The notes under the pieces: generated by a model
The model's database searches: none
What the model saw: only the letters and a program-made list of their open reading frames with translations
Told to the model about the DNA's origin: nothing
Made by a program: the position numbers and the translations under genes
Assembly: GCA_903909815.1 (NCBI GenBank)
Contig: CAIVXG010000223.1
Span: 3,488-35,487, forward strand
Direction of reading: 5' to 3'
Length of the DNA: 32,000 nucleotides
From: an uncultured beta proteobacterium
Lineage (GTDB): Bacteria; Pseudomonadota; Gammaproteobacteria; Burkholderiales; Burkholderiaceae_C
Shown here: positions 1 to 32,000 of the stretch, piece after piece
Position numbering within the stretch: the stretch's first letter is position 1
How the letters are laid out: every line of letters begins with the position of its first letter

Positions 1-344
1 TGTCGATCCTGGGCGCGATGCAGGTCAGCGCCAGCGGCGATCTGGCCAACTGGATGATCCCCGGCAAGATGGTCAAGGGCATGGGCGGCGCCATGGACCT
101 GGTGGGTGGCGTGAAGAATGTGGTGGTGCTGATGGAGCACGTGGCCAAGAAAAAGGACGGCAGCATCGACCTGAAGATCCTGCCCGCGTGCACGCTGCCG
201 CTGACCGGCGTGGGCGTGGTGGACCGCATCATCACCGATCTGGCGGTGCTGGACATCACACCGCATGGTCTTAAGGTGGTGGAGTTGGCGCCGGGCGTGA
301 CGCGTGAAGAGCTTCAGTCCAAGACGGGCGTGCCGCTGCATTGA
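1..344 (+). CDS. scoB: 3-oxoacid CoA-transferase subunit B, C-terminal fragment (5' end outside window)
   Basis: Open from the window edge in the frame of nt 3. The translation ...[28 protein letters not shown]...[24 protein letters not shown]... is the conserved C-terminal core of family-I CoA-transferase beta subunits. TGA at 342-344. Confidence 0.85.
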
Positions 345-423
345 TCCGGGACGTTTTGGATTCGTTAGCGCGAGTTGCCCGAATCCGGCCAGATTCCGCA
401 CACGGCCCTTGAACCGGCGGGCC

Positions 424-508
424 GTCATTGCGAGCGGAGCGCGGCAATCCATGCTGGCATACACGTGGTGCTCGTGGATTGCAGCGTCGCTGCGCTCCTC
501 GCAATGAC
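424..508. repeat. REP/MITE-like imperfect palindrome (copy 1)
   Basis: Left arm gtcattgcgagcggagcgcggcaatcca (424-451), 23-nt loop, right arm tggattgcagcgtcgctgcgctcctcgcaatgac (475-508). It lies between the convergent scoB and kinase genes. A second copy at 29396-29462 has its arms in the opposite order. Confidence 0.7.
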
Positions 509-548
509 GATGCCGGTGGACCGAGCGACGACGCCTCTTTCCGAAACG

Positions 549-3005
549 TCAGGCGCTGTCGTGTGTTTTCTTCTCTACGGCCTTGGCCGGGTGATTGGGT
601 GTCGGACGCGTCCAAGTGGATAGCTTGCCTGCGAGCTCGCGGATTTCGCGCATCAGGAACATCATGGGCAACAGGCGCCAGGCGGCGACGGCCAGGGCCA
701 AGGCGATGGGCAGGTAGCGCAGGCTTGGGGGCAAGAACAGCGGCACAAACAATACGGCCAGCACCACAAAGATCGCGACATCGCGGCTCAGCCAACCCAC
801 ATTGCGGGCGCGGTGTTCGATCAATTGCTCCACCTTGCCCCGAAGCTGGGTCAACAACGCTTTGGCACGAGCTACCGACTTGCTCATCTGCTGCCAGGGC
901 AGGTCCGAACGGCCCGAGGCCACGATGCGTGCGACCAGATCGAAATAGCGTTCGATGCACGCGGCCAGGTCCGCGCCGCCGGATGGCGCGATCAAACTGG
1001 CGCGGCCCGCAGCTTGAATCTGGGCCAGCACGTTCTGGAACTCCAGGCCCATCGCCTTGCATTCGTCCGACAGAGTTTCCAGTGCGCGTGCTTTGGCCTG
1101 AAGCTGACGCTGCGCCAGCTTGCGCGCCTCGGGCAGCAGCGACTCCAACACCAGCAGGTCGGCGCTCGCCATGGATTGCGGGTCACCCAACTCGCCCAGC
1201 CAGGGGCAGTGCAGCGTGAGCGTTGTCAGGTCCGCGCTGAGGCGTGAACGCAGACGCTGCGCCCAGACCGCGTCGTAGGCAACGGCGAGCAAGCGCGCGT
1301 GCATGTTGGACAGCGCCGGCCGATCGGGATCGCTCTTTCCGTAGAGCAGTTGGTGCACATCGGGATAGTCGTTCTGGCTGGGCGTGGCCGCGGGCGCTTT
1401 CGCCTTGATGCGCGCCATTCCCTGCTCCCAGGCCTGATCCAACAGATCGGCCGCGTCGCCCCAACGCTGCACGATGTCGGCGCATTCTTCATTGCCGGCC
1501 TTCGCGTAGGCTTGCAGCACCCGATATTGGTGCAGTTGATGCAGCCAATGCCCGGCATCCACGTCGCCGTTCAAGGCCTCGTTGGCGTGCATCAGCACCG
1601 CGCGCAAACCCAGCGGCTCGCCACGCCACACCGCCGGGATGCCCGGCGCCAGCTGCAGGATCAAGTGCAGCAACTGCACATCCACCGGCATGCGACTGTC
1701 GTGGCGCAGCTCGAGCAACATGCGCACCACGTTTTGATCGACCTGTACCTCGCGAAACCAGGTTAGCAGCAGGCCGTTGCCGATGTCGGCCACACCCTCA
1801 GCCCAGTTGCGCGACAGCGCCACCGCGAGCTGCTCTGGGCTATAGCAAACCTCCTGACCCAGTCGATAGGCTTTTTCGAAACTGTGAACCACACCCTGTT
1901 CCAGTGGTTCGACCAAGCTGGGGTCGTTTGCCAGCCAGCGCGCAATTTCCCGCTCACTCCAGCGCTGCTTGGGGTCGCGCACCAACAGACCGCGCAGCAG
2001 CTTCTTGAAACTCCGATCCGGGACTTCGGCCAGGTCGATGCCACGCGTCGTCAGGTGGTGCAGTACCACCGGTTCCGAGAGTCCGGCAAACGGGTGTTTC
2101 CCCAAAATGGATTCCAGAATGATGATGCCCAGGGCCCAGTAATCGGCCTTGACGTCGATCACGCCCGACAGGCTCTCGGGCGAGGCATAGGGCAGGGTGC
2201 GCGCCGTGCCGGTGAAACGTTGCGTGGCTTCGAGCACGGAGGAAATGCCGAAATCGGTCAGCACCAACCCCAGTGGTTTCAGCGTGCGCACCAGGATGTT
2301 CTCGGGCTTGAGGTCGCGGTGCAGCAGACCCACTGCGTGCACGGCCACGATGGCCGCAGTCACCTGGCGCAGCACCTCCCGCAAGCCATCGCCGGCCAGG
2401 GGCCCGGCGCGCAACAAGTCGCGCAGCGAGCCGCTCTGGCAGTACTCCATCAACTCGTAGGCGTAACCCTGCGCCGTGCCGCTCTCCAGCACCCGTACGC
2501 AGCAGCTTGGGTCCACCCGCGCCATGCGCTGCAACACCTCGGCTCGGGGGTGCACGCCGTGGCGATAGATCTTGGCCACGAGCGTGGGTCCGCCGCCCAC
2601 GCTTTGCACCAGTAGCAGCTCCGCCTCGGCACCGGAAGTGGTTAGGGGCTGGAGGATGCGGTACTGATCTTTCAGTTTGCCCGGCAGGCTGATCAAACTC
2701 TGCAGCTGATCGCCGGACCCAGAGACTCGCGTCAACGGGCGGTCGCAGTAGAGGCAGGTTTTGGAGCCGGGTGGGTTGCTTTGGCCGCAGTCGTCATAGG
2801 CACAGATTGCCGGTAAGGCTGTAGCCAGCGTCGAGACATCAGCCTGGGATGTTGCAGCTGGGGCAATGGCGGCGGGTGCGACAGCGCTTGCCTGTCGGCT
2901 TACCAGGTCGACCCCGGCCAGCAAGGCACCGCAGGCGCAGCGCATGACCTGCGGCGTGTTCTCGGTTGCGCAACTTGGGCAAAGGCGATAGTAATCCGCG
3001 TTCAA
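549..3005 (-). CDS. Hanks-type Ser/Thr protein kinase with two N-terminal zinc ribbons, a large helical C-terminal region and a C-terminal TM hairpin (818 aa)
   Basis: Two zinc ribbons: CPSC...CACG and CAYDDCG...CLYC. Kinase motifs: VAKIY (Lys), HRDLKPENILV, DFG, YASPE. Two hydrophobic helices sit near the C terminus (VAIFVVLAVLFVPLFL, IALALAVAAWRLLPMMFL). TTG start at 3005 is preceded by GGAGG with a 9-nt spacer. The next in-frame Met would delete the first zinc ribbon. Confidence 0.85.
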   Translation of the reverse strand: MNADYYRLCPSCATENTPQVMRCACGALLAGVDLVSRQASAVAPAAIAPAATSQADVSTLATALPAICAYDDCGQSNPPGSKTCLYCDRPLTRVSGSGDQLQSLISLPGKLKDQYRILQPLTTSGAEAELLLVQSVGGGPTLVAKIYRHGVHPRAEVLQRMARVDPSCCVRVLESGTAQGYAYELMEYCQSGSLRDLLRAGPLAGDGLREVLRQVTAAIVAVHAVGLLHRDLKPENILVRTLKPLGLVLTDFGISSVLEATQRFTGTARTLPYASPESLSGVIDVKADYWALGIIILESILGKHPFAGLSEPVVLHHLTTRGIDLAEVPDRSFKKLLRGLLVRDPKQRWSEREIARWLANDPSLVEPLEQGVVHSFEKAYRLGQEVCYSPEQLAVALSRNWAEGVADIGNGLLLTWFREVQVDQNVVRMLLELRHDSRMPVDVQLLHLILQLAPGIPAVWRGEPLGLRAVLMHANEALNGDVDAGHWLHQLHQYRVLQAYAKAGNEECADIVQRWGDAADLLDQAWEQGMARIKAKAPAATPSQNDYPDVHQLLYGKSDPDRPALSNMHARLLAVAYDAVWAQRLRSRLSADLTTLTLHCPWLGELGDPQSMASADLLVLESLLPEARKLAQRQLQAKARALETLSDECKAMGLEFQNVLAQIQAAGRASLIAPSGGADLAACIERYFDLVARIVASGRSDLPWQQMSKSVARAKALLTQLRGKVEQLIEHRARNVGWLSRDVAIFVVLAVLFVPLFLPPSLRYLPIALALAVAAWRLLPMMFLMREIRELAGKLSTWTRPTPNHPAKAVEKKTHDSA

Positions 3006-3008
3006 CGA

Positions 3009-3665
3009 CTAAGGCCTCCAGGAGACTTGGCTGAACGCCAGCCCGCGTTCAGCACAGGACGCCTCCAGCGCTGCCATGTCGCCCCGCGCCGGAATCCCCA
3101 CGTACCAGACCCGGTTGCCGTCCACCATGGTCTGCATGCGCTTGTCCGACACCTGCGCCAGCGCGTCGACTTGGGTTGCGTATCTCTGGCGGCCAAGCTC
3201 GGACAACGGCAGCAGCGGCTGATTGGATGAACCGCGCCAGACGTGGGTGAGCGGTCGGGTCTGCACGAAGGGCTCGGGAATGAGCGCGTCAAGCTGCGCC
3301 AGCAGCGGTGCGTGTTTCTTTTGCAGCGCGGCCAGCGTGTAGCCGCTGTAGCACAAGATGTCGAAATCCAGTTTGACGCTGCGGCGCCATTGCGCCAATC
3401 CGGCCAGCAGCGCTGCCAGCGCCTGTGGTTGATCGAAGGGTTCGCCGCCCGTAATCGTCACGCCATCGAGCTTACCGCCGCAAGTCTCGCGGCACCAGGA
3501 CAGCAACTGCACAACGCTCATGTCGCGCCCCGGATCAACGCCCCAGGTGTCCTGCGAGACGCAGCCCTTGCAGCCGATGCTGCAGCCCTGAACCCAGATG
3601 CCGATGCGCCGTCCCGGCCCCAGCACCGTCACGGGAAAGTGCGCCTTGTTGATGGATATCTTCAT
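3009..3665 (-). CDS. NrdG-like radical SAM activating enzyme (4Fe-4S single-cluster domain protein), 218 aa
   Basis: N-terminal VLGPGRRIGIWVQGCSIGCKGCVSQDTW contains CX3CX2C in the NrdG/PflA-type context. GVTITGGEPFDQP is the GGE SAM motif. The ATG at 3665 overlaps the upstream stop as ATGA (3662-3665); the ORF track start at 3671 is a GTG. Confidence 0.8.
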   Translation of the reverse strand: MKISINKAHFPVTVLGPGRRIGIWVQGCSIGCKGCVSQDTWGVDPGRDMSVVQLLSWCRETCGGKLDGVTITGGEPFDQPQALAALLAGLAQWRRSVKLDFDILCYSGYTLAALQKKHAPLLAQLDALIPEPFVQTRPLTHVWRGSSNQPLLPLSELGRQRYATQVDALAQVSDKRMQTMVDGNRVWYVGIPARGDMAALEASCAERGLAFSQVSWRP

Positions 3666-5500
3666 GTGCACTGGAGGCGCAGCGTGATCACTTTTTCCAC
3701 ATCGGACAGACCGGTGATAGTCACCGTCTTGACGCCCTCCATCTCGGTCTCAAACAGCGCGCGCGACAGCGGGTTGATGAACACCGACTCCAGCTGGTTG
3801 CCGATGCCGCGCCCCCCTTGGTCCAGGTCGTGCGTGCAGCGCGCCAACAACGCCTGGCGAAACTCGGGTGAAAGAGAAAGTTCCACTTTGAATTCTTCGA
3901 GCAGGCGCCGCGCCACATTGCGCAGCATGCCCTCGAAGATGCGCTCGGCCACGTCGGTGGTGATGAAGTTGAAGACCACGATGTTGTCGCCGATGCGGTT
4001 CAGCAGTTCGGGCCGCGACAGCTTGAACTTGAAATAGTTGCCGATAGCGTCGCGCACCTTTGCTTCGACCGTTTCATAGGGGTCGCCGGGGCGCACGCTT
4101 TGCACGCGCTGGCCTTGCGCGTCTTCGACGTAGATGCCCAGATTCGACGTGAACACCAGGATCGTTTCGGAAAAATAGGCGGTGTCGCCGCGGCCGTCGG
4201 TGAGGCGGCCGTCTTCCAGAATCTGCAAAAACTTGTCCAGGATGCGCGGATGCGCCTTCTCGATCTCGTCGAACAGCACGACCGAAAACGGCTTCTCGCG
4301 CACCGCGTTCGTGAGCTCGCCGCCGGCGTCGAATCCGATGTAGCCGGGCGGCGCACCGAGCAGTCGCGCACTCGTGTGCTCCTCGGCGAATTCGCTCATG
4401 TCATAGCGCAGGTAGGCGCGCTCGTCGCCGAACACCAATTGCGTCAGCGTCTTGGCCAGCTCGGTCTTGCCCACGCCCGTGGGTCCGGCAAAGAACAGCA
4501 CGCCGCGCGGTCGGCTGCCGCCGGAGCGGGCTTGTGCGCCCGTGAGTCCCATCACGGAGCGCTTCAGAATGTCCAGCGTCTTGACCACGGCCGGGTGCTG
4601 ACCCTTGACGCGATCCTCGATGAAGGGCTGCGCATCGCGGATCTTCTGGCGCAGATAGTCCTTGCGCCAGGGGTTGTCCAGCGCACCGACCTTGTAGCAG
4701 CGCATCGCGTCGTCGATATGCTGGATGCCCAGATGTGCGCGATCCGCCAACTCGGTGATGTCGGAGAGCGCGGTCAGCGTCAGGCCTTCCGTGCCTTCGG
4801 TGAAATTCTTCACGAACTGCTCCCGCACCGGTTCGGCCGCTTCGGCGAAACCCTGAAACAGCGGCGCCAGTTGTGTCGCGGCGGCTTGCCGCGTTTCGAA
4901 ATCGGGTTTGCCTATGATCAGACTGGCGACGCGCTCGCTGTCCAGCGTGAACCACGAAGGCAGGTCCTGCGCGCGGTTTAGCAACCACAGCACCGGGTTG
5001 TATTGGGGTGAGCCGCCAGCCTCGCGCGGCACCATCGGGGCGGCATTCAGGGACAGCTTTTCGGCCGCAACAAAGAAGCGGTGTTCGGCCTCGCCCAGAT
5101 GTTCCACCTGGCGCGTCATGCGCGAGGCGAAGTCCAGCACCAGGGCGCATCGTGCCTCGCGCTGAGAGCTCAACTTCTTCATCACGCCGCTGAGCGTTTC
5201 CAGGCTCATCACCTGGCAGCCACCCGCCAGCTTGAGATCGAACAATCGCTCTGCCAGCTCCCGCGCCACGGGTTCGTCCGGGTAGACGCGCAGGCCATCG
5301 GCCGGGTCGAACACCAGGAAGAAACGGTAGTCGCGAACCTTCAGCGCTTCCCACAGCGCGCGCAGCAGCGGCACCAGCGCCGCACCGGTGGCCAGCGAAA
5401 CAAGAAAACTGTCGCGAATCGAGCCCGAGACCACAAACTGTGAGCGAATGGCGAGCAGGCGTTCCAGGTCGGCGAGCCAGCGGGGGGCGGGGATTTTCAT
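3662..5500 (-). CDS. Clp/Hsp100 D2-type AAA+ ATPase with a Walker-A-less N-terminal half (612 aa)
   Basis: GVLFFAGPTGVGKTELAK (Walker A), VVLFDEIEKAHP (Walker B), LVFTSNLG (sensor 1), and the ARLLGAPPGYIGFD signature typical of the ClpA/ClpB second tier. I chose the start at the ATG at 5500 (MKIPAPRW...) because it forms an ATGA overlap with the upstream stop. The 61 Arg/Ala-rich codons upstream in the ORF track look like a high-GC read-through artefact. Confidence 0.85.
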   Translation of the reverse strand: MKIPAPRWLADLERLLAIRSQFVVSGSIRDSFLVSLATGAALVPLLRALWEALKVRDYRFFLVFDPADGLRVYPDEPVARELAERLFDLKLAGGCQVMSLETLSGVMKKLSSQREARCALVLDFASRMTRQVEHLGEAEHRFFVAAEKLSLNAAPMVPREAGGSPQYNPVLWLLNRAQDLPSWFTLDSERVASLIIGKPDFETRQAAATQLAPLFQGFAEAAEPVREQFVKNFTEGTEGLTLTALSDITELADRAHLGIQHIDDAMRCYKVGALDNPWRKDYLRQKIRDAQPFIEDRVKGQHPAVVKTLDILKRSVMGLTGAQARSGGSRPRGVLFFAGPTGVGKTELAKTLTQLVFGDERAYLRYDMSEFAEEHTSARLLGAPPGYIGFDAGGELTNAVREKPFSVVLFDEIEKAHPRILDKFLQILEDGRLTDGRGDTAYFSETILVFTSNLGIYVEDAQGQRVQSVRPGDPYETVEAKVRDAIGNYFKFKLSRPELLNRIGDNIVVFNFITTDVAERIFEGMLRNVARRLLEEFKVELSLSPEFRQALLARCTHDLDQGGRGIGNQLESVFINPLSRALFETEMEGVKTVTITGLSDVEKVITLRLQCT

Positions 5501-6558
5501 TTGAGCTCGCGTTGTTGAAGTTGAGAACGTGATGCGGAGGCATCTTCGTCGGCGAAGCGCGGCAGTTTGTCGGCGTCGACGAGCTGCACCGGCAGCTCGC
5601 CCGCAGCGAGTCGGCGTGTCACGTCCAGATGCACCCCGCGCACTTCCAGCGCCTTGAGCAGCTCCGGGAACTCGGTGCACCACCGGTCCTCCGCCAGATG
5701 GTCGAGCACGCTGCGCTCGTTCTGACCCTGGCTCACGGCGCGAACCACGTTGAAGTTGACGGAACGGGTCTGCGCGTTCACCCGCATGCGCACCATGTAG
5801 TTGCCCCAGGATTGCCGGCGAAAATGCACCACACCGCCTTCGACGAAGAGCGTGCTACCGACCTCTTCCACCTGGTAGCCCAGGTCTTTGAGGGACTGCT
5901 CGACGATGGTGGCGGTGGCTCGTTGCACCTGCTGCTGTTGCAGGTCTTCGATGTGGGCCTGGATGCGGGAGCGCAGTTCCGTGGCGAGCAGCTCGGCGCG
6001 TTCACCCGGCAGCGTGCCGTCGAGTTCTTGCGCCACGCTCTGGATGTGTTGGGGAATGTCACCCAGTTCATGGATGCGCAGCAACAGCCGCTGCGCGAGT
6101 GAGCGCGGCGCCGCGTCGGGCACGGGTAGCTGGACCGCCTGCTCGGCAAACTGGTCGCTCTGGCGCGCGGCTTCAGTCAACAGAATCGCGCGCAGCTCGG
6201 CACTCAGTGCTTGCAGCGCCTGCACGTAAGCCACCAGCGCCTCGGTTTCCTCCGTGTCTGGCGGGGCCGGGCGAGTGGCGCGCACCTGCTCGGCGACGCC
6301 CAGGCGCTCAGCCAGGCCCTGGAGTTGATCGAAACCGACTTCCGCGCTCCTGGCCTCTTGCCCCAGCGCCGTGCGCCCCTGCAACTGCGCGGCGCTTTGC
6401 GCGGCGGTGCGGATTTCGTTCTGTTGCTGATGTTGCTCGTGTAAGGTGGCGGCATGGGCATAGCCCTGATACACCGCTTGCGCCGCGCGAATCGCTGCGG
6501 CAGAGAGCAGCGCAGCGATTGGGCTGGCCGTAATGACGACTGTGATGGGACCACTCAT
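5497..6558 (-). CDS. Hypothetical protein: N-terminal hydrophobic segment, long Q/A/E/L-rich coiled-coil region, C-terminal globular domain (353 aa)
   Basis: Long ORF with host-like codon composition. The ATG at 6558 (MSGPITVVITASPIAALL...) is the first start that does not overlap the divergent SRAP gene. The stop overlaps the AAA+ start. No recognisable catalytic motif and no obvious SD, so the start is uncertain (in-frame TTG at 6588). Confidence 0.6.
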   Translation of the reverse strand: MSGPITVVITASPIAALLSAAAIRAAQAVYQGYAHAATLHEQHQQQNEIRTAAQSAAQLQGRTALGQEARSAEVGFDQLQGLAERLGVAEQVRATRPAPPDTEETEALVAYVQALQALSAELRAILLTEAARQSDQFAEQAVQLPVPDAAPRSLAQRLLLRIHELGDIPQHIQSVAQELDGTLPGERAELLATELRSRIQAHIEDLQQQQVQRATATIVEQSLKDLGYQVEEVGSTLFVEGGVVHFRRQSWGNYMVRMRVNAQTRSVNFNVVRAVSQGQNERSVLDHLAEDRWCTEFPELLKALEVRGVHLDVTRRLAAGELPVQLVDADKLPRFADEDASASRSQLQQRELK

Positions 6559-6609
6559 GGGGCGAAGTATCGCAGGTAGATGCGCCAATGTTTGAGTAAG
6601 ATTCCATCC

Positions 6610-7248
6610 ATGTGCTCTCACTACCAGGCCCTCAAACTTTACGAACTGGGTTGGAAACGCTTTGGCGTGGCGGCGCCGGCGGCGCTTGTGAGGGCCGAGC
6701 TCTGGCCTGGCTACGTGGGCGCCTTCGTGCGCAGACATGCCCACGCCGACCTTGGCGATGCCGCAGTCCCCGAGCGCGAGGTCCTGGCCGGCGTGTTCGG
6801 ATTGCTGCCGCGCTGGTCCAAGGACCTGAAGTTGGCGCGACACACGTTCAACGCCAGGTCGGAAACGGTATCCGAGAAACCCAGCTTTCGGGACGCCTGG
6901 CGCAAGGGTCAGCGCTGCATCATCCCCGCTCAGGCGATATACGAACCCGACTGGCGTACCGGCAAGGCGGTGCCGACACGGATCTCGCGCGCTGATGGCG
7001 CACCCATGGGGCTGGCGGGCTTGTGGGACTGGTCAGCGCTGGGAGGCGGGACACTCAGCTACACCATGCTCACGATCAACGCCGACGAGCATCCCTTCAT
7101 GAATCAGTTTCACAGGCCGCAGGAGGAAAAACGGTCCGTGGTCATCCTGCCCGATGCCGCTTACGCCGACTGGCTTGATGCCGCGGTCGCAGATCAGGGC
7201 GGCCTTTTGCAACTTTACCCGGCGCATGCATTGACGGCATCGACCTAG
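6610..7248 (+). CDS. SOS-response-associated peptidase (SRAP/YedK-type abasic-site processing protein), 212 aa
   Basis: Start set at MCSHYQ... so that the catalytic Cys is residue 2, as in the SRAP family. NARSETVSEKPSFRDAWRKGQRCIIPA parallels YedK NARVETAATSRMFKPLWQHGRAICFA. A conserved H..R.P motif (FHRPQEEKRSVVIL) lies in the C-terminal third. Confidence 0.8.
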   Translation: MCSHYQALKLYELGWKRFGVAAPAALVRAELWPGYVGAFVRRHAHADLGDAAVPEREVLAGVFGLLPRWSKDLKLARHTFNARSETVSEKPSFRDAWRKGQRCIIPAQAIYEPDWRTGKAVPTRISRADGAPMGLAGLWDWSALGGGTLSYTMLTINADEHPFMNQFHRPQEEKRSVVILPDAAYADWLDAAVADQGGLLQLYPAHALTAST

Positions 7249-7496
7249 GTCGTTCAGGCGGTTGCGCCCACAATACAGACCCGCTGCGGATGCCCGAACT
7301 GGAACGGGAGTGGCAATGACCCGGCATCGGGAGTTCGTCAGAATTCCTGAGCACACTGGAATGCCCCCCGCTGAACTACCGACATAAGTAGCTCAGACTT
7401 GCTAACCCCGATGGGGGAAGGGAGATGCCATAACTCCCGCAAAGTGCGCTATGGTGTATCCATGTCGGAAACGTTTCGGTTCGTGGGACCTTGCAT

Positions 7497-9227
7497 ATGA
7501 AATTACGCCATCGAATTTACTTCATCATTGCTTCTGCACTCATCGGCATCGTGCTGACCAGTGCGTTTGGCTTATATGCCCTGCGTCAGAATCTCTATGA
7601 GGGCCGCCAAGAAGAGATACATAAGGTGGCGCTCTTAAGTCGCGGCGTGCTCGAACGTTACCAGCAACTGGAGGTCAGCGGCAAGCTCAGCCGAGAGGAA
7701 GCACAAAGCCAAGCAAAGGACGCGCTGTCGGGTCTGCGCCATGACGACGACTACATCTTTGTCAGGACCATGGACAATCAGATGCTGGTCCATGCGGACC
7801 AAAGCCGCATTGGAAAGGTCGACAAGGGCTCAAAGACGGCTGATGGGCGGATGACGTCCGACATTTATGCGGATGAACTCGCAAAATCCGATCGCGTCTT
7901 CATGATTGCTTATGTTGCCCGCCCAGGCGACGCGGCCAAGACGCCTGTACCTAAACTGCTAGGCGCGATTCGATTTGAACCTTGGAACTGGGTCGTCGGA
8001 AATGGCGTATTTATTGACGATCTTGATGCGGCGTTTATCTCGTACGCCTACAAGTACCTTGTTCTTGGTGGCGGGATATTGATTCTCATGGGCGCGTTGG
8101 GGGCGCTGCTCTTTCGCTCTATACAACGGCAATTGGGCGGAGAGCCGCAGTACGCCTCGGACGTGGTCAATTTGATCGCGTCCGGCGACCTGAGTATGGC
8201 CATCGAAGTCACTGGTCCTTCAACCAGCCTTCTCGCTTCCATGGAGAGCATGAGGGCCAGTCTGTCCGATGTGGTTGGCAAGGTTCGACAGGGGTCGCAA
8301 GGCGTTGCTACCGCGAGCGCCGAAATTGCCCAGGGTAACCATGACCTGAGTGCCCGCACAGAGAGTCAGGCCAGTGCACTGGAACAGACGGCCTCTTCGA
8401 TGGAGGAACTGTCCGCAACCGTGAAGCACAACGCGGATAGCGCCCGTCAGGCCAACCAACTGGCAATGAGTGCCTCCACCGTGGCGATGCAGGGTGGCCA
8501 GGTAGTGGGGCAGGTAGTCGCTACCATGAAGGGCATCAGCGAGTCGAGCAGAAGAATCTCCGACATCATCAGCGTCATTGACGGAATTGCATTTCAGACG
8601 AACATTCTGGCACTGAATGCGGCTGTTGAAGCCGCGCGCGCCGGCGAACAAGGGCGTGGCTTTGCCGTGGTGGCGTCCGAGGTCCGATCATTGGCTGGGC
8701 GAAGCGCCGAAGCTGCCAAGGAAATCAAGACTTTGATTAACGCCAGTGTGGAGCGTGTTGAGCAAGGTGCCACTTTGGTCGACCAGGCAGGCACGACAAT
8801 GGCCGCGGTAGTCAGTTCCATCAAACGCGTGACTGACTTGATGGGTGAAATCAGTGCCGCCAGCAGCGAGCAGGCCGCAGGTATGTCCCAGGTGGGAGAA
8901 GCCGTACATCAGATGGACCAGGTCACACAGCAAAATGCCGCGCTGGTCGAGGAGATGGCTGCAGCAGCGAGCAGCCTCAATTTGCAAGCTCAAGAGCTAG
9001 TCGGCACGGTGGCCGTATTCAAACTGGTTCAGGGTAAAGACGGATATGCGCGCACAAGCCATCATGCTGCCGCTCCTGTGCGCCACAGCCCTATTTCGCA
9101 AAGCGCCCCAACAAGGAAAGCGGGACCCAAGTTCAACCCCAATGCGAAGTCCACAGCCTTGAGTGCACCCAAGGTTGTAAAAGACGCGACGACAAAGTCG
9201 GACGGCGATGATTGGGAGAGTTTCTGA
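7497..9227 (+). CDS. Methyl-accepting chemotaxis protein (N-terminal TM, Cache-like periplasmic domain, HAMP, MA domain, C-terminal DWESF pentapeptide), 576 aa
   Basis: Signalling hairpin [37 protein letters not shown]. Methylation-helix heptads. Second [22 protein letters not shown] followed by a HAMP-like segment. ATG at 7497; the ORF track start at 7491 is a TTG. Confidence 0.9.
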
Positions 9228-9539
9228 CTGCTCACGGTTTCTCTTTGGGCCAAAGCAAGGAATCGCGACGCAAACTGGTCTTCCTGGTGCCGGCACACGT
9301 GATCGGCTGGAACTACTGCACTTGAGCCCGCCAGTTAAAAAAATGGCGGTGTTGTCGGGCGAACGACTGCTGCCAAGTTCCAGGGATCGCCGACTGCCAA
9401 AACCGGGCAGCCCTGCCAATAACTGCTGTGGAGAACGTGGCAGATGTTTCTGGGTTGCATCGAATGTCTCTTACGTTGCACTGGAGGCGGTAGCGGTCAG
9501 TGCAGGGGCATTACCGCATGGGCCGCAACATGCTTCATC

Positions 9540-9572
9540 AAAAAAATGCCTGCTAGCAATTAAGTAGCAGGC
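9540..9572 (-). terminator. Rho-independent terminator, probably the native tRNA-Lys terminator displaced by island insertion
   Basis: Stem gcctgcta (9548-9555) / tagcaggc (9565-9572) with a 9-nt loop. A seven-A run on the plus strand at 9540-9546 gives a U-tract on the minus strand. It lies 26 nt downstream of the tRNA 3' remnant. Confidence 0.55.
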
Positions 9573-9597
9573 TTCCTAGTTCCCATGGGGCTTGTGG

Positions 9598-9642
9598 TGG
9601 TTGGTCCTGACAGATTCGAACTGTCGACCTACGGATTAAGAG
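9598..9642 (-). repeat. Displaced 3' portion of tRNA-Lys (anticodon loop to CCA); left att repeat of the island
   Basis: 9603-9642 is identical over 40 nt to 15826-15865. The match extends to 9596/15819 with one mismatch (9602 T vs 15825 G), which would put A instead of C at acceptor position 72. Confidence 0.85.
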
Positions 9643-9913
9643 AAAAGATAATAACAAAATAACGTTTAAAAACAACAAGTTACATAACATCGTATTCGAT
9701 GTGTAGCAAAATGTGTAAGCAAAATGAAAAAATAGCTGCACGCGTAGCGCTAAATCGCCCACCATATCTTCCACGACTGTCTGCACGAATTTAGCACGCC
9801 TGTAGCTCAGCCGAATTCAGTTCATTTACGTGCAAGAAATTCGATCAATTTCTCGCACGTAACCGCACCCTTTCGTCCATCGTCGTCCTCTCTCTGCAAA
9901 CAGCACGAAAAAT

Positions 9914-10165
9914 TTACACGTATGGCTTTATCGTTGTTCCAGCAGCAGTCTTGCGTATCTGCGCCATTTTCTGTCTCGACTGCCGCATCTTTAGCTGCTC
10001 TGCATTTGTGTCCGCTTGTGCTTTCATCTGCTTTGCACGGTTCTTTGCCGCTTTAGCGTTGTCCTTTAAGCGTTTCACACGCTGCTCAGCAGCACCAAAA
10101 TTCTGTATCTCTTCAAGTGTCATATTGGCCCCCATAAACTTATATTTATCGGGGCCGTTTGTCAC
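9914..10165 (-). CDS. Small basic K/A/Q-rich coiled-coil protein (up to 83 aa; start uncertain)
   Basis: The GTG at 10165 overlaps the upstream stop (GTGA). Alternative ATGs lie at 10135 and 10123, the latter preceded by GGGGG. No recognisable domain. Confidence 0.5.
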   Translation of the reverse strand: MTNGPDKYKFMGANMTLEEIQNFGAAEQRVKRLKDNAKAAKNRAKQMKAQADTNAEQLKMRQSRQKMAQIRKTAAGTTIKPYV

Positions 10166-10608
10166 TTTTTCTTCTTAGCAAAGCCCGCACGCAATGCACC
10201 GCTGGCCTGCTCAATCTGTGCATCAAGTTCACCAGCAAGCACCGCTTCCTTTACAACTTCAAGCGTTGCTACAAGATCATCCATTCCGCTCAGCTCCACT
10301 GCATTCTTGCCCTTAGAAATTTCAATCGTCTTTGCTCCATAACGCAGCGCAAGAACAGTTTTTCCATTTGCCTGTGTAAACCACCACGGTTTAACTCTCT
10401 TGGCCTGTTCTACCTGCTTGCGCTCCCCAGTCTCTTTATTGGTAACAAATTTCACCCTTTTTCCTGCATAAATCACACCAGCGTTAGCTGCTTTCGCAAA
10501 CGCAATCTGGGTCTCAATATGCGCAGTCAGCTTGTTTCTACGCAGAACCTCGGGAGATTTCCGGTCAGCTTGCACGCTCACTAGCTTTAGTTTCAAAAGT
10601 GCTGTCAT
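10162..10608 (-). CDS. Hypothetical island protein (148 aa from ATG 10608; 150 aa from ATG 10614)
   Basis: Clean ORF in AT-rich DNA. GGAG lies 8 nt upstream of ATG 10608 but only 2 nt from 10614. Sequence MTALLKLKLVSVQ...KPWWFTQANGKTVLALRYG...; family not recognised with confidence. Confidence 0.7.
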   Translation of the reverse strand: MTALLKLKLVSVQADRKSPEVLRRNKLTAHIETQIAFAKAANAGVIYAGKRVKFVTNKETGERKQVEQAKRVKPWWFTQANGKTVLALRYGAKTIEISKGKNAVELSGMDDLVATLEVVKEAVLAGELDAQIEQASGALRAGFAKKKK

Positions 10609-10693
10609 TTTCATTGCTCCTAAGTTGATAGCAATGCAAGTATGTAGTCACTTTAACAAGTTGTCTACCGAATAACAGTATTTTTGGGGAATT

Positions 10694-11272
10694 TTGTGGA
10701 AAAGCATAAATACCTTTATGCAATCCACATTTTCTCTACAATCTAGCGCAATAACTAACTTTTTGCAGCAGCACAGCGAACACGTCACGAATTTAGCTGT
10801 AGCACACACTTGCTACAAGACTTACGAGCAAGATAAGGCCGGTATGCAGCACATCGTTGCACGTGCAAAGCGTGACTGCACAATATTCCGAAACAATCTA
10901 AACACTAAGCTTTACGGTGGCAACAAAAGTCGTCGCAGGCCGTTACTTTATCAGCCGCTAATACTTGCAACACTAGAAGGATCGTTAGTCAATACTGATC
11001 GCGATTTAACGCTGCACTATAACTTTGCAATCGGTAACTTGCCGAAAGGACTTGCAGACGCAGAATTTCAGTGCATTTTTAGGGAGTGTTGGGTTGTAAA
11101 CGCAAAGCAGCGCGACAACATCTGGCACGAAAATGTTGCTGGAGATAGTGAAGCTGCAAAAGGCTGGATTGGTTACAGCTTAAAAGAAATGCAGAGCAAG
11201 GGCAACATTGAGGCCTGGGACTTTGTAAACACACAGATTCCGTATCAAGCATTTAGTGCAGACTTAAGTTAG
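10694..11272 (+). CDS. Hypothetical island protein (192 aa from TTG 10694; 184 aa from ATG 10718)
   Basis: Only long ORF in this AT-rich stretch. Cys/His/Trp-containing globular composition. No confident motif. Confidence 0.6.
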   Translation: MWKSINTFMQSTFSLQSSAITNFLQQHSEHVTNLAVAHTCYKTYEQDKAGMQHIVARAKRDCTIFRNNLNTKLYGGNKSRRRPLLYQPLILATLEGSLVNTDRDLTLHYNFAIGNLPKGLADAEFQCIFRECWVVNAKQRDNIWHENVAGDSEAAKGWIGYSLKEMQSKGNIEAWDFVNTQIPYQAFSADLS

Positions 11273-11615
11273 CACTGAATTGGGGTCTGAAGGCTGCGCT
11301 ATACGGATAGCGTAGTCCCGGCAGCTATGGTGAAACAATTGTGTAGAAGAGCTAGATGTTCCCTAGAAAGCAACACAAAGCCCAGCAACGCGCGAACAAG
11401 ACGACGCGAATGCTTGGGTGGCTGAAGGGATAAAAACGCTTAGACAGAGGTAAGAAGTTGGCCTCTTATACACCAAATTTAGAGTAACTGAATAAAAATT
11501 AATAAAGATTGTCAAAAAGATTGATATAGTATTTTTGAGCATCGCGAATCGAGGCCGAGGGACGGTGCTTCTACAGCAGAGTGTTTCCATCAACCGCACA
11601 ATTTTAGGACTCTTA

Positions 11616-12284
11616 ATGAAAACTTTATCACTAAGCGCAATTTTACTTGTTACAGCATCTCTTGTGGCATGTGGCGGGGGAGGTGGCGGAACGACAGCAG
11701 TAATTCCGACTTACTCAGCGGATGCTGCAACTACAAAACTATTGGCAGCTGGTGGCACTTTTACTGCGACTGCTGTAAGCGGAAGTGACACTTATACCTT
11801 GTCATTGTCGACAACGCCAGACGCGGATGCGACATTTGGAGGCACGACACGCAAAAAATCAACACAATCACTTACCATCAAGAAAAATGGTGTGCTTGCT
11901 GGAGTTAGCACATATGACAGTTACTACAGCGTAAATCCGTTAGTATCCTATGGGGCAGTCTTTTCGGATGGTACATACGGCGTTAGCACTGGTAGTTACG
12001 TAACACCAACTGCGGCAAAGGTTGGTGATTCCGGGGCAGCTGGAACGCAGGTAATATATACAAACTCTACTCTGGCCAGCATATTGTCAACTCAGACATC
12101 GACTTGGACAATGGAAGCTGATACTGCTACGACAGCGTTTTATTGCCTGAACAGTGTTATAAAAAATGCCTCAAATATCCAAACAAGCACTGGGTCTACT
12201 TGCTTTAAAATTGATTCAGGAAACAACGCAATAGGTTTACGAATTACCATTACAGTTTCAGGAACAACGCTGGTTTTTAGCTAA
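11616..12284 (+). CDS. Lipoprotein, Thr/Ser/Gly/Ala-rich, probably beta-rich (222 aa)
   Basis: MKTLSLSAILLVTASLVAC is a signal peptide with lipobox L-V-A-C, followed by a GGGGGG linker. AGGA lies 6 nt upstream of ATG 11616. The ORF track start at 11535 adds a non-signal leader. Confidence 0.8.
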   Translation: MKTLSLSAILLVTASLVACGGGGGGTTAVIPTYSADAATTKLLAAGGTFTATAVSGSDTYTLSLSTTPDADATFGGTTRKKSTQSLTIKKNGVLAGVSTYDSYYSVNPLVSYGAVFSDGTYGVSTGSYVTPTAAKVGDSGAAGTQVIYTNSTLASILSTQTSTWTMEADTATTAFYCLNSVIKNASNIQTSTGSTCFKIDSGNNAIGLRITITVSGTTLVFS

Positions 12285-12344
12285 ATTTTATCCTTAACGT
12301 ATTTGTTTCTTAGCTTGCTTGATAGGAAACTAAAGAAAATACAC

Positions 12345-12380
12345 AAGAGTCAACATCTGCGCTGCAAGCTGTTGACTCTT
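12345..12380 (+). terminator. Perfect 11-bp stem hairpin downstream of the lipoprotein gene (no U-tract)
   Basis: aagagtcaaca (12345-12355) / tgttgactctt (12370-12380) with a 14-nt loop, 60 nt after the stop at 12284. The following sequence is not T-rich, so intrinsic-terminator function is uncertain. Confidence 0.4.
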
Positions 12381-12484
12381 ATAGAAACCCGATAAACTGC
12401 CTGGACGATTTTTAGCGGTTGCTCTGACCATACATAAGAAAGCACACTGTAGATGTGTTTTTATTACATTATGGGAGAGCGAAA

Positions 12485-13057
12485 ATGAGTCAAGCTAAAA
12501 CGCTAACGGCGCAAGAACTGCGCAGGGTGCTGGACTACGTAGCAACGCGCAAGCACGCAGCGCGTAACAGGGCTATGCTGCTTGCTACGCACTTATCGGG
12601 GATGCGCGTAGGGGAGGTTGCAGCACTACGCATAAGCGACGTTCTTGATGCTGATGGGGGCATACGCAACGAAATACGTTTGGAAGCGGAACAGACAAAG
12701 GGCAGCAGCGGACGCGTTGTTTTTGTTAGCGAAAAACTGCGGAAAGAGCTTGCGAAATATCTTGCACTTTACTGCCCGGAAAATCACGAAGGCAAACTGT
12801 TTTACACGCAAAAACGTATGCGTGATGGATTTTCAGCCAACACGCTTTGCCAATTCTTCCATCATCTTTACAACGCAGTGGGAATTGCTGGCGCGAGCAG
12901 TCACAGCGGACGTAGGTCGTTTATAACAAATCTTGCCAGCAAAGGCGTTGGCGTGCGCGTGTTGATGGCTTTGGCGGGACATAAAAGCATCTCGACAACG
13001 CAAATCTACATCGACTGCAACGACAACCAGAAGCGTGCAGCGATTGAACTGATCTGA
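12485..13057 (+). CDS. Small catalytic-domain-only tyrosine recombinase, FimB/FimE-sized (190 aa)
   Basis: LTAQELRRVL...HAARNRAMLLATHLSGMRVGEVAALRISDV (Arg I region). SHSGRRSF (H-x-x-R). GHKSISTTQIY (His and the Tyr nucleophile). GGGAGAG lies 5 nt upstream of ATG 12485. Confidence 0.85.
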   Translation: MSQAKTLTAQELRRVLDYVATRKHAARNRAMLLATHLSGMRVGEVAALRISDVLDADGGIRNEIRLEAEQTKGSSGRVVFVSEKLRKELAKYLALYCPENHEGKLFYTQKRMRDGFSANTLCQFFHHLYNAVGIAGASSHSGRRSFITNLASKGVGVRVLMALAGHKSISTTQIYIDCNDNQKRAAIELI

Positions 13058-13059
13058 CG

Positions 13060-13311
13060 CTAAGACTTTTTAGGGCCTTGCTTGGTTGCAGCATTTTTTG
13101 CAGTTACTTTTACTGCAGCGGATGTGGCAGCTTTAGGGGTGCGCTTTTTTCTAGCCTTGATGACACTTTTTAGCTCAGTCTGAGTAAAACCGTATTCTTT
13201 AATCTGCGCTCTTACATCAGCTAGCGCAGTAGCACGACCAGTCTTTAACTCCTGTTTTAGTGCCTGTTCAAGCTTTGCAATTTGTTCCCGATACTCAGTA
13301 ACTTTGCTCAT
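13060..13311 (-). CDS. Truncated H-NS-like protein: H-NS-type N-terminal oligomerisation region plus a K/A-rich basic tail (83-84 aa)
   Basis: The pattern Y.EQIAKLEQALKQE...ALADVRAQIKEYGFTQTEL matches the N-terminal half of betaproteobacterial H-NS-like proteins as I recall them. The canonical C-terminal TW[ST]GRG DNA-binding motif is absent, replaced by KARKKRTPKAATSAAVKVTAKNAATKQGPKKS. AGGAG lies 6 nt upstream of ATG 13311 (3 nt from 13314). Confidence 0.55.
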   Translation of the reverse strand: MSKVTEYREQIAKLEQALKQELKTGRATALADVRAQIKEYGFTQTELKSVIKARKKRTPKAATSAAVKVTAKNAATKQGPKKS

Positions 13312-13344
13312 CATGGTCTCCTTTTTTGTTTGTATGAACGCGTG

Positions 13345-13373
13345 ATTTTTTCATATACATAGCGCGGTGTCAA
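13345..13373 (-). promoter_or_regulatory. Candidate sigma70 promoter of the H-NS-like gene
   Basis: The minus strand reads TTGACA (13373-13368), then a 17-nt spacer containing TGa (extended -10), then AAAAAT (13350-13345). It sits about 30 nt upstream of the start codon. Confidence 0.45.
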
Positions 13374-13383
13374 ATTTCCAGTC

Positions 13384-13453
13384 GACCGACCAAATCGAAT
13401 TTGGTTTGGTGGTTTGGTCGGTGGTTTGGTAGATTGAGCGGTAACTTGGTGGT
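13384..13453. repeat. Cluster of GGTTTGGT direct repeats with nested palindromes (iteron/operator-like)
   Basis: GGTTTGGT at 13403-13410, 13411-13418 and 13423-13430, with a degenerate copy at 13444-13453. Palindrome ccaaat-cga-atttgg at 13390-13404. gaccgaccaaa (13384-13394) is the inverted complement of tttggtcggt (13413-13422). Confidence 0.6.
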
Positions 13454-13561
13454 GTTGCACAGTTGAAGTGCAGGGTAAACGCGTGCTGGCACATGCTGGC
13501 GCTGTTTTACGCTAGACGAAAATAAAACGTGCTTAAACAGCACTAATAAGTTACGTCTGCA

Positions 13562-14215
13562 TCAGCGCCGTTTCTTCAACCAAGTTCGTAGCTTCATTGC
13601 AGTTTCAATAGCTGCCGCATCTTCTGCAGCATCAGCGGCAATCACCGGTTTAAGTGCTTCCAGTGCCATCTCAAGAGCCTCTTGTTTTATCGACCGCTTT
13701 GTCTGCAGTAGCTGCAACATTCCAGCACTTTGTTTGTCCATACTTCTGCTCGTAATAACTAACGGCATCGTCATCGGACCCGGGCCTAATTCGCTGCCAG
13801 CATCAAAGTCAAGTGGACGATCAAACCAGATGTGCAAATAACTGTCCATACTTGCCATTTCTTCAAGCCTCAGCAATGCCTTTTCAAATGCCGTGTCAGC
13901 CTTGTCACTCAATTTCTTTGCTACTCTCACGCCATCCTTTCCGCGCACTCCAGATCGTCTAAAACTACCGCTATATCCTTCCATTTTGTTGTAGATAAAC
14001 TGCGCCTTATGTAGTAACTCTTCATACTCAATTACTGCGCTAGGCTTGTCTTTAAAATACGCGCGTTGCTCAACCTGATCTTTCCAGCTACGTTGCATAT
14101 TTTCAAACTCTGCCGTAGTCAGTGCAGCCTTAATGTCTCGCAACGCAACATCTTTGCCGCTTTCAATAACACCAATCAATTCAGCAAGCCGTGTCTTTCG
14201 CTTTTCTTCTCGCAT
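13562..14215 (-). CDS. Hypothetical island protein immediately downstream of the integrase (217 aa)
   Basis: GAGG lies 7 nt upstream of ATG 14215, 51 nt after the integrase stop on the same strand. Charged helical composition. No recognisable motif. Confidence 0.7.
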   Translation of the reverse strand: MREEKRKTRLAELIGVIESGKDVALRDIKAALTTAEFENMQRSWKDQVEQRAYFKDKPSAVIEYEELLHKAQFIYNKMEGYSGSFRRSGVRGKDGVRVAKKLSDKADTAFEKALLRLEEMASMDSYLHIWFDRPLDFDAGSELGPGPMTMPLVITSRSMDKQSAGMLQLLQTKRSIKQEALEMALEALKPVIAADAAEDAAAIETAMKLRTWLKKRR

Positions 14216-14266
14216 ACGTAAACCTCGTTAAGTCAGTTTGCAAGTGCCGAAATATCATACACCATT

Positions 14267-15697
14267 TTATTCAGCTGCTTTTCTTTTTACAGTAGTTGGT
14301 ATTTTTTTCTTAGCAGTCTTTAGTTTCGGCATATAAGCCTGCTCGATCACGCTACCAGCCGAAATCAGTCTGCGTGTTTCATAGTTTCGTAGCTGCTCAA
14401 TTGCCTTAACAGCGTCAAGATGGCTGTAATGTTTTTCAATCATCACTACGCTAGTTCCCATCTGCTTCGCAAGCGTGTGTATTGCTACTTTATCGTGTGT
14501 CAGTGCCAGCGTTGCATACGTGTGTCGCAAGCTGTAAAAAACACGATCTTTACCAGTTTTAGGATCAACTAACAAGCTGTGCTCATCCAAAAAGCTTTCA
14601 AATAGGTTTTGAAAACTTGTTGGCTTGATTTTCGCTTTAGTTCTAAAAACATAGTCCTTATTAGACGCAACATTAATGCCGCTGAATGGATCGGTAAAGT
14701 TTCCTTCAACTCCGTAGTTTCGCTTAATTATTCTCGTCAGTGCCTTAACAGTCGGATTCATTCCGACAATAGTTCTTGCTCCAGTTTTTCCACTAACATC
14801 CAGCGTGCAGCTTCTGTTAAGCTCTGTTTTAACATACTCGGTCGGTTGTTGATCCGATGGTTCTTCGTTGAAATATTTTCCGGTGCTTATTTCTTCTGGT
14901 CTCATTGCATACTTTACTTGCGTCCATTTCAAGTCTAGTAGCTCTTTTCCCGGTCTTGCACCCGTATCTAGTAAAACCTCAACATAGTCCTTTAGCAATG
15001 CTCGTAATTCTTTGCTAGCATCATTACGCCCACGATCTATCCAGTTTTTAAACATTTCCAGCATTACGTGTATTTCAAACAACTCAAACGCTGGCCTTCT
15101 TACACTTTTCTTCCCACTGTTTTCTAGTTTAGGAATTTGTGAATCAGTTAAAAACCCACGTTTCCTGCCTTCGTCAAACACCTGCTTTAACGCAGCGTTG
15201 TGATTCAATATCGTGCTGTGTGTAGCAGTGGTCGTCTTGATCGCGGTGCTGTTCGGATATTTGGCCTTGCGCAGTTCGACTATTTTTGCGTCGCGCCAAG
15301 TGTCAAACTGCACAAGCAAGCCGTGGGTGATGCTTGTAATGCTGTGACTTCCAAAAAATGGAATAAAGTAGTTTGTGATCGCTGCTTTATAGTCCGTAAA
15401 CGCAGCCTTACCACGTCCGGCTGCAATTTCTTGGTCCATAGTTTGTATGGCCAGTGCTGCAACGTGCCGAAATTTGCGGGTGATGATCGGCAAGTTGTCG
15501 CGCTTGCGTATCTCGGCCGTAATCATCAACTCGTTCGCTATCGCTTTGGCTTTTTTTAGCTCGTGCTGCTTTGTCGTTGTCCGCTGCCAAAGCGTGTCCA
15601 CTTTGTAGCGACACTGCCAAATGTTGCTGTTTTCACGCCGATACAGAACAAGCTTGTTGTCCAAAAGCACGTGTGTCGTTGCAAGTTTTGCCGGCAT
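14267..15697 (-). CDS. int: Tyrosine-type site-specific integrase (476 aa from ATG 15697; GTG at 15703 also possible)
   Basis: LLDTGARPGKELLDL (Arg I), YSLRHTYATLAL (H-x-x-R), VVMIEKHYSHL (Tyr nucleophile). Lies next to and co-oriented with tRNA-Lys. Confidence 0.9.
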   Translation of the reverse strand: MPAKLATTHVLLDNKLVLYRRENSNIWQCRYKVDTLWQRTTTKQHELKKAKAIANELMITAEIRKRDNLPIITRKFRHVAALAIQTMDQEIAAGRGKAAFTDYKAAITNYFIPFFGSHSITSITHGLLVQFDTWRDAKIVELRKAKYPNSTAIKTTTATHSTILNHNAALKQVFDEGRKRGFLTDSQIPKLENSGKKSVRRPAFELFEIHVMLEMFKNWIDRGRNDASKELRALLKDYVEVLLDTGARPGKELLDLKWTQVKYAMRPEEISTGKYFNEEPSDQQPTEYVKTELNRSCTLDVSGKTGARTIVGMNPTVKALTRIIKRNYGVEGNFTDPFSGINVASNKDYVFRTKAKIKPTSFQNLFESFLDEHSLLVDPKTGKDRVFYSLRHTYATLALTHDKVAIHTLAKQMGTSVVMIEKHYSHLDAVKAIEQLRNYETRRLISAGSVIEQAYMPKLKTAKKKIPTTVKRKAAE

Positions 15698-15753
15698 TCG
15701 CACAATGTAAGCTCAATTGCAAGATGCTGCAATCTCTGTGCAAGCGGTGTGCA

Positions 15754-15786
15754 AACAAAAAAAGCAAGCACTTGTTAGTGCCTGCT
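15754..15786 (-). terminator. Island-borne terminator downstream of the reconstituted tRNA-Lys
   Basis: On the minus strand, stem agcaggcac / gtgcttgct (one G:U pair) with a 6-nt loop, followed by TTTTTTTGTTT. Confidence 0.5.
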
Positions 15787-15820
15787 TTCCTTGTAAGCGT
15801 TGCTACGCTTGCTTATGGGG

Positions 15821-15896
15821 TGGTGGGTCCTGACAGATTCGAACTGTCGACCTACGGATTAAGAGTCCGCTGCTCTACCAACTGAGCTAAGAACCC
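15821..15896 (-). tRNA. tRNA-Lys, anticodon CUU, CCA encoded (76 nt)
   Basis: The reverse complement reads GGGTTCTTAGCTCAGTTGGTAGAGCAGCGGACTCTTAATCCGTAGGTCGACAGTTCGAATCTGTCAGGACCCACCA. It folds with a 7-bp acceptor stem, D arm, anticodon stem GCGGA/TCCGT with loop CT-CTT-AA, and T arm GACAG/CTGTC with loop TTCGAAT. Confidence 0.9.
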
Positions 15897-15906
15897 ACAG
15901 AGCCGA

Positions 15907-15912
15907 ATTATA
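15907..15912 (-). promoter_or_regulatory. Candidate -10 box (TATAAT) of the tRNA-Lys promoter
   Basis: The minus strand reads TATAAT followed by 10 nt and then the mature tRNA 5' end. The -35 is weak (TGATCA-like) and overlaps the hxlR-like stop codon. Confidence 0.35.
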
Positions 15913-15933
15913 TATCGAGCCGATGCGGGCTGA

Positions 15934-16251
15934 TCAGCCCGGCGGTTTTTTTTTGGCCTGATTGGCTTCCCATTTGATGGCGAAGGGGCCGATCTCCTGC
16001 ATGCGCTTGACGAGGTCGGTCCCTTGGGATGTCAAGGTATAGCCGGTGCTTCCGTGGGTGACGAGCAAGGCGGTGCGCAATTCCTTGAGACGCGTGTTCA
16101 GGGTGTTGGGGGTGATGCTGCCAACGCTGTCTTGCAGCAGCCGAAAAGTCTGTGGATGTCCGTCTTTCAGAGCCCACAAGACACGGATAGCGTAACGCGA
16201 TTCCAGCAGGGCCAACAACTGATTGATAGCCGCCTGATCTTTTGAACTCAT
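15934..16251 (-). CDS. HxlR-family winged-helix transcriptional regulator (105 aa)
   Basis: LLESRYAIRVLWALKDGHPQTFRLLQDSVGSITPNTLNTRLKELRTALLV is the typical HxlR-type wHTH pattern, and the size fits. Confidence 0.8.
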   Translation of the reverse strand: MSSKDQAAINQLLALLESRYAIRVLWALKDGHPQTFRLLQDSVGSITPNTLNTRLKELRTALLVTHGSTGYTLTSQGTDLVKRMQEIGPFAIKWEANQAKKKPPG

Positions 16252-16418
16252 GGGAACGAACTCCTGGATGCCTCGTTGGCGGCCGGGTAGGAAGCGCTAC
16301 CTGAGCCTGTTTTTTGCTGTCGAATATAGCGCAGTTTCGCCGCTGCTACGACTTTTATAGCTGAGCCTTGGGCTTGCCTTGGGGACCACGACGATTCAAG
16401 AAGTCTGATTCTTTCAGT

Positions 16419-17528
16419 TTATCGGTGGTCCCGAAGGCCGCGTGCGGCCTGCAGCACGAGCTTTGGGCCCTGGTAGATCAGTCCGGTGTAGATCTGCACC
16501 ACATCGGCCCCCGCGCGAACCTTCTCCAGCGCGTCCTGCGCACTCATGATGCCACCCACGCCGATGATGGGAAACCCCGCGCCCAGCGCCGCTCGCAGCT
16601 GGCGTATGACGCGGTTGCTGGCCTCGCGCACGGGTGCGCCCGACAGGCCACCGGCTTCTTCCGCGTGGGGCAAGCCCTGCACCGCTGCGCGCGACAAAGT
16701 GGTGTTGGTTGCGACCACGCCCCAGAGCTGGTTCGGTTGTCCCGCAGCGTCGAGTCCGTAGCGTTTCAGGGTCGCGGCAATGACCTCGACCTGACCCTGG
16801 TCCAGGTCCGGCGCGATCTTGACAAAGATGGGCACGCGCCGCGGCACCAGGCCGCCCAAGGCATCGCGCTTGCCATGCAGCTGCGCCAAGTGCTGGCGTC
16901 TTTGGTCGATGGCGCCGATCAGTGCATCGAGCGCGGCGTCGCCTTGCAGTTCGCGCAGGTTCTTGGTGTTGGGGCTGGAGATGTTGACGGTGACGTAGTC
17001 GGCATACGCATACACGCCGTCCAGGCAGGCCAGATAATCGTCGATGGCGCGCTCGATCGGCGTGGCGGCGTTCTTGCCGATGTTCAGTCCGAGCAGCATG
17101 GGCTGCGCCGGATTCTTCTTGCGAAAGCGGGCGGTCTGCACGTTGGCGATGAACGCATCCAGGCCCTCGTTGTTGAATCCCAATCGGTTGATCAGCGCCT
17201 GCGCCTGCGGCAGGCGAAACATGCGTGGCTTCGGGTTGCCGCTTTGTGCCTTGGGTGTGACCGTTCCCACCTCCACAAAGCCAAATCCCATGGCGGCGAA
17301 GGCGTCGATGCAATGCGCGTTCTTGTCCAGACCGGCCGCCAGGCCGACGCGGTTCGGAAAATTTAGACCGGCGAGTTGCACCGGATCGTGCACGCGCTCC
17401 TGACAAAATGCCCATTCCAGCGCCGTGCCTTGGGCGCGCTGCAAGGAGGCAAGTGTGAGTTCGTGCGTGGTCTCGGGGTCGAGTCCGAACAGGAAGGGTC
17501 GGGCCAGGGCGTAGGGCAGCAAAGACAT
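16419..17528 (-). CDS. pyrD: Dihydroorotate dehydrogenase (quinone), class 2
   Basis: From ATG 17528: [26 protein letters not shown]...[14 protein letters not shown]...[12 protein letters not shown]...NISSPNT...GVGGI. The ORF track start at 17582 adds 18 non-conserved residues. Confidence 0.9.
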
Positions 17529-17573
17529 TGGATAATTCCGTGATAACTCCATGGATTGTCCCAGATGAAAAGC

Positions 17574-18245
17574 ATGACTCAAGACGAACTCAAAACCCTG
17601 GTCGGTCAGGCCGCGCTGCAGTATGTGGTGCCCGGAGAAATTGTGGGCGTGGGCACGGGCTCAACCGTGAACAAGTTCATCGATGCGCTGGCCACGATCA
17701 AACACAGCATCGTGGGCGCAGTCTCCAGTTCCACTGCCTCCACGGCGCGCCTGCAGGCGCTGGGCATTCCCGTGTTCGACGCGAACGAGGTGGGCGAACT
17801 GGCCGTGTACATTGACGGCGCGGACGAGATCGATGGCCGTGGCTACATGATCAAGGGCGGAGGCGCGGCACTCACGCGCGAAAAGATCGTGGCGGCTCAG
17901 TCGCGGCAATTTGTCTGTATTGCGGACGAGTCCAAGCTGGTTCAGACACTGGGTGCTTTTGCGCTACCGGTGGAAGTGATACCCATGGCCACGCAGCGCC
18001 TGATGCGTCAGTTTGCAGCAATGGGCGGAGTCGCCAGCGTGCGCATGAAGGACGGCGCGCCGTTGGTCACCGACAACGGTCAGCACCTGTTGGATGTGAC
18101 GGGTCTGTGCATCAGCGAACCGCTGGCGTTCGAGAGCCAGGTGAACCAGTGGCCGGGCGTGGTGACGGTGGGTGTGTTTGCCCATCAAAAGGCCCAGGTC
18201 TGTCTGCTGGGAACGGCCAGCGGCGTCAGGGTGATCGCCTACTAG
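17574..18245 (+). CDS. rpiA: Ribose-5-phosphate isomerase A
   Basis: [18 protein letters not shown]...[15 protein letters not shown]...YIDGADEID...[14 protein letters not shown] is collinear with E. coli RpiA, which also starts MTQDELK. An alternative ATG lies at 17565. Confidence 0.9.
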
Positions 18246-18883
18246 AACTGGATGCCGGCGGGGTTGCTGGGATTGGGGCCCGGCGGTGGCGGTGTGGGCA
18301 CCGATGCGGGGTCGGGCACCGGGGTCTGATCCTGCGGCTTGGAAGTCCCTGAGCTCAATGGCGTTGCCGGTGCATTGCGGTAGTTGGGTGGCAACTGTGA
18401 GTTCGCTGGGTAGTCGGCGATGCTTAGGTATTGATTCCAATTGATTTCGGAATACCCTCTGAGGTGCTGGCCTCCGATCGTCAGAAGCGGTAGTCCGGTA
18501 TCTCCAGAGAGGCGCTGTAGGGCATTGATATCCGCTTGGGTGGAAATGGTTTTTTCTGTGAAAGGAATGCCCCTACCCAGAAGCAGCGATCGCCCGGCGC
18601 TGCACGGCTCGCCGCAACTTGTTCCCGTGTACAGCGTCACGGGAAATGCCATCGCCACCTGGCGCAGCAGGTACGGCAGTGCGGCGAAGTTGTCGTCGGC
18701 ACTGTTGATGCCACCGACGGCGGCGTTTCGGCCGCGGGTTGCAGCGGCCACCGGCGCTGTGTCCGAGTAGGTGACACGGCCGTTGGAGTCGACGCTGCGA
18801 AAAATGGATTGTGCCCAGCCGGCGCTGGTCGTCATCAGCAGCGATGCCGTGAATGCCATAAGATGGCTGGGCGTGAGCTTCAT
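18242..18883 (-). CDS. Secreted DUF4124-like / glutaredoxin-fold protein with a Pro-rich C-terminal tail (213 aa)
   Basis: Signal peptide [33 protein letters not shown] motif. [30 protein letters not shown] resembles a glutaredoxin-like fold with a C-x3-C motif. Confidence 0.6.
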
Positions 18884-18912
18884 GTGTACTCCTTAGACCT
18901 CACTCAAGTGCA

Positions 18913-20943
18913 TCAGGCCATGCCCTGATGGCGCAACAAGGCGTCCAGACTGGGCTCGCGGCCACGAAAGGCTTTGAACGACTCCATCGCGGGGCGAGCG
19001 CCGCCCGATTCAAGGATGGTCTGCCGGTATTTTCGACCTGTTTCCAGGCTGGCAAGTCCATCGTTGCCGCGAGTTTCCTCAAACGCTGCATAAGCGTCGG
19101 CGCTCAGCACCTCGGCCCACTTGTAGCTGTAATAGCCTGCAGCATAACCGCCGGCAAAAATGTGGCTGAAAGTATGCGCGCTGCGGTTCCAAGACGGCGC
19201 CGGCAACACCGCAACCTCGGCCCGCACCTGGTCCAGCAGCACCATCAAGTCCTGCGCCGGATCGTGCTCGGTGTGAAGCAGCATGTCGAACAGCGAGAAT
19301 TCCACCTGGCGCAAGGTTTGCAGTCCGCTTTGGAAATTCTTCGCGGCCAGCATCTTGTCGAACAGTTCGCGCGCAAGCGGCAGGCCCGTGTCCACGTGTG
19401 CGCTCATGTGCTGCACCACGTCCCACTCCCAGCAGAAGTTCTCCATGAACTGGCTGGGCAATTCCACCGCGTCCCATTCGACGCCGCTGATGCCCGATAC
19501 GTCGCGCTCGTTCACTTGCGTGAGCAGATGCTGCAGTCCGTGGCCGAACTCGTGGAACAGCGTGATCACGTCGTCGTGCGTGAGCAGCGCGGGCTTGCCG
19601 TCCACGCCCGCGGCAAAGTTGCACACCAGATGCGCCACGGGCGTTTGCAGCGCGCCGTTGTCCGGGCGCAACCAGCGCGCGCGCACGTCGTCCATCCAGG
19701 CACCGCCGCGCTTGCCATGACGCGCCGCAGGGTCCAGGTAGAACTGGCCCACCATAGCGCCGCTGCGCTCGATCCGATAAAAGCTCACACCCGGTTCCCA
19801 AAGCGGCGCGCGGTCCGGCACGATCGTGACCTCGAACAAGGTCTCCACGATCTTGAACAGACCGGCCAGCACTTTGGGTGCAGGAAAGTATTGCTTGACT
19901 TCCTGCTCGCTGAAGGCGTAGCGCGCTTCCTTGAGTTTTTCGCCAATGTAAGACCAGTCCCAGGCCTGCGGCTCGGACAGGCTCAAATGTTCCTTGGCGA
20001 AGGCGCGCAGATCGGCCAGGTCCTTGAGCGCATAGGGTCGGGCCTTATGTGCCAGGTCGCGCAAGAACGCGATCACCTGCGCTGGCGAACTCGCCATCTT
20101 GGGCACCAGCGAGACTTCCCCAAAGCTGGCGTAGCCGAGCAACTTCGCTTCTTCCTGACGCAGCGCCAGGGTCTCACGGATGATGGCGCTGTTGTCAAAC
20201 TTCTGCACATCCGCAGCGGCTTGATCGGAGGCGCGTGTGACATAGGCCCGGTACAGCATTTCGCGCAGCGCGCTGCTGTGCGCAAACTGCATCACCGGAA
20301 GATAGCAGGGCATCTTCAGCGTGAGCTTGTAGCCGGTTTGGCCTTCGGCCTGGGCTGCGGCCAGCGCCGTGTGCAACACGTCGTCTGGAATGCCGCTCAC
20401 TTCGTCGACGCCGGCGTAGTAGGCAAAGGCATCGGTGGCGTCGAGCGCGTTCTCACTGAACTTTTGCGACAGCTCGGCTTGGCGTTCCTGCAGTTGCGCA
20501 AATCGCTCCTTGGCCGCGCCCGTGAGATCGGCTCCGCCCAACACAAAGTTGCGCACAGCGTTGTGGTGCGCCTGGGTTTGCTCGGCGTTCAGGCTGGCCG
20601 GGTCCATGGCCTTGTATTTGGCATAGAGGCGCTCGTCCGCGCCCAGGCGTGTGAAGAACTCGGTCACCTTGGGCAGGGCCTCGTTGTAGGCCGCGCGCAA
20701 TGGCGGCGTGTCGGCCACGGCGTTGAGGTGGCTCACGGCACCCCAGGCGCGACCCAGTTTCTCCGTGGCGATGTCGAGTACCTTGGCCATGGCCTGCCAC
20801 TGAGCCGGGAAGTCGGCTTGCGTGGCCTGCGTCAGCGCGCGGTCGGCCTGCGCCAACAGGGCGTCAACGGCCGGCACCACATGCTCGGGCGTCACCTGGT
20901 CAAACAGGGGCAGGTCGGAAAAATCGAGCAAGGGATTGTTCAT
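18913..20943 (-). CDS. prlC: Oligopeptidase A (M3 family zinc metallopeptidase), 676 aa
   Basis: From ATG 20943: [17 protein letters not shown]...; HEFGHGLQH zinc motif. Length and collinearity fit PrlC. The upstream 144 codons in the ORF track overlap folD and are Arg-rich junk. Confidence 0.9.
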
Positions 20944-21791
20944 GATTTGGCGCGCTCGGCCGCCTCCAGGGTGTTGACCAGCAGCATCGTGATGGTCATG
21001 GGTCCCACGCCGCCCGGCACCGGGGTGATGTAGCCCGCCACTTGCTTCACGCCGGCGAAGTCCACGTCGCCGCAGAGCTTGCCTTCGTCGTTGCGGTTCA
21101 TCCCCACATCGAGCACGACTGCGCCGGGCTTGACCATGTCGCCTGTGAGCACGTTGCGTTTGCCCACGGCGGCCACGATCACGTCGGCCAGCAAGGTGTG
21201 GGCTTTCAGGTCGCGCGTGCCGCTGTGGCACACGGTGACGGTGGCGTTCTTTTGCAGCAGCATCAGCGCCATCGGTTTGCCCACGATGTTGCTGCGCCCG
21301 ATCACCACGGCATGCTTGCCGCGCAGATCGCAGCCGATGGATTCGAGCATCTTCATGCAGCCATAGGGCGTGCACGGCAAAAATCCGGGCGCGCCGGTCA
21401 TCAAGGCCCCCGCGCTGGCGATGTGGAAACCGTCCACGTCCTTGGCGGGCGAGATCGCCGCGATCACTTTTTGGGCGTCGATGTGCGCGGGCACAGGCAA
21501 CTGCACCAGGATTCCGTGGATGGCGTCATCGACGTTCAGGGCGGCGATGCGCTGCAGCAGTTCAGCCTCGCCCAAAGTGGCCGGATAGTGCTCCAGCACC
21601 GAGTGCAGGCCCGCATCTGCGCAGGCCTTGACCTTGTTGCGCACGTAGACCTGGCTGGCCGGGTTTTCGCCCACCTGAATCACGGCCAGTCCGGGCGTGA
21701 TGCCACGCTCCTTGAGGGCGGCGGTGCGCTGGGCGACCTGTGCGCGAAGTTCGCGCGAGAGTGCGTTTCCGTCGATGAGTTGTGCGGTCAT
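20940..21791 (-). CDS. folD: Bifunctional methylenetetrahydrofolate dehydrogenase/cyclohydrolase
   Basis: [12 protein letters not shown]...[20 protein letters not shown]...LVQLPVP...[14 protein letters not shown]...[10 protein letters not shown]. The stop overlaps the prlC start as ATGA (20940-20943). Confidence 0.9.
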
Positions 21792-21807
21792 GATGTTGCA
21801 GTTCAAG

Positions 21808-21839
21808 AAAAAAAGCCCGCGAGTCCTGGGACCACGGGC
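21808..21839 (-). terminator. Candidate intrinsic terminator after the response-regulator gene
   Basis: On the minus strand GCCCG..GGTCC / GGAC..CGGGC forms an imperfect hairpin followed by TTTTTTT (plus-strand A-run 21808-21814). It ends only about 17 nt upstream of the folD start. Confidence 0.45.
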
Positions 21840-21864
21840 GACAAAAAAACAGTGCGGCTCGGGT

Positions 21865-22491
21865 TCAGGGCTTGGTCGCGTTCTGGCTCAGGGCAATCTT
21901 CAGCAGATCCGCCACGGTATTGGCGTTGAGCTTTTCCATGATGTTGGCGCGATGCGCCTCCACCGTCTTGATGCTGATGCCCAGATCGTCGGCGATCTGC
22001 TTGTTCAAGCGACCCGCCACGATGCGCTCGAGCACCTGAGCCTCGCGCGAGGTGAGCTTGGACAGCAGTGCGTCACGGCTCGCAGCCTGGACATGACCGG
22101 CAAAAGATTCGTGCGCGTGTTCCAGCATGCGCACCACCAAGCTCAGCAGTTCCTCTTCCTTGAACGGCTTTTGAATGAAGTCAACCGCGCCCTTCTTCAT
22201 TGCGTCCACTGCCATGGGCACATCGCCGTGGCCAGTGATGAAGACGATGGGCAGGGGTGATTTGCGCTCGATCAGGCGGTCCTGCAATTCCAGCCCGGTC
22301 ATTCCACCCATGCGGATGTCGGCGATCAGGCAAGCCACTTCGCGCGCATCCAGACGGCTTAAAAAAGCTTCGGCGGAATCAAAGCAGCGCACCCGGAAGT
22401 CCTTGCCTTCGAGCAGCCATTGCAGCGAATCGCGCACAGCCTCGTCGTCGTCCACCACATAAACCGTGCCCTTTTTGGGTGTGAAAGTCAT
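21865..22491 (-). CDS. FixJ/NarL-family response regulator (REC + LuxR-type HTH), 208 aa
   Basis: From ATG 22491: [14 protein letters not shown]...[15 protein letters not shown]...ITGHGDV...KPF, and the C-terminal [43 protein letters not shown]. Confidence 0.9.
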
Positions 22492-25049
22492 GCGCGTATT
22501 CCTGTGGCTGTGCCAGTTTGTTCTGAGTTTGTGAATAGTATGGGCGCTGGTGCCAGTGGAATCCAGAAGGAAAAACGACAGCCCGCCGCGTCCGCGCCAT
22601 TGTAAATGTTCTCCGCCAGCATGCGCCCCTGGTGCGACTCCACGATGCTGCGGCACAGGTTTAGCCCAATCCCCATGCCTTCGGCCTTGGTGGAGAAGAA
22701 GGCCTCATACACGCGCTCCATGATCTCGGGCGCCAGGCCCATGCCCGAGTCGAGCACGGAAAATTCGACCACCTGTTGCTGCTCCAGCAGTTTCGGAACA
22801 ACGCGCAATTCGACGCTGCGCTGCGCGGTCGGGCGCTGCGCGGTGTCGATGGCTTCGGCGGCGTTTTTCAAGAGGTTCACCAGCACCTGCTCGATCAGTA
22901 TCGGGTCCACCAGCAATTGGGGCAGGCGCGCAGCGACGTAATGGCTCAAGCGCACGTTGCGTCGGCGCAGTTCGATCTCCGCCAGTTCCACGGCTTCGCC
23001 CACCATGGTGCTGATGTCAGAAAAACTGCGGTTGGGTTCACTTCTTTTCACAAAGGATTTGATGCGCGCGATGATCTGCCCGGCGCGCTGCGCCTGGCGC
23101 GCCGTTTTTTCCAGCGCGCCCAGGAGTTCTTCCTGGGAAATCTTGTTGGCGTGAATGCGCGATACCATGCCGTTGCAGTAGTTGGAAATCGCCGTCAACG
23201 GCTGGTTCAGTTCGTGTGCCACGCTTGATGCCATCTCACCCATGGTGATGAGTCGGCTGGCCGACTGCGCACGCTCGGCCTGGGCCGCGGACAGCGCCTC
23301 GGCCTGACGCCGTGGCGTGATGTCGGTGGCGATCACCATCTGTGCCAGGCGTCCATCCACCCAGGTCAGGTAGCGCGAGCGCACCTCCAGCCATTTGCCG
23401 ATCTTGGTAACATAGATTTCGGCGTTTTCGGTCTGGTCTTCGGTCAGCGAGTCCGTGGGCAAACCGGCCAGCGAGTCGACCGTGTCCATTGATTCGTCAC
23501 TGGAGGGTTGCGCGGGGACGCCCGCCTGGGCCACCAGTGCCATATGCCCCACGGTATCGGAATCAAACCAGAGTCGGTACATCTTGTTGGCAAACAGCAG
23601 TTCATGGCTGCCCAGCGGCGCCACCGAGACCGAAGCATCCAGCGCCTCCAGCACTGCGGTGAAACGCTCGTGTGACGCTGACAACTGGTCGCGGATGCGA
23701 TTGGGTTCGGTGATGTCGGTCATCGACGTGATCCAGCCGGTTTGTTCACCGTGCACGTCGACCAGGGGCGAGACGTACATCCGGGCGTCGAACAGTGTCC
23801 CGTCGCGCCTTTGCACGCGCAGTTGCACGCCACCAATGGCGGTGTTGCCGCTGAGTTCTTGGCGCAGGTGATAGGTCAGCGATTCGCGGTCAGCCTCGGG
23901 CCAGTAGGGGAAAGGCGCAGCGCATCCGATCAGTGACTCTGCGGGCCAGCCGGTCATCTGGCAAAACGCGGTATTCACGTAGGTGATGCGACCGCCCAGG
24001 TCCAGCACCCGCATGCCGGTGAGCATGGAATTTTCTATGGCGCGGCGAAAGTTCATTTCGCTCAACAGGTCCTGCTGCGCGCGGATACGTCGGCGCGTGT
24101 GGCGCCAGTTGGCGATCAGCATCCAGGCCGTCATCACGCTCAGGGCGCCAACCAGCCAGAACAGACCGCTGCCGATGACGCCAAGCGAGGTGCGGTAGCC
24201 CTGGGCGCGCAGCACCAGTCCGTTGCCCACGGGGGAAACCGGCACTTCATAGCTGTTGGCACGTGTGGCCCAGGGCAGCAGCGGCGTGCCCCCGGCACGC
24301 GGCGCCAGGGTGCTGCCCGCCAGCACGCGGCCGTGCGCATCGAGCAGCGCCACGGCGTACTTCGCCGCTGTCTCCGACAAAAGTCCAAAGCGCAGCAGAC
24401 CGTCAACCGAGTACTCGGCCAGAATGGCGCCGGCAAACCGGCCGCGATCGCTCAGCGGCGTATGCAGTTGCAGCGCCGATGGCATCGCCATGCTGGCCGT
24501 GGGCAAGGCGTAGACCGGCTGGCCCAGTTCCTTGGCCAGACTGAACGTGGACTCGGTCTCGCTGCCCATGGTGAGGGCTTCGCCGGCCGAGCGCAGTTGG
24601 GTGCTGGCCACGTTGGGGGCGGCGTAGCTGGCGACCACGCGGGCGCGTGCATTGATCCATGACACCGATTGCAACTCAGGATATTGACTCACCAGAGCCT
24701 CGGCCTGCGCCATGAACTCTTCCGCGTCCACCTCCCTGTTGGAGACGTCCCGTGCCACCCGCATCAACTGCTCCTGGCGTTCCAGCAGGCGCAGGCGGAT
24801 CTGCTGCTGTGAATACTCGACATCGCGTTGCAAGGTTTCCTGCTCGCGCTCCATTTCTTCCAGACGCAAGTAGCCAAAGGCGGCCACGATAGCCGCCAGA
24901 AACAACAGCACCGCGGCCAGCGGAGCCAGCATGGCAAAGCGGTCCTGTTGCTGCGGCGCCTGAGCGCGCCACCAGCTTTGCCAGGCGCTGCGCTTGGCGG
25001 GTTCCGGGCGGCGACGGCGTTCTAACGGTTGAGGTGGGTTGGTGTTCAC
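22488..25049 (-). CDS. Membrane PAS-domain sensor histidine kinase (853 aa; GTG start)
   Basis: Two TM segments flank a periplasmic region of about 240 aa. PAS modules (ITYVNTAFCQMTGW...). H-box SSVAHELNQPLTAISNY. HATPase N/G boxes (LLKNAAEA, DSGMGL, GMGIGL). The stop overlaps the regulator start as ATGA. Confidence 0.85.
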   Translation of the reverse strand: MNTNPPQPLERRRRPEPAKRSAWQSWWRAQAPQQQDRFAMLAPLAAVLLFLAAIVAAFGYLRLEEMEREQETLQRDVEYSQQQIRLRLLERQEQLMRVARDVSNREVDAEEFMAQAEALVSQYPELQSVSWINARARVVASYAAPNVASTQLRSAGEALTMGSETESTFSLAKELGQPVYALPTASMAMPSALQLHTPLSDRGRFAGAILAEYSVDGLLRFGLLSETAAKYAVALLDAHGRVLAGSTLAPRAGGTPLLPWATRANSYEVPVSPVGNGLVLRAQGYRTSLGVIGSGLFWLVGALSVMTAWMLIANWRHTRRRIRAQQDLLSEMNFRRAIENSMLTGMRVLDLGGRITYVNTAFCQMTGWPAESLIGCAAPFPYWPEADRESLTYHLRQELSGNTAIGGVQLRVQRRDGTLFDARMYVSPLVDVHGEQTGWITSMTDITEPNRIRDQLSASHERFTAVLEALDASVSVAPLGSHELLFANKMYRLWFDSDTVGHMALVAQAGVPAQPSSDESMDTVDSLAGLPTDSLTEDQTENAEIYVTKIGKWLEVRSRYLTWVDGRLAQMVIATDITPRRQAEALSAAQAERAQSASRLITMGEMASSVAHELNQPLTAISNYCNGMVSRIHANKISQEELLGALEKTARQAQRAGQIIARIKSFVKRSEPNRSFSDISTMVGEAVELAEIELRRRNVRLSHYVAARLPQLLVDPILIEQVLVNLLKNAAEAIDTAQRPTAQRSVELRVVPKLLEQQQVVEFSVLDSGMGLAPEIMERVYEAFFSTKAEGMGIGLNLCRSIVESHQGRMLAENIYNGADAAGCRFSFWIPLAPAPILFTNSEQTGTATGIRA

Positions 25050-25289
25050 GGCAGCTGCATTTTGCTACGCAATGGCGTCGCCACCTGTCTTTCTAAAAAA
25101 CCATAATATGAAATCAATACGCACCATTTGAAATGTTGTAAAAATGTGCGACACTACGCTACCTTGCGCACGTTGTGGGCGGGTATCACCAGTGTTTGTC
25201 GGGCATGGCCCTCAAACCCACTTTCATGTTTCGGCGGCGCGGCGCCACGGGGTATGAAAGTTCTTTCACGTCAAAACGAGGAGACAGGC

Positions 25290-27989
25290 ATGTCAGAGCT
25301 ACCCCAGAACAGCACAACGGCGCAGGACGCCGACAGCGTCGAAACACGCGAATGGATGGACGCCTTGTCCGCGGTGATTCAGAACGAGGGGCCGCAACGC
25401 GCGCACTTTCTGCTGGAGCAATTGATCGGCCACGCGCGCCAGAGCAGCATCGACCTGCCGTTCTCGGCCAACACCGCCTACGTCAACACCATCGCCACCG
25501 ACGATGAGGAACGCTGCCCCGGCAACATCGAAATGGAGGAGCGCCTGCGCGCCTACATGCGCTGGAACGCGATGGCCATGGTGGTCAAGGCGAATCGCCA
25601 TCACCCGGTGGACGGCGGCGACCTCGGTGGCCACATCGGCTCCTTCGCTTCGCTGGCCCATATGTTCGGTGCGGGCTTCAACCACTTCTGGCACGCCGAG
25701 AGCGAAGGCCATGGCGGCGACTGCCTGTACATCCAGGGCCACGTGGCGCCGGGCGTGTATGCGCGCGCCTACATGGAAGGGCGTTTAAGCGAAGAGCAGT
25801 TGCTCAACTTCCGCCAGGAAGTCGACGGTAAGGGACTGTCGAGCTACCCCCATCCCAAACTGATGCCCAACTTCTGGCAGTTCCCTACCGTCTCCATGGG
25901 CCTGGGCCCGCTGATGGCGATTTACCAGGCACGTTTCCTGAAGTATTTGCACGCGCGTGGCATTGCCAATACCGAGAACCGCAAGGTCTGGGTGTTCTGC
26001 GGCGACGGCGAGATGGACGAGGTGGAAAGCCTGGGCGCGATCGGTCTGGCCGCGCGCGAGAATCTGGACAACCTGGTATTCGTCGTGAACTGCAACCTGC
26101 AGCGCCTGGATGGCCCGGTGCGCGGCAACAGCAAGATCGTGCAGGAGCTCGAAGGCGAGTTCCGCGGCTCCGGCTGGAATGTGATCAAGCTGCTATGGGG
26201 CAGCAATTGGGATGCATTGCTGGCGCGCGACAAGGATGGCGCGCTGCGCAAGCTGATGATGGACACGCTGGACGGCGACTACCAGTCCTTCAAGGCCAAC
26301 GACGGCGCCTACGTGCGTGAGCACTTCTTCGGCAAGGACCCGCGCACCGCCGCGATGGTCGCCAACATGAGCGACGACGATATCTGGAACCTGCGTCGCG
26401 GTGGCCACGACCCGCAAAAGGTGTACGCGGCCTACCACAAGGCCGTGCACCACAAGGGCCAGCCGACGGTGCTGCTGATCAAGACCGTCAAGGGTTTTGG
26501 CATGGGCAAGTCGGGCGAGGGCAAGAACAACGTGCACCAGACCAAGAAGCTCACGGACGAGGACATCAAGATCTTCCGCGATCGCTTCAACATCCCGATT
26601 CCGGACAGCCAGTTGGCCGAGATTCCGTTCTACAAGCCAGCCGACGACACGCCCGAGATGCGCTACCTGCATGAGCGTCGTCAGGCCTTGGGCGGCTACC
26701 TGCCGCACCGCCGCACCAAGGCCGATGAGAGCTTCACCGTGCCTTCGCTGGATACCTTCAAATCGGTGATTGAGGCGACGGCGCCGGGCCGCGAAATTTC
26801 CACCACGCAGGCCTACGTGCGCTTTCTCACGCAGCTGCTGCGCGACCAGGCGCTGGGTCCGCGCGTCGTCCCCATTTTGGTGGATGAGGCGCGCACCTTC
26901 GGCATGGAGGGCTTGTTCCGCCAGATCGGCATCTACAACCCGGCGGGCCAGCAGTACACGCCGGTCGATAAAGACCAGGTGATGTACTACCGCGAGGACA
27001 AGGCCGGTCAGATCCTGCAAGAAGGCATCAACGAGGCCGGCGGCTTGGCCAGCTGGATCGCTGCGGCGACTTCCTACTCGACCAACAACCGCATCATGTT
27101 GCCGTTCTACGTGTACTACTCGATGTTCGGCTTCCAGCGCATCGGCGACCTGGCCTGGGCCGCGGGCGACATGCAGGCGCGCGGCTTTCTGTTGGGTGGC
27201 ACCTCGGGGCGTACCACGCTCAACGGCGAAGGGCTGCAGCACGAGGACGGCCACAGCCACATCCTGGCCGGAACCATCCCCAACTGCGTCTCCTACGACC
27301 CGACCTTTGCGCACGAAGTGGGCGTGATCCTGCACCACGGCTTGAAGCGCATGGTGGAGAAGCAGGACAACGTTTACTACTACATCACGCTGCTCAACGA
27401 AAACTATGCCATGCCCGGCCTGGAAGAGGGCACGCAAGAGCAGATCATCAAGGGCATGTATCTGTGCAAGGCCGGGCCCAAATTGACGCCGCGCGTGCAG
27501 CTGCTCGGCAGCGGCACCATCCTGCGCGAGTCCATCGCCGCTCAGGAGTTGCTGGAAAAGGATTGGGGCGTGGCGGCCAATGTCTGGAGCTGCCCCAGCT
27601 TCAATGAGCTCACGCGCGACGGCCAGGACGCGGAGCGCTACAACCTGCTGCATCCGCTGGAAACACCGCGCGTTTCCTTCGTCGCACAGCAACTGGAAAA
27701 GCACACTGGCCCGGTGGTGGCATCGACCGACTACATGAAGGCCTACGCCGAGCAGATCCGCTCCTTTATCCCCAAGGGCCGGACCTACAAGGTGCTGGGT
27801 ACGGACGGCTTTGGCCGCAGCGACTTCCGCTCCAAGCTGCGCGAGCACTTCGAGATCAACCGCCATTACATCGTGGTCGCGGCGCTGAAAGCCTTGAGCG
27901 AAGAAGGCACGTTGCCGGTGGCCAAGGTGGCCGAAGCGATTGCCAAATACGGCATCCAGGCAGACAAGATCAATCCGTTGTACGCCTAA
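25290..27989 (+). CDS. aceE: Pyruvate dehydrogenase E1 component (homodimeric type), 899 aa
   Basis: GAGGAGA lies upstream of ATG 25290. MSELPQ...VETREWMDALSAVIQNEG parallels the E. coli AceE N terminus. ThDP motif GDGEMDE...NCNLQRLDG. Confidence 0.95.
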   Translation: MSELPQNSTTAQDADSVETREWMDALSAVIQNEGPQRAHFLLEQLIGHARQSSIDLPFSANTAYVNTIATDDEERCPGNIEMEERLRAYMRWNAMAMVVKANRHHPVDGGDLGGHIGSFASLAHMFGAGFNHFWHAESEGHGGDCLYIQGHVAPGVYARAYMEGRLSEEQLLNFRQEVDGKGLSSYPHPKLMPNFWQFPTVSMGLGPLMAIYQARFLKYLHARGIANTENRKVWVFCGDGEMDEVESLGAIGLAARENLDNLVFVVNCNLQRLDGPVRGNSKIVQELEGEFRGSGWNVIKLLWGSNWDALLARDKDGALRKLMMDTLDGDYQSFKANDGAYVREHFFGKDPRTAAMVANMSDDDIWNLRRGGHDPQKVYAAYHKAVHHKGQPTVLLIKTVKGFGMGKSGEGKNNVHQTKKLTDEDIKIFRDRFNIPIPDSQLAEIPFYKPADDTPEMRYLHERRQALGGYLPHRRTKADESFTVPSLDTFKSVIEATAPGREISTTQAYVRFLTQLLRDQALGPRVVPILVDEARTFGMEGLFRQIGIYNPAGQQYTPVDKDQVMYYREDKAGQILQEGINEAGGLASWIAAATSYSTNNRIMLPFYVYYSMFGFQRIGDLAWAAGDMQARGFLLGGTSGRTTLNGEGLQHEDGHSHILAGTIPNCVSYDPTFAHEVGVILHHGLKRMVEKQDNVYYYITLLNENYAMPGLEEGTQEQIIKGMYLCKAGPKLTPRVQLLGSGTILRESIAAQELLEKDWGVAANVWSCPSFNELTRDGQDAERYNLLHPLETPRVSFVAQQLEKHTGPVVASTDYMKAYAEQIRSFIPKGRTYKVLGTDGFGRSDFRSKLREHFEINRHYIVVAALKALSEEGTLPVAKVAEAIAKYGIQADKINPLYA

Positions 27990-28029
27990 CTTTTACATTA
28001 ATGTCGGCGTCGACACAGGAGATAAAAAC

Positions 28030-29385
28030 ATGGCAGTCATAGAAATCAAGGTCCCGGACATCGGTGACTTCAAGGACGTCACCGTGATCGAGGTGCTGGT
28101 CAAGCCCGGCGACGCGGTCAAGGCCGAGCAGTCGCTCATCACGGTGGAGTCGGACAAGGCGTCGATGGAGATCCCCTCCAGCCATGCCGGCGTGCTCAAG
28201 GAGCTCAAGGTCAAGCTGGGCGACAAGCTCAACATCGGAGACCTACTGGCGTTGCTGGACGTGGCTGGCGGTGCCGCTGTGGCGGCAGCACCGACCGCTG
28301 CGCCAGCCGCTGCGCCAGCGGCACCGGCGCCCGTGGTCGCAGCTCAGACTGCACCCCCCGCTGCAGCCGCTTCACCTTCCGTCGCGCCAGTTGCGGCGGC
28401 TGCCGCAGCCGTTGCGACCCAGCCCGAGCACAACCCGACGGTCGTGACCGCGGGCCTGCCGCATGCCTCGCCCTCCGTGCGCAAATTTGCGCGCGAACTC
28501 GGCGTGCCGCTGAACGAGGTCAAAGGCACGGGCCTCAAGGGCCGTATCACCGACAAGGACATTCAAAGCTTCACGCAGTCCGTGATGTCGGGCGCCGTCA
28601 AGACCCAGGCCATCGCCGCGCAAGCGCCTGCATCGGGTGGATCGGGCGCCGCTCTGGGGCTGCTGCCCTGGCCGGTGGTGGACTTCACCAAGTTCGGTCC
28701 GGTGGAGCGCAAGGATCTGAGCCGCATCAAGAAGATCAGCGGCGCGAATCTGCTGCGCAACGCCATCATGATTCCGGCTGTCACGAATCACGACGATGCC
28801 GATATCACCGATCTGGAAGCCTTCCGTGTCTCCACGAACAAGGAAAACGAGAAGAGTGGCATCAAGGTCACCATGCTGGCGTTCCTGATCAAGGCCTGCG
28901 TCGCGGCGCTCAAGAAATTCCCCGAGTTCAACGCCTCGCTCGACGGTGAGCAGCTGGTGTACAAGCAGTACTACCACATCGGTTTTGCGGCGGACACGCC
29001 CAACGGTTTGATGGTGCCGGTGATTCGGGACGCCGACAAGAAAGGCATCTTCCAGATTTCGCAGGAAATGGGCGATTTGGCGAAGAAGGCGCGCGAAGGC
29101 AAATTGAGCCCGGCCGAGATGACCGGCGCCGGCTTTACGATTTCGTCGCTGGGCGGCATCGGCGGGCGCTACTTCACGCCCATCATCAATGCGCCCGAAG
29201 TGGCGATCCTGGGCGTTTGCAAGTCCAGCATGGAACCCGTCTGGGACGGCAAGGCGTTCGTGCCGCGCCTGATGCTGCCCCTGAGCCTGACGTGGGACCA
29301 CCGCGTCATCGACGGCGCGGGTGCGGCGCGCTTTAACGTGTATCTGGGGCAGATCCTGGGCGACTTCCGCCGCGTATTGCTCTGA
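28030..29385 (+). CDS. aceF: Dihydrolipoamide acetyltransferase E2 with a single lipoyl domain (451 aa)
   Basis: Lipoyl domain ...[14 protein letters not shown]..., Ala/Pro linker, subunit-binding domain (ASPSVRKFARELGV), and catalytic DHRVIDGA motif. Confidence 0.9.
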   Translation: MAVIEIKVPDIGDFKDVTVIEVLVKPGDAVKAEQSLITVESDKASMEIPSSHAGVLKELKVKLGDKLNIGDLLALLDVAGGAAVAAAPTAAPAAAPAAPAPVVAAQTAPPAAAASPSVAPVAAAAAAVATQPEHNPTVVTAGLPHASPSVRKFARELGVPLNEVKGTGLKGRITDKDIQSFTQSVMSGAVKTQAIAAQAPASGGSGAALGLLPWPVVDFTKFGPVERKDLSRIKKISGANLLRNAIMIPAVTNHDDADITDLEAFRVSTNKENEKSGIKVTMLAFLIKACVAALKKFPEFNASLDGEQLVYKQYYHIGFAADTPNGLMVPVIRDADKKGIFQISQEMGDLAKKAREGKLSPAEMTGAGFTISSLGGIGGRYFTPIINAPEVAILGVCKSSMEPVWDGKAFVPRLMLPLSLTWDHRVIDGAGAARFNVYLGQILGDFRRVLL

Positions 29386-29395
29386 CTTCCTCGTC

Positions 29396-29462
29396 CTTGC
29401 GAGGAGCGAAGCGACGCGGCAATCCATGAATCCTGGATTGCCGCGCTGCGCTCGCAATGACG
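29396..29462. repeat. REP/MITE-like imperfect palindrome (copy 2, inverted relative to copy 1)
   Basis: cttgcgaggagcgaagcgacgcggcaatcca - tgaatcc - tggattgccgcgctgcgctcgcaatgacg. Each arm matches the reverse complement of the opposite arm of the 424-508 copy with 1-2 mismatches. It lies in the aceF-lpdA spacer. Confidence 0.7.
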
Positions 29463-29494
29463 CAATGGGCTCCCAACCGATCTGAAAGAAAACC

Positions 29495-31351
29495 ATGGCC
29501 ACCATTGAAATCAAGGTCCCCGACATTGGTGACTTCGCCGAAGTCACTGTCATCGAGTTGCTGGTCAAACCCGGCGACAGCATCAAGGCCGAGCAAAGCC
29601 TGATCACCGTGGAGAGCGACAAGGCCTCCATGGAAATCCCATCGAGCCACGCCGGGGTGGTGAAGGAATTGAAGATCAAGCTCGGCGACAAGGTGAAAGA
29701 GGGGTCTCTGGTCTTGCTGCTTGACGGCAGCGCGACTGCCGACCCCTCGGTACAAGCTGGCTCAACCCCTCCCCAACCCTCGCCTTTGCAAGGGGATGGC
29801 TCGAAAGTCCAGGCGGCTGCCACCGCGGTGGCAGCGCCGGGGCCAACTGCGGCAACTTTCGTCGGCAGCGTCGACCTGGAGTGCGACCTGCTGGTTCTGG
29901 GCGCGGGCCCGGGGGGTTATTCCGCGGCCTTCCGTGCGGCGGACCTGGGTCTGAAGGTGGTGCTGGTGGAACGCTACGCAGCGCTCGGCGGCGTCTGTCT
30001 GAACGTTGGTTGCATCCCGTCCAAGGCGCTGCTGCACGTGGCTGCGGTGATGGACGAGGTGAGCCATATGGCCGCGCTCGGCGTGGATTTTGGCGCGCCC
30101 AAGGTGAACGTGGACACGCTGCGCGGCCACAAGGAAAAGGTCGTGAACAAGCTCACCGGTGGCCTGGCGGCGATGGCCAAGATGCGCAAGGTGACGGTGG
30201 TGCGCGGCTACGGCGCCTTCGTCGGCGCGAATCACGTGCAGGTGGAAGAGACCACGGGCACGGCGCAGCAGAAGACCGGCAAGACACAGACAATCGCGTT
30301 CAAGAACTGCATCATCGCGGCGGGCTCGCAGGCCGTGCGCCTGCCCTTCATGCCGCAAGATCCGCGCGTCGTGGACAGCACCGGCGCGTTGGCGTTGAAG
30401 GAAGTGCCCAAGCGCATGTTGATCCTGGGCGGCGGCATCATCGGCCTGGAAATGGGCACTGTGTATAGCACACTGGGCGCGCGCCTGGACGTGGTGGAAA
30501 TGCTGGACGGCCTCATGCAGGGCGCCGACCGCGACCTGGTGAAGGTCTGGCAGAAGATGAACGCACCGCGCTTTGACAACATCATGCTCAAGACCAAGAC
30601 CGTGGGCGCCAAGGCCACCGCGGCGGGCATCGAGGTCACATTTGCCGCGGCCGAAGAAGGCGGCACCGCACCTGCGCCGCAGACCTACGATCTGGTGCTG
30701 CAGGCCGTGGGCCGCACGCCCAATGGCAAGAAGATCGCTGCCGACAAGGCCGGCGTCACAGTCACCGATCGTGGCTTCATCCCGGTGGACATCCAGATGC
30801 GCACCAACGTGCCCCACATTTTCGCCATCGGCGACATCGTGGGCCAGCCCATGCTGGCACACAAGGCGGTGCATGAGGCGCATGTGGCGGCCGAAGTGAT
30901 CGCCGGCGAACTGCAAGGCAACGCCAAGCTGGCCAGCGCCGCCTTCAACGCGCGCGTGATTCCGAGCGTGGCCTACACCGACCCCGAGGTGGCATGGGTG
31001 GGTCTCACCGAAGACCAGGCCAAGGCGCAGGGCATCAAGGTCAAGAAGGGCCTGTTTCCCTGGAACGCGTCCGGGCGCGCCATTGCCAACGGCCGCGACG
31101 AGGGCTTCACAAAGCTGCTGTTTGACGACTCCGAAGATGCGCACGGCCACGGCAAGATCCTGGGCGGCGGCATGGTCGGCACGCACGCGGGCGACATGAT
31201 TGGCGAGATTGCGTTGGCGATCGAGATGGGCGCCGACGCCATTGACATCGGCAAGACCATCCACCCGCATCCCACGCTGGGCGAGAGCATAGGCATGGCG
31301 GCAGAAGTGGCGCACGGCAGTTGCACTGACTTGCCGCCGGCGCGCAGGTAA
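29495..31351 (+). CDS. lpdA: Dihydrolipoyl dehydrogenase E3 with an N-terminal lipoyl domain (618 aa)
   Basis: N-terminal lipoyl domain ([14 protein letters not shown]). FAD motif [13 protein letters not shown]. Redox-active [14 protein letters not shown]-terminal HPHPTLGE. Confidence 0.9.
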
Positions 31352-31373
31352 GTGAAGAGTCTGCGGTCGGCGC

Positions 31374-31999
31374 TCACTTTACGTACCCGTCGAGCGCCAC
31401 ATTGCTGAGCAAGCGCTGGTAAAAGCGGATCATCTCCGCGTAGTTGGCAACGGACACGCGCTCATTGCTGCCATGAAAGCGTGGCAGGTCGTCGGGCGCG
31501 GCGCGCACCGGTGAGAAGCGGTAAATGTTGTCTGCGATGTCGCTCATAAAGCGGGAGTCGGTAGCACCCACCATCAAGCCGGGCGCCACGATGGTGCCCG
31601 CAAATACTTCCCGGATGCTGCGATGGATGGCGCGGTAAGCTGCAGAGTCGGTGCTGGAAACGGGCGACGCTTCCCAGCCCTTGGTGTCGATGTTGATGGC
31701 GCTGTCGTCGATGGCCTGACGCGCGTGCCGGGTCACGGCTTGTTGCGTGTCTCCGGGCAGGAGGCGGAAGTTGACCTTCGCGTCGGCGTGGTTGGGCAAT
31801 ACCTGCTCTTTGTTCCCGGCATGGGTAAGCGTGAGTGCGGTGGTAGTGCGCAGCATCGCATTGGCGCTGGGCAGGTGTTCCAGTTGCCAACGCACTGCGG
31901 GTTCAAACAGCCACAGGTTGGACAACAGCACCCGGTTGATGCCCGTGAACTCCGGGGCAACGCAGGCGAACATCTCGGCCGCCGCATCGCGGATGGCCG
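31374..31999 (-). CDS. M20/M25/M40-family metallopeptidase, C-terminal part (5' end outside window)
   Basis: The frame stays open to the window edge. GATDSRF...IYRFSP...RFHGSNERVSVANY...FYQRLL is the typical M20 C-terminal catalytic-lobe pattern. Confidence 0.7.
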   Translation of the reverse strand, partial: AIRDAAAEMFACVAPEFTGINRVLLSNLWLFEPAVRWQLEHLPSANAMLRTTTALTLTHAGNKEQVLPNHADAKVNFRLLPGDTQQAVTRHARQAIDDSAINIDTKGWEASPVSSTDSAAYRAIHRSIREVFAGTIVAPGLMVGATDSRFMSDIADNIYRFSPVRAAPDDLPRFHGSNERVSVANYAEMIRFYQRLLSNVALDGYVK

Positions 32000-32000
32000 C

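Follow-up and report, generated by a model that had tools for sequence, protein, structure and literature searches.

A four-gene cassette of a kinase, an AAA+ unfoldase, a radical-SAM enzyme and a coiled-coil protein as a candidate bacterial conflict system

Four genes of an uncultured beta proteobacterium, at positions 549-6558 of the window (the whole stretch of 32,000 nucleotides that was analysed), are best read as a new phospho-gated, AAA+-driven, radical-SAM (rSAM) conflict system whose function we infer. The cassette may be the 'type A' variant of a multi-component conflict system that is widespread and unnamed and would most likely act against phages or other mobile elements, a reading to which we assign a probability of roughly 0.5. 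Judged from sequence, the conserved core would comprise a Zn-ribbon-linked Hanks kinase or pseudokinase, an AAA+ unfoldase, a small rSAM enzyme and a coiled-coil protein starting with MSGP. The gene set, its conservation, the motifs and the swappable effectors are established.

Results

Gene order and surroundings

All four open reading frames lie on the minus strand, and every junction reads as the earlier note had described when it proposed a translationally coupled unit. The relevant features are:

5497..6558, minus strand: gene 1 (ATG at 6558, stop at 5497; 353 aa)
3662..5500, minus strand: AAA+ gene (D1-like part 4541..5500, D2 half 3662..4540)
3009..3665, minus strand: rSAM gene (stop TAG at 3009-3011; 218 aa)
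3015..3019, minus strand: GGAGG Shine-Dalgarno of the kinase gene, within the rSAM 3' end and 9 nt before TTG 3005
6559..6609, no strand: short divergent intergenic region between gene 1 and the SRAP gene, putative cassette promoter

The ATGA at 5497-5500 contains the stop of gene 1 and the start of the AAA+ gene, the ATGA at 3662-3665 contains the AAA+ stop and the rSAM start, and the rSAM stop codon is followed 3 nt later by the TTG of the kinase. Identical 4-nt overlaps were seen in relatives (loci L005, L091, L020 and L031) and, being kept there, are therefore not due to chance. A scan of the 6559..6609 region for the sigma-70 consensus returned no site.

With a GC content of 63-65%, the cassette falls within the range of the core-gene part of the window (60-66%) and is therefore host-like, as had been claimed. 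The core genes around it include a PDH operon, DHODH and an M3 peptidase, and a CoA transferase flank is common to the window and an 80%-identical relative. No mobile element touches the cassette, and an adjacent low-GC island gave no PADLOC match.

The radical-SAM enzyme

The rSAM protein shares with NrdG and PflA (COG0602/COG1180, Fer4_12 plus Radical_SAM) a small partial-TIM-barrel core, the GPGxR loop, the CX3CX2C motif (C28-x3-C32-x2-C35) followed by DTW, and the SAM-binding motif GGEP. It was matched by Pfam Fer4_12 (2.8e-26), was aligned across the entire 154-residue NrdG model of NCBIfam and could be aligned with PflA-AE of the PDB over residues 13-81. It differs from these activases in scoring below the equivalog cut-offs (85.6 bits against 126.1 for NrdG), in a conserved, family-specific C-terminal extension of ~65 aa that ends in SW, and in its neighbours, which are an AAA+ protein and/or a kinase instead of a glycyl-radical enzyme. 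At E<=1e-30 the family comprises 168 clusters (50% identity), nearly all of ~215 aa and with full-length matches; type A members are 67-89% identical within the top 120 matches. Matches to phage NrdG leave the last third of the protein uncovered. Among 106 neighbour proteins, none beside a cassette-type rSAM was of the nrdD/pfl type, whereas a true NrdG recovered as a control in the same search adjoined NRDD (E 4e-190). The idea of an NrdG-type enzyme lacking its glycyl-radical partner was thus borne out. By its sequence the enzyme appears to derive from glycyl-radical-enzyme activases, and it is probably protein-directed, acting on a protein substrate. Distant rSAM relatives pair with other remodelling ATPases, namely triple classical-AAA giants (L032, L033, L043) or, on a Calothrix plasmid, Hsp70 plus AAA.

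The AAA+ unfoldase

3662..4540, minus strand: ClpB/ClpA/ClpV-type D2 with D2-small (Pfam, NCBIfam, motifs in the translation)
4541..5500, minus strand: degenerate D1-like AAA+ module, N-terminal 320 aa (AF2 plus Foldseek, alignment)

The D2 half carries Walker A (GPTGVGKT), Walker B (VVLFDEIEKA) and the pore loop GAPPGYIGF, and is matched by Pfam AAA_2 (1.3e-46) and ClpB_D2-small (5.6e-06), together covering residues 331-595. In NCBIfam it scored 252 bits with ClpB (model positions 559-844), against a much higher cut-off of 1232, and 212 bits with TssH. The N-terminal 320 aa were modelled by AF2 with a pLDDT of 86.8, and Foldseek aligned the model in the PDB with p97 D1/D2, Rubisco activase, Vps4, FtsH and Hsp104 (E ~1e-5, probability 1.0). 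This D1-like domain, with invariant residues D123, A125 and R127, accompanies D2 in every cassette locus (matches to both aaaN and aaaC). It keeps a Walker-B-like LVLDFASR and is degenerate because the P-loop is missing, with VVSGSIRDSF at its position. The description of a two-tier Clp-like AAA+ protein therefore holds for the fold of D1 and for the intact D2, but not for a second working ATPase: D2 is predicted to be active from its motifs, while D1 appears catalytically dead, and the whole would be a hexameric-type unfoldase.

The MSGP coiled-coil protein

After its N-terminal MSGP, gene 1 has a long coiled coil (about residues 13-225), which is followed by a conserved alpha/beta domain in the C-terminal part (about 226-330). 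Its AF2 model (pLDDT 78) places helices at 13-225, in agreement with the coiled-coil assignment of the earlier note. Two alignments of homologues showed G227-Y228, D286, C294 and G320 to be invariant; G320 sits in a low-confidence loop of the model (317-320) and does not fit the canonical glycyl-radical motif RVxG[FWY]. Neither Pfam, NCBIfam nor PADLOC returned a family, no counterpart of the fold turned up in the PDB or BFVD, and the homologues, at least 501, are all annotated 'hypothetical'. In hhalign comparisons, gene 1 showed no significant link with the coiled-coil proteins that accompany the triple-AAA giants. Besides the window, 21 cassette loci encode a protein with the MSGP start, among them proteins only 15-25% identical and Firmicutes proteins below phmmer detection, and no non-cassette locus does; the single stray internal match lies in the kinase ORF of a cassette locus (L028). 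We count this restricted start in favour of gene 1 being a specific partner of the cassette. In cassettes the protein is 350-450 aa long, with a conserved and folded C-domain.

The Zn-ribbon membrane kinase

2736..2981, minus strand: two zinc ribbons at the kinase N-terminus (C9-x2-C12 ... C23-x-C25; C68/C73 ... C84-x2-C87)
1896..2675, minus strand: Hanks-type Ser/Thr kinase domain (residues ~111-370, Pfam Pkinase)
786..1895, minus strand: C-terminal helical region (residues ~371-740, no family)
651..782, minus strand: two adjacent hydrophobic segments (residues ~742-785, Kyte-Doolittle peaks 2.48 and 2.01)

The ribbons are of the Cys4 type (CPSC...CAC and C..C...CLYC), and type A and type B proteins both keep these motifs; type C has its ribbon on a separate FHA protein. 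The kinase domain (Pkinase, 112.9 bits, 2.3e-32) resembles LanL/LanKC kinase domains weakly in NCBIfam. In an alignment across variants its catalytic motifs were intact (the Lys of VAKIY, HRDLKPEN, DFG, SPE), whereas the type B kinase has degenerated to a pseudokinase. The helical region 371-740 matched nothing in Pfam and no PDB sequence at E<=1, and its homology is confined to type A (proteobacterial) loci plus a marginal match (6e-04) in the type B locus L024. The C-terminus is predicted to form a membrane hairpin. With ribbons, catalytic motifs and hydrophobic segments all found, the protein fits the Zn-ribbon membrane Ser-Thr kinase that had been proposed.

Distribution and variants

We compared the 27 closest rSAM loci (L005-L031) of species-representative genomes, with identities of 35-71%. 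In 26 of them the same two-domain AAA+ protein and/or a kinase was encoded inside 8 kb; the only one with neither, L030, is cut off by the contig edge. Weaker rSAM relatives (L036, L039, L044, L048) are AAA+-linked as well. The closest loci belong to Proteobacteria, Actinomycetota, Acidobacteriota, Bacteroidota and Verrucomicrobiota, weaker relatives occur in Bacillota, and linked loci cover at least 7 phyla. The AAA+/rSAM/kinase/MSGP set was found, with varying flanking genes, in Beta-, Gamma- and Alphaproteobacteria and in the five other phyla just named, and the chromosomal contexts of type A loci differ between them.

Variable parts come with this set. Some relatives carry PP2C and Zn-ribbon-FHA regulators alongside the cassette, and type C kinases bear TxxD/E repeats; others carry a pseudokinase fused to a DUF4011/SF1 helicase and an MTES_1575 REase, a fusion matched in PADLOC by PDC-S37 (4.8e-148), Hhe and MkoA; still others carry CHAT proteases. 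The earlier note had the kinase without a phosphatase or FHA partner, which is true of the window, where the ORFs examined include neither a phosphatase or FHA gene nor one for a glycyl-radical enzyme, but not of relatives with PP2C and FHA. One copy lies on a conjugative Rhizobium plasmid beside IS21, a related rSAM lies inside a dCTP-deaminase/dGTPase/toxin-antitoxin island, and LmuB-like and MkoA/C-like genes occur among cassette neighbours. The variants with PP2C and FHA, helicase-REase or CHAT and the plasmid and defence-island locations strengthen the proposal of a conflict-type module unrecognised in the catalogues.

Three findings listed beforehand as counting against that proposal did not turn up. 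The set is not syntenic in close relatives alone, since it spans unrelated phyla with different flanks; the relatives' rSAM genes have no nrdD/pfl neighbour (0/106); and searches of Pfam, NCBIfam, PADLOC and the literature returned no named system.

Comparison with known systems

The cassette D2 resembles that of ClpB, ClpA and ClpV (TssH) in Walker A/B, GYxG pore loop and D2-small, but the protein has no N-domain, M-domain or ClpP loop, and its D1 is a P-loop-less pseudo-ATPase. PADLOC models of DolB (Dodola) and PDC-M37B cover ~120 residues alone, in the AAA core (335-454); neither DolA nor PDC-M37A was matched by gene 1, the rSAM protein or the kinase, and the cassette therefore lacks these partners.

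Among kinase-based defence modules, the cassette kinase was matched by mad6 of MADS (1e-35), PD-T4-6 (1e-32) and MkoA of Mokosh (6e-22), and shares the Hanks domain with Stk2, BREX PglW and the PpkA/PppA/Fha1/ClpV pathway of T6SS. Mokosh, Hhe and PDC-S37 resemble relatives with a helicase-nuclease, and other relatives add PP2C and FHA. However, for Stk2, PD-T4-6, MADS, Mokosh, BREX and T6SS the matches are limited to the kinase domain, and all of these lack an rSAM enzyme, a two-domain AAA+ protein and an MSGP protein. The window holds no methyltransferase (as in MADS and BREX), PLD partner (Mokosh) or T6SS genes.

Prokaryotic viperins, Ophion (OpnA) and HXS (HxsB/C) are anti-phage systems in which an rSAM enzyme is essential. 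Unlike the cassette enzyme, those of viperin and Ophion are nucleotide-modifying, of the viperin clade and with PHP/PRTase partners, and none of the three is NrdG/PflA-like or AAA+-linked. The HXS (His-Xaa-Ser system) maturases are of the SPASM type and act on HxS-repeat peptides.

The cassette shares its architectural logic with chaperone-thresholded NTP-dependent conflict systems (Kaur, Burroughs, Iyer and Aravind 2020, PMC7159879), in which a core NTPase chaperone and a co-factor are combined with swappable effectors (CHAT, REase, TM, pseudokinases, Hsp70, TPR); modules of kinase, Zn-ribbon or TM, and PP2C are also mentioned, as is one rSAM effector. Their cores are MoxR-vWA or GTPase, and a ClpB-D2-type AAA+ protein, a GRE-activase-like rSAM enzyme and an MSGP coiled-coil protein are absent from that description.

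Discussion

Our proposal for the mechanism takes the direction of signalling, the rSAM substrate and the immune role as readings. The membrane-anchored kinase would detect a trigger via its Zn ribbons or helical region and phosphorylate a core component. Phosphorylation would license the AAA+ motor, which may then engage and remodel gene 1, probably starting at the conserved N-terminus. Once remodelled, gene 1 could become the substrate of the rSAM enzyme, which by homology would take a hydrogen atom from backbone or side chain, with G320/C294 or G3 as candidate sites. Radical modification or cleavage would turn the output on, which in the window may be gene 1 together with the membrane-inserted kinase and elsewhere the helicase-nuclease or CHAT protease.

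Several observations count against a conflict system: the host-like GC, the core-gene surroundings, the shared CoA transferase flank, defence genes only sporadic among the 106 neighbours, the low-GC island without a PADLOC match, the misfit of G320 to the glycyl-radical motif, the negative hhalign result for gene 1, and a window variant with no obvious enzymatic killing effector. These fit in part a module of cellular stress signalling or proteostasis, serving for example an envelope, oxidative or developmental response, in which the kinase would govern the ClpB-like ATPase and an rSAM enzyme acting on a structural coiled-coil protein. Conservation is high across Burkholderiales genera, so that type A resembles a vertically inherited cellular function more than a rapidly evolving gene of defence, and the cassette is untouched by mobile elements. 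Kinase/PP2C/FHA triads are, moreover, classic housekeeping regulators in Actinomycetota. We nevertheless regard such a module as possible but doubtful, given the patchy occurrence across unrelated phyla, the plasmid-borne and IS-adjacent copies, variable parts typical of conflict effectors (helicase-REase of the PDC-S37/Hhe/MkoA kind and CHAT) and the decay of the type B kinase.

Three other explanations were considered. An analogue of T6SS threonine phosphorylation, in which kinase, PP2C/FHA and ClpV-like AAA+ control a coiled-coil polymer with the rSAM enzyme as accessory maturase, would suit the presence of all four PpkA/PppA/Fha1/ClpV classes across variants, the TssH score and the long coiled coil; it is improbable, as no T6SS or other secretion structural genes were found in the window or the 106 neighbours, the ClpV N-domain and an active D1 are missing, and the obligatory rSAM and the nuclease and protease variants would go unexplained. 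A RiPP-like maturation cluster, with gene 1 as a precursor whose terminal peptide is phosphorylated, radical-modified and released, would accord with the weak LanL/LanKC resemblance of the kinase domain, the invariant MSGP and the existence of rSAM maturases of protein effectors in defence, as in HXS (PMC13128918). It is very improbable: relatives share no protease, transporter or cyclase along with the cassette, gene 1 with its folded C-domain is unlike a precursor peptide, and the rSAM belongs with the GRE activases and not with SPASM/twitch enzymes. Finally, the best named matches (NrdG and PflA) and the JGI auto-annotation of family members as 'anaerobic ribonucleoside-triphosphate reductase activating protein' could suggest a decayed activase, orphaned by loss of its partner and a chance neighbour of unrelated genes. 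This is effectively refuted by the sub-cut-off score, the enzyme's own extension and invariant residues, the linkage to AAA+ and kinase kept across phyla with overlapping frames, and the lack of NRDD/PFL near any cassette, whereas true NrdG genes adjoin NRDD.

Judging by organism names (Streptomyces, Pseudomonas, Bradyrhizobium, Undibacterium), we take the hosts to be mostly aerobes; a PDH complex is encoded in the window.

Gene order and junctions of the cassette

The cassette consists of four abutting genes transcribed in the same direction:

5497-6558, minus strand: gene 1, coiled-coil protein with an MSGP start, 353 aa, ATG start at 6558
3662-5500, minus strand: AAA+ protein, 612 aa
3009-3665, minus strand: radical-SAM (rSAM) protein, 218 aa
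549-3005, minus strand: kinase, 818 aa, TTG start at 3005

Reading the junctions base by base confirmed all three as they had been described in the earlier note. The TGA of gene 1 overlaps the ATG of the AAA+ gene as ATGA at 5497-5500, the AAA+ TGA and the rSAM ATG share another ATGA at 3662-3665, and the rSAM TAG (3009-3011) is followed, after a 3-nt gap, by the kinase TTG at 3005, with a GGAGG (3015-3019) 9 nt upstream of it. Identical 4-nt overlaps are kept in distant relatives (loci L005, L091, L020, and L031), which argues for one translationally coupled operon rather than a chance arrangement. A promoter/terminator consensus scan inside the cassette gave no signal exceeding the shuffled expectation. 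The composition is host-like, as claimed before: the GC content of the cassette, 63-65%, equals that of the core-gene part of the window.

Properties of the four proteins

The rSAM protein matches Fer4_12 (2.8e-26) and spans the whole NrdG model; its score of 85.6 bits does not reach the cut-off of the NrdG equivalog (TIGR02491, 126.1 bits). In the alignment to PflA-AE (3c8f), it shares with PFL-AE the block GPGxR...QGC-x3-C-x2-C...DTW and the GGEP motif. C28/C32/C35, G16/G18/R20, and G73-G74-E75-P76 show no or almost no variation among 45 diverse members of the family, and ~65 additional residues, also conserved, extend the protein at its C-terminus. When 1.84 billion representative proteins were scanned exhaustively with HMMER, 168 clusters (50% identity) emerged at E<=1e-30, nearly all of them ~215 aa long and matched end to end. 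The 886 phage matches are NrdG proteins encoded beside NrdD and cover only ~67% of the query. Judged by its sequence, the rSAM family is thus a distinct clade and not a stray NrdG. Among its members, protein P0252, a possible fusion, bears 355 extra amino acids, and P0369, which joins the AAA+ C-terminus to the rSAM, looks like a read-through of the ATGA overlap rather than a fusion.

Residues 331-595 of the AAA+ protein correspond to a ClpB/ClpA/ClpV-type D2 (the C-terminal AAA+ module) with D2-small (Pfam AAA_2, 1.3e-46). In translation this module is intact, with Walker A GPTGVGKT, Walker B VVLFDEIEKA, and pore loop GAPPGYIGF. The NCBIfam scores for ClpB (252 bits, model positions 559-844), TssH (212 bits), and ClpA (208 bits) come from the D2 positions of these models only and compare with curated cut-offs of 1232, 885, and 993 bits, respectively. 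The N-terminal 320 aa (D1) gave no family match and have a confident predicted fold (pLDDT 86.8), for which Foldseek returned p97 D1/D2, Rubisco activase, Vps4, FtsH, and Hsp104 (E ~1e-5, probability 1.0). This module is without a P-loop, keeping only a Walker-B-like LVLDFASR, so D1 is a pseudo-ATPase. The earlier description of a two-tier Clp-like protein therefore stands structurally, D1 having the AAA+ fold, and needs correction as to the first tier, which is catalytically dead. No Clp_N domain was matched on the protein. Membership in ClpB/ClpA/ClpV was rejected on the dead D1, the missing N- and M-domains, and a score of one fifth of the cut-off. An N-terminal-only query of a large protein database retrieved mostly gene fragments and was used for alignment, not for a census.

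The kinase was correctly recognized as a Zn-ribbon membrane Ser-Thr kinase. It has two N-terminal Zn ribbons, a Hanks domain well above the gathering cut-off (PF00069, 112.9 versus 31.7 bits) with the catalytic motifs VAKIY (Lys), HRDLKPEN, and DFG, a helical region of ~370 aa C-terminal of that domain, and a C-terminal hydrophobic hairpin predicted to be transmembrane (TM). Its C-terminal 448 aa matched none of the PDB sequences.

Gene 1 has no match in Pfam, NCBIfam, or PADLOC, and its homologues (at least 501) are all annotated 'hypothetical'. The AF2 model (pLDDT 78) bears out the coiled-coil assignment: a long coiled coil is followed by a small alpha/beta domain. Foldseek of the full-length model found nothing in PDB or BFVD (best E 0.18 and 0.05, respectively), a search in which the long helices may mask the C-domain. 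M1-S2-G3-P4 is invariant in 42 homologues of type A, the cassette variant of the window, and 12 of 16 aligned gene 1 proteins have an MSGP start (MSGPK in type B). In the C-domain, G227-Y228, D286, C294 (in W-C), and G320 are invariant in types A to C at only 15-25% identity. We searched all 1.3 Mb of locus DNA for MSGP preceding an ORF of 150 or more codons. Such a start was found in 21 loci and the window, each time as the start of the cassette's coiled-coil gene; the one stray match was internal to the kinase ORF of L028, itself a cassette locus, and loci without the cassette had no match. The Firmicutes proteins of L036 and L039, undetected by phmmer, also have it. On this sequence pattern, gene 1 is the signature partner of the cassette.

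G320 lies in the only low-confidence loop of the modelled C-domain (317-320), at a distance of 33 residues from the C-terminal end. The glycine that carries the radical in PFL, NrdD, and GrcA is 25-31 residues away from that end and acts together with a catalytic Cys. Since the sequence around G320, RRLAAGELPVQ, differs from the canonical RVxG[FWY], the likeness is a lead and not a test, and we infer G320 and G3 solely as candidate glycyl-radical sites.

Recurrence and variants of the cassette across phyla

An rSAM alignment (A1, 45 diverse sequences) was used to scan one genome per GTDB species, and every ORF of the 80 returned loci was searched with the window proteins split into domains. 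The two-domain AAA+ protein and/or a kinase lies within 8 kb in 26 of 27 loci (L005-L031, rSAM identity 35-71%); the one locus lacking both, L030, runs into a contig edge. Linkage to the AAA+ gene was also seen in the weaker relatives L036, L039, L044, and L048. Cassette loci occur in Betaproteobacteria (Undibacterium, Azonexus, Gallionella, Comamonadaceae), Gammaproteobacteria (Pseudomonas, Competibacteraceae, Methylococcaceae), Alphaproteobacteria (Bradyrhizobium), Bacteroidota (Aquimarina), Actinomycetota (Streptomyces, Spirillospora, Nonomuraea, Luedemannella, Pseudonocardia, Solirubrobacterales, Gaiellales), Acidobacteriota, and Verrucomicrobiota, and at lower rSAM similarity in Clostridium, a Bacilli MAG, and Zixiibacteriota. 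Flanking genes vary from locus to locus; one 80%-identical relative has the CoA-transferase flank in common with the window and not the other flank. Synteny thus extends beyond close relatives, and the families recur together in unrelated genera. We propose a cassette family defined by a ~215-aa GRE-activase-like rSAM (GRE, glycyl-radical enzyme), an AAA+ protein with dead D1 and ClpB-type D2, an MSGP coiled-coil protein, and a kinase or pseudokinase; the window carries all four parts, and the set recurs in other genomes.

The earlier note had called the rSAM protein NrdG-type and partnerless, and both hold, with CX3CX2C, GPGxR, and GGEP present and no GRE gene adjacent. None of the NRDD, PFL, or Gly_radical families was found in 106 neighbour proteins of 26 cassette loci, and the ORFs examined in the window included no GRE gene either. 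A true NrdG retrieved by the same scan (L060), which served as the positive control, adjoins NRDD (E 4e-190). A decayed NrdG remnant was accordingly rejected, given the full-length clade, its conserved residues, and the lack of a GRE neighbour where true NrdG adjoins NRDD; membership in NrdG/PflA was likewise rejected on the score under the cut-off, the missing GRE partner, and the extra domain.

Four variants of the cassette were distinguished:

Type A (window; Beta-, Gammaproteobacteria): gene 1 - AAA+ - rSAM - Zn-ribbon kinase with TM hairpin
Type B (Pseudomonas, Bradyrhizobium, Aquimarina, Competibacteraceae, Rhizobium and Caballeronia megaplasmids): AAA+ - rSAM - ~2100-aa protein (L020 8660-14968; equivalents in L022, L024, L031, L085) - gene 1-like protein
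Type C (Actinomycetota, Acidobacteriota): gene 1-like - AAA+ - rSAM - Zn-ribbon-FHA - PP2C - kinase (L013 9989-12238, L014 9992-13027, L015 2209-4656, L028 9163-11574)
Type D (Streptomyces, Kitasatospora, Luedemannella): CHAT protease of 900-1160 aa added; Hsp70 in one locus

The type B giant protein has the same two Zn ribbons as the type A kinase. Its kinase-like domain has Thr for the catalytic Lys and, in three of four aligned proteins (L020, L022, and L031), also Gly or Ser for the DFG Asp, which makes it a pseudokinase; the Aquimarina protein (L024) retains the Asp (DFS). Beyond this domain lie DUF4011, an SF1 helicase (AAA_11/AAA_12), and an MTES_1575 REase, a part that matches PADLOC PDC-S37 (4.8e-148) as well as Hhe and MkoA. 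Some calls of PDC-S37, a single-gene candidate, may therefore be fragments of this larger system. A conjugative Rhizobium plasmid carries one type B copy next to IS21; the RefSeq gene names of this copy are generic: 'AAA family ATPase', '4Fe-4S single cluster domain-containing protein', 'AAA domain-containing protein', and 'hypothetical protein'.

The N-termini of the type C kinases contain low-complexity T-x-x-[D/E] repeats (TRRD, TVRE, TRHE, PPTR) that look like a built-in phospho-Thr docking array for the adjacent FHA protein. The fit of these repeats to FHA docking suggests that the Zn ribbon and the kinase may be joined by a covalent link in types A and B and through phospho-Thr/FHA in type C. 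PP2C and FHA were found only in relatives, in agreement with the earlier remark that the window cassette has no phosphatase or FHA partner. The conserved operon therefore comprises a kinase or pseudokinase, a dead-D1/active-D2 AAA+ protein, a GRE-activase-like rSAM, and an MSGP coiled-coil protein, and its lineage-variable parts are regulators (PP2C, FHA) and outputs (TM, helicase-REase, CHAT).

Individual loci showed further features. Among the neighbours of cassette loci are an LmuB-like SMC ATPase and a helicase similar to MkoA/C. In the type A relative L090, a methyl-accepting chemotaxis gene (11187-13019) sits on the opposite strand between the AAA+ and rSAM genes, so the operon tolerates interruption at this point. 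The Methylococcaceae locus L001 has a Laminin_G_3 protein and a small ORF between gene 1 and AAA+, a PP2C gene (2361-3176) homologous to the type C phosphatases ~7 kb upstream, and a flavodoxin gene (9321-9857) directly upstream of gene 1. GRE activases are usually reduced by flavodoxin.

Comparison with named systems

Scans of all four proteins against Pfam, NCBIfam, and PADLOC returned generic domain matches only. In PADLOC-DB v2 (Dodola, PDC-M37, MADS, Mokosh, PD-T4-6, BREX), no system had its required components complete. The PADLOC matches are limited to the AAA core and the kinase domain, and gene 1 and the rSAM match no model; equivalents of DolA, PDC-M37A, mad1-5/7, MkoB, and PglX/Z are thus absent from the cassette. 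With matches at the domain level only, membership in any PADLOC system was rejected. A full-text literature search, with most subscription journals outside its reach, found no publication describing the gene set. The failure to match the cassette to a named system from sequence alone was repeated in all these searches, and none of the three outcomes that the earlier note had named as refuting its interpretation was observed. The cassette belongs to a large system that crosses phyla and is apparently undescribed. What is new at its core is a GRE-activase-type rSAM obligatorily coupled to both an MSGP coiled-coil protein and an AAA+ unfoldase, with a Ser/Thr kinase in control.

The T6SS PpkA/PppA/Fha1/ClpV pathway uses the same protein classes as the cassette system. 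No T6SS families were found in the listed top families of neighbours or among the window ORFs examined; with PP2C and FHA confined to relatives and no T6SS structural genes, membership in this threonine-phosphorylation pathway was rejected. Viperins, Ophion, and HXS are rSAM-dependent defences whose likeness to the cassette lies in radical chemistry only, Ophion and HXS being different rSAM systems.

More distant rSAM systems

rSAM relatives at 28-35% identity in Bacteroidota and other phyla belong to a different conserved trio: a ~195-aa rSAM, a ~500-aa coiled-coil protein starting with 'MS', and a giant ATPase in which the classical AAA domain (PF00004) occurs three times. This appears to be a second undescribed rSAM-AAA+ system. 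Representative loci, together with two from plasmids, are:

L032 7947-13990, L043 7956-13217, L033 7971-13346, also L035 and L047: triple-AAA trio
L087 4388-15909, Calothrix PCC 6303 plasmid pCAL6303.02: Hsp70 - 1316-aa TPR protein - rSAM - 'MSGEK...' protein - 848-aa AAA ATPase
L086 1-20624, Geminocystis NIES-3708 plasmid pGM01: related rSAM with five hypothetical genes

The island around the L086 rSAM contains anti-phage dCTP deaminase, dGTPase, BrnT and HigB toxins, HNH, and DUF1156. When hhalign was used to compare the gene 1 C-domain with the coiled-coil proteins that go with the triple-AAA, Hsp70, and Firmicutes systems, no alignment was significant (probability <=10%). The alignments are topologically consistent, and L036 and L039 share the MSGPK start.

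Proposed mechanism and significance

The rSAM enzyme probably acts on a protein, as its ancestry lies among protein-radical activases, a GRE partner is missing throughout, and a protein-remodelling ATPase of some class accompanies it in every case. The AAA+ protein would thread or remodel gene 1, with the invariant N-terminus as an engagement or modification site; the kinase would gate this threading or modification, and the modified gene 1 scaffold would switch on the output.

We estimate a probability of about one half that the cassette system is a conflict system. Effectors that can be swapped, a kinase decaying to a pseudokinase, settings on plasmids and beside IS elements, and a patchy phylogenetic distribution are what such systems usually show. 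In its logic, the cassette resembles chaperone-thresholded conflict systems (Kaur et al. 2020, PMC7159879). The main competing reading, a non-immune stress or proteostasis module, seems rather unlikely to us; it would fit the host-like composition of the cassette, its core-gene setting, and its strong conservation within Burkholderiales.

A far more speculative extension of the conflict reading, which we consider improbable as a whole, is a new immune principle with a GRE-activase-derived enzyme as executioner or trigger switch. A kinase signal would cause the AAA+ protein to thread the MSGP coiled-coil protein into the rSAM, which would install a backbone (glycyl) or thiyl radical at an invariant Gly or Cys. 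When activated PFL is exposed to air, O2 quenches the radical and the backbone is cleaved. In the hosts of the clade, presumably mostly aerobic bacteria, O2 could likewise quench the radical and cleave the backbone, and this cleavage would irreversibly convert the scaffold and release or activate a membrane, nuclease, or protease output. If true, rSAM, AAA+, and coiled-coil substrate would constitute an unrecognized protein-radical-switch superfamily that includes the triple-AAA and Hsp70-linked relatives.

Should the cassette serve in defence or conflict, immunity would gain a component class, a protein-directed rSAM of GRE-activase lineage coupled to an unfoldase. The cassette system also connects the Zn-ribbon-kinase/PP2C/FHA logic of T6SS and actinobacterial regulation with swappable nuclease, protease, and membrane outputs. 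For radical-SAM enzymology, the cassette provides an orphan clade of at least 168 clusters (50% identity) with the MSGP protein as candidate substrate. Even if non-immune, the cross-phylum pairing of AAA+ and GRE-type activase would point to undescribed post-translational radical chemistry on folded proteins.

Surroundings of the cassette in the window

Two genes follow on the far side of gene 1, the first divergent from it with ~50 bp between the start codons:

6580-7248, plus strand: SRAP/YedK-type gene (SOS-response-associated peptidase), MCSHYQ start at ~6610
7491-9227: Cache-domain chemoreceptor gene

The SRAP gene and gene 1 possibly have a regulatory region in common; as other cassette loci have no conserved SRAP neighbour, this arrangement may be a local one. 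Further along, a low-GC island (9300-15900, 42-51% versus ~63% GC) adjoins tRNA-Lys(CTT) at 15821-15896 and holds a phage-type integrase (12455-13057, truncated gene), a DUF6641 gene, and several ORFs without a family (478, 217, 249, and 192 aa). It is probably an integrated element; its ORFs had no PADLOC match beyond a marginal AbiEi on the integrase. A tblastn search of gene 1 against plasmids found nothing. Core genes occupy 22488-31351, namely those for a FixL-like PAS histidine kinase, pyruvate dehydrogenase E1, presumed E2 and E3 (Lpd), M3 oligopeptidase, and dihydroorotate dehydrogenase, which indicates an aerobic Burkholderiales-type host.

Follow-up and report, generated by a model that had tools for sequence, protein, structure and literature searches.

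A 6,223-bp mobile element, integrated site-specifically at tRNA-Lys(CUU) and bounded by a regenerated tRNA gene and a displaced 3' fragment, was found in the window, that is, the whole stretch of 32,000 nucleotides analyzed from an uncultured beta proteobacterium (Table 1). The wider model, in which such entry is combined with rolling-circle replication by a Rep-like protein, resolution by a second recombinase and exchange of genes in a cargo slot, is held as a whole with moderate confidence. The original prediction, made from the DNA letters, stood as regards an integrated island of the anticodon-loop class, but not in its picture of an element devoid of replication genes, with a single recombinase and defence cargo.

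Table 1. Features of the island and of its integration site (positions in the window)
Feature	Position	Strand	Basis or remarks
Hairpin GCCUGCUA...UAGCAGGC then AUUUUUUU	9540-9572	-	25 nt after displaced fragment
attR, distal att identity block	9593-9642	.	9598-9642 = displaced tRNA 3' fragment (32-76), C72->A
orf83, lysine-rich coiled-coil, downstream of DUF6641	9914-10165	-	Gene maps
DUF6641 protein, 150 aa	10162-10614	-	PF20346 E 2e-11; phrog_31551 8.9e-28
HUH-superfamily Rep-like protein (orf192), 184 aa	10718-11272	+	Predicted divergent homologue of inovirus-type G2P rolling-circle initiators
Hairpin, 11-bp stem, GGCTGCGCTAT-ACGG-ATAGCGTAGTC	11292-11317	+	RNA fold; 20 nt past Rep stop codon
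Variable cargo slot	11340-12325	+	Homology breakpoints vs. sister variant
Predicted lipoprotein, 222 aa, MKTLSLSAILLVTASLVAC...	11616-12284	+	Sole gene of the window's cargo slot
14-8-14 inverted repeat, AAGAGTCAACATCT-gcgctgca-AGCTGTTGACTCTT	12345-12380	.	Repeat search
Short tyrosine recombinase sRec, 190 aa	12485-13057	+	PF00589 E 1.6e-26; phrog_216 4.4e-40
84-aa coiled-coil protein, lysine-rich tail	13060-13314	-	Sub-threshold matches only
orf217, directly downstream of integrase	13562-14215	-	ORF call, no family match
Large tyrosine integrase, 478 aa	14267-15703	-	phrog_1 E 8.8e-26
attL, integrase-proximal att identity block	15816-15865	.	Direct repeat and chance control
tRNA-Lys(CUU), regenerated	15821-15896	-	ARAGORN; Rfam tRNA 73.9 bits

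Integration site and boundaries of the island

A single tRNA gene, tRNA-Lys(ctt), was called by ARAGORN, with the anticodon at position 34 and a fully paired acceptor stem (G1-C72). Its last 45 nt (positions 32-76) were present again at 9598-9642, as part of a direct repeat of 50 nt (96% identical, offset 6,223 nt) that runs without mismatch over 40 nt (9603-9642 and 15826-15865). Exactly two copies of a 32-nt piece of this repeat occurred in the window, vs. 0 expected from 100 shuffles. The right edge of the repeat, 15865, corresponds to tRNA position 32, the first base of the anticodon loop, and identity stops past it (T at 15866 vs. A at 9643); the two mismatches are T at 9602 vs. G at 15825, at tRNA position 72, and a second one 3 nt past the CCA end. 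The tRNA gene is regenerated beside the integrase by the island's own copy of positions 32-76; under the standard integration model, positions 1-31 would be chromosomal and the integrase-side copy supplied by the island. The chromosomal 3' fragment, displaced to the opposite end, is followed by a hairpin (-19.6 kcal/mol, z -1.7) which is probably the terminator of the original tRNA gene, stranded there, and which was overlooked by the terminator scan because its loop exceeds 8 nt.

The 6,173 bp between the repeat copies displayed a GC content of 0.448 (9643-15815), vs. 0.623 (1-9592) and 0.626 (15897-32000) in the flanks. A candidate defence operon lies beside the island, at 549-6558. The insertion in tRNA-Lys(CUU), confirmed by ARAGORN and Rfam, the 40-bp perfect repeat, its onset at the first anticodon-loop base and the eight ORFs of the island, confirmed by the ORF list and all intact, had been anticipated correctly. 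The size of 6.26 kb given for the island was too long, because both repeat copies had been counted; the drop in GC is real, but from about 63% to 45% and not from 68% to 40%.

This mode of integration is ordinary: the anticodon-loop class had been rightly taken as a recognised one, but it is not notable, being the commonest, with 2,083 of 3,919 Islander islands (Hudson et al. 2015, PMC4383910). The integration anatomy of Islander-type tDNA islands with an anticodon-centred attP (Williams 2002; PMC4383910) is the same, including a tyrosine integrase by the regenerated tRNA, the displaced 3' fragment at the far end, an identity block that begins in the anticodon loop and reaches the 3' end, and tandem arrays, here found in relatives; the difference lies in the integrase, whose sequence in this island has diverged beyond the reach of Pfam PF00589.

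The searches yielded neither an excised circle nor an attP junction nor an empty attB, and no excisionase was recognised among the island proteins, both of which count against the favoured model. Every same-population contig spanning the site carried an island, an empty site not being found among the contigs searched, and island content differed between coexisting strains. The displaced fragment bears C72->A, and excision through the anticodon loop would leave G1 facing A72 in the tRNA; this mismatch counts against the favoured model and suggests a residence of some duration and, possibly, selection against loss. A tRNA spoiled upon excision, the constant occupation of the site, the missing excisionase and a non-canonical motif II in the Rep-like protein would all fit a fixed, decaying remnant, immobile and kept as passenger DNA or for its cargo. 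We nevertheless find such a remnant rather unlikely; against it stand eight intact ORFs, a motif II that is invariant in 36 diverged homologues, the complete catalytic set of the short recombinase, a GC content still 18 points under that of the host, the different cargo of coexisting strains and the tandem arrays of relatives.

The two tyrosine recombinases and the element family

Two tyrosine recombinases were found, the 478-aa integrase and the 190-aa sRec, and not the one integrase originally reported. The gene for the large integrase (476 aa in the calls of public contigs) follows the tRNA gene after 118 nt, shares its strand and points into the island. The protein matched PHROG 1 (integrase) only, with no PF00589 match in Pfam and no relative in a PDB sequence search. 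Residues R250, K306, R393, and Y426 were invariant, whereas Tyr390 and Thr417 occupied the usual places of the catalytic histidines in a weak local alignment to sRec, of low confidence; if this alignment is right, both canonical histidines would be absent, which counts against the favoured model. In this model, the 478-aa integrase would perform integration and excision, with a crossover at the anticodon loop or close to it.

More than 1,500 homologues of the large integrase were obtained (up to 66% identity) and 79 related genomic loci were recovered. The family integrates at the same position of tRNA-Met, tRNA-Lys(UUU), and tRNA-Lys(CUU), sometimes in tandem arrays (L017 and L067). ARAGORN found tRNA-Met or tRNA-Lys at 22 loci, in most of them 100-200 nt upstream of the integrase and on the same strand. 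In L017, L028, L055, L057, and L065, exact repeats that begin at tRNA position 31 or 32 extend over 45-56 nt (27 nt in L067) and delimit islands of 4.3-10.3 kb; since the repeats of relatives start at position 31 or 32, the sublocation within the tRNA is a family trait. Gene presence was counted in the 36 loci whose sequence continues for 7 kb or more past the integrase, 24 of which carried sRec, 21 DUF6641, 20 both, and 11 Rep; the fact that Rep is limited to about one in three full-length relatives counts against the favoured model. The conserved core comprises five genes, those for the integrase, the HUH Rep-like protein, DUF6641, a small lysine-rich protein, and the 190-aa sRec with its upstream inverted repeat.

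sRec has 190 aa from its ATG (200 aa from a GTG at 12455) and consists of the catalytic domain only, with the R-K-H-R-H-Y set complete and R41, K72, H140, R143, H166, and Y175 invariant in 19/19 family members. Its closest solved structures were XerC-like, XerA, and XerD, matched over catalytic domains only. The 14-8-14 inverted repeat precedes the sRec ATG by 105 nt and has the cargo-slot boundary 19 nt to its left, its arm has no further copy at ≤2 mismatches across the whole window, and no T-run follows it on the + strand. Among 33 relatives, inverted repeats (9-15-bp arms, 4-8-nt spacers) appeared 120-200 nt upstream of sRec in about one third, or in roughly half if spacers of ≤16 nt are admitted, with differing sequences. 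The repeat is a candidate recombination or operator site for sRec; both its lack of sequence conservation among relatives and the fact that it could be an operator or a minus-strand terminator count against the favoured model. In Cre/loxP of P1, XerS/difSL, and XerH/difH, the recombinase gene adjoins one inverted-repeat site with a 6-8-bp spacer. The candidate site is similar to loxP in layout (14-8-14 vs. 13-8-13), and sRec acting on it would resolve multimers, as in Cre/loxP and XerS/difSL. In contrast to these modules, sRec is reduced to the catalytic domain, with a size like that of the FimB/FimE invertases, and the sequence of its putative site varies among relatives.

Rep-like protein and candidate origin

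The original statement that replication and mobilisation genes were absent proved wrong: orf192 is, judging by its sequence, a homologue of the HUH rolling-circle initiators of the REP_ORF2-G2P family. The gathering score of PF23343 (REP_ORF2-G2P) was passed by four relatives (L021, L062, L067, and L080), and hhalign aligned the subclade of the window Rep with the PF23343-passing subclade (94.6% probability, E 6.9e-8), whereas orf192 itself was below every Pfam threshold, which counts against the favoured model. Motif II reads H-Y-N in place of H-U-H, and motif III is Y153-x-x-K156-E157. Residues E87, G88, H100, N102, Y153, K156, and E157 were invariant in 36 sequences of 35-66% identity; H-Y-N being constant across such diverged homologues, it is therefore selected and not decayed. 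The AF2 model of orf192 (pLDDT 94.6) matched BFVD entries up to a probability of ~1.0, the sole named one being a microvirus VP4 replication protein. Foldseek gave no significant match in the PDB, which also counts against the favoured model; the weak matches included the HUH transposases 2ec2, 4er8, and 2xm3.

The hairpin downstream of Rep may mark an origin or nick site, or else be a terminator; a hairpin was found at the same position in most of 15 relatives. In some relatives CTTTAATAGTGG, the 12-mer at the M13 gene II nick site, is present ~45 nt past the Rep gene; among 176 loci, CTTTAATAGYGG, which the M13 origin has too, occurred only in L028 and L057, 43-48 nt downstream of Rep. P2 nicks at TT/AA within the M13 origin sequence (PMC11765958). 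No Ff-like nick sequence was found in the window. Because of this, of H-Y-N and of the sub-threshold Pfam scores, we can only infer rolling-circle activity for the window copy. The excised circle would be copied by rolling-circle replication, starting from a Rep nick at the hairpin downstream of its gene.

Integrated filamentous phages and satellites (Pf-type prophages at tRNA genes; RS1 and TLC-phi of Vibrio cholerae) are similar to the island in their G2P-type initiator, Ff-like nick sequence (in the island's relatives), small size and chromosomal integration, whereas the island is without coat, Zot-like assembly or secretin genes. Integration of RS1 and TLC-phi relies on host XerCD at dif (PMC6744903, PMC4439123), and the island, in contrast, has its own integrase and a tRNA site. 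A helper-dependent satellite would excise, replicate by its G2P-type Rep and depend on a helper virus for packaging; the most plausible helper would be a filamentous phage, much in the way that CTX-phi or fs phages are exploited by RS1 and TLC-phi. The inovirus/plectrovirus G2P family of Rep, the M13 12-mer in relatives, the 6.2 kb without structural, packaging or conjugation genes, and the match of DUF6641 and of the 84-aa protein to one PHROG of unknown function each are consistent with such a satellite, which we consider unlikely because the large integrase had no relative in IMG/VR (2.9 million contigs) or in 50,697 phage records, DUF6641 had no match in the latter, genes of the Zot-like, coat, terS or capsid-redirecting kinds did not turn up, and neither a packaging signal was identified nor is a helper known. 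The satellite markers whose search had been proposed were also missing, as nothing PICI-like or P4-like appeared in PHROGs, Pfam or NCBIfam.

HUH Rep-like proteins act as relaxases in some elements, such as the MOB_T family and IMEs. An integrative mobilisable element, with the HUH protein as relaxase, the post-gene hairpin as oriT and the pore provided by a co-resident conjugative element, would agree with the hairpin adjoining the Rep gene and with an island that has no replication helicase of its own. The probability of this is low: genes for a coupling protein or a T4SS did not turn up, matches of the integrase family in 72,556 plasmids were only distant (23-34% identity), and the family matched in Pfam is one of phage replication initiators and not of relaxases.

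Cargo slot and remaining genes

A sister island from the same metagenomes kept the backbone, with the lipoprotein gene replaced by two others, for a 256-aa secreted protein (signal peptide) and a 166-aa DUF4760 protein. This swap between Rep and sRec defined a cargo slot, which lies between the Rep hairpin and the 14-8-14 site: on the left, homology to the sister variant stops at 11339 (L169, L170) and, on the right, it resumes at 12315-12326 (L175), the Logan contig L001 likewise ending at 12326. Cargo would be swapped through recombination in the conserved flanks.

The lipoprotein had no family match in Pfam, PHROGs, NCBIfam or PADLOC, nor any in the PDB, and the cargo might, at a guess, modify the envelope or serve in exclusion. 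Some phages encode receptor-blocking lipoproteins, and both slot variants are envelope-directed; together with the adjacent candidate defence operon, this would fit the defence or exclusion island originally proposed, with anti-phage cargo such as a lipoprotein in superinfection exclusion. We judge that proposal quite improbable, as PADLOC gave no match above noise for any island protein (best E 5e-4 over island and sister-variant proteins, the matches being partial and implausible), and the lipoprotein and orf217 lacked family matches of any kind. It is compatible with the favoured model and bears on the cargo only.

DUF6641, encoded divergently from Rep by a conserved core gene of the family, had 1,184 homologues (up to 82% identity) and was present in ~40 of the 79 related loci; Foldseek found no PDB match for its AF2 model (pLDDT 80). 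Next to it, orf83 takes the place that cluster C3 has in relatives, with a weak phmmer match to a C3 member (E 5e-4) and family matches at noise level only. The 84-aa protein, with weak matches to GapR_DNA-bd (E 0.0044), phrog_10171 (2.6e-6), and NF010247 (6e-4) and none in the PDB, may be a small nucleoid-associated or DNA-binding protein. No match for orf217 was obtained in Pfam, PHROGs, NCBIfam, PADLOC or PDB, and its homologues were restricted to L061 and L065. Structural, packaging or conjugation genes were not found among the island proteins with Pfam, PHROGs, NCBIfam or PADLOC.

Relation to known elements

AICEs of the pSAM2 type integrate in tRNA genes, where identity starts in the anticodon loop and continues up to the 3' end, and replicate after excision as rolling circles by an HUH Rep. 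The island is like them in its tRNA-gene integration and HUH Rep, whereas AICEs belong to Actinobacteria, their Rep is of a different family, and their FtsK-like Tra, spread genes and Xis were not found here. Tycheposons of the cargo-carrying type (Hackl et al., bioRxiv 10.1101/2020.12.28.424599), among them those reported from Methylophilaceae at tRNA-Met (PMC10872708), are alike in layout, with an inward-facing tyrosine recombinase by the tRNA, a small replication module at the opposite end and cargo between them, as well as in their aquatic hosts, some with streamlined genomes, and in targeting tRNA-Met and tRNA-Lys. Their replication modules, however, are primases, helicases, and polymerases in place of an HUH Rep, and the island adds the short second recombinase and DUF6641, its 6.2 kb being at the small end of their range. 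For the island, the searches gave no match to defence systems, satellites, phages or plasmids. It belongs to a compact, undescribed family of elements, widespread in freshwater.

Integration site and anatomy of the island

ARAGORN recognised one tRNA in the window, a tRNA-Lys(ctt) with its anticodon at position 34, and Rfam agreed on this call. The island is bounded by a direct repeat of 50 nt (96% identical, 40 nt of it perfect), and a 32-nt piece of this repeat was present in exactly two copies in the window (none expected from shuffles). Coordinate 15865, the first base of the repeat along the tRNA strand, corresponds to tRNA position 32 and opens the anticodon loop; from there the repeat continues through the CCA end. 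Identity ends abruptly at 15865 (T at 15866 vs. A at 9643). The original prediction of a tRNA-Lys island whose direct repeat starts at the first anticodon-loop base was thus correct according to ARAGORN, Rfam, the repeat and the shuffles. Its dimensions needed adjustment: the excisable unit measures 6,223 bp and not 6.26 kb, and the GC contrast had been somewhat exaggerated, the enclosed 6,173 bp having 44.8% GC vs. 62.3 and 62.6% in the flanks.

Coordinates of the island features and of the DNA beside the island
Feature	Position	Strand	Description
Four-gene operon	549-6558	-	left of the island
SRAP and chemoreceptor genes	6580-9592		between the operon and the island
Hairpin and U-run	9540-9572		25 nt past the displaced tRNA fragment; predicted tRNA terminator
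Direct repeat, left copy	9593-9642
Displaced tRNA 3' fragment	9598-9642	-	tRNA positions 32-76, same orientation as the intact tRNA
Rep gene (orf192)	10718-11272	+
Hairpin	11292-11317		11-bp stem, 20 nt past the rep stop codon
Putative cargo slot	11340-12325		222-aa lipoprotein gene
Inverted repeat	12345-12380		14-8-14, 105 nt upstream of the sRec ATG
Short tyrosine recombinase (sRec)	12485-13057		190 aa, catalytic domain only
Large integrase	14267-15703	-	478 aa; starts 118 nt downstream of the tRNA, same strand, inward-facing
Direct repeat, right copy	15816-15865
tRNA-Lys(ctt)	15821-15896	-
Hairpin and T-run	15926-15950	+	short; near the HxlR-type gene
HxlR-type regulator gene	15934-16251	-	105 aa, directly upstream of the tRNA; stop codon 38 nt from the tRNA 5' end

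Judged from the sequence, this layout is that of a classic attP x attB recombination product in a tRNA gene, and the hairpin and U-run to the left of the displaced fragment are best read as the original terminator of the tRNA gene. Both features used by Islander were found, namely a tRNA with a 3' fragment in the same orientation at the other end, and a tyrosine integrase inside the interval beside the regenerated tRNA (phrog_1, E 8.8e-26, with family members in the same position at tRNAs). Anticodon-centred attP sites account for 2,083 of the 3,919 islands catalogued by Islander (PMC4383910), so that the anticodon-loop sublocation is the commonest class and not a special one. The island is real and its mode of integration is ordinary, being standard for tDNA islands; that it is an integrated mobile island of a conserved family is very probable.

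At tRNA position 72 the displaced fragment has A (window 9602) where the functional copy has C, and therefore excision through the anticodon loop would restore a tRNA in which G1 and A72 are mismatched (G1.A72). This substitution suggests a residence of some length and a possible cost of losing the island. The mismatch produced on excision may also lock the island in.

An integrase family at tRNA genes of freshwater Betaproteobacteria

The Pfam Phage_integrase model missed the 478-aa integrase, which was matched by PHROG 1 alone (E 8.8e-26), and a profile of 24 members of its family found nothing among PDB sequences. R250, K306, R393, and Y426 were invariant in the family alignment. In a weak local alignment to sRec, of low confidence, R393 corresponded to Arg-II, and Y390 and T417 occupied the positions of the two catalytic histidines. 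Both of these histidines thus seem to be absent from the enzyme (Y390-S-L-R393 and G-T417-S), which may be the reason why Pfam misses the family.

More than 1,500 homologues of the integrase were found, the best one outside the source population being only 66% identical. When one genome per species was scanned, 79 loci were obtained, most of them in freshwater Betaproteobacteria (Polynucleobacter, Limnohabitans, Methylophilaceae, Rhodoferax, and Hydrogenophaga). ARAGORN located a tRNA-Met(CAT), tRNA-Lys(TTT) or tRNA-Lys(CTT) in 22 loci, and in most of these the tRNA and the integrase shared a strand, with the tRNA 100–200 nt upstream. Exact repeats of 45–56 nt starting at tRNA position 31 or 32 delimited islands of 4.3–10.3 kb in five related loci (L017, L028, L055, L057, and L065), and a shorter one (27 nt, from position 32) was found in locus L067. 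Tandem arrays at one tRNA-Lys gene, with a second integrase beyond the tRNA-fragment repeat, were present in L017:4854-11305 and L067:41-11100; the second integrase was complete in these arrays and that of the first island was truncated in L017. Indirectly, these loci make a good case that the family is active now or has been so recently.

The empty attB and the excised circle, which the original prediction had proposed to look for, did not appear, as a junction-spanning pattern gave 0 matches in metagenome contigs. Every site-spanning contig from the source population carries an island, and look-ups of the exact integrase, HxlR, and chemoreceptor proteins returned only island-bearing contigs or contigs ending at the island. 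The 80 loci around pyrD relatives (71–76% identity) showed no tRNA-Lys or HxlR synteny, these relatives being too distant to be syntenic.

Several other identities were considered for the island. A satellite or prophage was rejected, as PHROGs gave only the integrase and families of unknown function, the integrase and the DUF6641 protein (a 150-aa core protein of the island) had no tblastn match in 50,697 phage records, and an integrase alignment scan of IMG/VR gave no match. Phage satellite genes (a primase/replicase together with capsid-size, packaging or helper-interference genes such as terS, Sid/Psu/Cpm-like, and AlpA, as in PICI, P4-like elements, PLE, and PICMI) were absent from the eight proteins in Pfam, PHROGs, and NCBIfam, so that the PICI/P4-like markers contemplated in the original prediction found no counterpart. 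The Zot-like morphogenesis ATPase and coat proteins that would mark an inovirus prophage were not found, Pfam and PHROGs giving no P-loop or Zot match among the island ORFs. A plasmid origin was rejected, as the plasmid collection contained only six distant integrase matches (23–34% identity). The canonical relaxase, coupling protein, and T4SS of ICE and IME were not detected in Pfam or NCBIfam, and a relaxase-like role of the HUH protein encoded by orf192 remains a candidate only. Rfam gave the tRNA as the sole non-coding RNA, and promoter and terminator scans were at chance level.

Core genes and gene order

ORFs from the related loci were clustered, and core genes were counted in the 36 loci with at least 7 kb downstream of the integrase. 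sRec was present in 24 of them, the DUF6641 protein in 21, both together in 20, and a homologue of orf192 (Rep) in 11. The window holds sRec, DUF6641, and Rep, along with a small lysine-rich protein after DUF6641 at the position of ORF cluster C3. DUF6641 had about 1,200 homologues which, like those of the integrase, were almost entirely metagenomic; its AF2 model (pLDDT 80) had no Foldseek match in PDB (best E 0.15), and no mention of the family was found in the literature. Recurrent accessory genes of related islands (clusters C6, C7, C14, C16, C17, and C24), none of which occurs in the window, encode a DUF6876 protein, an AAA ATPase resembling clamp loaders, an exonuclease of DnaQ type that ends in a QSregVF_b tail, and several 270–285-aa proteins without hits.

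The closest complete relative was a 6.5-kb island at tRNA-Lys(TTT) of Polynucleobacter aenigmaticus (L065), with the same genes including a homologue of orf217. Everything between its integrase and the far att site runs the other way round from the window, the DUF6641-Rep-cargo-sRec-(orf217) block of L065:10004-16400 being the exact inverse of window 9914-14215, and both orientations are common in the family. Inverted repeats able to drive inversion of this block were not found in the window.

A filamentous-phage-type Rep homologue and its putative origin

The original prediction, which saw neither replication nor mobilisation genes in the island, was wrong on this point, given that orf192 is a homologue of rolling-circle Rep proteins, with the activity of this copy inferred. 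The window protein had no match in Pfam and did not reach the threshold of PF23343 (REP_ORF2-G2P), the model for replication initiators of inoviruses and plectroviruses. Members of the Rep cluster from four loci (L021, L062, L067, and L080) scored 27.9–29.5 bits with this model (gathering cut-off 27.8), and hhalign joined the window subclade to this Pfam-positive subclade with 94.6% probability (E 6.9e-8) across the three motifs of the cluster alignment (TLTLK, EG...LHxHxAIG, and W..Y..KE).

The metal-binding His-hydrophobic-His motif, which appears as LHLH, LHIH or LHWH in other subclades, was not found in the window protein; the sequence there is L-H100-Y-N102-F, and H-x-N is invariant in the subclade of 36 sequences. 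The catalytic tyrosine motif (Y-x-x-K) was present, with Y153, K156, and E157 invariant across all subclades. Among the 36 homologues of the window Rep (35–66% identity), E87, G88, H100, N102, Y153, K156, and E157 were all invariant. Because of this invariance, H-Y-N in place of H-U-H is considered a selected variant and not the result of decay.

The AF2 model of Rep (pLDDT 94.6) had no significant Foldseek match in PDB, where the HUH transposases 2ec2, 4er8, and 2xm3 were hit only weakly (E 0.08–0.3). Dozens of viral proteins were matched in BFVD with probability about 1.0 and E down to 1.8e-4, the sole named one being a putative microvirus VP4 replication protein. A Rep profile found nothing among PDB sequences.

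In the subclade with the canonical HUH, a CTTTAAT motif lies 40–70 nt past the rep gene. Among 176 loci, the 12-mer CTTTAATAGYGG was found only in L028 and L057, 43–48 nt downstream of Rep, and it is shared with the M13 origin; compared with the nick-site sequence of M13 gene II (CTTTAATAGTGG), L028:17305-17316 is identical and L057:17868-17879 nearly identical. In the loop of the M13 origin, gene II protein makes its cut at TT/AA (PMC11765958). CTTTAATAGYGG is absent from the window, where a hairpin, a candidate origin, follows the rep gene, as one also does in most relatives. We give about even chances that Rep would drive rolling-circle replication of the island.

The short recombinase and its inverted repeat

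sRec matched PF00589 (E 1.6e-26), its nearest solved structures were the catalytic domains of XerC-like, XerA, and XerD proteins, and the residues R, K, H, R, H, and Y were all invariant in 19 relatives. The arm of the inverted repeat upstream of the gene had no other copy anywhere in the window (up to two mismatches allowed), and no U-run follows the repeat on the coding strand. Short-spacer inverted repeats at -120 to -200 were present in about a third of 33 relatives, and in roughly half with longer spacers, their sequences being different.

In Cre/loxP and XerS/difSL, one gene is accompanied by one adjacent core-type site. Multimer resolution was favoured as the function of sRec because its gene and adjacent site resemble these systems; on this analogy sRec might resolve multimers of a replicating circle at the inverted repeat, a proposal we make tentatively and consider somewhat less probable than its opposite. 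Alternatively, the inverted repeat could be an operator. An invertible promoter or shufflon driven by sRec was rejected for the window, where neither a second arm copy nor flanking inverted repeats round any segment were found. Whole-block inversion has nonetheless occurred between relatives.

An integron would call for an IntI-type integrase carrying an additional domain, an attI site, and cassettes flanked by attC, and these were not found either. Against integron-integrase models, sRec aligned only over about 60 C-terminal residues and scored far below the thresholds (51.6 bits vs. 265, and 31.9 vs. 435), and a single inverted repeat borders the slot.

Probable exchange of cargo between coexisting islands

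A sister island from the same metagenome series (loci L169, L170, and L175) has a Rep 98% identical to that of the window, an identical sRec sequence, ORFs of 83 and 217 aa in the same positions, and the left chromosomal flank of the window. In place of the 222-aa lipoprotein, it encodes two proteins between Rep and sRec, one of 256 aa with a signal peptide and one of 166 aa with DUF4760. DNA homology between both islands (95.6–96.5% identity) ends on the left at 11339 and resumes on the right at 12315-12326 with 99.2% identity, and 12326 is likewise the end point of an independent Logan contig. As homology breaks at these points, the slot was placed with the Rep hairpin on its left and the inverted repeat of sRec on its right, and the island probably does have such a defined cargo slot. 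This cargo polymorphism accounts for the breaks of metagenome contigs within the island and near it.

The cargo swap is most simply explained by homologous recombination in the conserved flanks. A site-specific mechanism is the alternative, and GTAGAA occurs at both slot junctions in both variants, a hexamer too short to be told from chance.

Pfam, PHROGs, NCBIfam, PADLOC, and PDB contained nothing credible for the lipoprotein, orf217, the 84-aa protein, and orf83; sequence searches of PDB with orf217, the lipoprotein, and the 84-aa protein gave nothing, and the 84-aa coiled-coil protein had only a sub-threshold GapR-like match and one PHROG of unknown function. In the sister cargo (L175:3-808 and L169:1305-2039), the 256-aa protein has a signal peptide and a Gln-rich middle and DUF4760 corresponds to PF15956 (E 4.9e-10), with no notable PADLOC match for either.

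The suggestion that the island carries defence cargo was not supported. PADLOC (PADLOC-DB 2.0) gave nothing credible and recognised no signature in the eight island proteins and the sister cargo, for which the best matches, AbiEi (a 50-residue stretch of sRec, E 5.6e-4) and PDC-S02 (E 0.013), were both implausible. Envelope-directed slot genes as defence cargo are an unsupported candidate only.

DNA to the left of the island

The operon to the left of the island codes for four proteins: a Ser/Thr kinase of 818 aa that matches the PADLOC models mad6 and PD-T4-6 (E 1e-35 to 1e-33), a Fer4_12/radical-SAM-like protein, an AAA_2 ATPase resembling ClpB (PADLOC PDC-M37B, E 1e-26; DolB, 2e-14), and a 353-aa protein without hits. 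With its host-like GC, it is a candidate defence cluster. The SRAP and chemoreceptor genes that follow have 57% GC vs. 64% further left and could be older acquired DNA beside the tRNA site, without a further tRNA fragment; an older island under this lower-GC region was rejected, the window containing no third tRNA fragment.

Relation to known elements and significance

By gene order, the island fits the definition of cargo-carrying tycheposons, in which a site-specific integrase faces inward from a tRNA and cargo is accompanied by a small replication module that is optional and may lie at either end; in the island this module is at the end opposite to the integrase, with the cargo in the middle. 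It differs in the replication gene, which is here an HUH Rep and not a primase/helicase. Tycheposons and 'additive' islands at tRNA-Met and tRNA-Lys(ctt) have been described in Methylophilaceae, the 'additive' islands with no mechanism given (PMC10872708). Inovirus satellites share the type of Rep but use the host XerCD. Integration at the anticodon loop of a tRNA and rolling-circle replication also occur together in the pSAM2-type AICEs, which, however, are conjugative elements of Actinobacteria.

The core of the island is uncharacterised and of more interest than the original prediction described, and we regard the composite explanation of the island as reasonably likely. A wider reading, rather doubtful at present, is that these islands form a compact (4–10 kb) undescribed class, abundant in freshwater Betaproteobacteria, of tRNA-integrating rolling-circle replicons with a histidine-poor integrase, a filamentous-phage-type Rep and origin, a Cre/loxP-like sRec and site, and a cassette slot swapped between coexisting strains, which may travel as ssDNA or as satellites of unseen filamentous phages.

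Two enzymes stand out as oddities, an HUH initiator with an invariant H-x-N and a tyrosine integrase apparently without both catalytic histidines. The named genomes of the family belong mostly to freshwater Betaproteobacteria (Polynucleobacter, Limnohabitans, and Methylophilaceae), taxa in which gene flow is poorly explained, and the core of integrase, inovirus-type Rep, sRec, and DUF6641 with a swapped cargo slot offers a concrete, testable vehicle for it.
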